Of a DNA stretch of 64,000 nucleotides, positions 1 through 64,000 are shown piece by piece; positions within the stretch are counted from its first letter, which is position 1, and every line of letters starts with the position of its first letter. The position numbers were made by a program, and so were the translations under genes. The notes under the pieces were generated by a model, which saw nothing but the letters and a program-made list of their open reading frames with translations, was not told the origin of the DNA and did not search any database. Origin of the DNA: Blasia pusilla (lineage: Eukaryota); assembly GCA_050084515.1 (NCBI GenBank), contig CM114271.1:12028001-12092000 (forward strand), written 5' to 3'.

Positions 1-3000
1 AAATCGACAAATTCCAGGCCATGGCCCGGGTGGTCCTAGTGTACAGCAGGAAAGACTTTACAATGCAGCGACATCAGCTGCTTCTCAATATCAATCTTCC
101 TTTGTGTATCCAACAATGAGGACTGACATCACCAATTGGTAAGTGATCACTTCACCCAAATCAGGGGTATGGGTGTTAGAAGATTCAGCTGGATACAGAA
201 CTATTATCAAGAATACTTGGTAATTAGCTGCTACTTTTTGAATAACTCACAAGATTAGAAATGGAAGAAAGACACCATCTGCTTCCCATCTACTCATCTA
301 CATCTACTGCTATGGAAAAGAATCCCGTCTTTCTGCAGAGATTCAGGTCTAATGATTTGTAGCAAATCAGAAAACTGAATTTGAGTGCCGTGGGTAGGGC
401 ACAGCCTTCAATTAAGTTATGTGAGGGCCCTTATCAGATAAGGACAACTATTGTGAGAAGTCTAGTGAGGATATGCCTCTATCTAACCTGTACTGGTTAG
501 TGAAAGTTATTTGGTAGAACCAAGCACTCTCTTCCAGCTAGTTTCGTGTTCTCAATTTTAAAAAGGGGAGGTTGTCACATAATCTGTGTCTAGAGCTTTG
601 AGATCTGATACGTATTCTATCCTCTCAAGCTATGCATCTGTAATGAACTTCTACCGATTTCTAAACCATGAGTTCGTTCTCGCCTATTTGCTCTTCACTC
701 CCCCTACCTAAGCACATAGAGGGGAGATTAGTATATTGAGTGAAGCACTGCCCTGGGTAGAGCCCCATGATGGCAAAATAGCAACGAATGAGGGAAAACT
801 CGACTGATGAGGTCTAAGACATGATCAGTGTCAAGTGGGAGATCATTGAGATCCAGTGGATAACACCAACTGATCACACCAAACTCTTGCCACTATGTCA
901 GGAAAAAAATGAGGCAGTGTGACAAGGAAAGACTACAAGCAGCTATCTCACACAATCTATCGAGGTTACACCTCACTTGAAAGTAGCATCCATCATAAAC
1001 CAGTTCTCTGAATTGGAAGCAAAATGGGAAAGTTTCCAGGCCACCCAGACGTTGGTCTAGAATACAATGATGCAAGCATCAAGAGAAGAACAAGGCAGAT
1101 GGATGTCCAGCAAGGAATGGAAACTCCTCGAATGAACTGCCCATAAGACAACCATGACTGTACTCATTAAGCAGTGCCTGTCATAGCCTTGCGACCATAG
1201 ACCCATAAGACAACCACCATGCAAATGGAGTTGGCCACTTTGAGGGCTGAGATCCTGCAACTGAAGATGGACTTAGTAGCTTCCCTCAAAGAAGATAACA
1301 CTGAGATGGGGAAGGTAATGCAGGAGTACCCGCCCAGCTGAGACCACTTCCACAAATCCAAGTAGAACCTGGACAGAAGTAGTTGGCAAGCACACTGCTA
1401 CAACACAAATCACGGAGGAAGCAACATAAGTAGCCGAAGAGGTTGCTAAAGGGGAAGCAGATAGAGTCATAGAACTCCAGGACAGGAAGACAAGAGAGCT
1501 CAATCTAGTCATCATGGGACTAAATTTCTCCAAAGAGGAGGATTGCAATCAGGTGCTACAAGAGAAAGTCTTCACAACTCTGGGGGTCACACCAACAATC
1601 ACCCACAAAGGGATCAGCCGGGGGAAAGGAACAAGTGATCGACCAGCTCCATTGTTGGTATAATTTGGTCCCTCTCAACGGGATTGAGCAATGGAGACAA
1701 TATTGACTATCCTCCTAAGTAAAGCAGCTCTGAAAGGCTCAACAATCCGCATCTTTCCAGACTTGACGACCAAGCAAAGAGTGGAGCTCCCCATTGAAAG
1801 ATTCTACTCATTAAGTAGTGCCTGTCGTAGCCTTGCGACCATAGACCCCGCGCCCTGGTTGGATGGTGCTCCCAATTGAAAGAGAGAGGTGTGTGCTGCG
1901 GGCAGCAAACACCTTTGGAGTGGGCTCCGCGGAGGGAAGGCCACAACACCTGTACCTAGGGATCGCAACAATGTAGCAATGAGCAGCAATGAGTGAAAAC
2001 TCGGACTCCAACCATGGAATCAGCAATTTTGAACCAGGAAACCATGCTTTAGACAAGACCTCCCCATAGGGATATGTGGATGGCAAGGATCATACCAACC
2101 CATCCATTCATGCAGTCTTTCACAACTGGGGAGGACCATTCTGGTCCATAGGCAATGGGATCACAAATCTTGGCACAAACGTGGACCTGATCTTCTTTGC
2201 TGAAACACACAAGCATGATTCCAATCGAATTCCTGATACGCATGAGTTCCAAGTCCTAGCTATCCGCAATCAACCCACAAACAGCAAAAAAAAAAGAACA
2301 TGGGGATCTGGCTTGCTTGGTGGCTCCATGGTTACAACCCTTTGTCTCCATAGTCAACATTTTTGAAGAAAGATATTTCTTTTGGATCAAGATTTCAAAA
2401 GAAGTGGATTTACTGAAAGATCTCCTCATTGCAGTTTGCTATTTCAGTCCTACTATGCTCCAGAGGGAATTCTTGTATGAGGCTCTCTCTACATGTATTG
2501 ACCACAACCTGAATATTGGCGATGTCCTTCTCGGTAGACATTTCAACGGGAGAATGGCCAGCATTCAAGCTCCAATTTACATGTCTAACACCAACGACAC
2601 GGAAGGGATAGAAGCTCAACCATCAGATTGGTCTCTCGGGGAAGAATTCTTCCCACACCTGCAATGCACATCCGTGGACATTGGAAAAATAGCTAATAGA
2701 GAGAGACTTCTGGAACTCTGCTTCACACATTGTTTGACACTGGAAAATGGCCTTGCTTTTTGGCCACATTCAGGAGGTCCCACTCGGACTGGACACTCTG
2801 ACTCCAACAAAGAAACATCGACATCCATGGTAGACTACCTGATTGGGGAAGTACATCAACTTACACATCTGGTTACCAATCCCACTATCACGCCCGTTCT
2901 GGAATCTGAGCACAAACCTACCCACTTTGACATTTCTGTCTCCAAAAACCACTCCAACGGCAGAAGATAAGATAACTTTGCTGCAGAAATGCCAATACAC

Positions 3001-6000
3001 TTTCCTTAAAGAAAAGGGAGTGGAACTCATCACACTCATCAACAAAGCTCTTACAGAGTGCTCACCAACAGTGAACACGACGGAGGTCAGCAACACAGTG
3101 CATCAACGTTGCAGAAAAGTCCAACTGTTTGGAGGTAAACACATCAGTTCCACTTCAACATTCACTCAACGATGGTTTGACAAGGACTGCAAAATGGCCT
3201 TCAGAGAGGTGAATCAACGGTTTTGGGTAGATCCACAGTCTTCCGCCACTAGACTGTTATGGGACACTTACAAACATCTGGTTCGCAGGAAGAGCGCAAG
3301 CATATTGCCAACAAGATCATTGAGTTTGCAGAGCAAATGAGATCTCAATCTTCAAAATTCTGGAGAATATTCAGAAATAGACAGAACAACATTCCTCTCT
3401 GAGATCTACAGATCTGCCCACATATAGTAACCAAGTTTACTACTCAGACATTGCTGCTCCCACTGACCCTTGGTGGACTGGGATCCAAGATTTACCAGAC
3501 CTCTTTAAAAGAAAAACAGGAGTAAACAAATACTGACTTTGATTACAGAGCTAATTTGTTTCTCCAAGCTCCAAGAAGTTACAGCAGATTATAGATACAT
3601 GGAATAGCTTCACAGACGTCAAATAGGAAAGGAAACTCTGTACTTACAAAAACATGAGAGAGATCTGATTGATCTACTACTCACAAACTTCCTCCCTATA
3701 GGAAGAAGAGACTCTCTACACTATTGATGCCTTTTCAAGCAGCACACTATCTCCTCCAGCAGCAGGTCCTCCAAAACATCAACTCCTTCTATCACAATAG
3801 GTCAGCCACCCAAGCTGAGGGGCAGCAATACTGAAGTTCGCAGGTCCAGGAGCTGGGAATAGTAGAGAAGAGAATGAGAGTGCTCTGGTAAGCCTCTTGC
3901 TCTTATAGGATAGCCCCTGGCTATCTTAAACCCTAAAAGTCCTTAACTAAGGCTAAAGGAGGCTATTATGAAACCCTAAAGGTTTTTAACTAAGACTAAA
4001 AAAGCTATTGCGAAAACCTAAAGGTCTAGTTAATAAACCTAAAAATAGAATTTTACCTATAGATAGAAAAAGTTAACTTTTCATAGTAAAAAACAGATTT
4101 TTTCGCTCCTGATCTTACAGTTGCAATTTCAACACTCCCACTCAACGTGAGTTCAGGTGTATTCCAATTAACTCCATGCACCTTAGGTGTTTAACCTTGG
4201 TGAGAGATTTTGTGAACACGTCAGCTGCCATGTCCTCTGTTGCACAGTGTTCTAATTCAATTTCCACTCCAACCTTTTCCCGTATAAAGTGATGTTGTAT
4301 ATCAATGTGCTTTGTCCTCGCATGGTGTATCGGATTCTTGGTTAGATCAATACTGCCCCGATTATCAGCATACACTTTTGTAGGTCTTGCTTGATGGCAT
4401 CCAAAACCATCAAGGAGGCGTCTAAGCCATATTGCCTCCTTGGCAGCATGTGTTAGGGCCATGTATTCTGCTTCACATGTGGAAAGTGCTACGGTGGATT
4501 GTCTCTTGCTGCTCCAACTAATAGCTCCTCCACACAGCAAGTAGCAATATGCAGAAGTAGATTGTCTATTGTCTAGATCTCCTGCCCAATCAGCGTCACT
4601 GTAACCAATTAGATCTACTTCTGCCTCTTTGATATATGTGAGGCAAAAGTCGTGAGTGCCTTTCAGGTATCTCATCACACGCTTGACAGCTTGCCAATGT
4701 TGCAAGCCAGGGTTGTGCATGAACCTGCTCAAAACTCCCACTGTGTATGCAAGGTCTGGCCTTGTGGCAACCATTGCATACATAATGCAGCCCACTGCAT
4801 TCTGATATGGTATGTTAGCCATATCATTCATCTCCAATTCAGTTTGAGGACACATTTCCTTGGTAAGCTTGATTCCTACCTCCATGGGTGTCCCTACTGG
4901 ATTACAATCACCCATAGAAAAACGATTGATGACATTCTTCACATATTTGGTTTGGCTCATCTTGATCCAACCAACATCTCTATTTCTAGTGATTTGTATT
5001 CGAGTAAATAATTTACTTCTCCTAGATCAACCATTTCAAAAGCTTCACTCAGTCCACGCTTCAGCCTGTGCATAGTTTTCAGGTCTTCACAGAGGAGTAA
5101 CAAATCATCTACATACAGTGCTATGTGAACCACAATATTCAACATGTGATAAACACTAGGATCTGCCCTATTCTTGTGAAAACCCAACTTCTGAAAATAA
5201 CCGTCAATTTTCTCATACCAGAGTCTTGACGCTTGCTTGAGTCCATATAAGGCTTTCTTCAGCAACCATACCTTGTCTCCATCCTTGAAACCTTCTGGTT
5301 GTTGCATGTAAATCTCCTCATGCAATTCTCCATGGAGGAAGGCGGTTTTACATCCATTTGATGTATCTCCCAATTATGCTTTGCCGCTAATGCTAGCAAG
5401 CTTCTTATGGAAGTAAATTTTGCTACAGGAGCAAAAGTTTCTGCATAGTCAAGTCCTTCAATCTGACTGTAGCCTTTAGCAACTAGTCGAGCTTTATACT
5501 TGACCACCTCATTCTTAGGTCCTCTTTTCACTTTGAAGACCCACTTGCAACCGATTGCCTTCCTCATGGGGGGCAAATTCACCAACTCAAAAGTCTGATT
5601 GCTTTGGAGAGATCCCATCTCTTCATGTACCGCTTGCTCCCACTGGATGGCATCATCTCTAGTGAGAGCTTCTTCAAGACTTGGCGGTTCATCAGCCTCC
5701 AACATTCCTGATGTACAACCTGCATTATCAAGGGCTTGGTAACACACTTCAGCCAGATGCGATTCCTCTGTGAATCTTTCTTCTTGCTGGTCAGTCTCAC
5801 CTTTTCCAAGACTTATCCCAAGTCGAATTGGAATTTTTGGATGTCCTTGTTGATTTTCGAACTGGAGGTTGTTGCTCTGTGCCTGTAAGATAACTATCGG
5901 TACTCTCTAATGGTACTTCTGATATTTCTACATCAGGCTTTCTCCTTACGTAAAATCTGGTTGGAGATAATCTCCTTGGAGATTTATCAACCTCATCATC

Positions 6001-9000
6001 ATTTTCTTCAACCTTGATATCTTTAAAGAATGTCAACTCCTTTTCAAAACTGACTTCTGCAGTGCTAGTAATGCTGCTACCAAGATCTTTCTCATTGAAA
6101 TAGACATCTCTACTTCTGATTGCTTTCTTAGTGCTTGGATTGAAGAGTCTGTACCCTTTACATCCAGGTTCATACCCTAAGAATATGCATTTCTCCGATT
6201 TGAGTCTAGCTTTGTTCTTTTCTCCTTTGGAATCAAAGCATAAGCACAACACCAAAACTTTCAGGTGAGAGAGATCTGGTTTCTTACCACTCCATGCTTC
6301 CTCTGGTGTCAAGTTGTCCAATGCTGTTGAAGGACTCAAATTCTTCAAGTAGTTGGCAGTAGTTAGGGCTTCTCCCAAAATTCTCGACCAAGGTTTGCTG
6401 TGGAGAGCATGGACCTGGTTCTTTCAACCAATGTCCTATTCAATCTTTCAGCTGCTCCATTCTGCTCTGGACTGCTCCTTGCAGTAACTTGACTCTTGAT
6501 TCCCTTTTGAGATAAGAAATCTTTGAACTGTTTGTTGATGTATTCTCCACCTCCATCAGTTCTAAGCACTTTCACTTTCAGGCCAAGCTCATTCTCAACC
6601 TCATTGACAAAGTGCTGAAATCTGTCCAAGACTTCATCCTTTGTCTTCATCAAGTAGACAAACGTCCTTCTTGACTTGTCATCAGTGAAAGAAACAAAGT
6701 ATTTTGCACCTCCGTGAGATGCTACTTTCATCGGTCCACACACATCAGAGTGGATGAGCTCAAGCTTTTCTCCTACTCTAGTTTTGGACTTCTTAGGTGT
6801 AGAAGTTCTACTCTGTTTCCCTTCTCTATACAACCTTCACAAAAGAATTCTGAACTATCAGGTTGTAAATGGAATCCAACAACCATCTTCTGGAGTTTCC
6901 TCATATTCTGAATTCCCAGATGTGCTAGTCGCCTATGCCAAATGTCTAAAGAATTTTCTTCAGATCCAATGTTGGCGATTCTTCATCAACATGTGTTGTA
7001 TGAAGTTTATAAAGCTGATTGTTCACAATCGAAGCTTTCCCGATTTCAGTTGTATCATGATCAAAAATAATGCAATGATCATCTGTAAACAACACTTTGA
7101 AACCCTCACTTGCTAAGACTTTCACAGAGATCAGATTTTTCCTATCTCAGGAATATAAAGGACATTTTTGAGAAGTAATTCTCTACAACCTTTCAGATTT
7201 AGATGAACTTCACCTTTGGAAGAAGTTTCCAGCTTGTGATTGCTTGCCACTGTTACATTGCGTGTAGAGATTTTCTGAATGTTGCTAAAACAACTTCTCT
7301 TACCGCACATGTGAGATGTTGCTCCACTATCAATGTACCAAGCATCCCCAGAACTTGATTCAAATGGTACATCACCTTCCAAAGTCATGAATAGTTGATC
7401 ATCATCGCTATCTTCAACCACATGAGCTTTCTCGGAAGTGTTGAACTTTCCCAAGCTTTTCTTCTTGCCTTTCAGGTCTCTCACCTTTTTCCAACAGACC
7501 TCTTCTGTATGGTTCAGCATGTTGCAATATTTGCACTTGAGCTTCTTCATGCCCTTTTCATTGTACCCTCTCTTACCAACCTTGGCAGCAAGAGCGATCT
7601 CATCAGATACATTGTTCCTACCAGCATGCTTCGATTCTTCATTGATGAGTTGTCCGTTGACATACTCCCAGGTAAGTTTCTTTTACTCTTGAGCTTCCAG
7701 CACAGTACTCACAGTCTCAAAACTCTTAGAGAGAGTGCTGAGAAGTAGACCTACTTGGAAAAAATCGTCTACTTTGAGACCTCCTTCGATGAGAGTAGAA
7801 ATCATCCCTTTCACCCTCGCCACATGAGTAGCAACAGGCTCAGATTCGTCCTGGCGCAAGTTCACAAGGTTCCGAAGGACACTAAAGATGTGTCCTACAG
7901 ATTCAGTTTGTAAGCCTTCTTTCACAGTCTCCCACATGGCATGAGCATTTGGTTTGTCACGGGCCATCTCTATAGCAGAGTCTCCCATGTTCATAACCAA
8001 TGCAGCCATTGCCCTATTGTTGGATTTGATCCATCCTGCATCCAACAGTTGCATTGCTGTTGGTGCACATTGGACGACTTCCCAACAATCCTTATGACAA
8101 CAGAGGATCTTCATTTCAAAAGACCACTTTCTCCAATTAGTTGCGTCTAATTTCTTGCTAACCCAGTGATCCATATCACTTCGTGGGCCCATAACCTAAA
8201 AGAAAAACAGGAGTAAACAAATACTGACTTTGATTACAGAGCTAATTTGTTTCTCCAAGCTCCAAGAAGTTACAGCAGATTATAGATACATGGAATAGCT
8301 TCACAGGCGTCAAATAGGAAAGGAAACTCTGTACTTACAAAAACATGAGAGAGATCTGATTGATCTACTACTCACAAACTTCCTCCCTATAGGAAGAAGA
8401 GACTCTCTACACTATTGATGCCTTTTCAAGCAGCACACTATCTCCTCCAGCAGCAGGTCCTCCAAAACATCAACTCCTTCTATCACAATAGGTCAGCCAC
8501 CCAAGCTGAGGGGCAGCAATACTGAAGTTCGCAGGTCCAGGAGCTGGGAATAGTAGAGAAGAGAATGAGAGTGCTCTGGTAAGCCTCTTGCTCTTATAGG
8601 ATAGCCCCTGGCTATCTTAAACCCTAAAAGTCCTTAACTAAGGCTAAAGGAGGCTATTATGAAACCCTAAAGGTTTTTAACTAAGACTAAAAAAGCTATT
8701 GCGAAAACCTAAAGGTCTAGTTAATAAACCTAAAAATAGAATTTTACCTATAGATAGAAAAAGTTAACTTTTCATAGTAAAAAACAGATTTTTTCGCTCC
8801 TGATCTTACAGTTGCAATTTCAACACTCTTCACAATCAAAGACATCACAGCAGGCCTCAGAAGGCTCCATAACAAACCAGAGGATGACGTAGGTGCAAGG
8901 GTCCAGCTCCTTTGGAGGCTATTGCTCCAGCTCTTGCAAGAATGTTCAATCCCCACGTCATACTACTGGTCGAGTTTGGTGAGGTACCAATGGAGATTTC

Positions 9001-10993
9001 TGCTTTTAAAAATCTGATCACATTCCTCCAACACCTACAGTGTATTAGTGACGACGATCCCGATCGCCTTTCAGCCAGAGCATTTGAGCTCTCTAACAGT
9101 AGTGCAGCCGCCGGGGTGAAAAATTGGTACAATGACTGCAAGGAATGGTTCATGAAATGGTGCATTTCAATCAGTGCCCTGCCAATGTTCACCAACCAGG
9201 ATCTGTCAGAGAAACTACACTTCAACTACGTCTCTATCAATTGTGATTGGTACCAAACGCTTTGGGAGGAGGGGGGGAAATCTCAAATAAATGGGGAATG
9301 GATGAGGTGTTACCACACTTTCATGAATACTAGCAGTTCCATGAAGTAGGTCCCTTACATCTCTGCCCTGAGTCCCACTAAATTACGGCATGCACAAATG
9401 CAACTCAATTGACCTTGAAATTGAGAAAGGAAAATTCCCACGGAAGAAAAGAGAAGATAGATTATCTACATTTTGCAACGCGGGGCTCCTAGATGATGAA
9501 CAACATTATCTCTTCCACTACCCCTTTCACAATCACATGAGATTTGACTTACTGGACCTCTTTGCTCAACCGGCCCTCAAGGTCTTCGAATTCATGGCTA
9601 GGTGGAATCAGGCTCAGGTTGCCAAATTCTTACATTTTTGTGTGAAGATTAGGGAAAATCACCTGGCACAAAGACTCTTAGGGCCTTTCTATTGTTGGTA
9701 CTTTCTTTAGTTGATTTATTTGCATAGTTAATTTCCATGGCCCCGTGGGCAAGGTTGCATAAAAGACAAAATCCGTGTCTGCGGAGATATGTATGTCCGT
9801 GGATTTACATCTGTCCTAAATAAGGACCTGTCCATGTGGGGTCCATCTCCTCCTTCTTTCTCATCCTCTCACTTGTCTTCGTGATTTGTACGTTCTCGTT
9901 TCTTCTTCCATTCCCGCCCTCTTTGTTGACCCGCCCACCCTTGCCTTACCTTCCACCATGAATTCTAAGTTTGGGCTTCACTTTTTGTAATCCATGTCTG
10001 TAGACATATTCAAACTTGTCCGTTCTAAAGACGGACTTGTCCATTTTTGTGCAGTCATGCTTGTGGGGTGGGGTTTCCATAGACAATATATCTATTCATT
10101 CATTCATTCTCGTAAATATTTTAGAGGATCATTTATGCCGCTCATTTTTTCTGGAAGTATTTGTATGACCATTAGGTTAGTCACTATTGCAATTATTCAC
10201 TTTAATTAAGCCATATTTTTCATTTACATGTAGCTGTGACTCTAATATCTTGTAACGTCTGGTGATGTAGGTACCCAGCTTATGTAGCATTTGTCCCCCC
10301 TGCGTATTTTTGTGCAATCCCTACAGGAAATGCAAATGCAGTAAGTGGAAATGGTATTGGTTCAGAATTACAATCCGGAGGAGATCTGGGCAGTAATGGA
10401 GAAATAAATGGCACGGCACCTAGTCTGAGCTCACAAGCACATCTCCTGCAAACGATGACCCAAATGAGGAGTGTGATTGGATCGTCAGCCTTCAGTGGCC
10501 ATCCTAACACAACTGGTTCTTTGTACACTGCAAATTGGCCTGGATATGGTTATGCCCCAGCCTTTGGGCAGGGATTGCAACCCATGGGCTCACCACAGTC
10601 TAGTCAAGCAGCTCAGCTACATATGGGTGGCACAGATTCCAGTTTCAGCGGTGCAAACTTTAATACAGGGAGCATTTCAGCCTTACCTCTTAGTGTGCAG
10701 CAGGATCAGCTGAAATGTTTGATTGAGGTGATTACAACTTATTCTTGGGTGACTAGTTTTACTACAGTGGTTAATTTTTTACTCTACCACGCGAATTCTT
10801 GGAGACATGGGCACTTTTGATACATGGAGATTGACCGAATTCTCTTTCAAACTTGCAGGTTTTTGAGAAACAACTCCAGTCGGTCATTGAGCTACAAAAT
10901 CAACTCAGCTCTGTCCAGCAAGAAACTACAGTGACAAGTTCCAGCAGTGCTAATTTTCAGGGGGAATCTTTAGATGAGAAAAGTGGGTATTGA
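1..10993 (+). CDS. 3' part of an unidentified host gene; exons <1-138, 10271-10727, 10859-10993 (low-complexity G/S/Q-rich region, C-terminal coiled-coil-like segment)
   Basis: Open frame from nt 2 to a GTAAGT donor at 139 (phase 2, TG). It joins in frame to the AG acceptor at 10269-10270 (TG+G=Trp) and to ORF 10455. Donor GT at 10728, acceptor TGCAG at 10858, then [18 protein letters not shown]...GY* with stop at 10991-10993. Confidence 0.7.
1155..1201 (-). mobile_element. 47-bp extreme 3' tail of LINE family B with 15-bp target-site duplication
   Basis: Insert matches the LINE-B 3' terminus seen at 14632 and 14920. Flanked by CCCATAAGACAACCA at 1140-1154 and 1202-1216. Confidence 0.85.
1802..1867 (-). 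mobile_element. 66-bp 3' tail of LINE family B with 16-bp TSD (1 mismatch)
   Basis: Same tail sequence. Flanked by GCTCCCCATTGAAAGA (1786-1801) and GCTCCCAATTGAAAGA (1868-1883). Confidence 0.8.
3506..4134 (-). repeat. copia 3' LTR (TGTTG...TTTTA on the - strand), preceded by PPT GAGTGGGAG
   Basis: Direct repeat of 8197-8825; purine tract immediately upstream on the - strand (4143-4135). Confidence 0.95.
4142..8192 (-). CDS. copia gag-pol polyprotein (broken into ~8 ORF pieces by single-base indels)
   Basis: ORFs 7683-8192, 7131-7550, 6363-6833, 5797-6378, 5259-5747, 4957-5373 and 4142-4960 carry collinear copia motifs. Confidence 0.9.
8184..8196 (-). promoter_or_regulatory. copia primer-binding site GGTTATGGGCCCA (half-tRNAiMet type)
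   Basis: Directly abuts the 5' LTR. Matches the PBS type of Drosophila copia (5' fragment of initiator tRNA-Met), not the TGGTATCAGAGC full-tRNA type. Confidence 0.8.
8197..8825 (-). repeat. copia 5' LTR
   Basis: 629-bp direct repeat of 3506-4134; only one substitution seen by eye (cacagAcgtc vs cacagGcgtc). Confidence 0.95.
8826..9720 (+). mobile_element. LINE family A, 3' part (RT core deleted; C-terminal zinc-finger remnant)
   Basis: Removing the copia restores [27 protein letters not shown] is fused directly to the post-RT segment [11 protein letters not shown]-terminus LEIEKGK...REDRLxxFC...[11 protein letters not shown] is a degenerate CCHC. Confidence 0.75.
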
Positions 10994-12336
10994 GCAGCAT
11001 GCTGGTGAAAGAAGCCTTTGGAGGTCTGCACTTGAATGAGTTCCTGGGTTTTGGCTTTAGGTTCTGGATTTGCGTAGCAATTTCCTGAGTTCACCCAGGA
11101 ATGATCTGGTCTGGTCTAACAAGGAGATGCCACCAGAGGTGCCTTGCTTGGAGGTAGGTTGTTAGGTTGTATCTGGATGACAATATTGAGAGAAAGGTTA
11201 GGAGACTGAAGGTGAAGAATGTTACGGAGATATCTAGGGCATGATGTTGACTAGTGGCTTGAAATAGATATGGGGGATCTATTAACTTTTGTGGATATGG
11301 CCATTGTAGATGAGGGTGTAAATTCTACTAGATCATAAATTTGATGTTGATGGCATTTTGTTGTCAAATCGAATTGTGTGCCCCGCTTTCCTAGTCTACA
11401 GAATTTGCGGATTGAGTGGTGAAATCAATTTCGGGCTGAAATGGTTGTGCTGTGTGGCCAATTGCCTGCTCGCAAACATTCTCTGTATTAATAAAGTCAT
11501 ACTAAGACAATCTGACTGTGAAAGGAATTTCAGATAAATTGGAGTGTTGTGTTCACAATTATTCAGCATTTTGGATGTAAATGTAAAGTGCTTGTTAATC
11601 TAGTGGTCGTTGTCGGTGCACTCTTCACATTAGGAAAACTTCTGATTGGAACTGTAAACGAGCAATGTAGAATTCCCGAGGAGAGAAATTCTGTGCCATC
11701 TCTTCAAAGACCCCTTCTCCCTAATTTTTAATCTGTAAATAAAAATTTTGGAGTATATCTCCTTCCGCGACTATTCTTCCTATATACACCAACCACATAG
11801 CAACCTTAAAACTTCTGAAGTGGTCGCATGATTGTGAAGAAAACATTTATTTTCACTAAATTCTAGTAACTTCGAAATTGTGCAGTCTTCAAATGATGGG
11901 GAATCTCACATTTTCTTTCAAGACCTTGCCTCTCCTAGCCATATTGTTATTGTAGTTTCATAAGAGAAAATTCTGTCGTTATATTGACGGAAAATAAAAC
12001 AAAATGCCTCTTCAAAGGGGGTTGGACAGATTCGCAGGAAAAAAAAGAACTCTCATGCTCACCGATTCAGTGATACACCAAACCATGCATGAGCTCTGGC
12101 ATCTTATGATGCCCTCGACAAAGAATTTGGAGTATCACAAGGTAGTACAGTCTGACCTTGTGTTACTGCCATATGTTAGATTACTAGGATACTGATTGCA
12201 TTGTCGAGAGTACACAAGCTAGATGCAATCTCCACCACCAAATAGCTCAATCATCAGACTGGACATGCCAAACAAATATCCCCATCCTCGTTGGGCTAAG
12301 GCGAGAATCAGTTAAAACTTTAACGCAAGGAAGCTT

Positions 12337-15300
12337 TTATTTACCTTTTTTCCCTTTACTTGTCTTTTTCTTTGACACTTTTTGGGTTCTCTGAAAATTT
12401 TGAACCCGGACAACTGTGGAGTTCTTAGACTCTAAAATAGCAGGAGTTTCGTTCATGTTATCAGTCTTAGACCCATCTTTCACTCCTCTAGACTCCTCTT
12501 TAGACTTTTTGGGCGTCGGACTGTTTCGCTCCACATTTTTGCCTCTTGATCTTTTGAGTTGTGAAGTCCCTAGGTTTTCAGAACTCATGCTGGGAACTGC
12601 TGTTTTTCCTGCAGCTATCAATTCTCCTTTCTTATATTGTTTCTGAATGTCCATCTTGCGAATCATAATTTCCACTCTCGCTGCATTTTTCGACCCCATT
12701 TTTGGACGTAGGAATACTTTCTTCTGTAGACGCCCACAAGTGTCCTGAAGAAGAAAGCCGAGTGTCAATTCGACTGACTACGTCGCCTATGAAAAGTATA
12801 TCATTCGAAACTGTCTGGGTGCAGGTTATTTTTTTGAATGATTGAATCCACTAAAATGTTTAGGACCGATAGATTCTTGGCCCTGCAGATTATGCAGTTA
12901 AGATCTATATTATTAAAAGAGGACAGGTTTCAGAACCCCTTCCTCCCGTGACGACACATATGCATTTTAGCCTCTTCCCCTTATGACACGTGTAATAGAC
13001 AATTAAATTAACATAACACAACTTGAACTCCAATAGCCTATTCTTACTCTGGTTCGGATGTTTTTCACCCTTGCGGAGCACGGGCACCGTCTAGTACAAA
13101 TGAAAATACAAATGCTAGGTCAAATCCAAGAAACAGTACAGGTGTACTTACTTCCCCGATATATCCTTTCATTTGCCCAAATGCCTTGTTAGCTTCCTCC
13201 TGACTCTTGAAAACTGCCACTTTGGAGCAAAATTTTGAACTCGTGCTCTTGTCTTCTTTCTCAACATCCTGCCGAAAAGATGGTTGAGATTCACGATAAT
13301 TGCAGGTCTAGCCCAAAGTAAACCTAAAGGGTGGTAAACATACAACAGGAGAACCTGGTCCAGACACTATTTAACAGACCCTGTACCCTTTCATTAAAGT
13401 CCCCTACAACATCTCTATATTTTGATTTCAAAGCTCACAGCTGCAGAACAAAACACCCAATCCTGACCTATGTTCAGGGTTTCCCTCCTATATTTGGGGG
13501 ATTTATTTTCCCCTAAATATACGAGGGAAGGAATTTTTCCTCAAAATGATGGGAAACGGAGTTTCTTTCAGGAAAAATGAGGGATAATGCGTTTTGCAAG
13601 TGAAGGGAGGCGTGAGGTGGGATTTTACATTTCTAGAGCATGAAGACCAGACCTTACAATGATACATGCTGGGCTCCTAACCAACCTAGAGCTGCACCAA
13701 TATGTGATACAATTCTGCAAATCTCAACTTAACATGCCAGAAACCAAGAGCTTTGATGGCCTGAACAATTTCACAGTCAGGCCTCTCCATAACCAAGTGC
13801 GGAGGTTTAAACTAACCTGTAACTCAACAAGAAATCTTTTCGGAAACAAATCTTTCAACTCTAGGTCTGTAAGCGTAGTTGGCACTCTGTGAATTAGCAA
13901 CTTCGAAAGATCTTCATCATCAACCTGAAAGATAAACCAACTGACATATCAGAACATAAGTTGAGTCCCAAAATATTTCCAGCTCAGCTGTGGCATAGTA
14001 TACAGCAGCTCTACTCCAACCACTTCATGAAATGCATCCTTGTAACCCTATTGACATTGATCATGTACTAAACTACTCATCAAGTAGTGTGTGCCATGGG
14101 CTTCCAATCATAGACCCTGCACCTGGTTGGACAGTGCTAAGAGACTTGGATGGATACAGATTGAGGAATAAGTGAAGAGAGGAGGGACTCTCTCATATGG
14201 AATGAATGCTGACCATTAGAGTGTTGGTATGGAGCTTCAAGTGTCAACCAAGAAGCTCTTGACAACATCATCTACCTTACCTGATTAGGTTCCCTAATAC
14301 ATGCTACTTACCAGTGCAACAGCTTTGGGCAGTGAAGGTAGTCTACTGAACGTGTTTGAATGATGATTGAATGCCTCCACCATTTCAACATGGCAATTTC
14401 ACATCTATCCTCCAGGGTTTCCACTCCAATTTCTGATTTCACACCAACTCTGGCCGTTCATGAGGAAGCTGACATCACACCCTGAAGCGCTTTCAGCTGA
14501 ACAGCTTCAAGCTTGTCCCTTTGTTTGGTGCTGGAATCATACTCCAGTGAGAAACGAACAGTATGCAGAATGACAGCGCTTTACTTCTGCTGTAATGTCA
14601 CCCCAAAATGCTTTCAAAGACTTTGACAGACTGACTGCACTCATTAAGCAGTGCCTGTCGTAGCCTTGCACCATAGACCCCACACCCTAGTTTGACAGTG
14701 CTCGAGACTGGGATGGGTGTAGAGGGAGGAAGAAGTGAAGGTATCATATGGGGCCTCCCATATGAGACAGTCTCATATTGGGAGAGTGCTGACCATGCAA
14801 TGTGTTGGCACAGAGCTTCCTGAATCTAGGCTGCTGAATGTGTTGGACAGTTCTGGTGTTACCAGCTTAGCAATATCAGCATATGCTCTTGCTCTGTGTT
14901 ATGAAAGACTCCGACACACACTGTACTCATTAAGTAGTGCATGTTGTAGCCTTGTGACCATAGACCCAGCGCCCTGGTCAGACAGTGCTTGAGACAGATG
15001 GGTGTAAAGAGAGAAACAAGTGAAGAACGTACCATATGCGAGGAGGGAGACACTCTCATATAGTGTGAGTGCTGACCATACAACATGTTGGTGCAGAGCT
15101 TCCAAATGTCAACCAAGAAACTCTTCACCACACCATCTACTTTACCTGATTGGGATCCCCAAATAAACATTATTTACCAGAGCAGCAAGCTTTGGGCAAT
15201 GAATTTATGCTACTGAATGTGTTGAACAATTCTGGTGTTACCAGCTTAGCAATATATGGGTGTAGAGAGACAAACTAGTGAAGACGGTACCATATGAGAG

Positions 15301-18300
15301 GAGGGAAACACTCTCACGTAGTGTGAGTGCTGACCATACATGATGTGTTGGTGTGGAGCTTCCAATGTCAACCAGGAAGCCCTTCACCACACCGTCTACT
15401 TCACCTGATTGGGATCCCCAATACACATTACTTACCAGTGCCACATCTTTGGGCAGTGAATCTAGGCTACTGAATGTGTTGAACAATTCTGGTGTTACCA
15501 GCTTAGCAATATCAGCATATGCTCTTGCTCTGTGTTTTATGAATTTTGTACAGGAGACCAAGTAGTGACCAGAGGTTTCATCCCCATCATCACACAAGGC
15601 GCAAGAGTTTGGTTGTTTTCCCATCCTGCTTTTCTTATGGTTCAAGGGGATTGCCCCCATCCTCAACTTGAACTTAAGCCGGGTTCCCAAGCACGGGGTT
15701 CCCCGCAAATAGTTCTTCAGTTCTGCCTGATCAGGATATACCGTCAAGAGAGAGGTCAGATATTTTCATGGCTTCCTCCATGCTGTTCTGCTGTGAGGGT
15801 TTGCCCATTGCTTTGGTTATGGTATCCACAAATGCTTTCTCATCTTGCTCCCACAGTTCAGGCCCTGCTGGGAGCTTGGTTGCTTGGACAATCTCTTCAA
15901 CCTTTTTCGTCCAAGATTTGGCCTGCTTTACTGGTCTTCTTTGGGTCCAAGTTTTCCCCATCAACTCTTTAGGATAGCGATGGGGGTCCATTGTCTCCAA
16001 CTGCCTCCGCCATTTCATCTTGGCGATGTCATGTCTATCCTCCAGGGGTTCCACTCCAAGTTCTGATCTCACACCAACTCTGGCTGTTCGTGAGGAAGCT
16101 GACATCATACCCCAGAACGCCTTCAGCTGCACAGCTTCAAGCCTGTCCCTTTGTTTGGTGTTGGCATCCCACACTGCTGCCCCATATTCCAGCGAAGACG
16201 AATGGTATGCAAAATGACAGAGCACTTTACTTCTGATGTGATGTCCCGGCATTGTAGGAATCTTGACAGACCATTCACCTTCTTGTGGCCTTTCTCTGTA
16301 GTCTTCTTGATGTGGGCATCCCACATGCAGTCTTCTGAGAATTCTATGCCCAGATAGGTGTATGTGGGCACACCGGGATCTCTTGTTCGCCCCAGTGCCA
16401 CTGTTGGTCTTGGTCCTCCTCCTTGCCATAGAAGATCATCACACTGCACTTCAGTACATTTGCCTCCAGGCCCCACATGCCACACCAGATTTTGGTCAGG
16501 GAGATCATCTCTTGGAGTTTCTCTCCTGTTTCCTCTAAGCCACCAAAGTCATCAGCAAACATGAGGGCAACAACAGAGCTGTTGCCCACCCGGACGCCCA
16601 GTTCTTCCAACAGGGAATTCACAAAAATGTTGAAGAGGGTGGGGGAGAGCGGGCATCTTTGAGCCACTCCTTGCTTGATGTCGAATGTCCCACTCTTTTG
16701 GCCATTCACCAGAACCCTACTCATTGTGTTCTAGTACATCTTCTCCACCACCCTCCACATTTTCCCTCTGAGCCCCACCTTCCACAAGCTATGAGATAGC
16801 CCGTCACGCAATACAGTGTCGTATGCCTTCTTGAGGTCCAGGAAGAAGCAATAGGTGGGTTTCCCCTCTTTTTTCCTACCCTGGATAATTTGGCTGAAGG
16901 TGAAGATGTGGTCCACGCATCCTCGGGCTTGCCGGAAGCCAGTTTGGCCTTCCTTGATGACAGAGTTCTCCTCCAGGTACACGGAGATCCTATTGTTGAG
17001 TATACGGCAGAGGAGCTTCCAGACTACACTCAGCAGTGTAATACCCCTGTAGTTTCCAGGGTCTTCTCGTTCACCCTTCTTGAAGAGGTTCACCATGACT
17101 CCCACCCACCACCTTTGTGGAATGACTTCTGCCCGCCAGACCAGGTTGAAGAGACTCACTAGAGAACCAGCCACAGGAGAAGACACAGAGAGAAAGAGAG
17201 GACCCAAGCATTTGTAATTCTGCAATTGATCATATTAGCAGATGTGACAAGAATACAGACCAGCCAGTCACCAAAGCATTCATTACTGAAAAGCATCTCC
17301 TTGTGGACAGGACAAATAAATAAACTAGCACCAAGTTGGAAAGCTCATACCTCAAAAGGTATGGTCAAGGAAATTGGACCATGCAACATGCAATGGAGGA
17401 CAAGTTTCATCGGCATAGCAGCATCAACTAAGCAGTTGTGAGGCTTATCATTGTCTCTGAAGTCATACCCAAACACCAACTAGTGCAAAAGACCACCAGA
17501 AGGAACCCTATTAGCTGGAGAGAAATTATTCATGGGATTTTAATCTTGCTGTCAGATTGAGAATAGACATGGGACCTGAACGTCACAGCGGCTCTGGCAC
17601 AATGATAATGTAGGCTACAAAATTCATCTGATCTCAGCATGATGTGTCGGGCACAGGAAATCACTTCAACTGAATTGATGAGGAAACTAAATACAGGGAC
17701 TGGATATTGCTTGCCAGTACCTTGCACAAATCTCTCAAGGAAGGATTCCATTTTCGTGGTCGATTCTGTACAGGGAAAATGAAGGCTGTATCTATCACCC
17801 TTCTGTGATCGATTTTCAAAGCTGCACAATCACACAAGAAACAGTTCCTGAAGATCTTGTCAAATCTCTATCACATAACCATGTCTTTAAGATGGAGCAA
17901 AACAGGTGATGATATCGTGCTGAACAATTGAGAGGAGGGAGGGGGGGTCCAACACCTCACTGTCCTCCTGACAATTAACAATATTCAAAAAGTATCTGAG
18001 GACAGTAATTGCCTTTTCTCTGATTATTACTTCAATCTTGTTTATCAAAGGGTAAAGAGATATAGATATAGGGTATACCTTTTAAGTCATTGTGTACGCT
18101 ATGCCCCACAACAATGGTTCCCGGTGTAAGCGCTGTTTTCACTTGTTTCTGCACATAACCTCAACATACACCAAAAGATAAGAAGGTCGATGATGCCTTG
18201 TCGTGAAATTTTGTTCGTGTCTTCTGGAAAGGACCACTGGTACAACTTTTGCAAATGATGTTAATATTTAACACACAATTTGATAAAAGTGCATTGTGCA

Positions 18301-21297
18301 ACTACTTTCATACCTGAATATCACTTTGAGTGACTGTAACTCCTTCTAGATCTTCTCGTGAGACACCTGTAATGTCCGTTTTGTAATTTGACACCTTTTT
18401 GCTTGGCCGCACCAAGGTATCCAGCAACGTCTTTATCACATGTAGTGTAAGTGTAGCAGTGGTCACTTCCAAGATTAAGATTCTCTCCCCAAAACACTAG
18501 ATGAACCTTGATGCCAGTTATTGCAGACTTGTTCCAGATGCAATCAATCTCTACTGATCAAGTTTTAATCTCTGAAACTTACTAGTGCTGATACAGAGCT
18601 TCATAATTGAATGAGATTTGCTGCTTACACTTAAATCACGGTCAACTACACAGACACGAACGACTTCCAAAGTTCCATCTTCACAGTTCACCATTTCGCA
18701 ATCGAGTCCAACCAACTTTGTAGGAGTGCTCAATTCTTTTCTTGTTGCACTCTCTGAACGTATCCAGCCCTAAAAGTTTGCATAATTCTCACAGTTGGAA
18801 CCATTACAAGACCTCACTCCAAAGACTGAGAAGACACACATGCCTTACATTTCTAGAAAACGGACAATCTTCAATGGTAACATAATCCAATATTGGCGAT
18901 ACTGTATCCAAGATGATCAGAGACAACTATCTGGTTCATGCAGGATTCAATATCCACATAAATTATAACCAAAACATATGCCTGGTGAATGAATTCCACC
19001 TTGAGTAACTATCCATACATCACACTTATAACATACCTCATTATAGGAGTAGAACGTGTAGTTCTGCTTGTATCCTGGGTGCTCCCTAGTGAGTCGCACA
19101 AGCTCCTGTACAAGGAACAATTCTCTCTCAAGTAGGCTTACATCCTACCCCAACCAAATGAATAACAACATACTGTTTGAACATCACTACGAAGCTCCTG
19201 TAGAGAAGGAATAGCACCATCTGAGAGTGCAACTGGACCCATACAAATCTTCTTGGGAACTGCATGAACCAAAGGAGCATGCGATCCAGTGCTTGAAAGT
19301 GTAAGGAAATGAGACAACTTAAAGCCTGTAAAAGTAGATGTAGAGGGTATCGGAGACTGAAGAAATAGCACCATCTGAGAGTGCAACTGGACCCATACAA
19401 ATCTTCTTGGGAACTACATGAACCATCGGAGCATGCAATCCAGTGCTTGAAAGTGTAAGGAAATGAGACAACTTAAAGCCTGTAACAGTAGATGTAGAGG
19501 GTATCGTAGACCAACGCTGGACACAAAAATTTACAAATCTTCGGGAATAATCTTACTCATTATTACTAATTAGTTCTTGGCATACACGCTATGCAATGCT
19601 ATGCCCTTCATTCATCAGCACCCCCTTCCCATAGAGATTATTTGAGCAAGTCATCACAACATCTTCACAAGCATGGCTTTTCCTAGTTGTCTTTTGAGAT
19701 AAAAACTAAGATGACCACAAAGACCCAAGCATGGAATTGGGTATGGCAATATCCACCAATTTTGATACTACGCAGAAAGCTATCCCGCAGCTCTAGTGAT
19801 TCCACCACCATATGAACAGATGTAAGAGCACATGACAGAGACTCAATTAAGTACTTTGCATGCTGACCTCTTCAGGGGTGTCAGGTCGGGATTCCTCTGT
19901 TTCTACCATCTCCATGTTCCGATTGTGCTTCATCCACTCTCGGACTTGTTTAGCCATCTAAGATCAGAGTGCATAATATTTATTCCAACATGTATTAACT
20001 TTCCTGTCAAACACGCTTTTGTATGAACACAAAAAAACAATTAAATCTACCTACATTCCTTTTGAGAGTACACAAGCACTTTGAATAGAATTGGTCACCA
20101 GAGAAGTGTCAAAAAAAGGAAGTTGACAAACGAACCTGAAGGTCCTTTTCATCTTTCCAGGTCTGTACAAAAGATGCGAGGACATCCCAAGGTCTCTTGG
20201 CAGGATCATGTTGCAAGCTGCTTTTGTCAATACTGGCCAAGAATTGTTGCCAGGGACCCTTGGTTCCACTTACACCTTGCCACTGAGCCTGCTTAACAAT
20301 TTTCACAAGATCCTGCAGAAGGGAAAGATCATCAAGAATAATCAGAACAAGATTGGACACCTGGAACCACATACTTTATCCCCATGTGCACTGAAACATA
20401 CAAGATATTTCTGTCAAGAATAAACTTCATTCTCCGTTAAATCACTCAAGTCGTGCTGATATTGTCAAAATAATTCAGCAACGCTACAAACTTCCCTCGT
20501 CCCAAGGTAGGGACGTAGTCAAACCCATATTTAAGTGCTATTGGGCATGTAGAGGAAACAGTACCTGAACCACCCTAAACCCTAAATGACACCCTCCTCA
20601 GGTTTCTCCCATTTTTTTTGGAAACTTTCCACGAAAGTAATCCAACTTCTACTTGTACAGTTGGTACGAGTGAAAGATAGTAAACAGTGACATGGCCACA
20701 AAAAGAGCAAAATATCACCCTCACTTTTCAGAGTCTCTGCTACAAATCCTACGCCAGTCAGCCGCTCATTATCTTTGACAAAAATTTGAAAATTAGACAC
20801 TGTGGCCTCTAGGGCACAAATCGCTGCACAGAATTGAGGGACCAACAAGGCAGTCCGCCAATCCTGTGATATCGATTGCTCTTACAATGAGCGTGATCTC
20901 CACCTTGAGGTGCTGCTCCGTTTTGCAAGACCTCTGGGCTTCTTTCTTTTTACGTAAAATCTTGCCAGTCCTGTCATGGACCGACTTTGACAGCTTCCAG
21001 CACTTAAAGCTCACGATCAATTTGAGAGACGACAACGGCACATACGAAGTAGCAACAAGTCGACTTGAGATGACTTTGGTGCTTGAATCACGCAAAACCG
21101 GGAGATAAATCACCGTTTGTAATTCGCCGCGACAAACTTCAATCACGAGATAGATCGGATAAAACCTGTGCCAAATACTTAAACACAACCATTGAATTCA
21201 GTATGCACAGACAGATAGACAGAGAGAGAACCTCTTTATCAGCTTCAGTAAAGCCGCCTAGTGACTTCAATCGTCCTATTGATCTCATCTTCTTCAT
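12337..21297 (-). CDS. SDN: Small RNA degrading nuclease (SDN1/2/3-like DEDDh 3'-5' exoribonuclease with RRM-like C-terminal domain), ~530 aa, 12 exons: 21297-21232, 20312-20136, 19957-19868, 19105-19037, 18769-18629, 18430-18314, 18148-18079, 17821-17721, 17479-17351, 13924-13817, 13268-13152, 12744-12337
   Basis: All junctions are GT-AG and in phase. SDN N-terminus TEADKEDLVKIVKQAQ...GTKGPWQQFL...DPAKR; ExoI LDCEMV, ExoII GHSVHNDL, ExoIII HNCLVDA; RRM-like DLSKLLIHRVP...VFKSQEEANKAF...DTCGRLQK. The start codon is the least certain part. Confidence 0.92.
12904..13094 (+). mobile_element. Non-autonomous Helitron (~190 bp) in the last SDN intron
   Basis: 5' TCTATATTATTAAAA after an A; 3' GC-rich hairpin CCCTTGC-GGA-GCACGGG then CTAG followed by T (A|T insertion, no TSD). 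Confidence 0.75.
14073..17160 (-). mobile_element. LINE family B (5'-truncated RT-encoding copy plus stacked 3'-end copies) in the SDN intron 17350-13925
   Basis: RT motifs LFKKG...NYRGITLLS, QTGFR, FLDLKKAYDTV, GVAQRCPLSP, MFADD, YLGI. C-terminal CALC...HYLVSC. The 3' terminus (TACTCATTAAGCAGTG on +) recurs at ~14073, ~14632 and ~14920. Confidence 0.9.
19210..19511. repeat. Intronic tandem duplication, ~154-bp unit x2
   Basis: AATAGCACCATCTGAGAGTGCAACTGG... starts at 19210 and again at 19364. Confidence 0.9.
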
Positions 21298-22867
21298 TTC
21301 CGGACTCGCTTAAGAAAGCTTCCGTCTCTTAGGTTGCCACCAAACCGAGCAACCAAAATACAATCCCTCAGTAAATTACAGCGCCTGCGTCGGTTTCAAC
21401 CATTTCTATTCCCTCGTCATATCTCGTCTTGCAATCCGTCTCCATGGCTGTCCTCGACACCACCGCACTCTGCGTGTGATTAAACCCTTCCCAACCTTAT
21501 TACCACGGGCAACCTATCGTTGCCCCTGATATGACATGAAACTTGAAAAAATTGGGTACGGAGGAACGGTACGCACCTCCAGCCGAGACCCCGGTTTATA
21601 GTTCGTAGACCCGAAACGTCACTAAATCTATTTCATTCATGCTTTCTCAATATGAGGAAGAAGAATTTTAGCCCCATCTTCTTTCTTTTAATAGTATAGA
21701 TTTTGAATTATCCCTTTGAAATTTAGATTGATTTGAATGCATATAAAGAAGAGGGATTTGAGAGGAGAATTAATTGTTAATATTAAGAATATAAAAAAAG
21801 TTTGAGGAACTAATGTATAAGGAAGATTAATGACGTTACACATGAATTCAAAAAAAACTCTTGATGTCCATAGTTGTGAATTTTTTTCTTGTTGCCTAGT
21901 TATCATGTGTCAAACAGAGACGTGTTTGCAAATCAAAAAGGCACTCTCCAAAAGAATTTAGACTTGTAAGATACTCATACGATGAACGGAAAATAAAAAA
22001 GTGTTTGAAGGGATGATTAATGCTCCACACAAATTCAAACTCTTTTCTTCCTTCCCATAACACGTGAAACATTTTTTTTCTTGCGAAATTACCACGTGGT
22101 AATAGGGCCTTAAAAAATAGGTGTCAATAAAAAATTTTAATAATGTTTAAATTTTCAATTTTTATTTAATTATAAATTTAAATATAATTTCCATTTTTTA
22201 AAACATTAAAAGAGTAAGAAATTTTCACCTTTCAATAATACCCATCTCCCCGAAATAATTTCACTCCTTTGTAAAGGCTCAAACAATAACTATTCTTCCC
22301 CTTCCATTCTTCCCACCAAAATAACATTCACTAACTAAAATCTTAGCTAATTTTAATTAACGAAATTATTTTCCTTTTGCCATTCAAATTCATTTCCCTG
22401 TCCCAAAATATCACATGTGAATTAATAATATTTCAAAAAATGATCATGCTATTTATTTCAATTTTTAAATATGATTTATATTTTCTAAAATCTTAGAAGA
22501 GAAATAACATTTTGCTATTCTTAGTAATTATAATCTTCCATTCAAATTTAAATGATATCCCAATAAACTAAGTAATTTTATCTTTCCATAAAATTTAAAC
22601 AAAATCTACTCCTCCATTAAATTTTTATTTCCTTTTTCCATCAAATATGAATTGAGATAAATTTTCCAAATTTTTGGTTCTTTATCATATTAATTTTATA
22701 TTTTCTTAATTTTTATAATCACATGTTATAATATTAAATTATTTATTTATTTATTTATATATATTCCACTCAAATCCTTATTCGTTTCCTTTGTTCTATT
22801 TCTACCCATCTAATGGGGCTCAAGCAACAAAATTCAAGGATGTTGCCCCGCTATCTTGTAATATTAT

Positions 22868-23223
22868 TGTCATGACCATACGGATTATGTCGTAGAGTAT
22901 GGTGTGCTGGTAGAGGCCATTCCTTATGTAGGACCGTAGTGGCTTGGTAGAGATGCGGTTCCATACATAGGGTTGGGGTTACTCACTTGGGGTGACTTTC
23001 CCCAAGAGGGCCCGCTCTTAGGTTGGAGGATATAAGGTGGCTTGCCCTCAAAGAACATCAATTCTTTAGGTTGAGCCTTTGTTGGGAGTTAGCCTTGGTA
23101 GTGAGTAGAGTTCTTGGCTATGGTGTTTCCAAGCCGACCTAGATTCTCCCATCGTGGAGTGGGTTTGGCTCGATTGTATGTGATTGTAAACGTGTTTTAT
23201 GAAGAGGTCTTTCACGGATTTCA
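22868..23223 (+). repeat. Terminal repeat A1 (356 bp; TG...CA; contains TATA box)
   Basis: Direct repeat of 31861-32225 with a few small indels. Confidence 0.95.
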
Positions 23224-23235
23224 CTCAAAGAACTG
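23224..23235 (+). promoter_or_regulatory. Self-priming PBS CTCAAAGAACTG
   Basis: Immediately follows A1. Exact reverse complement of CAGTTCTTTGAG (32052-32063), which lies ~30 nt downstream of TATAA (32023) in A2. No TGG tRNA-type start. Confidence 0.75.
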
Positions 23236-26200
23236 GAGTAGATCGATGGTAGCTTCGATTGTAGATCAGTAGGATCTGGTTAGGGCTGATTGTGTACTCA
23301 GCCGTGGATGTTCGTGGCTTGTGGCCTATGTTGGAGGTGTGAATCTGGTGCGCGGTTGGTTGGGAAAGAAGTGCCTTGCTGAGAGCTTTCCAACGTGCTG
23401 TAGATCATCGGATTTCGTTGAGGGAGTTGGAAGTTATCAAGCATTGAAGATTCTGGTCGTGTTCGACAGTTTTCTGATGTGGAGAGCTTGGAGTGCGGAA
23501 GCTCTGTTGAAGTTCATCCAGATCGGGTGAGAGGTTCCTATTGCTACTTGTATTGTGATCTCATGTGAAGCTATGTGCTCGAGTGCGTGGAGCGTTGCGG
23601 ATTTCTGCGTGCATGAAACTTGGCGGAAGCGCTGTCGGATTTGCGGTTCTAGAGGTGTATGGACAGCAAGTTTGTCTGATTTTTAGCTCGGAGCAAGCAA
23701 GTAGAGGCGGAGTAAGGAGAGGTGGAGTAAGGAGCAAGGAGCAAGCAAGGAGAGGCGGAGTAAGGAGCAAGGAGCAAGCTTGCTTGCTTGGGCGTTAGGC
23801 AATTTTTGCAGGATTTGGGATTTGAGTTTTGCATAACTGGTCACCCATCTTTGGGCTATTCTGCCTGGAGGACGCTTGACTGCCGAGTTCTTAACTATGC
23901 CAGTGTACAGACTGTTGTAGCTCATTTGGTGATGTTCGGAGATGTGTTAGGCGCTTTATGCATCTCAGGTTTTTGGTTGATGTACCTCTAGCGCATAGTA
24001 CGGTGTAGCCTCTCCATGCAGGTGATATTTTCAGGTGTTGCGCGTTCGACTAGCACATCATGGACCCGCGGCGGAGTAGCTATTGCGTTAGAATTGTGTG
24101 GTGGATTTTGTGGATTCAGAGGGCACCACATTTGGTGGATTGTGTTACCTTGATTTCCATTTGCGATTGGAGGGTTGTCGTTGGATTTCCTGTGTTTGGA
24201 TCCCCTCCATCGTGCTTCTTGCTTGCGCGCCCATTGTTATGGTTGACGCTGATTTCTAGAGTAGTGTTACTCCTATATGCTACTGGTAGTGAGGCTGGAG
24301 GGATGACGAGTAGATTGTGGGAGACTTCTTGTGGTGATGACAAGTTAGGTTGCCTACACCCATAGCTAGTAGAGCTAGAATAGTATAGCGACATCGACAT
24401 CACTTGGTAATTTGGTGGTGGTGCGGCATCGGCGTTGGTCACTGAGTGTCAGGTGGTCTGGTTGGGGACCGTGGTGCGGATGGTGGTGGTTTCACACGGA
24501 GTGGATTTAGGTATCGGCTACCTTTTCCACTTCCGACGGTTGATGAAGAGGAGGACGAGGGTGTTCCAAACACCAAGTCTTCTACGTTGTTATCGAGTGT
24601 TGCGGCTCCATTGATTTGGGACATGGACGGTGGATATGGGGCCATGAAGGGCCTGACGATACTCGGGTGCAAAGTGGGTACCATTGAGTTGGAGGACTTC
24701 ATGCAGGAGTTTGATACGTGGTGTGATATGCAGATGTTGAACGGCACGTTGTTTACACCCTTCTTGGCTTGGAAGGGTTGTTTCAAAGACTTGGAAGGAC
24801 CACCCATGGATGATTACCATGAGTTTAGGAAGGACCATGTTCTTTGAGATTGAGGCATGGAGACAATATTGGTCTCCACGCTATGTGTCTATCACCCATG
24901 GTGGTATTGGTAGTAGTGCTCCTACTATGCCCGGCCCGCCGAGTGGTACAGTACGAGCCGGAGTGGGGATACGGTGGAGGTACTAGTGGGGGTACTAGTG
25001 GAGGTACTAGTGCCCCACCATCGTTTAGCCCGGTTGAGAGTTCTTCAAGAGGTTGAAGAAGAACTATCAAGGAGTGAAGACGGAGAAGTTGAGGAATCTT
25101 CAAGACTTTGAGCGAAAAGACCGGTGAGAGTCTTAGTGAGGCATACACGTGTATCGACGCTTGATTTCGATTACCAGGGTGTGACCGAGGATCACCAATC
25201 GATTTTTGGTATGGGATCTTGGACAGAGATTTGCGCCGTAGGGCGTGATGCTACTCTTATGAGTGATGATTCACCCACATTGACCCATGTGTTTGCTCTA
25301 TCTCGAGAAGATTGAGCTTAACATGGTGAAGGAGAGAGTGGTGACATCCGCATTCGAAGAGGGAAACAACTACTACTTCGTGTTCACCGCCCACCTCACA
25401 TCTCGTAGTAGTGGTGGTGGTAGTAGTAGTGGGAGTCGTGGGGGTACACGCGACCTCGTCAAGTCCTAGAGGGACATTTGTGTAGAGACCATTGCCTTCA
25501 TTTGCTGCCCGCAAGCAAGGACGATCATGTTGGACATGTGGAGGTGATCATGTTAGGAAGTTTTGTCCCCAAGAGGATGGGGGAGAGACTTTGGAGGATG
25601 GGCCTCGTCGGCCCCAACTCAGTGTGATCATTGTGGGAGACTAGGTCATCCTCGAGAGCGTTGCTTTGATCTTCATCCGAGTTGAGATCAGGCCCCGGCC
25701 GTGGTGGAGTAGCTCGAGAGGCCGAGGTGGTAGAGGTGGTAGGGGTGGTAGAGGTGGACGGTGGTTGGAGAGCCTACGGTGGCTACCCCTACCACTACGA
25801 CAAGTCCGCCTATGGTCGCCGGGATTGAGCGATTGGAGAAGAAGTTGGCTACTATGGTGGTATCCAAAGATAGATCAGGTTCGGGAGCAGGGCTTCCACC
25901 TCTTATGGAGGGATGATCTCTCTTATATGGCGAGTGCAAAGATGGGTTGAGGCATCAGCTGCAGCGATTCTGAGAGGAGCCACTCGGCGTCGAGCCACGT
26001 GGTGCTCTTGTGGAGTTGGACCCCAGAGGGGTGAGGCCGGGAGGCGAGCTAGGCTTCCCAGTCATTCTTTTTGTCTGAGGTGCTTAGGACTCCATCCATG
26101 GTTCCTACGCGGCTTATTGAGCCGGCAGTGGGGATCGAGGCATCTACATCAGCGTGTAGTAGACACGGATGCAAAGATCTAGTGCAAGATGTGCGGATGG

Positions 26201-27278
26201 CAACCGGTGTTGGGATCCCCATTGTTTTCGCCACGGAGGCGATGGCTTTAGGAGTTGACTTAGCTCTGTATTTCATTCTTCTTGACCACATTGTGTGAAC
26301 GTGGGGTGTTTCTTTGCTACACGTGTTGAGGTGGATGAGGATGTTGCGGTGGAGCGACCCTCTATGTCGGGAGTAGCATTGAGTACTGTGCTACTTAGCG
26401 GCAAAGCGGCGGCGAAGATGGATGCATTACCGGCCCGGCCGACCATTGATCGTGAGAGGCTTACACCTGGTGTATGTATGTTGGACAACCGGAGTGGGAT
26501 CTTCCGATTGGTGAGTCCTACAGCAGGTGTATAGACCAGATAGAGTCTTGTTAGATTCTGGTGCCCAACCTTTGATGTTGGGAAAGGCGGCATGTATTGG
26601 TTTGGGTATTCGGAGGTCAGAGCTTGAGCCTTGCCCATTCCAGATTCAAACGTCACTTGGAGGAGCCAATGATATGTCTCAATTAATGACACGGGAGAAG
26701 TTTTCTATACAGTTGAGACCAGATCATGCGACTGATAGCTCCCGGTTGGGAGTATCTGCGGTAGTCACATCAACCGAGTCGTATGATGTACTAGTTGGAG
26801 GAGCGATTGTACCCGATGGGTTTTGAGATGGATTCGGGTCGAGACAGCGTCTTATAGACCAGGTTGGCAGTCCGGGGATGGACGTATGAGCCAAGTTCCT
26901 GTGAGATTTATTTATGGGGCTCGACCAGGAGGGTCTTCCCCAACATTGTTAGCATCTGTGGCTGGTTTTAGTGGAGTAGTCACTTGGCCAGGAGACTTTT
27001 TGGAGGGTAATGTTTCTGCTATGGATTCTCCTGCGTATGAGGAGGTAGAAGAGGTCCCTATTTTTGCAGCAGTGGCATCCTCATCGTTGGATGTGCCACT
27101 TTGGAGTTCAGGCGGTGCACTACGGCAGGAGGCTGATCGCCTAGTGCAAGAGGCTTGGTGTGAGGCTGTTATACCTCACAAGGAAGAGGAGGCCCCACGG
27201 CGGACTCCTACTTCTGCCCCAGTTGGGTTATCCCCTTTGGATACTACACCCATTGTATGGCAGTATCCGCCGGAGGGC

Positions 27279-28220
27279 ATTTGTGTGTTAGATCTCTTTG
27301 GTGGGATTAGCACTGGTTTGGCGGTAGTGTTGCAGGCCGGTATTCCTGTGCGGAGATACGTGTATGTGGAGCGAGATGAGACGGCCCAGAGAGTCTCATC
27401 CCGACATATTGGTCAGTTGATGCGGAGATATCCTGAGTTGTTTCCGCCATCAGCTATTCGTGGGTACCAGCATGCTTTACCATCACACATTGCATTGTTG
27501 GGGGCGCAGGACCTTGAGAGGGTTGGTCATGTGGATTTGGTGATTGCTGGATGGCCATGTCAGGGTCATACACGTGCTGGTCGTGGTGAGGGATTACATG
27601 ACCCTAGGTCTCGATTGTTTTGGGAGATGTTACGGGTGTTACGACATCTTCATGTTCATCAGGCACGTGCTCTAGCTTACATTCTGGAGAATGTTCCATT
27701 GTTGGGTGACACTCGGACCCGGATGATGGCGAGTGTTTATGAGGTGCGGTCTTGGATTGGACCAGCGGTGTTGTTGGATGCAGCGTGAGTTGGCTCGCGT
27801 GCACATCGTCCACGCTTGTGGTGGACAAACTTGTTGCCTAGGGAGGTTCTACGTCGAGCATATGATGCAGTGCAGCGGGATCCTCGCTTACAAAGTGGAT
27901 AGTATCTTGAATCTTGGCGACTTTCTCAAGTGGTGAGGGTTATTGATCGGTCACCCAAGGCGGCAGTGAACCGTGTGGGCCACCTAGGATGGCACTACCC
28001 ACATTTGTGAGTTTTCCCGCGTCACATGCCTACAGGAAGGTGGTCCGGGGCTTGTATGGGATTCTCATGTGCGGCATTGGGGTTGGTGGAGCCTAACGCC
28101 GATGAGAGAGAGCGTGCGATGGGATTTACTCTTGGCGTAAATGGGTTGCTTCTATTTTTGAGGCTTCACGACGTCATGTGTTGGGTCAAGGCCATGGACC
28201 TGAATTGTTTGACTTGGATT
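27279..28220 (+). CDS. DNMT3-like C5-cytosine DNA methyltransferase domain inside the gypsy pol region (one in-frame TGA, later frameshifts)
   Basis: Motif I LDLFGGI, II YVERD, IV GWPCQG (catalytic Cys at ~27558), VI LENV, VIII HRPRLWWTNL (read through the TGA at 27786-27788), IX ERERAMGF, X GQAMDLN-like. Confidence 0.93.
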
Positions 28221-31200
28221 TTGAGTCTTGGTATGGCGAGCAAAGCGTCGACTTCGGACTATGTCGTGGGTCTTCCACCCCTTGTAATGAGCTCGATGGC
28301 TACAGGGACGGTAGAGGCATCGGTAAAGCAGGAGAGTAGTATTTTGCATCCTTGGAGTAAATGGGATGTAATGGTTGGGCATGTGGAGTTGGTTGCTCAT
28401 GCTGGTGGAGGAGTTATTTGCTCAGATGATGGTGTAGCTAAGGATGTACCATCTTGTGAGGGGGTTGCGTAGCAGCCAATGGCATCGTCCTCTCCCTCTA
28501 GTGTGCCAGTGGAGGAGACTTGGGAGCCATTACTTGGGCCCAAGCTTACGGGAGGTGAGAAACGACGCTTGACACAGTTCTTACATGCTTATAGGAGTTG
28601 TTTTGCCTTTAGCATGAAGGAGTTGGGTTCTCTGGTTGGACCCGGTATACGGATTGATTTGGCTAGTGATACGCCAATCTTCCGTCGTCCCTATCGATAT
28701 AGTGATATGGAGAGGGACTTGATTCAGAGTAGGATGTTGGACCTTTTGGAGGCTGGATTAGTGGAGTTGTCGATGGAGAGTATGCATCGCCCACAGTCAT
28801 GCTCGCTAAAAAGGATATGCATGGCAACTACACGGATAGGCGGATGTGTGGAGATTACCGCCCTATCAATCGGCAAACCAAGGCCGATAGGTATGCCATG
28901 CCTACACGTGAGGAGATCTTTGATGTGGTGGGGACAGGCAAAGATTTTCAGTATTTTTGGATCTTGGCAGGATACCATCAATTGCCGATTCGGGAGAGTG
29001 ACAAGGCCAAGACAAGATTTTGGGGTGTCAACTCATGGCAAGGATTGTTTGTACCAAAGTGGAAATTCTTACCCTTTGGGTTGAAGAATGCACTGCCGAG
29101 TTTCAAAGAGTGATGGACAGGATCCTAGCAGGGGTTGGATTTTGTTCGGTGTTACATTGATGATATCTTGGTGTTCAAGAACACGGTGGAGGAGCATCGA
29201 TACATTTGCAGATGGTGTTTGAGCGGTTGAAAGCTCATGGTCTACGTTGCATCCAGGAAAGTGTAAGTTCTTCCATGAGGATGTTGAGTACTTGGGTCAT
29301 GTGATCTATCCAGGTGGTTTGGGAGTTCAGCAAGCAAAGGTGGAGGCTATTGCACTTATTCGCGTCCGATAGATGTGAGTAGAGTTCGAGCATTCATGGG
29401 ATTGGCGAACTACTATCGGAGGTATATGAAAGGATTTAGTGCTATGGCAAAGCCTTTGAACCAATTGCTGAAATCAGATCAAGAGTGGCACTGGGAGATG
29501 ATCAAGAGAGAGCTTTTGTGGAGCTTAAGGCCCGGTGGTGGCGGCGCCTATCTTGAGGAGACCTATCGAGGGCGCCCATTTCGATTACACATCGATTGGA
29601 GTAGGTTGGGACTTGGAGCGGTGTTGACACAACATGATGATGGGCACATGGAGTTTGTGGTGGCCTATGCAAGTCGTTCGAATAATGCAATGAGTCGCAC
29701 TATAGTTCATATGAGGGAGAGTGCTTGGCAAGAGTGTGGGTGGCACACTTTAGGTGTTACTTGTTTGGCACACGTTTACCCTTGTTACTAATCACCACCG
29801 CTCAAGTGGTTGATGGAGTCGGACAAGCTTACAGGAAGCTTGCACGGTGGGCTCTTATCTTACAGAGTATGACTTCCGGGTGGTACATAGACTGGAGTTG
29901 CCAACCTTGATCTTGATGGGTTGAGTAGGAACCCATGTACTAGCCAAGAGGATACAACTGGGGCTAGATGGCATGGCGAGGTTGATGAGGAGATGGTGCC
30001 AGGTTGGCATGCATCCGCCTTTTTATGTTGGTTAGGGGTGGACTCTAGTATGGAGGACCACATGATATCTTACTCTAGTCAGAGGGTAGATGGCCAGCCT
30101 TCAGATCCTAAGGTTGGAGATGGTGGTACGGATCAGCGTGATATTCATGACGATGCGTTGGTGTTGGAGTTCCTACGGACCAGTAGGGTGCCAGGCGTAG
30201 TGAGTGCCAAGGAGCGAGACCGTGTTCTTCAACGTGCTAAGAGGTATCGATTGGAGGGAACACATATTCTCCGCATGTGGGAGGATGGTAGAGTACGAGT
30301 AGTGCCACATTTGGCTCAGAGAGAGCGCATTGTGCGACATGCCCATGAGGAGTTGGGTCATTTTGGGATAAAGCGTACGTATAGCTTACTCCTTGGCCAG
30401 TATTGGTGGCGTGGCATGCATACTCAGGTGCAGCAGTTGGTGTCACATTGTATGGTTTGTGACCGGGTGAGGGCATCATTTAATGCCCCTACACCATAAT
30501 TACACCCCTTGCCTATTATGGGGTTGGGTTACCGTTGGAGTGTGGACTTTGCGGGACCGTTACCATTGACAGTACGACATCATCGATATGTGTTGGTGAT
30601 GGTGGAGCACTTCTCCAAGTGGATTGAGTTGGTGGCATTACCGGACAAGGCAAGTGAGGGAACGGCGTATGCGTTTCTGGATAGAGTGCTTAGTCATTTT
30701 GGTGCACCGCTGAAGTCTTGACCGACCGAGTCTGAGTTTTTCAGGGTGAGTTTCGAGGTCTTGTGTGATAAGGCGTTGATTAATCATCGGACCACGTCTC
30801 GAGATCATCCAGAGGCGGATGGTTTGGTGAGCGTGTGGTTCGGGACGGTGAAGAGGGCATTGCGCAAGTATGGCCTCTGAAGGGCATCTTGGAGACTCGG
30901 ATATTCGTTGCCATGGTTAGCCATGGGGTATAGGTTCGATCGCCAAGCATCCTTGGCTTCCTTCTCACCTTATTTTCTTTTATACGGCCGAGATCCGGAC
31001 TTGCAAAGCAGCAATTGTCGGGAGTCTAGTGAGGTGGTGAACCTTGATGACCCGAGAGATGTGGATGAGGGTGTGTTCTCGCGGGCGGAGCTCTTTCGGA
31101 GAGTTATGCCAATAGCCTTTGAGAATCTTGCCATTGCTCAACACGGGGATACGTTGCGGTATGCAACCATTCGGGTGGAGGTTATCGACCATCGATTCGT

Positions 31201-31437
31201 AGGTTCCATGTGGGGACTATGTCTATTTGCAGCAGATTGCCCCGACAACGCGTTGGATGTGACGGCAGCCGCACTATTTTACGAAAAGTGCGTGAGGTGT
31301 TAACTCGGAGTTCTCATGTTGGAGGGTCGTGATGGAGTTGTTTGGAAGGACCATGTGCGTAATTGTGCGCCATGTCATCTTCCAAATGTGGATGGTACTG
31401 TTGACCCAAGCTTAGCCATGATACGTGCTAGCTTGAG

Positions 31438-31579
31438 GTGCATGTTGTGTGGGTCTGTTGGTAACGCAACCCGTATGTTGGTGTGTGATCGGTGTTCTAG
31501 GGGTTGGCACATGATGTGTTTGACTCCACGTTTGGATCTTGTTCCTACTGGAAGGTGGGTTTGTCCTCGATGTACTTAG
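31438..31579 (+). CDS. PHD finger at the integrase C-terminus
   Basis: CMLC...MLVCDRCSRGWHMMCLTP...VPTGRWVCPRC* = C4HC3 with the conserved Trp. Confidence 0.92.
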
Positions 31580-31754
31580 GAGAGGTAGATGACTTGATCT
31601 TTGCATGATATGGATAACAGATGTGCGACTAACGATGGGGCAACCTAGCACCCGGCCTTCTGATTTGGGCACCCAAGAAGGTGTATAGCATGTAGTAGAT
31701 GTATAGGGCTACCTGGGAGTTAGAGGGACCTAACCGCCAGTTAGGGGGGCGAGT

Positions 31755-32331
31755 TGTGGTACACTTGCGTTTGTGGACACTCTCGTCTATGTTATGTATG
31801 TATGTGCGTATGGTATGTCAGCGATGTATGTTGTATAACGATGTAGATTCGCACGACAGCTGTCATGACCATACGGATTATGTCGTAGAGTATGGTGTGC
31901 TGGTAGAGGCCATTCCTTATGTAGGACCGTAGTGGCTTGGTAGAGATGCGGTTCCATACATAGGGTTGGGGTTACTCACTTGGGGTGACTTTCCCAGAGG
32001 GGCCCGCTCTTAGGTTGGAGGATATAAGGTGGCTTGCCCTCAAAGAATAGTCAGTTCTTTGAGTTGAGCCATTGCGTTGGGAGTTAGCCTTGGTAGTGAG
32101 TAGAGCTCTTGGCTATGGTGTTTCTCGCAAGCTTCGACCTAGATTCTCCCATCGTGGAGTGGGTTTGGCTCGATTGTATGTGATTGTAAACGTGTTTTAT
32201 GACAGTAGGTCTTTCACGGATTTCAGTTGTGGTACACTTGCGTTTGTGGATACTCTCGTCTATGTTATGTATGTATGTGCGTATGGTATGTCAACGATGT
32301 ATGTTGTATGACGATGTGGATTCGCACGACA
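31755..32331 (+). repeat. Right-end repeat block B1 (31755-31858) - gc - A2 (31861-32225) - gt - B2 (32228-32331); PPT AGGGGGGCGAG(T) at 31743-31754
   Basis: B1 and B2 are 104-bp near-identical direct repeats, each TG...CA. B is absent from the left end. Confidence 0.93.
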
Positions 32332-32706
32332 TTATGCATATATGATCGCCAATTATTATATAGATAAGATGCCCATGCAATGCGTGACAAATAAAAAAAG
32401 TGTTTGAAGAGTAAGCGTATAGTTCGTGAAGGAAAGGGATAAATGATGCCGCACATAAATTCAACTTTTTTTCTTGTTGCTTGTAACATGTGAAACATTT
32501 TCTTGTTGTCCAGTTGCCACATGTCAAGCAGTGAGGTGTTTGCAAATCCAGAAGGCACTCTCCCATAATAATATAGATACTCGTGTAAAAGACACATTAG
32601 ATAATGAAAGAAAACAACTAGTGTGTGTAGAGGTTGTAATTTAAAAATCTTTAAAATTTATTTAATAATTATAGAAAATAATTTAAATTCATAGACTTGT
32701 TTAATA

Positions 32707-35700
32707 CCTATATAATTAAAAGAGGATGGGGTTTGAAGAAACCTTCCTTGACACGTATATTTTATGTTCTCCTCTGACATGGACACATGTTATATTTAAC
32801 AAAAGCAATCTGCGGCCTCTGTGACTGATGGAGAAGAAAGTAATTAACATATATGTTTATAGGACACGTGGATAGTCTAGATGGCCGAGAAAAAAAAACA
32901 ACGAGAATTTGTAGAGGCCGTAAAAACTGAATGAATTAGTCATAGATTTAACTATGTCTTTCACCCTTAATATTATGTTTGAGAATGAGATTAGAAGAAA
33001 CATGTGTCCTTTTAAAGTCTCATGACAACCTTTTATTCTTAATACATCTCCTTTAAGAATACTTAAATAAAGGGGAAATTGTCCCCCATCCACAGCACGG
33101 GCGACGGTTTAATATATAACATAAAAGTAATAATATAAATTTTTGAATATTGCTATTGGATTTCTCTGCACGAAAGCTCAAATTCATCCCTTCCCCAAAC
33201 TCCGCGCGAGAGGTTGACAAAATGCCGTCTAGTTCAAGTACGTGGCCAAAGTCCACCGTCCATCCTCAAACGTCCACTACTACTTAGAGTTACTGCTGGT
33301 CCGCCACGGAACACGTGCATGCACAAAGTTACAAACAAACCGCCCTAGTAACCAATATGCTGCCCCTTTTTAGGGTTTTGAGTTTTATAACCGAGTTTGG
33401 AACCCACTTATAGTCGGGAGTAACACAACATGAATCAGATTCTGATTCGGCAGTAGGGATAGGGAGTAAGTAATACACAACGAGATCTTGAGTAATACGG
33501 CGCTGGAGAACACGAATCGAATCGGGATACGGCTAAAAAAGGTTAGGAATAACATTGTGATACTAGAATTTTGTATCGTATTAAAGAGATAATTAATACA
33601 AGCACTGAAAGGTCTCTTGGAAAAGTCCAAGAGACGAAACATGAAATAGAGTTGTGCGTTTCATGCGTTAGGAAAGTGCAACGTTCTCTCCTAATGCCAT
33701 TCGATCTTGCCCTGGAAGTGGATCCATGTCCGGGGTTGCTTCGATAAATATGCCACCGCTTGAGGAACCTCAACTATCGGAATTCCATATTGTTGAACTA
33801 CCCTCGAGACTGCATGTTGGGAAGTTCCAGCAACAGAGGGATTTTGAAATAAAACATTCACTAAATTTGTAGAAGGTACTTCAAGTCGAATTTGGGAGCA
33901 GTCTGGTGTCTCCGAGTACTTGGGCAGGGTTATTTTTTCATCCAAATCAATCACAAGATTCTTTCCTAAGTGCTGACGCTTGACTTTCCTAAAGTCAATA
34001 TACTTATCAGGTCTCCAAGGGTCTCGTTCAAACTGCTCTACAACCATCTCTATTGGACCTCTCGAAACACGCCCACGAATGTCCCCACCAATGTGGACGT
34101 TTTTCTCGATAGGAGTTCCAACTACGCACCGATTGAAGGCTTCCACATACAATTTCTCATCCCTAGATCTCACAGCGGCTCTAACATAGAGCTAGTGAAT
34201 CGAAGGGCGCTTTCCCTTGGTTACGCCTTTGGTGACCAAGGGAAAGCGCCCTTGCCTGATCTTGTTGGCTTGCCTCAATGAGAGATATTTTTTAACATGT
34301 TTGTGATGACCTCCAAGAGGAATGGACACTCTCGGCTCCACTTGTGTTGGGGCAGAGGGCATTTTCGTGAATGTTGAGTCCCTACAGGAGAAAACTTGTC
34401 AATTGATGGAAGGAACGCCTAAGTGTTCAATGCTTGCAACTCGTCGGAATCCGACGGGTTGCAAGAAGCATTGAGTTGAAAACAACCAACCCATCAATAA
34501 GATGTATGAATAGAACTTGGACACGAGGGGTTGTCTACAACAACCAACTCGGGAGTGGTTCCGATGCGTTGCAGCATGTAATTTGCAAGACAAGCAGCAA
34601 ACCGTCAGATTTCGACGAGTTGCAAGTAGAATTTTTTTGAAAAAACCCGCTTGCAATCCGTCGGCAAATGACTTTTCTCTGCCAATGTTCTTGCAACTTG
34701 TTGGAATCCGACGGGTTGCAAGATGAAATTTTCTCACAAAAAGTAACTTGCAACCATTCGGATTGCAAGATGAACGTTTTTCGGAAAAAAATTGCAACCC
34801 GTAGGAATTCGACGGGTTGCAAGAACTTTTTCCGCAAAAAAGTAACTTGCAACCCGTCAGATTCCAATGGGTTGCAAGATGAAATTTTTTTCACAAATAA
34901 GTTACTTGCAACCCGTCGGATTCCGACGAGTTGCAAGATGAACTTTTTTCACAAAAAAGTAGCTCACGACCCGTTGGATTTGGACACTCCGTAATGTGAT
35001 GCAACCTGTCGGTTTTGACGGGTTTCTTTAACTAGCTATTTTGCAACTCGTACGATTCCAATGGGTTGCAAACTCACACTTGGACCACATACTTAGAAAA
35101 AATGGAGAAAACTCACCTACCAGATAAAGTTTCCCCATTGCCTCATACGGATGGTCCACCAACTGAGCCATAAACATAACTCTTTGTATTTCCCCTCAAT
35201 CACGTGCTTTCTCTACCACATATAAAGCTCTTTCTGGCACTCCATGGCTTTTTTCAAGGTTTTGCTATCCTTCAAGTTGAAGTAGAGCTACATGCTCTGT
35301 TCTCTTAGTCTCCTTGATGCAGGATTTTTTGTAGCGAGTCACAGACTGTTGCTAATGGAAAGCATCCGGCCTTTCCATTTTGGTTGAACTCCCCCCATAA
35401 CACTTCACGCGCGACAATCCATCATCACGGTTGGGCATTGTCCGCCGTGAAGCCATATATTTCACGAGGAGGTCTTTTTTTTTTCCTTCACCACCTCCAG
35501 TAAGAGTAACCAACACATCTTCAAGCTGCCAACATCTTCCGCTTTCACCTCACAGACAAATATGGTTTTGAGACCCTTCTCCACATGGTCGTGAACGTGT
35601 GCACCCATGGTCAACCATCCATTTAACACCTTGTAGCAAATATCAAAGCTAACCCAGCTCCCAAATAGATCTTCTCCCTCCCTCATTCTGTCAATAAGAT

Positions 35701-38700
35701 CCAGGCTGCTAGACGGCCCTGTAGTAGACATTTTGAAGACAGGAGCTCTAGATCCCTCGCCTCCTTGGCCCATGAACTGCCATCTCTGAATGAATGGAAA
35801 CCATGAGTTGGCCATAATCCTGGCAATGACATCCATCTCCGCGGTCTTTCCATCAAGTATTCATATTTGACGAAATAAGTTCCTGAAGCTTTCTGGATCA
35901 GCCAAGAATGCAAGATTTTCCCATAGTTGCTTCTTCTTAGCTGTCATGATCTCCCCTTGGCCAAGGATACCCAGGAGTTGTTCACAAATTTGTGATGCAA
36001 TTGTCAATTTGATGAATCCAGGCTTTAATCTTGGAGAATTTTTATACACCTCGGTCACTTTCTTTGCCACATCCTCCTTGATGTGTCTCTGAATTGCATC
36101 TGTGACAGGATGAGTGCGACACCCAACATGAACTACCAACCTTGTGTACTTGGATACAGAACCGTAGTCCTGCACTATGAAAAAAAAATCCGGACACGCT
36201 CTAACACAGAAAGAGAAGGCTTGACAATGCGGACATCGATGGCCACTCGGCAGTATGGTTGTACCCATGGCGTAAGGAGTTTCTGCATTTTTGGGAGGGA
36301 ATTGGGAAGTATTCATGACTCTGATCCTCTCGAGAATGGGGCATCTTGGACTTCTACACTCTAGGGCTCCAATGCATTAGCGACGAGACGCAATCCAAGG
36401 ACCACATGTGATTGAAGCGCTCGTCCACTGTAGCCTGCACCATCGGTGACAGTCCAATTTTTGGTCCATACCCTTCAAGCACCCTCCATCTTTCTTATGA
36501 GCAGGATCGACAAGTGGAGGCAGCTCAAAAATCAGTTTCCATCATACGTTGCTAGCAACTCATCCACAATAATGTGCTTGAATAGTTTCAAGGGAAGAGA
36601 AGAAAGCAAAGAATTCCCCAAAACTCGAAGCAGGAATGAGTAAGCAAATGTTGGGTCTGACATGTTTCCAACAGATCCTGTGAGATCAACGACATCTTGA
36701 ATGTCCACATGTTCAAACGGGACTTTCCGAGCTTGTGAGTTTGGAGTCGATGATGGATCGGCCAAGCAGTCGTGCCAAACGTGGAGCATGGAGCACTCAA
36801 AGATTCCGAACCGTCTTCATGAGTTGCAGTGGTGATCCGAGGTAGCCATAAACTCTGAATTTTCCATTAGAGTAGGGTAAGAGGTTCCATACTCTGGAGC
36901 CTCCAATTTCCGGTTGGACTGTTTCACCAATCACATCATCCATCCCATCAACCTTGACATCCTTGGATACAAAGATGGTTCCAATATGGAGAAGAAATTG
37001 GAGTGAAAGGAAATTTTCTTCGATAATTTCATGAATGTCACCAGGTTGGGCTCGAATTATCTCCAATTGAGGAAGGACCGCTAGATGACAACCACATGTG
37101 AGCTTCACACAATTGTCCAGTTGGGTCAGATCGGAGAATGATTGCCAAGATAGAGGAATAAGAATAAGAATAAGAATGAGAATGAGAATACGAATGACCA
37201 TAAGAATGAGAATGTTGAATTTAAAGTGCACAATGTTCATTGAAATTCTGACATAATATGTCTGACATGCAGTTGGTAGTTAGGTTGAACCATCGCCAAC
37301 TGACTGGACGTGCCAAAAAGGAATATTCAAACATCCTTGTTGATGACTAGTGGGAAAAGATTTGTCAGGGCTCCTTCAACTCGTGGGAATCCAACGTGTC
37401 GAATAGCCCAAGAGCCTGTAGGATTATGGTGGGGCAAAGAGCCAAAGAGTTCGACGGGTTGGAAGGTAGACTGTAGGGGAACTCCAACCCGTCAGACTCC
37501 AACGGGTTAGAAACCCTCAGGAAGGATGTCGACGGTACAAACCATGGAAGTTTGACGGGTTGAATTGAGTTTGGTTTGGACGGTACCACCCGTTGGATTC
37601 CTTATGCTCATATTCCATGGGAAAGATGTGCCAGGGGTCCTTCAACCCGTCGGAGTCCAACCAATTGCAAAAAGATCGGACTCAAAATGGCCGTCCCTCC
37701 GGTCCAAGCCGTTGGACTCCGACAAGTTCCACGTGGACCATCCTGCCTGACTTATGCAAATCGTCCAACCCCAACGAGTTCCACGTGGACCATCCTTCTT
37801 GACTCCTGCAAGTCGTCCGACTCTGACGGTTTGCAAGAGTTGGGAAGTATCATCCCCCCAGCAACCCATCGGACTCCAACGGCTTCCACCAATTAGGCAG
37901 CCTGGGTCCCGTGCAACTCGTCGGAGTCCGACAAGTTGCAGGAGTCAGGCTGAATGGTCCTCTGTCGGACTCTGACGGGTTGCACGGAACCTAGGTTGGA
38001 TGGACCCCATGTAACCCATCGGGGTCCGACGGCTTGCAGGTAGAGTCCGGGCCGTACCGCCCAAGCATTGGAGTTGCAACCCGTCGAGCTCCGACGGGTT
38101 GCAACTAGCCCACGCGGAACATGCACCGTAACAGTCCACCGACGTGCAATCACTCCCCTGTCGTACACCAACGGTCGAGTCCAACGGCTCCGAAAGTATA
38201 TAAGGACCACTTTCAAGGCTTTTCATTTTTCCATCCTACGGTTTTCCGTTTTGCTTTCAACTCCCTTGTTCACACGACTACGAAAACTGACTTTCCAGTT
38301 ACTCGTACTTTTCGACGGTTGGTCCTTGTCTCTTCATTTGCAGGCTACGACGGTTTGAATTGAATCGATTCCCTTCAGAGGTAACAAAGATTCAAGTCAA
38401 AACCCCTCGTGCAACGTTTGATTGTCGACTAATTAGAGGATAACTCCAAAAAAATCCCAAGCCAGCAAGGTCGTGAGTTTCTCTCCCAAGACCAGTGGAA
38501 CTCTGTCTTCTCGTACGCGACGCACGGCCGCAGATGTACGGCAAGAAGAAATCGAGGAGCGTGAGCGAGAAACCCATATGAGGAAGAAGGAAATGTTGGA
38601 CTTGACACCCACCCAATTTTTGAGCGGGTACATCACAAAACTTAGGATGATGTGCATTTTGCATGGAAATGTTTGATACATACTAAGTGTAACATTTGTG

Positions 38701-39360
38701 TATTAATTTTTTATACGATTTTCAATGTTATTTTCACTTGTATGTAGATTTTATAGATATTTGGTAAACATTTCATTTAATAGATATTTGATTTCCTCGT
38801 AACTTTAATATACATCTTATGAATTATTTTCATATTTAAAGCGTATCTATCATACATTTTGATATGATTTTTTCATTTTAAACAAGTAAAACATATCTGT
38901 TGTATTTAAAAAGTATTATATAGGAAAAGATCCAATTTAAAATCCATATGATAAATTATGTATTTAAAAAAAGGCATAACTATTAATGATAATAAAAAAA
39001 AGGAACGTTATCTGGAAATGATCTCTTGGAAGCCCATTTTCAATATCAAAGTGTAAGGAATATTGCTACTCTCTCCATAGCGTATAAATATTGCTAGTCT
39101 CTCCAAGATGACATTATTAAAGAATATAATTAGTGATTTAGGTTCTAAATCAGGGAAATCACACTGATACACCTATAATGGGTTATGTGTCCTTCTCTTG
39201 ATCATCTATATTGTTACGGGAGAGTGCCCTTATAGAGGTGCCATCTCTCCTGATGACATATGTCCATTTTGACCTGTAGGTAAGTGACATGTGTCGCTCT
39301 TTCCTATAAGCTCTTCTCAAACACACGAGCTTTGTCTCCTTGAGCACGGGCACTGGCTAG
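32707..39360 (+). mobile_element. Possible larger Helitron of the same family as 12904-13094, with MULE copy 1 nested inside
   Basis: 5'-like CCTATATAATTAAAAGAGGA at 32707 and 3'-like GAGCACGGGCACTGGCTAG|T at 39342-39361 match the ends of the small intronic Helitron. Pairing of the two ends is inferred. Confidence 0.45.
33675..38630 (-). mobile_element. Mutator-like element copy 1 (decayed transposase on -, SWIM end missing; internally deleted start of the ParB-MTase gene on + at ~38400-38630)
   Basis: WVSFDICYKVLNGW, GFTADNA, DAFH, PNTSGAESVHSSW; palindrome arrays at 34430-35070 and 37370-38200. RQEEIEERERE and CCAATTTTTGAGCGGGTA match exon 1 of the gene at 49734-50474. Confidence 0.85.
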
Positions 39361-41049
39361 TAGTTTCTTAACCACTCCATCATACATAAGCTACTCATAG
39401 ACAAAAAAAATGAAGTCATTTATTATTAAAGAATCAAATTTATTGAAGCGCTGAAATGTCCTATTTATAGAGGCTTCCGCAAACATCGAAAACCTAACGG
39501 AGTTGATTCTAAGGTCGCATAGACTCAAGGGACGTTGTCAGAAATTGAACTACTCCTCAACGGCATCGAGACGACGTTGGTATGTCGACGCGCTCCATAC
39601 GCTTGGAGTGGTGGAACTACGTGGTCTACGTCGCCTATCCAACGGAGTCGATGGTGAGTGGTTGTAGCCGTCCAAAAGATAATGGTAACTTGGGAACCGT
39701 TGGTCCTTGACACAAGTGTGAATCAACATAGCTATATGTATGTTGTTAACATTCTCTTGAGTCAATGGTGTGTGTTGTAAAGGTTAATGCTCTCTTGAGC
39801 CAATGCTAAAGGCTATGTTTTGTTTGTTGCACTAGAGTCGGACAAGGAGAGAGAAAGAGGAGAAAAGAGAAAGAGAAAGAGACGAAAAGAAAGTGAGAGG
39901 AGAGGAGAGATTTTGTGATGTGTGTGGTTGGTTGGAACATCAAGGAGCAGTCACTAGAATTGGCAGGGCGATGTAGTGCTCTTACGGAATATCCGGAGTA
40001 CAGATTTGTGGATTTAGGGGCAGTGTGTCAGTCGGTGAGTATGGCATTTATTGCATGTTTTGCACCATAAGCTTCGCCTTGTAGCGGACAAAGGAAGCAT
40101 GTTCTAATGGACGATTATAGTCAAGAGTCATCTCTTAAGACGTTGGTCACCAAGTTGTTGGAAAAGAAGGGAGTTCTTGCTTGCATTCGGGTATATACTA
40201 CGTTCTTTTTTGTCTAGAGGCATTGTTTGAGAAGCGGAGCATTGCACAAATTTTAGAAAGTTTCACTTTCATGTTTTGAGCTCACAAAAAGTGACCTACG
40301 ATTACAATTGCATTGCCGGATCCACCAATAACGATGGTGTCAAGGTTCATTGAGATTAGGTGACCTTTGTCTCTAGCAATTATCGAGTTGATACTAAGAA
40401 TCCTGTTTTGATCCGGCTTAGCATAATTGGGATAGGTTTTGCTCTAAAATTTCTCATTCCTTTTCAAAGGTCTATTGGCCATGATAGATCCAGGGGTCTT
40501 CCCCTCGAAGACTACTCCACTAATTACAATCTCCACAGACTGCAACATCAGTTAAAAGTGAGAAAACGGAATTACTCGTAATGACTTAATAGAAAAAGTT
40601 TGAGCCCGACCTTGCATTTTTTAGCTCAAGAAACGGGTATGCTAGGCTGCTTGTGCATGGGGTCTCTCCCCATGTGGAATGGCAATTCTCACGCGCTCAA
40701 GTTTGATAGTTTCCAACAAACCTAGAATGGCATTTTTTTGCCAACGGTGCCAGTGCCACTACTCCCAGAGTTGTTGATACTACTGCCATGGATCCTTTGG
40801 CTCATTGCAACCACAGGTAAGGAGAGCACTCCTCAACATCCACTCTCACAAACCTAGACAATAGTGTCCCCGTCGATTGAACCAGACGAGACATGATGGC
40901 TTCATCATTCCTATTCATGAACATCCTCTGCTCCCTATCCTCTCATATCCCACTTCCCAACTCGAGTATAAATTCTACTTTGTGGCCCCATTGACATAAC
41001 TATGGGTGACCTAACTGTCTCCGCCCATCCTAATGCAACACCCCCGTAC

Positions 41050-41260
41050 CTCTCTTAATGAGTACAGTCTCTCTTAAAATCTTCACCACACCATCTACTT
41101 AACCTGATTGGGATTCCCAAAAGACATTACTTATCAGTGGAAGAGCTTTGGGCAATAAATGAAGGCTAGTGAATGTGTTGAACAATTCTTCTCTTAGTAG
41201 CTTAGCAATATGAACATATGCTCTTGCTCAGTGTATTGTGAAATTTGCACAGAAGACCAA
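41050..41260 (-). mobile_element. Decayed 3' fragment of LINE family B
   Basis: CTTCACCACACCATCTACTT..CCTGATTGGGA and GAATGTGTTGAACAATTCT match 15120-15250. Confidence 0.7.
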
Positions 41261-41559
41261 GTAATGAGTGGATATAATATGAGAACAGGATCAAGTAACA
41301 AGACATGCCAATCTTCAATATCCCTTGGTAATTTCTCGTAGATAAGCTGTAGACATGATGAAAGGATATTAGCATTTAACAGATAACTCATATATGAGCT
41401 TTATAGAGCTAGTACATGTAAGGGAATCATCTTGATTGCATCAATTCTCTCTTTTCTAGGTTGAGCTGTTCTCTTGATAAAGCTACTTCGTTGTGAAAAT
41501 ATCCAAATAATTTCTTAGCTAGATAGTTGATCTTCCTGTGGATCAAACTGGATGAAATT

Positions 41560-43830
41560 ACTATTCATCAACAGTAGTCAATGCTCTCATGAAAATGATG
41601 TCACAACCAGTATCATAAAACACTCACTTGCTTCACATTGTCTCGTTCTCAATGAATCAAAATCTTCCCTATCTTGATGCCTTTACAACATGCTCACAAG
41701 GCATTTTCCATACTCTCTCCACTAGCCCCATTGGAACTAATATACTCAACCGACAACTTTTCCCTAGCAATTTAATTCAAGAGCTCCACCGTAATCTTTA
41801 AGTGATCCTTCAGAGCACCACACACCGCTCGAGTCATTGCAGTAGCATGTTGAGGGGAGAAAGCCCTTAAAGTCACTGACATATTGTGAGCCATGGATGA
41901 TCCCCCAAAAGACACAAGGAGATGGGGGGTGCATAGCTGAAGTAAAGCCTCAAAGCCTTTTTCTTCAATGAACACTCTCCTTGTGTTTGCATTTTGCAGT
42001 CTTGTCTCCAGAAGCCGCACTATATCTTTATGCACTCTGGCAAAAAAGCCTCCACATTTCCATTTGACCCATCCCTAGCAGGTTCAACAAGTTGTTGTGA
42101 AGTTCATGCTTATGCCTGTGTTGGAGATGCATCATCTGTGACAGATGGAGCCACAAGTCGTTCCTCTGAATCACTATCCATGGGCACTAGTGAATCAGAA
42201 CTCGGTGCTTCTCTTAAAGTTGCTAAAGTTGGGACCTCAACTGCACCCCCAATTGTTGCAATGGTAGGCCCTCGTAGTGTGGGGGCATGACGCATTAGCT
42301 CATCCACTCTAGAGGCCAGAGATCAAGAGGTGTTATTTGCCAAAGGTCTTAAGTACATCTTTGAGGTGAAAATTCTCACAAAATAACCAAGAGCATTCCT
42401 ATCTTTGACAGCTTGCAGACCCAAGTTGTTAAAAGATAGAGCATCCAGACTGTTAGGTAGACAACTAACCGCTTCTAAAGAAGGAAGTACACCACTTATA
42501 ATTGCATCAAAAAATGCTACAGGAAGGCCAATTGGATCAAGAGACGCAAAATAGGTGGGATCTTTGTGGATAAGATCACTCATTACTCATGCCGCCAATG
42601 AGAAAACTCCTCCTTGGCATGCCTAAAGATGCCTTGACTCCTCCCAAGCATGCGGGAAGAGCACTTTCTTCAGAGCCATGTAACCGTGCAGTACTTCCTG
42701 GTGCATATGTGCCCAAAGCAATTGCTCTTAGCAAAGCCTTGAGTAGAAACCTTTGATGGTAAGGAATCAATGTCTCTACCTAGACAACAGCTTATGCAGA
42801 GTTGCCATCCTCAATCATGGGGGCCTTACCCTTCGAATCTAGCTGTAACTCTTCCTTTTGCTTGGTGGCTCCTTCCTCTAATTAACTGACCTCCAACTTT
42901 AATCTTGCAATGGTATCATCCAGACCATCCAAATCTCTAAACAATGTGTTTGTTGGGTTATTGTTATCCATAAATGCCTCCTAGATATGGACATCAGAGC
43001 TGATTAAATGAGTATGTTGGGAATTCATGTCCTTCAACAAGGGCAAAAGGGTAGGAATAAGCCCCCCTTCCCTAAGCGCTGCACAACCAGATTATGAGGA
43101 GACTAAGACTCTGACAAGCGGGAGAATAGCCTCCACAAATGAGACAGAGCAGCCACATGTTCCACCAATGACAGATCCTATAGCCTTTTTCATAAGACTA
43201 AGTAGAATACCCATGTTTCCACCAACATTGATAACCGTGAGGACATTAGACTACCGAGAACTATTTTGAGACTGGGCTACAAGTGCAAGAACTTGCAATA
43301 TTCTAATATCTTTAGGTATTGACTCCTCTCAGTGCAGAAGTGTGACCAAGTCATTCACAAACACTGTCTCATTGATGAAAAAAGTTGTAAGCTCTTCATG
43401 ATGTGGATTTGACAGCAGTAAGACTGTAAATGCAAGGATTCGTATATACATATGTATGCCTCCTACTTGTGAGAGAGGCAAAGGCTCTTGAAAACATAAT
43501 TCGCATCAAAAAAGAGAAATGCAAACTTTGAGGCACCATGTACTGGTCAATTAGTTGCTTCAAAAGCTAGAGATCATCCTCACATCTTCACTGAAGATCT
43601 GGAATGTGAATGGCTACAAGACTTAAACCTTTGATACAGATTTCAATTCTTCTTCTCCCTATACATTACAATCTGCATAAAATTCAAAGTGAAGAGTTGA
43701 TCCCAGTCTACCTACATCCATCTCGCATCCATTCTCAATCGCACAAGCTAAGAGTCCAAAACCATCTTCTTTGCCTCCCCATCCTTGTGACAATGAGAAG
43801 AGCCGAGTATTCAAGGTTGCGTCTCCATGT
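41560..43830 (-). pseudogene. UPL1: Fragment of a UPL1/UPL2-type (HUWE1-like) HECT E3 ubiquitin ligase, N-terminal DUF908/DUF913 region
   Basis: Recognisable peptides SQGWGGKEDGFGL, YHQRFLLKALLRAIALGTYAPG, GSEESALPACL, MSDLIHKDPT, NNLGLQAVKDRNAL, FIEEKGFEALLQL. Many stops, frameshifts and deletions; no HECT domain in the window. Confidence 0.85.
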
Positions 43831-45391
43831 AGCCTCCTTTTCCCAAGGGGCGAAAAAAAGTAGACATCATAAAACCACTACAAACATTTTTCCATCACTC
43901 TCCATATGAGCCTAAGTTTCTTCATATTGCTTGTCTCACTCTACATTAAGCTATGCCCAGAGGTATTTTTAACTACTCTAACTATGGTCTCAATAGACTA
44001 CGGTGCCCTTGAAGGTTTAACTTCTCGGAATATGTGGTTGACATTATGGATTGATATCTATTCTTGCAAAAGGCATAAAAGACTCCTCAATAAGGGGCAA
44101 AAGAAAGGCAAAAGGAAATGCCTTTAAATGATTGTTGACTCTTCTTGCACAAGGCATCAATACTCATCCATAAGGGGGTTTCCACAACAGAGTAAATCGC
44201 TTGTCACTCATGGTAGCCTTAGACTTTCATTACATCATTTGATGATATGGGCTCTTGAATGGGTGCACAAAGTATGCCATGGAGTGCTATGCGTTTGACA
44301 ACTTGGTTTCACCATTCTCTCTGCCACTGAGAAATGTGAACACATAAGACGACAATTGAACCAAAAGATTGATAGCTGTCTGGAGTAAAGAGGAACTGAT
44401 AAAAAAGAAAACGTGATCAAACGAGACGAAAATTGAAGCAAAAGATATTTAGCTATTAGGAGTAAAGAGGAACTGACGCACCCATGTCCCTTCATTCAAA
44501 TCCTAAATCTGAGAATCCGAGAAGCTGCACCCCTCCCAACCCATCGGAATCGGATGGGTTGCACCCCTTGCAACCAAGCTCACCATAACAAAAGAAGGAT
44601 TTTGAGAAGTGATTCCATTATGCCCTGCACCCCATGAGAATCCAACAGGTTGGGAATCCCACATGGCAATCTGACAGGTAGTAGGAATCCAACACGTCTT
44701 AGAGAAGAGAAGAAGCCTACAACTGGTTTGATGATAATATGGGAACGAGCCAAAAGTGAAGAAGCCCGCCATAATGCCTCAAAAGTTGGACTAACAGGGA
44801 AAGAGTCCGATCACTCAAGCAGCCAACTTGTCGGAATCCGACAGGTTTCCTGAAAGTGGTTAAAATATTGTGAGAAGTTGCAACATGTCGAAATCTGACG
44901 GGTTGCAAAATAAACATTCTTAGTAGATAGACCAACACAATCCACAAGACCAAAAAAGATATTCAGTGAACTTTTACAAACAACATCATGGATCGAAAAA
45001 TTATTGTCCTTTATTACATCCGAGGGAAGCTCGGAAATGTACATTTGATCTAGTCTATGATTTCTTCAACCTCGTCATCTACAAATCTACTCCTAACTCT
45101 CATAGGTTCCTATACAAAAGGAATATCCTAGGATGCAAGTGGCTCCTCTGGCCGATTGTAGACGGGGATCGAAAATGTTGGGGAATTCGAGAGCCTTGCC
45201 CCCCTCCCCTAAGGTACACCATAACAGTCCCATGTAACCTGATTTGAGTCCCACCGCCTTCCTCGACACTAAATGTTGTACGCTCTGCAAGGTGACACCC
45301 ATCCTTTATCAATATGTGCTCCGTCCTTGGAAACCAATAAATCCCTATTCCAAAACGCTTCATTCAAGCTGGGTCCTTTAGTTCTTTGAAC

Positions 45392-48300
45392 TCACTCGTC
45401 ATCGTCCGAAAACTCTTTCAGAATTACTGTCGGCCTTGCCCTCCCGATTTTTGGAATAGTGGGAAGTGACGATGGTGTCACTACCAATGGTAGGTCTGGA
45501 ACCGGAGCTCTCGGCTTTGGAGGAGAGTTGTATGCTCCAACTAGCATGTCGTAATCTGCCTTTGCCTCTTTGTAAAGGTGATAAAGTTAATGCCTTCCCT
45601 CAAGGTAGAGAATGTTCCTGCCACTTTGCCAGGCGCCTCTAATACTCGCCCCTGACAGGCCCACTAAGTCGAACACCAAGTCACCCGGCCTTGAACAGAC
45701 CTCGATGAGCGTTTGCATCAAGGCAGGGGACTTTTCCCTTCCTCCAAGTAAGGGAGTCCCGTCTTGCATGTAAATTCCCCCCGGGGGGGGGGGGGTTATT
45801 GTATAAACTATCTAAGTTGTACCCATTGGAGCATGGATCGACTGGATCCACAATCTAGAACACCTGGAAGTTGTGCTCGGGCCTTACAAAACAGTAAACA
45901 AAGGAGTGGTCCATCTGTAAAGAAGCAGGTTGGAAACAATGTCAGCAAAAAGAAAGAGCTACTTGACCGTTGGTCTACAATATGGTGACACAATGTGCAA
46001 CACGTCTATAGTGCATTCTAGTCCTTGTTGATTACCAACCCATAAGAACTTGGCCTAAAGTCCTAATACTAGAGCAACCTGTCGGAGTCCGAGGGGTTAT
46101 TTTACAAGTGTAATTGTTTTTTTTGCCATGAGCAACCCGTCGAAAGCCGACAGGTTGCTGGCTTAGAGCAACCCATGGTTGGCTAAGAGCAACCCGTCGC
46201 TTTCCGACGGGTTGCATCACTCCAAAAACACAAGGAAAAGCACAAGTACTTGCAACCCGTCGGATTCCGACGGGTTGCACTCGCTCAATGGAGACTTGTG
46301 GTAAATTTGCAACCCGTCATTTTCAGATGGATTGCAACACCGCAGCCACAAGCTCTAGGGATTCGACGGATTGCATGCACAAATGCAACCCGTCAGAGCC
46401 CGACATATTGAATTTGGATTAAGAGCCCTTACTCGTACTTGACTCGTCGCCGATCGGAGTGGATACTCGTTCTTGATGACCCATGATTGCGCCGTCCTCC
46501 ACTTCAGCGACCTCTTCACGCATTGAAGGTTGAAGAGCTCGTCCTCGCTCCCTCTAGTCAAGACCAAGAAACAACTCCTATCACTCAGATAAGCATCCGC
46601 AAAAGAAAACAAGAGCGCGATCTGGTCATAGGTAAGAGGGACATTCCAGTCTGGGACAGTGTCTGACGGATTTTTGTCCCATAAGAAAAACCTAGAGGGA
46701 AAATCTGTGATGAGGAGATCCACCACCACCTCCTTGACCACCCCATGGACCGTCCAAGGAGCGTGCCCGTTTCATTGAAGTTTTCGTCTCACCATGGTCA
46801 ATTTATAGATGGCAGGTGTCGACTCCTGGGAATTGAAACTTTGCAGATCATCCACAAGATTCATGAAGTGAATGAGGACATTTGTCCTGGTCGTTGTTTC
46901 TCTATGTCTTCCCAAGGATGATGGAGTGTATTCCACATCCTTATCTGCTCCTTGGGACGAACCAGGCGCCTCCCGCTTTCGCTTCTCTCAAGTCTGCGGT
47001 CGGCTTGTGGGGGTCTCTGTTACCTCAGACTCGACTAGAGTTTTCTTGGCGGAGGACCTGGTCCGGCCCTCTGGCCCCGCTTGCGTGGAGATTCTGCCTC
47101 TTGCCTTGAGGTCTCATCCTCTTTTCAAAAAGAGTCGGCCTCGGAATTCTTCGATCCCCTCGCCTTTCCTTTCAAACCCATTGTAGATTTGTCCTTGACG
47201 GTGACTACCTTGGACACCAACTCCGCTGTCTCGAGGGCTTGCTCCTCCGCATCTCCTTGGAAAAAATCTTCAGGCTGCACGAAATTCGGAATGTCGTCCC
47301 TACTTGCGACCATTGCATCATACACCAGGCATAGATTTTTGTTGGTTATGTCCTCAAGGTTGTTGAAGTCCAACCAAATTGGGCAATTGTCAACCTCCGA
47401 GTCGGACATGCCCTGTGCCATCTCCATGTCGTACATTGAAAATGCCTCTCCATCAAGCGGAGAAGCCCACAATTTGCAGATTGCCGGTATTTTTTGCCAG
47501 GTACCTGCATTCTTACAATTGATGAGGTACCTGTACACCATCCATTGGGCAGCTCTTTGTCGAGATGAATCGGCCGCCAGCACCTCAAGATCCCGCTTCT
47601 TCTTTGCAAAATCCCTTTTTTTGGCGTCAATTTCTTTATCCAGGTCTGCCTGAGGGAGGATGTGATTCTTGAACATCATCCTAAAGCCTGGGTTTTTGTG
47701 GGCTTGTCTCGGATGTCATCAAGCCATAGTTCAAAATCTTCTGCACTCTCAAGGTTTGCTTCATCCGGAACTGGCTCTATCTTCTTCAGCTCCACTTGAA
47801 GACCCACGAGCATGGACTTCCCAAGAAACCGCTACGCGTCCCATAATGACCATTCACGTAGCCAATGGGAGATCACTCGATCAGAAACTCCTGGAGGATG
47901 GTGTGCCACCCTCTTTTGGGCCTCTGTGCCCTCGAGACTGATTTTCATCAGTTGGATTCTCCTAAACTTAGAAATTCCAGACATTGCAAATCTGTGAACA
48001 CGGTTCAGAGACACTTTCTCGTCGATCCCACCATGCAGATCTTCGTCTCTCTTCCGCTGGAGCTTGATTATCGCCTTGATCTCCTTGTAGAATTATGGGC
48101 CAAGTTTCGGGTTCAGAATGGCAACGTAGCGCTACATCTTGCTTGCAGTGTACTTCATAGCTGCAGATACTGCAGCCTTGATAAACTTTGCACGTTCAGA
48201 CTAAGACACGTTCTCCCTTCGCTCCTGTTCCAATGAAGCGCTCTTCTTGGCGGCCTGGATTTTCGACCAACAAAGTATTGTGACGTCTGCATCTTGGGAA

Positions 48301-50474
48301 ATGAAGATATTTGCCCAAGTCTTCTATTTAATTTGAGCGCCAGCATCTCATTTTCCATAGTGTCGCCCAAGAACCCCTTGTAGTCTATTGGGTGCGTAGT
48401 AATCACCTTTTTCACCCTGTCGCAATCCTAGATCCAGTGGTGGGTGACGTTCCCCTCGGATACAATCCTGCACATCCAAACACACGTTAAGAATTATTGC
48501 AAGCTATAGGGTTCCTGCAACCCGGCGGACTCCGACTGTTCGCAACACCTCGTGGTCGAAATGGTAGCACAGAGAAAAATATTGCAATCCATCGGGGTCC
48601 AACGGGTCGCAACACCTTTTTTTCTGGTACACTTATTGCAACACTCACGCAAATTTTTAGCGATAATTGCAACCCATTGGAGTCCGATGGATTGCACCCG
48701 GATTTGTGATTGTCTGGTTATAACCCGTCGAACTCTGAAGGGTTGTAACTCTGAGACTGGTTTCCGGAAAAAAACTGCACATATCAACCCGTCGGAGTCG
48801 GACAGGTTGCGCAATTTTTAGTAAAGCTGGATTTGGACGCCTAAAAGCAGACTCTCCTACTCCGACCACCTACACGTGGGGGCAAATGCAACCCGTCGGA
48901 GTCCGACCAGTTGCTTTTGGCCAAAAATATCCCAAAAATAGCGGACAGTCCAGCAACTCGTCGGACTCCGACGAGTTGCTTTAAGGCGTCCGATGATTTG
49001 TTACCACTAGTTTAACAACTCGTCTGAGTCTGACGGTTTTTAGAACATATACATCATGCACTCATTTTTACACCCGTCAATGGTGGATTGCTTTCGGTAT
49101 CCCGGCTTTCTGTGGTGTGCTTGCCCACCGTCGCTTGAAGCTTTCCAATTATGCAACCCGTCTGACACCGACGAGATGAAGCAATCAAAATTAAGGAAGA
49201 GCGTATTCATGGCATGCATTGCCATTTCCACCGTTGCCATGTGATGAGGAAATGGATGGAGGAGAACTGCCTTAACGCAAAAATGCGCCTCCAATGAATT
49301 TGGGCGCTCCTCTACAAACTGGGTCCACGCCATGTACTTGTGGTTTCCATCCGAGATGAAGATGTAAAGGTTCCGCATCTAGCTAAATTGCGTTCCCTCA
49401 ATCGCCCTTCTGAATTCCTGATCTCTCATCCTCCAGAATGTATCGAGCGCTTCCAAGTCCTCTTCCGTCACCAGCCCTTGGGTTCCATGTTCATCGTAAG
49501 GCTGAACATAGAACAGAGGGAAGCTGTCGACGTAGGATGCTGTTGCTTCCGACTCAATTTCGCGGACATACTCCATTTTCCAAAATCAGCAAAGTGGAAT
49601 TGTCAGGGCATTTTGGCCCTCCATCAGTGCCATCTGCTTAACAACCTGCCACAATGGGGACCAAGTCAATAAACTACATTGTTTTGCCAATGAATTGGAT
49701 CATGGGCCTTCACATAACTCAAACATTTCTTACCCGCTCAAAGATTGGGTTGGTGTCTTGGCCCGCCAACTGCTCTGGGACAGCAACTCGCAAGTCCATA
49801 GGAAACTCATCGATTCGATAAAGGTCAATTTCTTCGGCCGGGCTCAAAGACGAGTAAGATTGTTTTCCTGCTTCTTCAGAGATGTCCACCATCTCCACGC
49901 TTGCCGTCCTCATGACCTCATCGTCCGTCGCTTGAACTTCGACCATTTCCTCAACCAATTTTATATTCATGGTGTCCCCAGACTTCATCGGGGACATTTC
50001 CTGCATCTCAACACTCTCTGTTGGACGGGCAGGGCTTTCTCCAATGGCAATCGTTTTTTCCCTTCGAGCTTTTGCCAATTCTGCTCTCCTCACGGACGCG
50101 TCCAAACGCTTTTTCTTATGTTTCTCGTCGGTGACTCTTTTCTTCAAGGCCTGCGATGCTTCAACTTTGGCATTTTGTTTTTCGAGTGCCTCTAGAACAC
50201 GTTTTCCAATAAGCTCTTGCCTGTGCATATCTACTTCTCTTTCCCGCTCCTCTATCTCTTGCTGCCTTATCTCATTGGCCGAACGAGGCCCTAGAGATGG
50301 TGACGTAGGAGTCCTCAGGACTTGGGAGTGATGCTCCCTACCTTGCTTGCTTGCATTTTTTTCCTTGTCATGGTTCCCGTCAATGCTTCCTCCTCGACAG
50401 TCTAGACTCTTTTTGTGCACAAAAATTCCCTCGAATGGTCTCGCGATGAATCGCCGTGACCCTAGACCATGCAC
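45392..50474 (-). pseudogene. Multi-exon gene: coiled-coil N-terminus, ParB/Srx-like domain, beta-class N4/N6 DNA methyltransferase-like domain
   Basis: ParB-like IFISDGNHKYMAW (49337-49351; cf. DGxHRxxA). MTase motif IV region VDLLITDFP (~46700). C-terminal REKSPALMQTLIEVCSRPGDLVFDLVGLSGASIRGAWQSGRNILYLE (45600-45745) follows the N6_N4_Mtase pattern KP..L...I...S.PGD.V.D.F.GSG....A...GR.....E. GT-AG intron at 49733-49645; stops consistent with C-to-T changes. Confidence 0.75.
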
Positions 50475-51668
50475 GAAAATTCCCTCTAATGGTCTCGCGA
50501 TGAATTTTTGTGACCCTAGACCGCCGTGACCGTTTCGTGATGAACCGCCCTCAGCCTCCTTACTCCCCTTGGTAGCTGGTTAGATGCTACGCGGAAGAGC
50601 ACATGAAATCGCGAAACAAAAAACGGAAATGAGCAAAACCTCGGCTATTTATACTTTTTGAGCCGTTGAGCTGACCGTTGGGTTGCACCGTCGTACCGAC
50701 GGCGACGTGTCGATTGTTATGGAACTTTGGACGTGGGAACTCGGCCAACCCGACGGTCTTTGACGGGTTGCACGCTTCCCGTGTTTTGGAGATGCATGGC
50801 GAGTTGCCCACGAAACTTGTCCAAGACCCATGGGTTGCACGCATCCGTCCTCCTTGGGTAACAAGCCAAACTACCCTGGAACCCCATCGCAACTGACAGG
50901 TTGCATGCCTCCCCCGTCTTGGGGTAACAACGCGAGGTACCCGCGGAACCCGTAGGAGACCGCGCGGTTGTACGCTTCCCTTGTCTTGGGATAACAAGAC
51001 GAGGTACCCGTGCAACCCATCGTAGGCTGACGGGTTGCACGCTTCCTTCATGTTGGCGTTCCAAGGCGAGCTACGCGCGCAACCCGTCGGAGGTCAACGG
51101 GTTGCACGCTTCCCTCATCTTGGGGTTACAAGGAGAGGTACCCGGGCAACCCATCGGATACTGACAGGTTGCACGTTTTCTCTCCCTCGGGTAACAATGC
51201 GACAAAGCATAGTTCCGAGGCAACTTGTTGCCCTCCGACGGGTTACAAGGTCTACCCAGAGTTGGACACTTCCCAACATATGGCAAAACTGCACTCACGG
51301 TTTGCACGGTTAATTGAGTAACGGAAATCGACGCGAGATGCAAAAGGGAAAGCAAGGTTAGGTACCTTTGGATCCTGTAATAGTCCCTAACGGGTTGCCG
51401 TAGCAAATCCATGCTATGTCTCGTGTTTGATGCTAGAAATCTTGACTCAAATCACATTGGTCAGACAAGAAGGGGGTACCATCCCAATGGACTCCGACGG
51501 GTTGCAACTCACACTGGGACACTAATAGAAAATGGAGCTCCGAGCTTCGCAACCCACGTGTCTGATTCCCAAATTCTGCAACCCATTGAACTTCGACAGG
51601 TTCCAACAAGATTGAATCCATTCCGTCAGAGAATCTCACCTACCAAACAACATCTTGTCAATCAAATT

Positions 51669-54600
51669 ATGTCAGGAGAATCTGAGTCACTATTCACAAT
51701 AAATTAAACATTCTCATTCTCATTCTCATTCTTAATCTGTGTCCCCTCCCGGTGGAATCTTCTGGGAATGGATAATTATGTGAAGCTCACTTGTGGCAGT
51801 CATCTAGCGGCCCTTCCTCAATCATAAATAATTTGACCGCAAGCTCAGAGTCTTTCATACCAGTGGATGAAAATGATCTCTCAGTTCGATTTCTTCTCCA
51901 AATTGGAACCATCTTTGTGTCCAACGATGTAAGAGTAGACGGTACGGAGGACATAATAGGTGAGACAGTCCAGCCAATGATTGCAGACCGTAAAGTATGG
52001 AATCTCCTACCTCTAGCAAATGGTCAATACAGAGTTTACGGCTTGCCTCTGAATTCCTTTGTTTCCCAAGTAGACGGTCGAGAATTTCCTAGTGCACTGA
52101 GCTCCTCGTTTCCAACTCTGAGCTCAGTAGATCCGGCATCGACTCCAACTTCACACGTTTGTAACAATGTTGTACTTCCTGAAGACATTTCGAATGTCGT
52201 CAACCTCAGTGGATCTGCCAGACACCAATCGGCCCCTCTATCTGCCTACTTGTTCCTCTTGTGAGTATCAGGCAATAGTTTGCTATTGTCTCTGCCCTTT
52301 AAAATGTTCAAGCACATTCTTGTCGACGAGCTTCCGCCCACGTACCATGGTAATTGCATTTTTGAGTTGCCTCCACTTGCTGCTCCTGCTCAAAAGAAAT
52401 ATGGAGGACGCTTGAAGGATATGGACAAAAAGTCTGATTATCATCAATAGTGCAGGCTTCAACGGACTAGTGCTTCAATTCCAAATGGTCCTTGGATTGT
52501 TTCCCGCCGCCAATGCGTTGAAACCTCGGAGTGTAAAAGTCCAGCATGCTCGTATCTAGAGCGTAACGGGTGAGTCAATACATCGCGATTCCCCCCCAAT
52601 AATGCAAAAACTCCATATGAGGTCGATGCGACCATACCGCCGCGAGGCCATCGATGTCCTTATGGTCAGGCATCCCCTTTCTGCGTTGGAGCGTGTCCTA
52701 CATACATATTTTTCATTTTCCACGACTTCAATTCTACGTCAAAGTACACAAGGCTGGCAGTTCATGTTGGCTCCCACAGTCATCCTGTGATCGGTGCAAT
52801 TCAAAGACACATCAAGGAGGATGTGGCAAAGAAAGTGGCCGAGGTCTATAGAAACTCTCTCGGATCAAAGCCTAGAGTGATCAAGTTAACAACAACATCA
52901 CAAATTTGTGAACAAGTGCTTGGAATCTCTGGGTAGGGCGAGATCACAGCAGTTGAGGAGAATCAACTATGGGAAAATCTCGCATTTCTCGCTGATCCTG
53001 AATACTTATGGAATTTGATACGTCAAATACGGGTACTGGATGGAAAGACGACCGAAATGGATGCCATTTTCAGAATCAAGGCCAACTCCAAATTTCCATT
53101 CATTCAGAGATGGCTGTTCATGGGCCAGGGAGGTGAAGGATCCAAGGTTGATGTCTTTAAAATATCAACGACAGGACCGTCTAGTGGCCTCGATCTTATA
53201 GATCGAATGAGGGAAGGGGAAGATCTTTACGGTAGTTGGGTAAGCTTTGATTTTTGCTACAGAGTGCTGAATGGATGGTTGACCATGGGTGCTCACGTTT
53301 ATGACCATGTGGAGAAGGGACTCAAAACTATATTTGTCTGTGAAGTAAAAGCAGAAGACGTTGGCAGTTTGAAGATGTGTCGGTTACTCTTATTGAAGGT
53401 GGTGAAGGAAAACAAAAGGCCAGCTCTGGAAATTTATGGGTTCATGGCGGATAATGCACAACATGGGTGGATTGCTATCATGGAATATTCTGGGGTGGAG
53501 AGGTTTAACCGAAGAGGGAAAGGTTGGATGCTTTCCATTGGCAACAGTGTGTGACCCGGTACACCAAATGTTGCATCAAGGAGAATAAGAGGACAGAGCA
53601 TGTCACTCTACTCCAATGCTGCAAGGACAGCAAAACCTTGAAACAGGCCATGGAATGCCAAGAAGAACTTCATGGGTGGTGGAGGAAGCATGCGATTGAG
53701 GGGAAGTACAAAGAGTTGTGCTCTTGGCTGAGTTGGTGGACTGTACGAATGAGACAATGGGGAAACTTCATGCGGTAGGTGAGTTCACTATTTCGTCTTA
53801 TCAAGCTCACGATGAGAATTTTTTGAAAAGTTGCAACTCAAGTTGAGAAGCGTGGGTACTATAGGGATTTCAAACCGAAGAAACCAAGCAACTTGTCGGA
53901 TGCGACAGGTTGCCCGAGTGTGCAACCCGTCAGAAACGGACGGGTTTCCTGAGTGTGCAACGAGTCGAAAACCGATGGGTTGCATCAGGAATGTTGGTGC
54001 AACCCGTATACAAGTATGCAAGTCGCATGTATACAAGACTTGCAAGTAGTTTGACCCAGATGGGTTCCGGATGACTTGCACTTGGGATCTTCCAGCCCGG
54101 AGTGGCCAAAGGTTCTTGCAACCCGTCGGAATTTGACGAGTTGTAGTAGGTGGTTCCTGGGTGTTGCAACACGTTGGGACCCGACGGGTCGCAGAGTCAT
54201 TCATTGGATGCCTTTGTCTTGCAACCCGTTTAGTTCCGACAGGCGGCTTTTTTCTCTGACTTTGGAGCTGTTTTGGTTCCCTTCTCACATTGCCGTCGTT
54301 GCACGGATTGAACATTCATGAAAATGCCCTCTACCCCAACACAAATGGAGCAAAAAATATTCATTCCTCCTAGAGGTCATCACAAGCATGCCAAAGAATT
54401 TCACTTGTGGAGGCATGCCAACAAGACCAATTAAGAGCAATGCTACAGTCTGCAACATCCCATATCTTCCTCACAAAAGGCATAACAAAAGGAAGGGGGC
54501 CTTCGATCTACGAGCTCTATGTCAGGGTGGCTGTGAGATAGGGTGATGAGAAACTCTATGTGGAAGCCTTCAATTGGTGTGTAGCAGGAACTCCCCTCGA

Positions 54601-55807
54601 GCAAGACATACACATTGGTGGGGATATTTGTGGGCGCGTTTCAAGACGTCCCAAACAGATGGTGGTAGAGCAATCCGAGCGAGACTTGTGGAGGCCAGAT
54701 AAGTATCTTGACTTCAGGCAGGTGAAAAGGTAGCATCAAGGAATAAACCCGGTGATTGATTTGAATGAGGAAATCACGCCGCCCAGGTATTCGGAGACCC
54801 CGGATTCCTCCCAAATCCATGATGGAGTAACTTCTCCAAAATCAGTGAATGTTTTATTTCAAAAGCCCTCCGTTGCTGGAAGTTTGCAACATCCACTCGT
54901 TGGGGTGGTTCAACAGTATGGGATTCCGGTCATTGAGATGGATTGCAACCTCAAACGATGGCATATATCTTGGAGCAACCCTGGACATGGACCCACTTGT
55001 AGGGCAGGATCTGATGGCATTAGGAGAGCATGCGGCACTTTTCTAAATAACAACTGTACAAGAACTAGACGACCACTGCCTGGATTTTGGGGACTCAAAA
55101 CCTTTGAGCCTTTCACGAGGACGGGGGATCAATTGAAGCACTTCTTCTGCCCAAATGAATCTTGCGCTTTTCGGAAGTCTTATACGGCTGCCATTGGAGC
55201 TCCAAGGAATACCCCCACGATTTGGCCCATTGCCGCAAGTACGAATTGCACTCAAGACGAAGTGGACAATCTTACAAGTGCCAGTTTCAGACTCGTAGAC
55301 AGAGGAAGTTTGGAACATGTTTGCATTACAGAGACCTTCGCATTTCGTATGCAACCCAAGATTGATGTCAACATGTACCCGGAGAAGGTGGATGATCTCA
55401 ATCCACTATTTCTGTTTGAGTCTAGAAATGGGGTGAAGAGAAACAGAATGTGTAGGCCAATGGTGGAGAGAGCAGAGCGAATTGCATCAGATCGGGAGGC
55501 AAAAATAGAGACCATCGCCACAAAGGATGTCCAGAGTGGCAATGGAATATGAAGGATGTATTGGGTCAAGAACAAAACTGTAAATTCAAGTGTCACAAGG
55601 GTGTATGTGGTGCACATCTGTTGCTTTCCCACATGTTCATGTGATGACTTTGTCCAAAGAGAGACAAGTGGGAAAAGGTATTTCCCTTGTAAGCACATGT
55701 ACTATGTGTTACTTGTAGTTTTAAGAGAGTTGGAGGTAGGAATAGGAATCCACCAACCAATTATGTCCCTCAAAGAAGTGCGAAGTATTTTAAACAAACC
55801 ACTTTGA
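51669..55807 (+). pseudogene. MULE/Mutator-type DDE transposase with N-terminal Cys/His (GCM/WRKY-like) domain and C-terminal SWIM zinc finger; intron ~53779-54305
   Basis: D1 WVSFD (53249), D2 FMADNA (53450), DAFHWQQ, E motif PNTSGAESVHSSW (intact in copies 1 and 3, mutated here), SWIM CSC-x14-CKH (55630-55697). The start position is approximate. Confidence 0.85.
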
Positions 55808-57271
55808 GGATGCAAAATAAGGTTTAAGATTATACTTTATTTTTCCAGAACCTTCACTTTGAGCTTAAACTCTATTAAGCCCAAGGCAAATGATAGATTT
55901 TTTCCAGACCTTGGATGAAAAAAGTGATTGGTTCCACACTTATGATTCCACTGATTTTTCAGTTTTCTAAATTTTGTGCAATTTGCAACTCGTTGGACTC
56001 GGATGGGTTGCCAAAATAAGGAAGAGGAAAAAAAATTGTAGGAGTGCTTAAGAACTGAGCAGAAAAGTGCAAAAAAATTCACACAAAAAGTATCGCGACC
56101 CTCATAACCAAACAACACCAAATCAGCCCCAAGCGGAACATCAGAACTCAAGTGAACTCACGCTGCAATGTTTGCGCTTTGGAGAGGCGTTTGGAAATGT
56201 CACTTGGAAAAGTCCAAGAGACGAAACGCGGAACAAAGTTGTGTGTTTCATACGTTAGTGGTCGCGACCAGGAAACCTAGACCAAACGCGAGCCAAGACT
56301 TTAGATGAGTTGAGTCTTGGGAGGTTGGTTGCCAAAGAGATGAGAACCAGTTTGGAACACGAGTAGCGTTTGGGAGAATCTGACTATTTTTAGGACCATA
56401 ACGTTGAGCCCCAAGATGCATTTGAGACAAATAAGGGCGTTTTGGAAATATTATCTTGAGATGCTTCCAACGCACCAAAGATCTTAGCAAACGCATAAGT
56501 ACAGACTGAGATATTGGCCGAAAATGACTGTGAGAGCAATCGAGTTGAGGTCCAATTGGAGAGGCCCGGGTGTCTTTCCCGAAATGTAGGGGGCCCCTGG
56601 AGATTTCCATAAGTACCAGTAAGGGAGGAGTCTCTCTTAGATGTCTTGGAACACGAATCCCCATTTTGAGTGCCAAACGGCATTTGAGAGGCACGGGATG
56701 GAACGGGAGTTTGGCGTTGGAACTCGAAACCCAAACCTCATCCAAGGGAGTGGACTTTGTACGCCACACTTGGATTCCAACCCGATATTCACTTTGTGTG
56801 AATCTTGGTGAGAAACTCATTGGATGTCCATCGGAAAATTGGAACCGCCACGCGCAAAATGCCGTTTCAGGTTCCTAAACCGACCAAAAAGTATGTCCCA
56901 AGTCTTTCGAGACTTGCCCGTGATGTAAACCGCGAAACTAGGAAGGTTGAGCTTAATGAGATTCCGAGACGAGAACTCGGAAAGTTATCCCGCTGATTGA
57001 TCCAAGAACCGACTAACCAGAGTGCGTGTTTGGATGCAGATCAGCGTTGAGAGGTTGACCTACTGAACGCACGCTTCCGCAACCAACAAGATTAACGTTC
57101 AAGGAGAGTAGGCGCACGACAAAAAGTTTCCTCTCTTCAACCCAACGGAAAATCTCTTCAAATCACATGAAACTCTCTTAAAAAAAAATATCTTTTTTGG
57201 TTGAAGGTAGTTTCCTCTCTCCTCTCTCCTCTCTCCTCTCTTCCTCTCTTCCTCTCCTCTTGCCGCACCTC

Positions 57272-58587
57272 CTTCGGCTTGGATCATGCATAAAGAACTT
57301 CTATACACAATGAATAAAAGTTTTGAAAACTCAAGACACAAGGGAATGATCCCTCTCTCGTCTACTTTACTCTTTAAATTGTCTCTTTGTAATTCGTGAT
57401 TGACATTTCTACGTCCTTCTAAATTTCTAATTGTTAAACTCACGGTTTAGATGTTCCAATCCTTCCTTTCCCATAAGTCGGTTGATGTCTCTTCCGCTTC
57501 CTACTGAACCGCGATGCTCTTTTATTTCTAACTTCTGAAACCGCTGTGACGATTCACTATCTACAGTCTTCGTTGGATGCGAAGCACTCCTATCTTATCT
57601 TTGCTAAGCACTCCTATCATATCTTTGCTAAGCACTCCTATCCTATCTTTGCAAAGCACTCATATCCTATCTTCGCGAAGCCTATACTACTATTGCTACC
57701 ACCACAAAGAAGTTCTCCTCGCGACCTTTGTAGTGCCCTTATTTTTTGAATTTTGATAAAGAAGTCAATTTTTGTAGAGAATTGTAGTGAAGTCTTCATT
57801 GAGTAAAGACTAAAGACTTCAGACTGGAAGTAAAGATGTATGCTTTACAGAAATTATGTGGAAACATGGAATAATAGAGCTCTGATGAAAGAACAAAAGA
57901 TAATAAGAAATTGAGGACTCTCGTGGAGGAATGAGCCTTGTGTAAGAAAGGAGTTGGAAAGAAGTAAGAGTAAGAGGCGTGGGTACTTCGCAGGGAAGAC
58001 TGTAAAAGACTTCTTCTTTGCAACAGAAGATCCAAGGGAGTCTTCCAACGAAGATTGTGAACAAAGAACGAAGATCAAAGATCAAAGAGCAAAAAGCGAA
58101 GACTAAGAAATCCAAGGAGAAGGAGAAAGAAGAAGAGGAAATCGAAGAGTCTTCAAAAAGCGGAAAGGTGTATGAAGAATAGTAATAGAAAGAGAAATAA
58201 TATTTTGAGGAAAGCGGATTGAAAGAAAGTTGCAAGGAGGACTCTTCGCGGCGGGAAAAGGATAAGAGTCTTCGCGAAGATAGAACTGCGAAGACTGTAA
58301 ATAATGAATCGCTGCGGCGGTTTCGGAAGCCATAAATGAATTGGTGCAACCGTTCAGAAGGAAGCAGAAGGGAATCGAACCGACTTAAGGGAAGTGAAGG
58401 GTTAGAGAATCTGAACTGAGGTGTTGATAGTTAGAAATATAGATGAGAATAGGAAGAGCTACGAATTGTAAGAAACTATTTAAATATTAGAGCATAAGAG
58501 CAAGGGATCATTCCCTTGTGTCTGGAGTTTCCATGTTCTTTTGGTGGATTGTGTGAAGAGGTATTTGGGGGATGATCAAAGCCGAAG
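57272..58587. mobile_element. Non-coding 1.3-kb element with ~300-bp imperfect terminal inverted repeats
   Basis: CTTCGGCTTGGATCAT...GACACAAGGGAATGATCCCT (left) vs AGGGATCATTCCCTTGTGTC...ATGATCAAAGCCGAAG (right). Inner arm ends at ~57570 and ~58285. No TSD seen. Confidence 0.7.
57579..57681. repeat. 24-bp tandem repeat x~4
   Basis: AAGCACTCCTATCNTATCTTTGCN units. Confidence 0.9.
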
Positions 58588-59953
58588 AGTCTTGTATCCT
58601 CAAAAGCTTGCAATACGTTCTAGTTCTTTCCACTCTTTGATGCAGTAGAAGTGTCTTCTCTCATTCATTCTGATGTGCGGAGTTGAATGCAAATCTTATT
58701 GGGTTGCGGTAGGGATGAGAGTTAAGTCCTTTAGAATTCCCGAGGATAATCAGGAAGAGTGTAGGAAAGCTGTTAGACAGTGAGTAACCTCCCGTGACAA
58801 ATTCAGTTCTGAAAGCAGGGTGAGTCGCAACCTTCTTGAGGTCTTTGTTGGAACTTTGTTATCCAAGATTCGCAAGAGTATTTATCTGCACTTGAGAAGA
58901 GTCTTTTCCAAGAGGGGAGAAAATTATTTTGTTCTTTTGTACTAGTGAAGACTTAGTCATTGAAATTAGTGAAGTGCCAAGTGAAGAAGGAATTATTCTT
59001 GATATTTCTTATAAAATATCTCTTTACTCAAGAAACAATCGTCTCTTGGGAACGAACTTAATACTTTGCGATTAAAATAGTACCTTTTTCCTTGAGTTGT
59101 AAATTACAACCTTCGTTTCTCCTTTCCTGTCCTTTCTCCTTTCCTCCACTTACAAAATTTCTCAGTGCTCCAAGATAATTCGTTGATCTTCCAATCTCCT
59201 CATCTTCTCAATGGAGTTTCACTAACTAGCCTTATCAAGTACTCTTCCAACTATTTCTCTTCCTCTATTCATATTTACAATCTTCTACAAAATCTTCAAT
59301 CTTCCTTAATAAAGACTTTTACCAATTTTTGTACAAAAAACATCAAAACTATAAAATGTTCAAAAGAGTGGGTATCGCATACGTCATCGATGAAACAGTC
59401 AACAAGAGATTGAAGGCTCCAAAGTGTGGAACCTCTTACCCTACTCCAATGGAAAATTAGAGTTTATGGTCTACCTCTGAGGCGGAGGTTGGTATTATGG
59501 CACGAGAGAGTAAGAGAGGAGAGGAAGAGAGGAGAGTCTCTCTTTAAAAAAAAAAGGGCAAAATCCGCCTCCTCTCTTCCAAACTTTTTGACATTTATAT
59601 ATATATTTTTGCTTTTAAATGCGAAAAATCTTTAAAAGAGAGTAGCAAGTGGACCAGATTTGGGGCATAAACTAACCTTGTTTTTCCAGGCTTGGAAAAA
59701 CAAGAAGACAAAAGAAGACCACTTTAAACATGCTTCCATCATTCTCCATGTGAGCCAATTTTTTTTCACATTGCTAGTCTAAGCCGACTATAGAGTAAGC
59801 CACCAAGAGGGGGTATTATTGTTGGAGGACCATCTAGGGATAATTGTATTAATACAAACAATTTTAGAACAATGATAGGTGTTTATAAATATTAACTATG
59901 AAGTCAATACACTATAATGCCCTTGAGGGTTTTACTTAGGGTTAAAACCAATA

Positions 59954-60537
59954 TGTGGGAGTGACTAAGCACAAAGAACAAAATTGCATAAATGTTCACA
60001 AAAAAAACTTCCTTTTTTCAATCCAACGGGAAACTCACGGCATACCACAAGAAGCTCTCTTCGAAAAAATGTATCTCTTTGGGTTGAAGGTAGTTTCCTC
60101 TCTTCTCTCTTCCTCTCTCCCTCTCTCCTCTCTCCTCTCTTCCTCTCCTCCTACCGTGCCTCCATGAAAGTCATCGCTACGCCCAATGGTCAGAGTTTAC
60201 TTTGAGTGGATTTCAAGTGTTTTTCATGCCTTGACTACATCAAGGCATGAAAAATCACATCCGATCAATACATATCCATCAGATGGGATTTTCCACAACA
60301 AAACACTTGAAATCCACTCAAAGTAAACTCTGACCACTGGGCGTAGTCGATGACTTTCATGGAGGCGGGGTAAGAGGAAGGGAAGAGAGGAGAGAGGAAA
60401 CTACCTTCAACCCAAAGAGATACATTTTTTTGAAGAGAGCTTCGTATGGTTTGAAGTGAGTTTCTGTTGGATTGAAGGGAGGAAGTCTTTTTGTGAACAT
60501 TTATGCAATTTTGTTCTCTATGCTCAGTCACTCCACA
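59954..60537. repeat. Long inverted repeat (arms 59954-60224 and 60300-60537) made of two facing MULE right ends
   Basis: Arms are near reverse complements; perfect 15-bp-stem hairpin TTTTTCATGCCTTGA-ctaca-TCAAGGCATGAAAAA at 60220-60254. Confidence 0.88.
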
Positions 60538-63500
60538 AAATAGTTTTTTCTCTTCCACATTATGGCAACCCGTCGGAATCCAACGGGTTGCAACTTGCAC
60601 AAAATAAAATTTTTGAAAAACATTGGAATCACATTGAAACTTTTTCCATCCAAGGTCTGAAAAAAATTCATCATTTTTCCATAGATGATTAGAGTTCAAG
60701 CTCATAGTGATCATTTTGGCACTTTTAAGTACAATCTAAGACCTTATTTTGCATCCTCAAAGTGGTTTTTTTAGGATACTTCGCACTTATTTAAGGGACA
60801 AAATTGGTTGGTGGATTCCTAATCCTACCTCCGACTCTTTTAAAACTACAACCAACACAAAGTACATGTATTTACAAGGGAAATATCTTTTCCCACTTGT
60901 CTCTCTTTGGACAAAGTCATCAGAGGAACATATGGGAAAGCAGCAGATGTGTACCACATACAACCCCGTCACGCTTGAATTCATAGTGTTGTTCCTGACC
61001 CAATATATCCTAACTATTCCATTGCCACTATGAATGTATTTTTTGGCGATGATTTCCATGTTTGCCTCCCGAGCTGATGCGATTCGCTTTGCTCTCTCCA
61101 CCGTTGGCCTACACATTCTCCTTCTCATCACCCCATTTCTAGACTCAAACAGAAATAGTGGAATGAGATCATCCACTTTCTCCGGGTATATGTTGACATC
61201 AATCTTGGGTTGAATCCAAAATGCGAAGGTCTCTGTAATGCGAAAATGCTTTGAACTCCCTCCGTCTACGAGTCTGAAACAGACTCTTGTAAGATTGTCC
61301 ACTTCCTCTTGAGTGCAATTGGTAAATGTAGTAATGGGCCAAATCATGGGGGTATTCCCTAGAGCTCCAATGGCAGCCGAATAAGACTTACGAAAAGTGC
61401 ATGATTCATTTGGGCAGAAGAAGTACTTCAATTGATCCCCGGTTCTGGTAAAACGATCAAAGGTTTTCAGCCCCCAAAAGCCTGGCAGTGGTCGTCCAGT
61501 CCTTGTACAATTCTTATTCAAAAAAGTGCCACATGCTCCCCTTATGTCATCCGATCCTGCCCTGCAAATGGGGCCATGTCAAGGATTGGTTCTAGAAATA
61601 TGCCACGGCTTGAGGTTGCAATCAGCCTCAACGACCAGAATCCCATACTATTGAACTACCCCCGAGACTATATGTTGGGAAGTTCTAGCAATAGAGGGAT
61701 TTTGAAATAAAACATTCACTGATTTTGGAGAAGGTACTTCAACTCAAATTTGGGAGCAGTCTGGTGTCTCCGAATACCTGGGCGGGGTAATGTCATCATC
61801 CAAATCAATCCCCGTATTCTTTCCTCGATGCTAACGCTTGACTTGCCTGAAGTCAATATACTTATTAGGTCTCCAAGAGTCTCGTTCAGACTTCTCTACT
61901 ACCATCTTTATGGGACGTCTCAAAACACGCCCACGAATGTCCCCACCAATTTGGATATCTTTCTTGAGAGGAGTTTCAGCTATGTACCGACTTCCACATA
62001 CAATTTTTGATCCCTAGATCTCACAACAGCTCTAACAAAGAGCTCGTAAATCGAAGGGCCCTTTCCCTTGGTTATGCCTTTTGTGAGGAAGATGTGGGAT
62101 GCTGTAGATTGTAGCATTGCTCTTGCCTGGTCTTGTTGGCATGGCTCAACGAGAGATATTTTTTGACATGTTTGTGATGACCTCTAGGAGGAATGGACAC
62201 TCTCGGCTCCACTTGTAGTGGGGCAGAGGGCATTTTCGTGAATGTTCAGTCCCTGCATAGGAAAACTTGTCAATTAATGGAAGGAACGCTTAAGTGTTCA
62301 ATGCTTGCAACCCATCGAAATTCGACGGGTTGCAAGAAGCATTGATTTGAAAATAACCAACGCGTCAATAAGAAATTATGAACAAAACTTGGACACGACC
62401 GGGTGCCGAATACCAACCCGGGAGTGGTTCTGACGCATTGCAGCATGTAATTTGCAGGACAAGCAGCAAACCGTCGGATTTCGATGGGTTGCAAGTTGAA
62501 CATTTTTGAAAAAAGCCGTTGGCAACCCGTCGAAAAGCGACTTTTCTCTGCCAATGTTTTTGCAACTGTCGGAATCCGATGAGTTGCAAGATAAATTTTT
62601 CTGGCAAAAAATAACTTGCAACCAGTCGGAATTCGACGGGTTGCAAGATGAATTAATTTTGCAAAAAAATAACTTATAACCCGTTATATTTCTACGAGTT
62701 GCAAGTTGAACTTATTTCGCACAAAAATTATTCGCAACCCGACGGGTTGCAAGATGAACTTATTTCACAATAAAGTTATTTGTGACCCGTCGGATTCCAA
62801 CGGGTTGCAACATGAACTTTTTTCGCAAAAAAGTAGCTCACAACCCGTCGGATTTGGACAGTCCGCACTGTGATGCAACCCGTCGGTCCCGACGGATTGC
62901 TTTACCTACCTATTTTTCAAACCATACGATTCTGATGGATTGCAACTTGACACTTGGACCACATACTTGGGAAAAATGGAGAAAACTCACTTGCCGCATA
63001 AAGTTTCCCCATTGCCTCATACGGACGGTCCGCCAACCCATGAACACAACTCTTTGTATTTCCCCTCAATCACATGTTTTCTCCACCACACATGAAGCTC
63101 TTCCTAACACTCCATCGCTTGTTTGAAGGTTTTTTAATCCTTGCAAGGTTGAAGTAGAGCTACATGCTTTGTTCTCTTAGTCTTCTTGATGCAAGATTTT
63201 GTGTGTCGAGTCATGTACTATTGCCAATGGAAAGCATCAGATCTTTCCCTCCCCCCCCCACCCCCTCCCCCAAAAAACGCTTCCCTGATAGCAATCCATC
63301 CCGGTTGGGCATTTTCCACCATGAAGCCATATATTTCAGGGGGAGGTCTTTCGTTTTCCTTCACCACCTCCAATAAGAGTAACCAACACATTTTCAAGCT
63401 GCCAACATCTTTCGCTTTCACCTCATAGACAAAGATGGTTTTGAGACCCTTCTCCACATGGTCATAAACGTGTGCACCCATGGTCAACCATCCATTTAAC

Positions 63501-64000
63501 ACCCTGTAGCAAATATCAAAGCTAACCCAGCTCCCAAATAGATCTTTTCCCTCCCTCCTTTTGTCAATAAGATCTAGACGGCCCTATAGTAGACATTTTG
63601 AAGACATAAGCTCTAGATCCCTTGCCTCCTTGGCCCATGAACTGCCATCTCAGAATGAATGGAAACCGTGAGTTGGCCTTGATCCTAGCAATGGCATCCA
63701 TCTTCGCGGTTTTTCCATCAAGTATTGGTATTTGATGCAATTAGTTCCTGAAGCTTTCAGGATCAGCCAAGAATGCAAGATTTTTCCACAATTGCTTCTC
63801 CTCAAATGCTGTGATCTCCCCTTGGCCAAGGATACCCAACAGTTGTTCACAAATTGGCGATGAAGTTGTCAATTTGATCATTCCGGGATTTGATCCAAGA
63901 GAATTTGTGTACACCTCGGCCACTTTTTTTTCCACATCCTCCTTGATGTGTCTTTGAATTGCACCCGTGATAGGATGAGTGTGAGACCCAACACGAATTT
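60360..64000 (-). mobile_element. Mutator-like element copy 3 (transposase >64000-60757 with SWIM; runs off the window)
   Basis: LNGWLTMGAHVYDHVEKGLKTIF, ERSDAFHWQ, AESVHSS, YVVHICCFPICSSDDF...FPCKY; palindrome array in the intron 62290-62960. Confidence 0.88.

Follow-up and report, generated by a model that had tools for sequence, protein, structure and literature searches.

The combination of Gypsy protein domains with a DIRS-type repeat structure has been in print since 2018, in the figure legend that presents KnitGypsy-Dnmt3 of Klebsormidium nitens with no mechanism attached (Fig. 4c legend, de Mendoza et al. 2018, Nat Commun 9:1341, PMC5890265). The main text of that paper leaves aside element ends, target duplications, priming sites and mechanism, on which its supplements may hold more. 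A 2026 preprint mentions 'streptophytes (Gypsy-DNMT3)'. Split direct repeats of the order A1...B1-A2-B2 are otherwise those of PAT-like, Ngaro and DIRS elements (PMC5890265, PMC7192593). Two further systems bear on the locus described here: self-priming has been predicted for the Tcn1 clade of mosses and club mosses (PMC6317226), and HIV-1 integrase tetramers are described to cut a palindromic LTR-LTR junction internally (PMC1905944).

The window analysed here, a stretch of 64,000 nucleotides from the liverwort Blasia pusilla, contains a decayed element, a dead member of a Ty3/gypsy family of streptophytes with a DNMT3-type methyltransferase and a PHD finger. Table 1 collects the features of this copy.

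The window copy

Table 1. Features of the window copy (positions within the window)
Feature	Position	Strand	Evidence or remark
Left target-site duplication TTAT	22864..22867	+	same as 32332-32335
A1 repeat, 356 nt	22868..23223	+	starts TGTCATG, the integrase left end
TATAAG box and decayed putative self-primer segment ATTCTTTAGG (23061-23070)	23031..23070 (box 23031-23036)	+	about 30 nt apart
Putative self-primer binding site CTCAAAGAAC	23224..23233	+	directly 3' of A1; complementary to GTTCTTTGAG in A
gag zinc-knuckle remnants (CxxC...H...C), spread over two frames	25528..25680	+	translation
Aspartic protease remnant (LDSGAQP)	26551..26800	+	translation motif
C5 cytosine DNA methyltransferase, DNMT3-like, 3 in-frame stops	27255..28229	+	PF00145
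Reverse transcriptase remnant, internal frame shift	28758..29400	+	RVT_1, E 5e-4
RNase H remnant	29567..29800	+	RT_RNaseH, RT_RNaseH_2
Integrase, H2C2 zinc domain and rve (DDE) core	30314..30800	+	PF17921, PF00665
PHD finger at integrase C-terminus	31439..31573	+	PF00628; equal position in L081
Polypurine tract TTAGGGGGGCGAG	31741..31753	+	adjoins B1; G-run also in relatives
B1 repeat, 105 nt	31754..31858	+	starts TTGTGG, ends CACGACA
2-nt spacer GC, centre of the palindrome CACGACA-GC-TGTCATG	31859..31860	+	2-nt spacer common in relatives
A2 repeat, 365 nt	31861..32225	+	BLAST match to A1
Intact A2 counterpart, TATAAG and GTTCTTTGAG	32023-32028 and 32054-32063	+	direct read
Extra base G between A2 end (TTTCA) and B2 start (TTGTGG)	32226..32226	+	direct read and relatives
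B2 repeat, 105 nt	32227..32331	+	ends CACGACA, the integrase right end
Right target-site duplication TTAT	32332..32335	+	direct read

The split order A...B-A-B, which the original prediction had read from this copy, is confirmed at the coordinates of Table 1, and relatives are organised alike. The two A repeats are 94.8% identical by BLAST over 367 columns (348 matches, 6 mismatches and 13 gap columns; E 1e-160), and the two B repeats match at 101/105 positions (BLAST, E 4e-45). A second copy of the element was not found within the window. The left end reads ...aataTTAT, then TGTCATG, and the right end CACGACA, then TTAT; the two halves of the palindrome at the B1/A2 join are the integrated ends, as had been predicted. 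The GC at the centre of this palindrome is proposed as a candidate integrase cleavage site. The target duplication had been given as either TTAT or ATTAT: the 4-bp form holds, and the 5-bp form is dropped, since relatives carry 4-bp duplications.

The domain order of the window copy is gag-PR-DNMT3-RT-RH-DDE integrase-PHD, with the methyltransferase inserted between protease and reverse transcriptase; from the protease onwards, this order is also that of L081, an intact relative. The gag zinc knuckle gives no Pfam match in the window copy, and the Asp_protease_2 match in L081 is weak (20.5 bits, for a cut-off of 24.3 bits). The methyltransferase domain of the window copy is 66% identical to Marchantia proteins, its motifs FGG, PCQ and ENV being legible in the translation, and the best matches of the L081 domain among solved structures are DNMT3A/3B/3C. 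Alignment to L081, in which the DDE motifs of the integrase are intact, indicates that the window integrase retains the first D, the regions of the second D and of the E being decayed. For the Pol of L081, the nearest matches are Ty3 Gag-Pol (E 7e-100) and the PFV integrase. No chromodomain was detected in Pfam scans of the window copy and of L081. The element is thus Ty3/gypsy by its Pol order, its DDE integrase, its TG...CA ends and its short target duplication; it departs from the Metaviridae in that its two ends do not carry the same complete LTR delimited by the integrase sites.

Layout, priming sites and joins among relatives

Relatives were taken from metagenome contigs as 80 loci, the best 80 of 422 relatives. 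All four repeats (A, B, A, B) are present in four of these best 80 (L035, L065, L067 and L076). Within the same best 80 of 422, 27 left ends could be read, 22 of them distinct, and the flank is directly followed by TGTCATG in 26/27, and by TCTCATG in one. None of the 22 distinct left ends in this best-80 set has B upstream of A1, none belongs to a mirror copy (A-B-A-internal-B), and none to a conventional copy with B+A at both ends, the kind of copy which the original prediction had named as evidence against itself. On the other side, 10/18 resolved right ends of the best 80 read B-NN-A(-B): eight distinct insertions show the B-A-B right end, and in two more B-A is cut by the contig end or decayed. 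The right ends of the relatives read CACGACA, or a variant of one or two bases, followed by unrelated flank.

All intact B/A joins (10/10) have the form CACGACA-NN-TGTCAYG. The 2-nt spacer is present in 10/11 distinct joins, that of the distant L081 included, the remaining join being deleted; its identity is GC in seven cases, AC in two and AT in one. Perfect 4-bp target duplications flank 5/8 distinct two-ended copies (TTAT, TGTT, CACA, AAGG and GGTC), L022 and L076 match at 3 of 4 positions and L067 at 0 of 4. The relatives thus include independent insertions which begin with TGTCATG, end with CACGACA and carry duplications of their own, as the original prediction had suggested looking for. 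Six distinct copies, with L022 as an odd seventh, end as tract-B-flank (A-internal-B) and may be either primary products or B1xB2 deletions. Since A1/A2 and B1/B2 divergence is similar within each copy (98.3/96.2, 92.3/93.7, 91.8/95.4, 89.6/93.1 and 92.4/92.1%), both pairs date from a single event. The bryophyte-type copies examined are all degraded. Once integrated, a member of the family normally reads A - internal - B - NN - A - (0-1 nt) - B.

The G-run tract lies directly before B1 in the window, as predicted, and adjoins the tract-proximal B in 18/20 distinct copies read, L022 and L071 being the exceptions. The TTGTGG at the start of B1 is the U3 start set by reverse transcription. A primer binding site had also been expected after A1. 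Its position stands; its nature looks different, being complementary to the element's own A and not of the tRNA type. In 15/17 copies tested, exact complementarity links the 9-14 nt that follow A1 with a segment of A. A TATA box precedes this segment by about 30-33 nt in 19/23 rows, a spacing which suggests that the segment is the 5' end of the RNA. The paired sequences differ among subfamily 1, subfamily 2 and L081, with complementarity kept in all three, and L071 shows a compensatory change in the pairing. Judged from these pairings, priming appears to be Tf1-like self-priming, covarying in three lineages. As the polypurine tract adjoins B1 and the primer site adjoins A1, reverse transcription defines B+A as the repeat. 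The integrase ends are located at the palindrome inside this repeat, and A1 would comprise part of U3 together with R-U5.

The original prediction had read a gt spacer at the A2/B2 join. In relatives B starts with TTGTGG, so that this join has one extra base only, the G at 32226. One nucleotide (G or A) is found at the A|B join in 4/4 subfamily-1 copies and none in 3/4 subfamily-2 copies, L067 showing either an extra G or a T-to-G change. The aberrant join of L029 consists of the A end, 9 nt of the primer site, AT, GCTAG (the tail of the purine tract) and B. Given this composition, the A2|B2 join behaves like joined cDNA termini.

Proposed integration route and its alternatives

It is probable that the reverse-transcription repeat is B-NN-A, that the integrase acts at its internal palindrome and that the cDNA termini are joined beforehand. 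The RNA would start about 30 nt past the TATA box inside A, and its first 10-14 bases would fold back onto the complementary site 3' of A1, priming minus-strand synthesis in the manner of Tf1. Synthesis of the plus strand would begin at the G-run tract immediately 5' of B1. The cDNA repeat would thereby be B-NN-A, the priming itself being conventional. The DDE integrase would act at the palindrome CACGACA-NN-TGTCAYG of the B/A join, and not at the repeat tips: each strand would be nicked 3' of its CA, the two nicks being 2 bp apart, the DNA would open at this point, and the recessed CA-OH ends would be inserted with a 4-bp target duplication. The termini (A end and B start) would have to be joined first, as the A...B-A-B layout requires, either by ligation into a tandem-LTR circle or through a jump of the plus strand, which on finishing at the A end would move over to the B start, complete by then. 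The jump is favoured over the ligated circle, because no mirror copies are observed among the 22 distinct left ends. What the integrated fossil copies display directly is the layout, the ends, the duplications, the complementarity of the priming site and the lack of a tyrosine recombinase; where transcription starts, how the integrase cleaves and in what manner the termini are joined is deduced from them. The original reading of a circularised cDNA which integrates at an att site inside the LTR is supported; its circular intermediate is plausible.

A related route, which is the original prediction taken literally, would involve a fully double-stranded 2-LTR circle closed by host ligation; the integrase would then open it at either of the two B/A palindromes, which are identical. 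The A2|B2 join resembles a circle junction, retroviral integrases cut such palindromes (PMC1905944, PMC1180852), and the six distinct A-internal-B copies could arise via cutting of both palindromes or via 1-LTR circles. However, the two palindromes of such a circle share at least 100 bp of identical surroundings on each side, so mirror insertions are expected about equally often, whereas among the best 80 of 422 relatives none of the 22 distinct left ends is mirrored and ten right ends read B-A(-B). The regularity of the A|B join within each subfamily is also higher than error-prone end joining would be expected to give. This 2-LTR circle route appears thus rather unlikely. Mirror copies would likewise be predicted from a symmetric end-joined intermediate in the preferred route, and their lack among the 22 distinct left ends means that this model either needs a further step or includes an asymmetric one.

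The layout equals that of tyrosine-recombinase retroelements (PMC5890265, PMC7192593), and integration might accordingly be ascribed to such a recombinase acting in trans in the DIRS/PAT/Ngaro style, with an idle DDE integrase. The original prediction had seen no tyrosine recombinase in the element, and none (PF00589 or other recombinase) is found in the six frames of the window copy, nor in the three plus-strand ORFs of at least 150 aa of L081, which retains the DDE motifs. TG...CA ends with 4-bp duplications are moreover the mark of DDE strand transfer, and tyrosine-recombinase elements are not known to make such duplications. A recombinase in trans is therefore very improbable. Little credit can also be given to a true LTR of the form A+B (TG...CA), with a 5' LTR that lost its B and B1 as an unrelated internal duplicate. 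A2-B2 does start with TG and end with CA, has short inverted termini and is flanked by the duplication, but the plus-strand tract adjoins B1 and not A2, the primer site adjoins A1 and not B, and B follows A1 in 0/22 distinct left ends of the best 80 of 422 relatives. Subfamily 2 has no TG/CA at its B start and A end but retains it at the internal join. A one-off rearrangement of a conventional element, or a misassembly, confined to the window could be invoked for the single copy present there. The identical layout is seen, however, in many contigs of separate assemblies, each with its own flanks and duplications, and is common to two subfamilies, with DNMT domains that share about 37% and 60% identity with that of the window, which leaves this explanation a negligible chance.

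Comparison with known systems

By its description, KnitGypsy-Dnmt3 resembles this family in having a DNMT3-type methyltransferase within a Gypsy-order Pol and DIRS-like repeats (PMC5890265). The proteins matched by the window copy and by the relatives nearest to it are those of liverworts and mosses (Marchantia, Calypogeia and Sphagnum), not of Klebsormidium; the protein matches listed for the window methyltransferase come from Marchantia, Calypogeia, Sphagnum, Closterium and Monoraphidium, with none from K. nitens among them.

The family may share with Tf1/sushi and plant Tcn1 elements a site next to the 5' repeat which is complementary to the presumed 5' end of its own RNA, and not to a tRNA. 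It differs in its PHD and DNMT domains. Known Tf1-type elements carry an ordinary LTR at either end.

As in the cleavage of PFV or HIV-1 2-LTR circles, a DDE integrase would act at an internal palindrome of two abutted ends (PMC1905944, PMC1180852). In retroviruses, the palindrome consists of the joined cDNA tips and its cleavage is a side path. In this family, by contrast, it lies inside the reverse-transcription repeat, is inherited via the RNA and is apparently the sole integration site used.

Besides the split direct repeats, PAT-like, Ngaro and DIRS elements have in common with the family an internal B1-A2 join which carries both element termini side by side (PMC7192593, PMC5890265). They encode a tyrosine recombinase, unlike the window family with its DDE integrase, TG...CA ends and 4-bp duplications. 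We put forward, tentatively, that a DDE-integrase retroelement lineage across streptophytes may have moved its integration sites away from the cDNA tips and into a templated palindrome inside the LTR, at the price of needing a directional joined-termini (tandem-LTR) intermediate, for which the plus strand might undergo a third strand transfer. If this is true, split direct repeats would result from reverse transcription combined with an internal att site, independently of the type of recombinase, and the family would supply the mechanistic link that is missing from ordinary LTR elements to the PAT/Ngaro/DIRS layout.

Repeat blocks, coding content and surroundings of the window copy

The four terminal-repeat blocks, A1, B1, A2 and B2, were found by direct-repeat search and self-BLAST exactly where the original prediction had placed them (see table). 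The left part of the window copy, as read, is TTAT/TGTCATG...A1...TTTCA/CTCAAAGAAC...internal, and the right part is TTAGGGGGGCGAG/TTGTGG...B1...CACGACA-GC-TGTCATG...A2...TTTCA-G-TTGTGG...B2...CACGACA/TTAT. The element has a G+C content of 49-52%, versus 38-41% for its flanks, and self-BLAST revealed no second copy in the 64-kb window. Both flanks contain short repeats related to one another at 76-81% identity, their order being swapped, and the insertion thus lies in a locally repetitive stretch; an empty-site copy could not be reconstructed from the window sequence.

Pfam was run on stop-to-stop ORFs and on whole frames with stops read as X. The plus strand carries, in this order, gag zinc-knuckle remnants, a protease motif, a C5 cytosine methyltransferase, reverse transcriptase (RT), RNase H, an H2C2 + rve integrase and a C-terminal PHD finger, and no Pfam domain was found in the minus-strand frames. 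The window copy is thus without a tyrosine recombinase, an absence already noted from the sequence. It is a dead copy: several frame changes occur, in-frame stops number three in the methyltransferase and five in the integrase-PHD stretch, and decay has affected the integrase at its second D and its E.

Other repeats were recorded in the window. The Ty1/copia-type element, with RVT_2, retroviral SH3-like and Pol beta-barrel domains on minus-strand ORFs, is bracketed by direct repeats showing 100% identity across at least 300 nt, and is a young, conventionally built LTR element.

Features of the window, with positions, strand and remarks
Feature	Position	Strand	Remark
A1	22868-23223		against A2: 348 matches, 6 mismatches, 13 gap columns
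A2	31861-32225
B1	31754-31858		101/105 positions alike in B2
B2	32227-32331
C5 cytosine methyltransferase	27255-28229	+	Pfam
GTTCTTTGAG retained in A2	32054-32063
Short tandem repeats in leader, between primer site and gag	23690-23779		period 33 nt
Related short repeats in flanks	21875-22078; 32434-32577
Ty1/copia-type element	3506-8496	-
Its direct repeats	3506-3805; 8197-8496
Dispersed repeat, about 2.2 kb, two copies	33768-36008; 61626-63873		27.87 kb apart; 85-93% identical in blocks
Two tandem copies of a 153-154-nt unit	19205-19511		95% identical

Relatives and the family-wide layout

When the methyltransferase stretch was used as query, matches came from Marchantia polymorpha, Calypogeia fissa and Sphagnum (proteins of 54-77% identity) and from short metagenome contigs, whose polyproteins are 30-44% identical and in several cases carry RT, RNase H, integrase and PHD on one protein. 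Scanning metagenome contigs with an alignment of the methyltransferase domain gave 501 pattern matches and, from these, 422 relatives, the best 80 of which (635,237 bases; named by L numbers, such as L006 and L080) were analysed. The prokaryote genome collection (GTDB) yielded one useful contig, L081, the other four matches being Streptomyces methylases. Matches in IMG/VR (30 loci) were all weak, 30-50% over part of the domain and on long viral contigs, and were taken as viral methylases.

L081 is a eukaryotic retroelement in a genome bin labelled Synechococcales cyanobacterium, probably as a contamination. Its ORFs are intact (gag-PR-DNMT, one in-frame stop, then RT-RH-IN-PHD), as are the DDE motifs of its integrase. 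The closest match of its Pol is Ty3 Gag-Pol (E 7e-100); that of its integrase core is PFV integrase, and its methyltransferase comes closest to DNMT3A/3B/3C. The long leader includes a stretch of 26 A at about 8150. The contig of 9285 nt has a terminal overlap of 127 nt; this cyclic assembly was rejected as evidence for a circular intermediate, since assembly graphs collapse multi-copy elements into cycles of this sort.

The split-repeat layout is a property of the family. Among the longer loci of the best 80 of 422, self-BLAST recovered the complete set of blocks, identically ordered, in L035, L065, L067 and L076, and B...B pairs 453-469 nt apart at the right ends of L018, L059, L078 and L080. 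BLAST queries made of A and B from four copies matched 42 of these 80 loci. Left ends could be read 27 times, corresponding to 22 distinct ones once shared flanks (L010/L012, L031/L035, L038/L040, L067/L068, L074/L075) were counted once each. They start with TGTCATG in 26 of the 27 and with TCTCATG in the other, each preceded by an unrelated flank; B upstream of the left end, or B-A after A, was seen in none of the 22 distinct left ends from these best 80 of 422. Among the 18 distinct right ends resolvable in the same sample, eight show B-NN-A-B, two a B-A truncated by the contig end or decayed (L006, L036/L037) and six a single tract-B then flank (L010, L020, L027, L049, L060, L069); one is odd (L022) and one belongs to a rearranged copy (L029=L030). 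L033, L063 and L071, which run off their contigs, are outside this count. The right end reads CACGACA or a variant differing by one or two bases.

Independent insertions were expected to share these ends and to carry their own target duplications. The left ends bear this out, and so do the two-ended copies, of which eight are distinct (the window copy together with those among the best 80 of 422): five have a perfect 4-bp duplication directly outside TGTCATG...CACGACA (window TTAT, L010 TGTT, L029 CACA, L035 AAGG, L065 GGTC). We estimate the chance of a 4/4 match at fixed positions at roughly 0.005 in this base composition. Two further copies match at three of four positions (L022 CTTA/CCTA, L076 ATTA/ACTA), and L067 at none. 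L067 also has the widest gap between A1/A2 and B1/B2 identity (85% vs 94%, BLAST), as would be expected had recombination with another copy supplied its left part.

Priming sites and joins between repeat blocks

The claim that reverse transcription defines a B-NN-A repeat is supported by the positions of the priming sites, because a G run adjoins B and the primer site adjoins A1. A run of at least six G (five in L036/L037) adjoins the B proximal to the polypurine tract (PPT) in 18 of 20 distinct copies among the best 80 of 422; L022 and L071 have none there. In 15 of the 17 copies tested, the 9-14 nt directly 3' of A1 are the exact complement of a segment inside A; the complementarity is shorter in the window A1 (7 nt) and in L039 (8 nt). 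This segment lies 30-33 nt downstream of a TATA box in 19 of 23 rows; the other four comprise one wrong script anchor, one differing downstream sequence and two with a second site picked. The pairs are CTCAAAGAAC/GTTCTTTGAG in subfamily 1, TCTAGAAAAACT/AGTTTTTCTAGA in subfamily 2, ACTTGACAAAGAT/ATCTTTGTCAAGT in L081 and CCTAG.../...CTAGG in L071. Judged by sequence, they look like a Tf1-type self-priming system, a mode that PMC6317226 predicts for the Tcn1 clade of mosses and club mosses. A tRNA-type primer site appears excluded, the bases after A1 not beginning with TGG, and an internal TGGTAGC about 30 nt downstream was dropped as such a site after the self-primer complementarity appeared. 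The hairpin CTCAAAGAA...TTCTTTGAG in A was not kept as a general part of the mechanism, being present in subfamily 1 and L081 and absent from subfamily 2.

The B/A join (B1 end/A2 start) reads CACGACA-NN-TGTCAYG. Its halves are separated by exactly 2 nt (GC in seven, AC in two, AT in one) in 10 of the 11 distinct joins read, which come from the best 80 of 422 relatives and also include that of the distant L081; the join of L036/L037 is deleted. The halves of this palindrome are the genomic ends of the element. The B start and A end vary by subfamily (TTGTGG...TTTCA versus ATACATG...TTCAAT) and in subfamily 2 are not TG...CA. At the A/B join (A2 end/B2 start), subfamily 1 has one extra base, which is G in the window copy and in L018 and A in both L035 and L059; in subfamily 2, L065, L076 and L078 have none, and L067 reads G.

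Within each copy, A1/A2 divergence is about equal to B1/B2 divergence, as expected if both repeat pairs come from one event. A separately inserted solo A2-B2 unit is ruled out by the constant 2-nt spacer and by the duplication around the whole element. The aberrant L029 join consists of the A end, 9 nt of primer site, AT, GCTAG (differing at one base from the final five of the purine tract) and B; this is the pattern to be expected from end-to-end joining of unprocessed cDNA tips. The copy (L029 5906-13445, the same insertion as L030) is collinear with L035 for 6.6 kb and continues with inverted pieces of A and gag, then A[187-end] with the 9 nt of primer site joined to B, a perfect CACA duplication surrounding the whole. 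It looks like an aberrant cDNA that integrated nonetheless.

Proposed integration model and comparison with known systems

The family integrates by TG...CA ends with 4-bp duplications and encodes a DDE integrase and no recombinase; its integration ends adjoin, 2 nt apart, inside the repeat defined by the priming sites. To produce A...B-A-B, a prior joining of the cDNA's A end to its B start would be needed. The integrase would then nick 3' of each CA at the B/A palindrome; because such nicks would lie 2 bp apart on opposite strands, the duplex would open into the usual recessed CA-OH ends, each with a 5' overhang of 2 nt. Tetrameric HIV-1 integrase is reported to cleave a palindromic LTR-LTR junction internally (PMC1905944).

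The original prediction, integration of a circle through an att site internal to the repeat, is supported in substance. A circle as such is plausible; in its simplest form it is at odds with the absence of mirror copies. A ligated 2-LTR circle would contain two identical palindromes, and cutting the other one would give A-B-A-internal-B, of which there is no case in the 22 distinct left ends, against 10 B-A(-B) right ends, among the best 80 of 422. Mirror copies may form and then collapse quickly, because their 290-340-nt repeats would be separated by only about 110 nt, and so end among the A-internal-B copies. Rolling-circle and concatemer routes were ruled out on paper, as they cannot give a direct A end-B start join. 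We favour, as a proposal, a directional joining by a third strand transfer of the plus strand. The minus strand would get to the B start early, when the acceptor is absent; the plus strand would get to the A end last, with the B start complete, and would jump onto it with 0-1 untemplated base. A-internal-B copies would arise when both palindromes of an unjoined cDNA are cut, or by later B1xB2 deletion, and should be dead because their RNA would have no second A.

Textbook LTR elements integrate via their cDNA tips. Here, unlike tip integration, many fossil insertions point to an ordinary DDE integrase acting at an internal palindrome, and, by the same fossil record, survival of the element requires that it carry a joined-termini copy. 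The proposed rationale is that self-primed cDNA tips would be untidy, and an internal templated site clean. A layout until now linked with tyrosine recombinases thereby gains a concrete model open to testing. For annotation there is a warning: software for LTR detection that matches A1 to A2 and seeks duplications at those borders would mis-bound or discard the family. Both a DNMT3 and a PHD finger are carried by the family, whose life cycle is therefore relevant to the interplay between transposons and host methylation.

In the portions available of PMC8557442 and PMC7192593, no split-direct-repeat layout with an integrase is described, and the literature retrieved in part on split direct repeats with Gypsy and integrase, and on Marchantia DNMT3 Gypsy, gave no account of mechanism or structure. 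The legend of Fig. 4c in de Mendoza et al. 2018 attributes to KnitGypsy-Dnmt3 of Klebsormidium nitens a DIRS-retrotransposon repeat structure with Gypsy domains; the main text as available (PMC5890265) yielded nothing on its ends, duplications or mechanism. This paper alone was found under the KnitGypsy name, and later papers, in the parts available, touch only briefly on streptophyte Gypsy-DNMT3. Three features are new as far as the literature was searched: the target duplications of 4 bp, a conserved internal palindrome serving as integration site, and the self-priming pair. The window copy is a new bryophyte-type example of an element kind described yet barely characterised, and its family has in common with the Klebsormidium element, as that legend presents it, DIRS-like repeats combined with Gypsy domains.

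Follow-up and report, generated by a model that had tools for sequence, protein, structure and literature searches.

A degraded Ty3/gypsy-type element with split repeats and a DNMT3-type cytosine methyltransferase domain in Blasia pusilla

The window analysed here is a 64,000-nucleotide stretch of Blasia pusilla DNA (assembly GCA_050084515.1, contig CM114271.1, positions 12,028,001 to 12,092,000). Within it, a Ty3/gypsy-type element of 9,464 bp on the plus strand (22868-32331) surrounds a DNA methyltransferase (DNMT) domain, and its gene order is gag (CCHC), protease (PR), DNMT, a TAG stop, RT, RNase H, DDE integrase and PHD finger. With high confidence we identify it as one insertion of a high-copy, Ty3/gypsy-type Gypsy-DNMT3 element with split repeats and a 4-bp target-site duplication (TSD). 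Its features are given below, the DNMT motifs being read in the frame of base 27201.

22864-22867, no strand: left TSD, TTAT, identical to the four bases at 32332-32335
22868-23223, plus: repeat A1 (TGTCATGACC...GGATTTCA), 356 bp, 94.8% identity with A2 over 366 columns, of which 8 are mismatches and 11 are gap positions
23224-23233, plus: candidate primer-binding site CTCAAAGAAC, abutting A1; kept in four of four aligned copies, L060 and L014 each differing at one base
24623-26520, plus: gag region, in several frames; the tblastn match of Marchantia ORF1 proteins P0002 and P0003 begins at 24623
25623-25664, plus: CCHC zinc knuckle of gag, CDHCGRLGHPRERC
26524-26823, plus: aspartic protease, with LLDSGAQ at 26548-26568; 75% identity to P0002 residues 628-728
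26838-27278, plus: conserved protease-DNMT linker, aligning to all relatives
27279-28220, plus: DNMT3-type C5 cytosine methyltransferase domain, pseudogenised (PF00145, motifs, structure ranking)
27291-27317, plus: motif I, DLFGGISTG
27549-27569, plus: motif IV, GWPCQGH (PCQ)
27687-27698, plus: motif VI, ENVP
27795-27833, plus: motif VIII, SRAHRPRLWWTNL
28098-28127, plus: motif IX, ADERERAMGF
28191-28205, plus: motif X (part), AMDLN
28221-28469, plus: ORF1 C-terminal tail, with aligning counterparts in P0002-P0005 and in the loci
28470-28478, plus: ORF1 stop codon (28470-28472) in a putative leaky-type context, TAG CAG CCA
28479-29800, plus: RT and RNase H, much broken; Pfam RVT_1 at 28961-29212, RNase H at 29567-29698
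30314-30475, plus: integrase H2C2 zinc-binding domain (Integrase_H2C2, E 7.5e-17)
30530-30799, plus: integrase DDE core (rve, 26 bits, under the cut-off of 32.6)
31439-31573, plus: PHD finger, C-terminal in the integrase ORF (PF00628, E 4.3e-11)
31741-31753, plus: polypurine-like tract TTAGGGGGGCGAG, just upstream of B1; kept in the window, L060, L043 and L019
31752-31858, plus: repeat B1 (...TTCGCACGACA), 96% identical to B2
31861-32225, plus: repeat A2; the B1-to-A2 junction is CACGACA-GC-TGTCATG
32225-32331, plus: repeat B2 and right element end (...CACGACA); in four independent insertions homology ends exactly there
32332-32335, no strand: right TSD, TTAT, read directly

In blastn comparisons of the window with L043, L060, L014, L056 and L034, the match likewise extends to 32331. 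In a few DNA contigs, about 22809-22820 is directly connected with 32331-32337; these contigs could represent empty sites of a repeated flank and are no more than a weak hint in support of the right boundary. The sequence CTCAAAGAAC, which may serve as primer-binding site, is complementary to GTTCTTTGAG within repeat A, and no TGG-type site was found next to A1. The second base of the polypurine-like tract is changed from T to C in L043 and L019. Asp_protease_2 gave weak matches in the protease of relatives, one of three above the Pfam cut-off, and in the fold model of an intact relative the linker between protease and DNMT contained no separate known domain.

The presence of a C5 methyltransferase at 27279-28220, proposed in the initial annotation, is borne out by the Pfam match to PF00145 (36.5-37.3 bits, cut-off 22) and by motifs I, IV, VI, VIII, IX and X in unpermuted order, unlike in DRM, with the PCQ of motif IV intact. 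When solved structures were searched by sequence, the catalytic domains of DNMT3A were the top matches (E 7.5e-12), followed by DNMT3B and 3C, while DRM2 was far weaker (E about 1e-3), DNMT2 was among the weakest (E 0.17-0.22), and none of DNMT1, MET1 and CMT matched at E<=1. For the intact relative L044, whose fold was modelled with a mean pLDDT of 78.4, the ten best structural matches were without exception DNMT3A, 3B or 3C (E about 1e-16, target TM 0.76-0.83). The window domain is DNMT3-type by sequence and, through the L044 model, by fold. It has its fold and motif order in common with the host DNMT3A, 3B and 3C of animals and with bryophyte DNMT3, although identity between solved DNMT3 enzymes and the L044 domain is only about 20-23% over the fold alignment. 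Unlike host DNMT3, the element domain is without PWWP and ADD, is intronless and multi-copy, and lies inside a transposable element (TE) polyprotein.

The copy in the window is an old, non-functional insertion which cannot make the enzyme. In a frame-tolerant alignment to P0004, the intact relative nearest to it, the copy has 348 identical codons among 539 aligned; the same alignment places two in-frame stops in the DNMT domain (27786-27788 and 27900-27902) and about five frame changes (near 27985, 28038, 28079, 28144 and 28190), so that the stretch between motifs VIII and IX, in part, and the start of motif X lie in other frames. The RT-integrase part, ORF2, carries about 24 breaks, made up of 21 frame changes, 17 of them between 28774 and 29893 in the RT/RNase H part, and three stops in the integrase part at 30497, 30719 and 30878. 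With this damage to both parts no protein would be expressed from the window copy.

The suggestion that such an element would extend the known range to land plants has been upheld. Searches returned 52 relative proteins at E<=1e-3, and among the minority of rows that carry a host name are 16 from Marchantia polymorpha, one from Calypogeia fissa and one from Sphagnum fallax; cluster representatives number 3288 at E<=1e-3 and 91 at <=1e-30. The element must also be present in high copy number, since 238,591 contig pieces of a single DNA run match it at >=90% identity. At 90-99% identity, the DNMT region is also covered by contigs of two runs that are possibly RNA but may equally be DNA, so that they carry no weight as to expression.

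That the domain was captured just once, or is a piece of a host DNMT3 gene nested in this copy only, would be suggested solely by the decayed state of the copy and by its position in repeat-rich DNA. We find it hardly credible, because the gag-PR-DNMT order recurs in 41 PR-DNMT proteins and 68 metagenome loci from several hosts, so that the domain is present in sister copies as the initial annotation required of a genuine component of the element; both sets were retrieved with DNMT queries, and sister lineages without DNMT could therefore not show up in them. In addition, alignments to relatives reveal no intron-like gaps and no second insertion boundaries around the domain, and the DNMT and RT-RNase H trees, both unrooted and built from TE-borne domains, share the same split into T1 and T2. 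In the same trees, a second domain order found in chlorophytes, RT-RNase H-DNMT-integrase-PHD, forms a clean separate clade, and the PHD finger is present in relatives of both orders.

The DNMT domain is under purifying selection across the family. Motifs I, IV, VI, VIII and IX show no variation among 15 of 15 ORF1 proteins, with an identity of only 32-37% between sublineages. The comparison across copies that had been proposed at the outset gave a dN/dS of 0.114 between L044 and L046 (dS 0.27, 314 codons) and 0.113 between L044 and L042, thus about 0.11 between sublineages, with the catalytic motifs retained and not lost; protease and ORF2 gave 0.14 and 0.06. Two further pairs gave 0.17-0.18 for the DNMT, and where dS exceeds 1, as several values do, the ratios are rough. 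The close copies L011 and L014 have a dN/dS of 0.86 at dS 0.06, which is neutral, as expected after insertion. The C-terminal tail of ORF1 evolves faster than the DNMT domain (0.39-0.62).

The position of the domain in the element differs in one respect from that first proposed, which was within a gypsy pol between protease and RT. The flanks are as described, with protease upstream and RT, RNase H and integrase downstream, but as its C-terminal domain the DNMT belongs to ORF1 (gag-PR-DNMT), which ends at the stop codon at 28470-28472 before RT begins. This in-frame stop is conserved at all 47 homologous sites (46 loci and the window), being TAG in 36 and TAA in 11, with CAA or CAG as the next codon and YYN as the one after it. 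The position of the ORF1 end agrees across independent gene models from three sources, and RT lies in the same frame as ORF1 in 36 of 49 records. In L044, which is intact, an ORF1 of 1369 aa, the stop and an ORF2 of 1047 aa are all in one frame. PMC3542737 gives UAG_CAR_YYA as the type I (tobamovirus) signal for stop-codon readthrough. The TAG CAG CCA of the window fits this signal and all 47 sites have the form stop-CAR-YY, although a perfect CARYYA is found at only seven, the final A being replaced by C or T in the other 40. From its sequence the ORF1 stop context thus appears tobamovirus-like and of the leaky type. Alternatively, ORF2 may be translated by re-initiation at an ATG two codons downstream of the stop. 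If the conserved stop is indeed leaky, the enzyme should be produced in amounts similar to those of Gag.

The arrangement of the repeats is unusual. In the window and its relatives these are ordered A-coding-B-A-B and not as two identical terminal LTRs, one at each end. TSDs of 4 bp are perfect in three of three elements with this layout, namely the window (TTAT), L060 (AATC) and L043 (AAGG), and in L053 and L055 the same layout is accompanied by a TSD matching at three of four bases. For L044 and L042, which have intact ORFs, the contigs do not span the element from end to end, and the layout was read from other copies. Since the window copy is heavily mutated, it could be argued that an ordinary two-LTR gypsy element with a single gag-pol ORF acquired its A...B-A-B repeats and its ORF1 stop accidentally, through decay or faulty assembly. 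This is very improbable, as independent insertions, each with its own flanks, share the layout, the junction sequences and the end points, the stop occupies the same codon at 47 homologous sites as well as in one intact element, and published figure legends give an identical layout for KnitGypsy-Dnmt3 (PMC5890265).

How an integrase-bearing element with permuted repeats and target duplications replicates is thus a concrete puzzle. Pfam scans in three forward frames matched H2C2 and rve and found no Phage_integrase or tyrosine recombinase; with a DDE integrase and a 4-bp TSD as well, the element does not qualify as DIRS-like. We could not obtain the A-coding-B-A-B layout from standard two-jump reverse transcription, which with the purine tract upstream of B1 yields B-A ... 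B-A. We propose, tentatively and with more doubt than confidence in the whole, a joint reading in which the elements make up a single, ancient lineage of green-plant gypsy elements with PHD-integrase and DNMT3, the domain having been relocated once, made at Gag dosage and inserted in circularly permuted form. In this joint reading the DNMT3 could have been carried since about the chlorophyte/streptophyte split, and might now follow the protease in streptophytes and land plants, whereas in chlorophytes it would sit between RNase H and integrase. The permuted unit, A-coding-B-A-B with a 4-bp TSD, would be that expected from a two-LTR circle opened at its CA-NN-TG junction. If this were true, the DDE integrase would act on that junction and not on free LTR ends.

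KnitGypsy-Dnmt3 of Klebsormidium nitens has an unpermuted DNMT3-type domain in a polyprotein of gypsy composition (de Mendoza et al. 2018, PMC5890265), and the legends to Figs 1e and 4c of that paper give it A-coding-B-A-B, DIRS-like repeats. Its Ka/Ks is below 0.2 on the DNMT (PMC5890265), to be compared with 0.11-0.18 in the window family, one close pair at 0.86 apart. That the window element carries a retrotransposon-borne DNMT such as de Mendoza et al. 2018 described, as initially suggested, is therefore supported by both the DNMT3-type domain and the shared repeats. As far as description alone permits comparison, KnitGypsy-Dnmt3 differs in its host, a charophyte alga as opposed to land plants (liverworts and a moss) for the window family, and the text of PMC5890265 makes no mention for it of a leaky-type stop after the DNMT, a PHD finger or a 4-bp TSD. 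No K. nitens sequence was among the named matches to the window family. SymbioDIRS-Dnmt3 of Symbiodinium is similar in its DNMT3-type domain, its A-coding-B-A-B repeats and the occurrence of two domain orders in one group, but as described in PMC5890265 it uses a tyrosine recombinase, where the window element has a DDE integrase, an H2C2 finger and a TSD. Gypsy-7a_cRei of Chlamydomonas also has a PHD finger as an accessory domain of its gypsy polyprotein; the domains named for it and for other green-algal PHD gypsy elements in PMC9940879 do not include a DNMT. The species table of the 2018 survey lists neither Marchantia nor Sphagnum (PMC5890265), and within the literature covered we found no description of these elements in bryophytes or of the chlorophyte variant. 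Judged on these comparisons, the window element appears to add a new member, from a land plant, to the Gypsy-DNMT3 elements already known.

That retrotransposons should carry an enzyme normally used to silence them is a paradox. In active relatives, ORF1 would yield an abundant Gag-PR-DNMT product, and occasional readthrough at the TAG/TAA-CAR-YYN stop would extend it to Gag-PR-DNMT-RT-RH-IN-PHD. The protease could then free a DNMT3-like enzyme at the stoichiometry of Gag and not of Pol, and the PHD finger of the integrase probably reads histone tails in targeting. The role we favour, without calling it probable, is that the freed enzyme acts on the element that encodes it, methylating cytosines in its cDNA or in the new insertion, from which the element might gain camouflage as methylated host DNA, or self-limitation.

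It is also conceivable, if unlikely, that the domain is kept for another purpose, such as methylating host DNA in trans, methylating RNA, or serving the particle in a non-catalytic way, by binding DNA or as a structural component. The sole published assay of a Gypsy-DNMT3 domain, that of KnitGypsy-Dnmt3 in yeast, gave no detectable methylation, an outcome its authors call inconclusive (PMC5890265), and production of the domain with Gag, not with RT and integrase, is compatible with a particle-associated role. Against this, catalysis is favoured by the invariance of the PCQ catalytic Cys, of ENV and of the motif VIII and IX residues; the closest enzymes in sequence and fold are DNMT3A, 3B and 3C, with the tRNA enzyme DNMT2 among the weakest matches by sequence; and SymbioDIRS-Dnmt3 domains do carry out de novo CG methylation in yeast (PMC5890265). 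Earlier descriptions were confined to dinoflagellates and one charophyte, in which genetics is hard, and many copies are now found in liverworts and mosses. Their presence in Marchantia polymorpha, a transformable model, makes what is gained from a TE-borne DNMT directly testable.

The CpG observed/expected ratio is 0.71 in the element and 0.40-0.61 in its flanks, values that are uninformative on past methylation. The element lies in repeat-rich DNA, and of 20 other long ORFs of the window scanned with Pfam, four gave a match, all belonging to a Ty1/copia element.

The C5 cytosine methyltransferase proposed at 27279-28220 proved sound. In the reading frame set by base 27201, the stretch contains the following motifs:

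Methyltransferase motifs in the window
27291-27317, +, motif I, DLFGGISTG
27549-27569, +, motif IV, GWPCQGH
27687-27698, +, motif VI, ENVP
27795-27833, +, motif VIII, SRAHRPRLWWTNL
28098-28127, +, motif IX, ADERERAMGF
28191-28205, +, part of motif X, AMDLN

Their order is linear, without the DRM permutation, and the match to Pfam PF00145 scores 36.5-37.3 bits, above its cut-off of 22. When the sequence was searched against all solved structures, the top match was the DNMT3A catalytic domain (E 7.5e-12), followed by DNMT3B and DNMT3C, with plant DRM2 much weaker (E about 1e-3), bacterial M.HhaI/HaeIII and DNMT2 trailing, and no DNMT1, MET1 or CMT chain at E<=1. The ordered motifs, Pfam match, DNMT3 ranking and linear order therefore indicate a real methyltransferase domain (DNMT) and not a chance resemblance.

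The copy in the window is an old, dead insertion. Frame-tolerant alignment of its closest intact relative, the Calypogeia fissa protein P0004 (348 of 539 aligned codons identical), finds two in-frame stops (27786-27788, 27900-27902) and shifts of frame near 27985, 28038, 28079, 28144 and 28190. The single-frame reading in the initial annotation thus stands for motifs I-VIII and IX, but not between VIII and IX or just before X. ORF2 is more damaged than the DNMT, with 21 frame changes and 3 stops relative to that of the intact metagenome locus L044 (621 of 1024 aligned codons identical).

Features of the element
22868-23223, +, repeat A, first copy (A1)
from about 24623, +, gag, with CCHC at 25623-25664
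26524-26823, +, aspartic protease (PR)
26838-27278, +, conserved linker between protease and DNMT
27279-28220, +, DNMT, followed by a tail
28470-28472, +, TAG stop after the DNMT tail
28961-29212, +, reverse transcriptase (RT; Pfam stretch)
29567-29698, +, RNase H (RNH, RH)
30314-30475, +, integrase (IN) H2C2
30530-30799, +, integrase core
31439-31573, +, PHD finger
31752-31858, +, repeat B, first copy (B1)
31861-32225, +, repeat A, second copy (A2)
32225-32331, +, repeat B, second copy (B2)

The domain does lie between the protease and RT of a gypsy element, as had been claimed, but it closes ORF1, with a TAG before the RT. Independent gene models from Marchantia, Calypogeia and one other source end at the codon corresponding to this TAG. 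Among 49 junction records (48 loci and the window) the RT is in the frame of the DNMT in 36, with exactly one stop between them in 25 of those; in the remaining 13, which are decayed copies, the frames are shifted. All 47 homologous sites have the stop (36 TAG, 11 TAA), then CAA or CAG, then YYN (TAG CAG CCA in the window), and in L044 ORF1 (1369 aa), the stop and ORF2 (1047 aa) share one frame. PMC3542737 describes UAG_CAR_YYA as the type I (tobamovirus) readthrough signal, with CARYYA effective on UAA and UGA too; 7 of the 47 sites match this signal in full, and 40 have C or T at the end. The conserved in-frame stop and its CAR-YYN context suggest that Gag-PR-DNMT is likely to be the abundant product, and a readthrough fusion with RT-RH-IN-PHD the rarer one. 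It is also possible that ORF2 is made by re-initiation at an ATG two codons after the stop.

The linker, in the window and its relatives, comprises about 145 aa with nearly invariant residues W, RPGW, GDGR, PV.F, LLE and D..P.W, and has no Pfam match. The coding strand at 24400-31600 is G-rich and C-poor (G 0.318, C 0.191), as in loci L043 (G 0.288, C 0.169) and L014; the asymmetry is weaker in L044 (G 0.271, C 0.217).

The unit at 22868-32331 (9,464 bp) starts with TGTCATG, ends with CACGACA and has TTAT on either side. Its repeats are not a pair of LTRs but are ordered A1-coding-B1-A2-B2; A1 and A2 are 94.8% identical, B1 and B2 96.2%. The arrangement is a family trait: L060, L043 and L053/L055 (one insertion represented twice) have all of it, L019 and L056 have the B-A-B part and L050 a B1/B2 pair; L014, with a record that breaks off within A2, shows the B1-A2 junction. 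Homology between aligned 3' ends (n=4) breaks off exactly at CACGACA, with dissimilar flanks. Target-site duplications (TSDs) are TTAT in the window, AATC in L060 and AAGG in L043; L053 is flanked by ATAC and ATAT. The two ends form an almost perfect inverted repeat, CACGACA-GC/AT-TGTCATG is the sequence across the B1|A2 junction, and a purine tract, TTAGGGGGGCGAG, abuts B1, its second base changed from T to C in 2 of 4 copies. The element fits the 'A-coding region-B-A-B' description that figure legends in PMC5890265 (de Mendoza et al. 2018) give for SymbioDIRS-Dnmt3, with the addition of a 4-bp TSD, a DDE integrase signature. In formal terms, opening a two-LTR circle (LTR = B-A) at its other CA-NN-TG junction would give the same layout, and one might speculate that it arose in this way; our attempt to obtain it through the standard scheme of reverse transcription did not succeed.

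Repeat A also contains a 10-bp hairpin (23046-23071; CTCAAAGAAC-loop-GTTCTTTGAG), shared with L060, L043 and L014; the consensus of four relatives has it in perfect form, the window in a mutated one. In the same loci and in the window (23224-23233), the ten bases directly after A1 are again CTCAAAGAAC, which would allow pairing with GTTCTTTGAG, located some 150 nt upstream. Tf1-type elements self-prime their reverse transcription, which this potential pairing may recall.

Relatives show what the family has retained. Fifteen ORF1 proteins, from sublineages 32-37% identical overall, all keep motif I LF.G..TGL, motif IV AGWPCQGH, ENV, motif VIII GS.AH..R..WTNL and motif IX EP.ADERERAMGF, and the DNMT frame is unbroken in L010, L011, L014, L044 and L046.

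dN/dS between metagenome loci (several dS exceed 1, and ratios there are rough)
L044 vs L046, DNMT (314 codons): 0.114 (dN 0.031, dS 0.269)
L044 vs L042, DNMT: 0.113
L011 or L014 vs L010, DNMT: 0.17-0.18
L011 vs L014, DNMT: 0.86 (close pair, dS 0.06)
L044 vs L042, protease: 0.14
L044 vs L042, ORF2: 0.06
L044 vs L046 and L042, ORF1 tail: 0.39-0.62

The value of 0.86 is as expected of dead sister copies. An AlphaFold2 model of the L044 linker, DNMT and tail (37-row alignment, mean pLDDT 78.4, pTM 0.69) has DNMT3A/B/C as all ten best PDB matches (TM 0.76-0.83 on target, E about 1e-16) and no second known domain in linker or tail; about residues 81-110 of L044:3388-5082 form a modelled linker helix (pLDDT about 90) just before the DNMT fold. 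Invariant motifs, dN/dS of about 0.11 in two pairs, intact frames and the DNMT3 fold therefore contradict, at the family level, both outcomes named in advance as fatal to the claim, namely absence of the domain from sister copies and neutral evolution with loss of catalytic motifs.

When longer proteins were sought through a word index, 52 of the 8000 scored candidates matched at E<=1e-3, including Marchantia polymorpha (16) and Calypogeia fissa, Sphagnum fallax, Mesostigma viride and Closterium sp. (one each). Exhaustive phmmer search of 1.84 billion cluster representatives gave 3288 matches (E<=1e-3), of which 620 reach <=1e-10 and 91 reach <=1e-30. Over 235 in-frame residues the window DNMT is 74% identical to Marchantia/Calypogeia proteins and 70% to moss-like loci. 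The host of the window is likely to be a bryophyte. One scan of metagenome contigs with the alignment of the 15 ORF1 proteins found 68 loci, the longest of which match the window element at about 77% nucleotide identity along some 7.9 kb, as far as base 32331; the ORF1 tail is almost word-for-word common to many loci and to P0031 of Sphagnum fallax. The family is highly repeated in one organism: a single DNA run contains 238,591 contig pieces that match the element at >=90% identity.

Mapping the domains in 200 retrieved proteins revealed two orders, PR-DNMT(-RT-RNH-IN), the type in the window (T1), and RT-RNH-DNMT-IN-PHD (T2). In an unrooted DNMT tree (142 rows, most without host name; IQ-TREE quick, LG+G4) all 68 T2 rows and 20 fragments share one branch (SH-aLRT 99), opposite all 41 T1 rows, and one change explains the labels. 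The same split has support 100 in an unrooted tree built from RT-RNH (67 rows: each of the 7 T1 and a random 60 of 131 T2). Where hosts are named, T1 comes from streptophytes (Marchantia, Calypogeia, Sphagnum, Closterium, Mesostigma) and T2 from chlorophytes (Chromochloris, Monoraphidium, Haematococcus, Chlamydomonas eustigma). The two orders could have arisen either by one relocation in an ancient lineage or by two captures of similar DNMT3s. T2 elements have a single ORF and are very diverse in metagenomes (proteins P0038, P0046, P0223, P0243, P0258, P0299 and others; loci L061/L062); we found no description of their order in the literature searched.

That the concept is not new, as the initial annotation acknowledged, is borne out by the accessible text of PMC5890265, where retrotransposon-borne DNMTs are published; later papers from the same group (PMC12344493 and a 2026 preprint), in the portions available, place Gypsy-DNMT3 'in streptophytes'. 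The available texts of all three do not name liverworts, mosses or the chlorophyte variant, and the 2018 survey table as available includes Physcomitrella and Selaginella, with Marchantia and Sphagnum absent. The family is a new land-plant member of the published Gypsy-DNMT3 elements; three features may be described here for the first time: a stop of the leaky type, a TSD together with A-B-A-B repeats, and a second order of domains. In the accessible text of PMC5890265, the sole assay of a Gypsy-DNMT3 domain was negative and 'inconclusive' according to its authors.

The element seems to lie within or beside another repeat: stretches of 71-75 nt on its left (21875-22078) and right (32434-32563) are 76-81% alike, and such a position fits contigs that join both flanks. 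Just to its right (34416-34957) a roughly 70-nt unit with palindromic core TTGCAACCCGTCGGATTCCGACGGGTTGCAAG occurs five times at a spacing of 59-161 nt. Elsewhere in the window, at 4142-8195 on the minus strand, a Ty1/copia element carries copia-type gag, Pol_BBD, SH3_retrovirus and RVT_2 on consecutive ORFs (Pfam).

Follow-up and report, generated by a model that had tools for sequence, protein, structure and literature searches.

The window, that is the whole 64-kb stretch of DNA analysed here, contains one DNA transposon in three copies, all diverged and dead, spanning 33.6–38.6 kb (copy 1), about 44.5–56.3 kb (copy 2) and 60.5–64 kb (copy 3). A transposase gene is common to all three (inverted repeats I1–I12 in the window) and is broken in every one of them. 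Among the three, the body of a second, accessory gene is present in copy 2 only, where, as the preliminary description of this DNA had recognised, a plus-strand transposase-like gene lies head-to-head with a multi-exon gene on the minus strand. Nothing in the window is functional today. Terminal inverted repeats were found neither at positions 43840 and 57271, which are thus left unmarked as the element boundaries proposed earlier, nor delimiting a unit with both genes, and no target-site duplication was found for copy 2.

Table 1 Positions of the transposon copies, their genes and their palindrome arrays in the window
Feature	Positions	Strand	Details
Copy 1	33607–38640	−	Broken transposase on the minus strand
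Copy 1, intron array	34436–35069
Copy 1, upstream array	37452–38102
Copy 1, exon-1 remnants of accessory gene	38448–38630	+
Palindromes downstream of accessory gene	44536–44906		Three; leftmost sequence assignable to copy 2
Accessory gene, whole	45395–50579	−	Multi-exon
Accessory gene, motif-I exon	45395–45811	−	REKSP...PGDLVFDLVGLSG...GRNILYLE; then TAA 45587–45589, then in-frame tail
Array, intron between motif-IV and motif-I exons	46074–46395		Sole perfect copy 46252–46278
Accessory gene, motif-IV exon	46433–46771	−	DLLITDFP 46697–46720, then 'LSDRSCFLVL' strand; donor GTAAGG at end
Accessory gene, middle exon ORF	47128–47715	−	Homologous to P0001 residues 199–321 (tblastn E 7e-7)
Accessory gene, conserved middle part	47835–48323	−	Homologous to N-terminal parts of Riccia P0001 and P0002
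Array, accessory-gene intron	48517–49179		7 copies at ≤5 mismatches
Accessory gene, two ORFs in one frame	49043–49585	−	Split by TAG 49379–49381; DGNHKYMAW 49325–49351
Accessory gene, exon-1 ORF	49734–50579	−	Charged, with repeats; donor GG/GTAAGA at end
Array, promoter region between the divergent genes of copy 2	50745–51505		67-bp tandem repeats
Copy 2 transposase remnant	51776–55807	+	ORFs 51776–52264, 52574–53554, 53509–53778, 54734–55807
Transposase, Cys/His-rich N-terminal part	52574–52936	+
Transposase, DDE-like stretch		+	WVSFDFCY 53237–53260; GFMADNAQ 53438–53461
Array, large intron of copy 2 transposase	53903–54192
Transposase, SWIM-like CxCx(n)CxH	55634–55696	+
Copy 3	60488–64000	−	Broken minus-strand transposase, truncated where the window ends; intron array 62307–62900

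All six transposase ORFs match copy 1 and/or copy 3 (64–84% amino-acid identity; within the window, E ≤ 1e-3), and the in-frame TAG of copy 2 (52934–52936) stands where copies 1 and 3 both have Q. The gene had been described as a MULE transposase with DDE and SWIM regions. Of this, SWIM was the one Pfam match, at sub-threshold strength (E 0.0026, 17.7 bits against a cut-off of 19.6), and the MULE assignment found no counterpart, as neither a MULE nor a Transposase_mut domain was detected by Pfam. No database relatives of the transposase appeared at the sensitivity of the searches used. The transposon family is probably Mutator-like.

Accessory gene and its relatives

The strings previously quoted from the accessory gene, DGNHKYMAW, DLLITDFP and DLVFDLVGLSG (the last at 45650–45682), were all located, and motif IV precedes motif I in the order of the gene. 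A point absent from that earlier account is that the gene in the window is a pseudogene: at least three nonsense codons (TAG 48201–48203, TAG 48132–48134 and TAA 48093–48095) fall in conserved sequence, within the stretch homologous to Riccia, and there are further stops in the DGNHKYMAW frame and in the motif-I exon (Table 1). The relatives of the gene are two hypothetical proteins of the liverwort Riccia (P0001 and P0002) and one metagenome fragment; for the motif-IV exon, HMMER returned three relatives among 1.84 billion representatives. The conserved middle part matched P0001 and P0002 with E values of 3e-12 and 1e-7 (tblastn), and P0001 spans three exons of the window, which indicates that these exons belong to one gene. 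Both the three exons and an intron position (Q-[VF]-[RK]/GT) are conserved between the window and Riccia. P0001 and P0002 come from two Riccia species, each with one annotated relative, and are 32–39% identical, a level more in keeping with diverged element lineages than with a single conserved host gene. The middle exon ORF matched no Pfam family, and about 450 residues without an assigned fold precede the methylase-like half of the protein.

Copy 1 had been said to keep the same divergent arrangement, a claim that the comparison within the window did not bear out, since none of the seven accessory-gene ORFs has another match there at E ≤ 1e-3. What copy 1 retains are remnants of exon 1 (38448–38499 and 38604–38630, matching 50362–50312 and 49757–49731 of copy 2), the sole part of the gene represented in that copy. 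These lie at the same distance and in the same orientation to the transposase as in copy 2, with no homology past the exon-1 donor. That the accessory gene belongs to the mobile unit is thus established in part; the remainder we infer, because a single copy in the window has the gene body and neither terminal inverted repeats nor a target-site duplication delimit it.

Methylase-like half of the accessory protein

For the C-terminal half of the protein, a beta-class (motif IV then motif I) N6_N4 amino-methyltransferase-like identity is supported, in agreement with the preliminary description, through a series of matches each of which falls under its curated threshold. The motif-I exon matched Pfam PF01555 below threshold (E 0.0038, 17.6 bits against a cut-off of 26.7) and, in the PDB, M.RsrI (E 0.02) and DpnA (E about 2), which together account for four of the seven sequences listed at E ≤ 10. 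By tblastn, the same exon matched 299 phage records (best E 4e-4); among 40 rows spread evenly down this ranking, 33 are annotated methylases and the other seven are unannotated, hypothetical or (one) a ligase, and the motif-I region is 30–46% identical to phage methylases across 40–63 residues. Our own methylase profile scored 45.5 bits on this exon, a circular figure given that its members were chosen by that very match. For motif IV, the exon and its three relatives align in one register with positions 25–112 of a profile of seven phage N6_N4 methylases, and hhalign of the family against these seven across the DPPY region gave a score of 29.9 (E 4.5e-4), reached by none of 150 column shuffles (mean 12.4, maximum 20.2), with the reversed alignment scoring 12.7. 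As the seven methylases were selected by their motif-I match, the motif-IV test is independent of the way in which the members of the profile were picked, and its outcome suggests that the exon corresponds to the N-terminal half of the beta-class N6_N4 methylase fold. PF01555 had no match on the motif-IV exon or on P0001–P0003, and no methylase was among the Foldseek matches obtained from low-confidence models (pLDDT 34.6 and 48.7).

In place of the canonical (D/N/S)PP(Y/F/W), the catalytic motif reads D-[FLI]-P-x, with the aromatic residue of DPPY absent from all four family members, so that the earlier caution that the methylase may be dead holds at the level of the family. The canonical SAM-loop motif (motif I) is also lost in copy 2. 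Given these degenerate motifs and the absence of the aromatic residue throughout, the accessory protein was likely an inactive pseudo-enzyme. Motif I is seen in one decayed copy only, and its degeneracy could therefore be decay rather than a trait of the family.

Palindrome arrays

A 27-bp CpG-rich palindrome, GCAACCCGTCGGAnTCCGACGGGTTGC, is specific to the element. With ≤3 mismatches allowed it occurs 19 times (0.00 expected from 100 shuffles), and its half-site occurs 64 times at ≤1 mismatch (0.32 expected). All 43 copies at ≤5 mismatches lie inside copy 1 (14), copy 2 (24) or copy 3 (5), with none elsewhere in the 64 kb, and the element's own site arrays reported earlier are thus real. The palindromes form tandem arrays, placed in introns of both genes and in the promoter region from which the two genes diverge. 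Their presence in two introns of the accessory gene and downstream of it supports the membership of this gene in the element. Hairpin folding energy in the array between the motif-IV and motif-I exons is −17 kcal/mol (z −8.35). Palindrome cores from different arrays, chosen as they were for resembling the consensus, are 74% alike; for the flanking 20 nt the figure is 31%, with 29% for random pairs, which indicates that the arrays did not arise by copying one longer repeat. Decay of the motif is dominated by CpG transitions, 49 of which fall on the 8 CpG positions, with 38 on the 18 remaining positions, the trace that past 5mC silencing would leave.

Interpretation of the locus

On balance, and with modest confidence, we read copy 2 as an old, dead copy of a two-gene, probably Mutator-like DNA transposon of a plant-like, probably bryophyte genome, with a divergent accessory gene and its own palindrome as a putative site. 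A beta-class N6/N4 DNA methyltransferase of bacterial or phage type would be the ancestor of the C-terminal half of the accessory protein, and the protein may have acted as a pseudo-methyltransferase that retained DNA binding rather than as an enzyme. The palindrome would be the cognate site for a protein of the element, whether the transposase or the accessory protein, and its binding may have singled out 'self' copies as targets of activation, anti-silencing or transposition, in the manner of VANC motifs in VANDAL elements.

It is rather unlikely that the palindromes are instead transposase binding sites, or hairpin-prone repeats feeding small-RNA silencing, with the methylase-like gene unrelated or roleless (for example, a captured decaying fragment). 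This alternative is compatible with the anatomy and departs from the preferred reading only in the protein that reads the sites. Arrays are also present in copies 1 and 3, where no methylase-like gene was seen; the Cys/His-rich N-terminal part of the transposase could bind DNA, and a MULE transposase alone is described in a preprint as activating cognate copies sequence-specifically (10.64898/2026.08.24.746577). The dominance of CpG transitions in palindrome decay would suit past 5mC silencing. A captured fragment, however, is at odds with the three exons and the intron position shared with Riccia, which point to a long-lived coding gene. Also rather unlikely is an accessory gene outside the transposon, whether a host neighbour or a gene of another element, whose introns were invaded by palindrome-bearing fragments. 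This history would require at least three separate array insertions (44.5–44.9, 46.07–46.4 and 48.5–49.2 kb) alike in the 27-bp core only, and although it could draw on the restriction of the gene body to copy 2, the end of copy 1 homology at the exon-1 donor, the lack of terminal inverted repeats around both genes and the single annotated relative per Riccia species, it would leave unexplained why the copy 1 remnants match copy 2 in their placement relative to the transposase, why decay has gone as far in the gene as in the transposase copies and why the Riccia relatives, at 32–39% identity, do not look like host-gene orthologues in one genus.

The full model of the preliminary description, in which a ParB-CTPase-like clamp joined to an active amino-methyltransferase loads on the palindromes, spreads and deposits 4mC or 6mA on the element, is highly improbable. 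Its ParB-like domain was drawn from the nine residues DGNHKYMAW, which are similar to the DGxHR box seen in ParB/Srx domains and lie N-terminal to the methylase-like half, an order also found in phage fusions such as a Wolbachia WO protein (ParB_N + N6_N4_Mtase), and the palindromes are parS-like in form. Against this, no ParB_N or other ParB-clan Pfam family matched any exon or X-read-through at E ≤ 10, the three N-terminal ORFs were absent from the 1369 sequences listed at E ≤ 100 for a profile of 10 phage ParB_N domains, and hhalign scores to ParB of 8.7–10.0 were reached by 39, 47, 55 and 55 of 60 shuffles in four variants. A ParB domain is found in one of the seven phage methylases retrieved and is absent from the best motif-I matches (phiO18P, Gordonia, PY54 and rV5), and the catalytic aromatic residue missing across the family argues against an active methylase.

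Comparison with known systems

In En/Spm (CACTA) elements, a second element-encoded protein, TNPA, binds a short motif repeated, direct and inverted, in non-coding DNA; these motifs are subterminal and not intronic or in the promoter, the superfamily is another one, and TNPA is without a methylase-like domain. The order of motif IV before motif I is shared with methylases of phages and bacteria that are ParB_N + N6_N4_Mtase fusions, one example being the methylase of Wolbachia phage WO beside the terminase. From these the gene described here differs in having no detectable ParB_N, in its degenerate catalytic and SAM motifs and in being spliced, eukaryotic and transposon-linked. Bacterial-type N6_N4 methylases are also found in eukaryote genomes as Marchantia MpDN4MT1a/b, likewise from a liverwort, and rotifer N4CMT (10.1101/2021.02.12.428880, PMC8885841); these stand apart as host genes with intact TSPPY and proven 4mC activity, and are not presented as transposon-borne in the description consulted (10.1101/2021.02.12.428880). 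DIRS1 retrotransposons likewise encode an inactive methylase-fold domain with substituted catalytic and substrate-binding residues, for which a binding role has been proposed (Iyer et al. 2016, PMC4738411). Unlike the accessory protein, that domain, from a different methylase group (PCIF1-related, group 2), is part of a retrotransposon polyprotein, and no site arrays figure in its description (PMC4738411).

The layout of the locus resembles the Arabidopsis VANDAL/VANC system, and a similar function may be envisaged by analogy. In VANDAL21 (Hi; VANA, VANB, VANC), accessory genes adjoin the transposase (PMC5735166, PMC10398659), and the motif bound by VANC is tandemly repeated within introns of VANC21 and VANB21 as well as upstream of VANA21 (PMC5735166). 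The VANDAL motif is oriented and 9 bp long; the one described here is a CpG-rich palindrome of 27 bp. All copies in the window are dead, and the accessory protein, with its degenerate N6_N4 methylase-like half, matched no other Pfam family. In both systems, a short element-specific motif has been amplified in introns and upstream of the transposase, in arrays that vary between copies (PMC5735166).

The transposon and its transposase

On sequence grounds, the element fits best among two-gene DNA transposons; it has putative cognate motif arrays and an accessory gene that carries a degenerate N6/N4 methylase-like domain. The window is eukaryotic in composition and spliced ORF structure, and self-comparison of the window joined three decayed copies of the element (c1, c2 and c3) through inverted repeats I1–I12 at 74–84% identity. 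All six ORFs of the c2 transposase re-find c1 and/or c3 (64–84% amino-acid identity), and all three transposase copies are broken: c2 has a TAG where c1 and c3 encode Q, and the reading frames of these two are interrupted by stops or frame breaks at other sites.

Transposon copies, second gene and neighbouring features (coordinates within the window)
Feature	Position	Strand	Detail
c1 transposase repeat	~33.6-37.3 kb	minus	self-comparison
c2 transposase repeat	51.8-56.3 kb	plus	self-comparison
c3 transposase repeat	60.5-64.0 kb	minus	self-comparison; cut by window end
TAG in c2 transposase	52934-52936		
CxCx(15)CxH in c2 transposase	55634-55696		
65-bp segment shared by c1 and c2	56194-56258 (c2); 33607-33671 (c1)		86% identity; two small hairpins
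Second gene, ORF string	50579 down to 45395	minus	head-to-head with c2 transposase
Tandem duplication in exon-1 ORF	50416-50522		54 bp; repeated peptide ...FIARP(L/F)EGIFVH...
TAG in second gene	49379-49381		
Exons spanned by P0001	48143-47841; 47559-47209; 46771-46430	minus	
Nonsense codons in Riccia-aligned stretch	48201-48203; 48132-48134; 48093-48095		
DLLITDFP	46697-46720	minus	motif-IV exon
DLVFDLVGLSG	45650-45682	minus	motif-I exon
TAA in second gene	45587-45589		
Identical direct repeats (D1)	3506-3805; 8197-8496		at least 300 nt, 100% identical, 4691 bp apart
Repeat family D8, D9, D12, D13	14.0-16.2 kb; 41.0-41.3 kb		80-96% identity
8-kb block	24001-32000		GC 0.49-0.52; GC skew +0.21 to +0.28
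Direct repeats flanking the block	22868-23012; 31861-32005		145 nt, 97% alike
DUF913 ORFs (two)	41772-42586	minus	Pfam E 1.9e-22 and 2.9e-4
Sequence like the 604-bp arms	57119-57272		80-85% alike
1.3-kb unit	57272-58587		300-bp inverted repeats, 72% identity
Self-complementary structure	59944-60547		604 bp; arms 75% identity

The preliminary description had named the transposase a MULE with DDE and SWIM domains, a firmer label than the domain searches bear out. A SWIM domain (PF04434) scored in c2 just under the Pfam cut-off (E 0.0026, 17.7 bits versus 19.6) and a CxCx(15)CxH pattern is present, while no MULE or Transposase_mut match was returned for the ten ORFs tried (six from c2, three from c1, one from c3). 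By eye, the D...D...CxxH spacing resembles that of MULEs. As Pfam sees a sub-cut-off SWIM only, ‘Mutator-like’ is a plausible label that draws on the SWIM pattern and this spacing, and is not proven. The DDE exon found no protein homologue (‘longer’ setting), nothing meaningful among PDB sequences, no plasmid match by tblastn, and unnamed clusters only in the ESM Atlas.

The ends of the element were judged by the MULE criterion of long terminal inverted repeats (TIRs) and a 9–11 bp target-site duplication. No inverted match >15 bp links the flanks at 43.0–45.4 and 55.8–60.7 kb, and nothing convincing of either kind was found at the copy ends or at the boundaries set in the preliminary description. 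The 65-bp segment shared by c1 and c2 lies in direct orientation despite the two copies being mutually inverted; its DNA fold has −12.9 kcal/mol (z −3.7) and it has no Rfam match, the scan of the whole window having returned zero families.

Palindrome arrays

The proposal that the element carries its own palindromic site arrays was borne out. The palindrome GCAACCCGTCGGAnTCCGACGGGTTGC occurs far beyond chance, with 43 copies at up to five mismatches, all of them within the element (14 in c1, 24 in c2 and 5 in c3) and none in the other ~39 kb of the window. The copies form tandem arrays with a period of 35–67 bp, which occupy the divergent intergenic region of c1 and c2, the large transposase intron of all three copies, and, in c2, two introns of the second gene together with its 3′ flank. 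Between arrays, likeness is limited to the core, the flanks being 31% identical versus 29% for random pairs. The palindromes have decayed mainly through CpG transitions (49 at eight CpG positions versus 38 at 18 others), which is the trace left by germline CG methylation. Two metagenome contigs (60–62% GC) also contain the palindrome and were set aside as unrelated, because each has a single isolated palindrome and no related gene.

Structure and relatives of the second gene

The second gene is a string of minus-strand ORFs in c2, in which every sequence string quoted in the preliminary description is present. Its motif-IV exon (46433–46771), run with HMMER against the full set of 1.84 billion representative proteins, returned three relatives: two hypothetical liverwort proteins, P0001 from Riccia sorocarpa (488 aa) and P0002 from Riccia fluitans (305 aa), and a metagenome fragment (P0003, 104 aa). 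P0001 covers three window exons, which therefore form one gene, and in the window and the Riccia relatives alike an exon closes with Q-[VF]-[RK] before a GT. Both Riccia gene models enter the intron at this point and then end, and they represent neither the motif-I exon (45395–45811) nor the upstream ‘ParB’ exon, the N-terminal part carrying DGNHKYMAW (49325–49351). The two Riccia proteins are a mere 32–39% identical to each other, and so look, at the sequence level, like diverged element lineages and not host-gene orthologues. As a query for protein homologues P0001 recovered itself only, and against PDB sequences nothing meaningful; a search with the 196-residue exon (‘longer’ setting) found no homologue.

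As it stands in the window, the gene is a pseudogene: the Riccia-aligned stretch is interrupted by three nonsense codons, and the gene has a TAG and a TAA elsewhere, the former of which could fall in a 93-nt intron. The exon-1 ORF also contains a short tandem duplication.

A degenerate methylase-like domain

At the level of sequence profiles the second gene is methylase-like. DLLITDFP lies upstream of DLVFDLVGLSG, the beta permutation, and the two regions align to profile positions 26–87 and 177–228 of 261. The motif-I exon matched PF01555 under the gathering score (E 0.0038, 17.6 bits versus 26.7) and M.RsrI at E 0.02, and tblastn returned 299 phage records (best E 4e-4), with methylase annotation in 33 of 40 rows sampled evenly down the ranking. 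PF01555 matched neither the motif-IV exon nor P0001–P0003. Evidence for this half comes from a profile comparison with seven phage methylases fetched from the motif-I matches, a choice that owed nothing to the motif-IV exon; all seven pass PF01555 and one has ParB_N. With hhalign, the four-sequence motif-IV family aligned to them with a score of 29.9 (E 4.5e-4), pairing family columns 15–74 with methylase columns 27–87, which hold the DPPY strand and the next strand. None of 150 column shuffles reached this score (mean 12.4, sd 2.2, maximum 20.2), and the reversed alignment scored 12.7. The 45.5 bits that our own profile gave on the motif-I exon are circular and were not counted. In other comparisons, the whole of alignment A1 versus a single rV5 methylase reached E 0.19 (hhalign), BLASTP of the motif-IV exon with the same protein produced a misplaced match only (E 0.041), and the family profile found nothing meaningful among PDB sequences.

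A structure search carries no meaning, because the model of the motif-IV exon is too poor. AlphaFold2 gave a mean pLDDT of 34.6 for P0001 alone, and the AlphaFold2-route model of the exon with a four-row alignment reached 48.7; with this model Foldseek returned no PDB match at E ≤ 0.001, its top matches being Lrp, HMA and IS608-type alpha/beta folds (TM ≤ 0.43), with no methylase among the matches listed. A complex prediction for the two methylase half-exons scored 0.02 against a mark of 0.34 and is evidence neither way.

The catalytic residues are divergent. The tetrapeptide reads DFPS, DLPT, DLPK and DIPN in the four family members, none of which has the aromatic residue of (D/N/S)-P-P-(Y/F/W). 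The SAM-loop motif I reads D-L-V-G-L-S-G versus D-P-F-x-G-S-G; as the Riccia gene models end before this exon, the motif is known from one copy, which is decayed. The protein is more likely a pseudo-enzyme that binds without catalysis, as proposed for the methylase domain of DIRS1 (Iyer et al. 2016, PMC4738411).

The proposed ParB-like domain

The ParB-like domain of the preliminary description was not supported. No ParB-clan Pfam family matched any exon, or the read-through with X, at E ≤ 10, and a ten-sequence phage ParB_N profile detected none of the gene’s N-terminal ORFs at E ≤ 100 (1369 sequences). In DGNHK, K replaces the R of the DGxHR box. Although hhalign pairs ISDGNHKYMAW with the phage profile at the GxxR box, its scores of 8.7–10.0 were equalled or exceeded by 39–55 of 60 shuffles in four variants, one of which is the third variant with a mis-framed exon-1 tail as a junk extension. 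With no profile signal and hhalign scores at shuffle level, the claim comes down to nine residues. BLASTP of the ‘ParB’ read-through with the WO ParB-methylase gave E 13, the ‘ParB’ ORF found nothing meaningful among PDB sequences, its unaltered 69-residue part had no usable match in the ESM Atlas, and the phage methylases nearest to the motif-I exon are without ParB.

Cargo or neighbour

The second gene is probably cargo of the element, as the preliminary description had held, and the window alone is no proof of this. Arrays peculiar to the element occur both within the gene and past its end, c1 retains two remnants of the gene’s exon 1 in the same divergent position, and the gene has decayed as far as the transposases have. 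Against cargo, the gene body occurs once in the window, the c1 homology ends exactly at the exon-1 donor, and no TIRs or target-site duplication enclosing both genes were found at the proposed boundaries or elsewhere.

Neighbouring features of the window

Between c1 and c2, two ORFs match DUF913, a domain of HUWE1/UPL-type HECT ubiquitin ligases, and are probably a host gene. Another repeat family (D8, D9, D12 and D13) is shared by the 14–16 kb region and the DNA immediately past the point where c1 is truncated. An 8-kb block with strong positive GC skew, unlike its surroundings and flanked by direct repeats, may be another inserted element, and the identical D1 repeats resemble the LTR pair of a young retroelement. 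At its 3′ end c3 adjoins a self-complementary structure whose arms resemble sequence ~1 kb past the end of the c2–c3 homology; the structure is possibly a family terminus or a MITE that combines two termini, and a search on the opposite side of c2 gave no inverted partner. Directly after the right boundary set in the preliminary description, a 1.3-kb unit looks like a separate non-autonomous element.

Possible function and comparison with known systems

Taken together, the earlier observation is partly confirmed and its interpretation partly supported, the methylase-like domain and the arrays being supported and ParB not. The c2 copy is dead, and the function of the accessory gene and array pair is inferred. 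One scenario, which we consider distinctly improbable, is that a lineage of bryophyte DNA transposons took up an N6/N4 DNA methyltransferase of phage or bacterial type, which would have become a catalytically silent, sequence-specific DNA binder. Such a protein would recognise the CpG-rich palindromes that the element carries in promoters and introns, and would shield or reactivate them against host CG methylation.

The one family in which a transposon’s own protein is so far known in detail to counter silencing in a sequence-specific way is VANDAL/VANC of Arabidopsis. If true, the scenario would describe an anti-silencing device built from a methylase fold, with an origin independent of VANC. 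Another case, unrelated to the first, would show the strategy to be general and provide a tractable protein–site pair to test. The candidate comes from an early-diverging plant lineage; its protein is a putative pseudo-methyltransferase and its site a long palindrome. The few bacterial-type N6/N4 methylases of eukaryotes would also gain a transposon-borne branch. A dead copy with three distant relatives is a starting point for a census across the genome and not a result.

The searched literature lists no description of a Mutator-like or other DNA transposon with an N6_N4 methylase-like gene; plant ParB- or methylase-fused proteins may be listed in the supplement to Iyer et al. 2016 (PMC4738411). 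The layout of the arrays matches that of VANDAL21, whose VANC-binding motifs are tandemly repeated upstream of VANA21 and within introns of VANC21 and VANB21 (PMC5735166). The Blasia element likewise has an element-specific short motif as tandem repeats in introns and upstream regions. Its anatomy is VANDAL-like, and its accessory gene carries a degenerate N6/N4 methylase-like domain.
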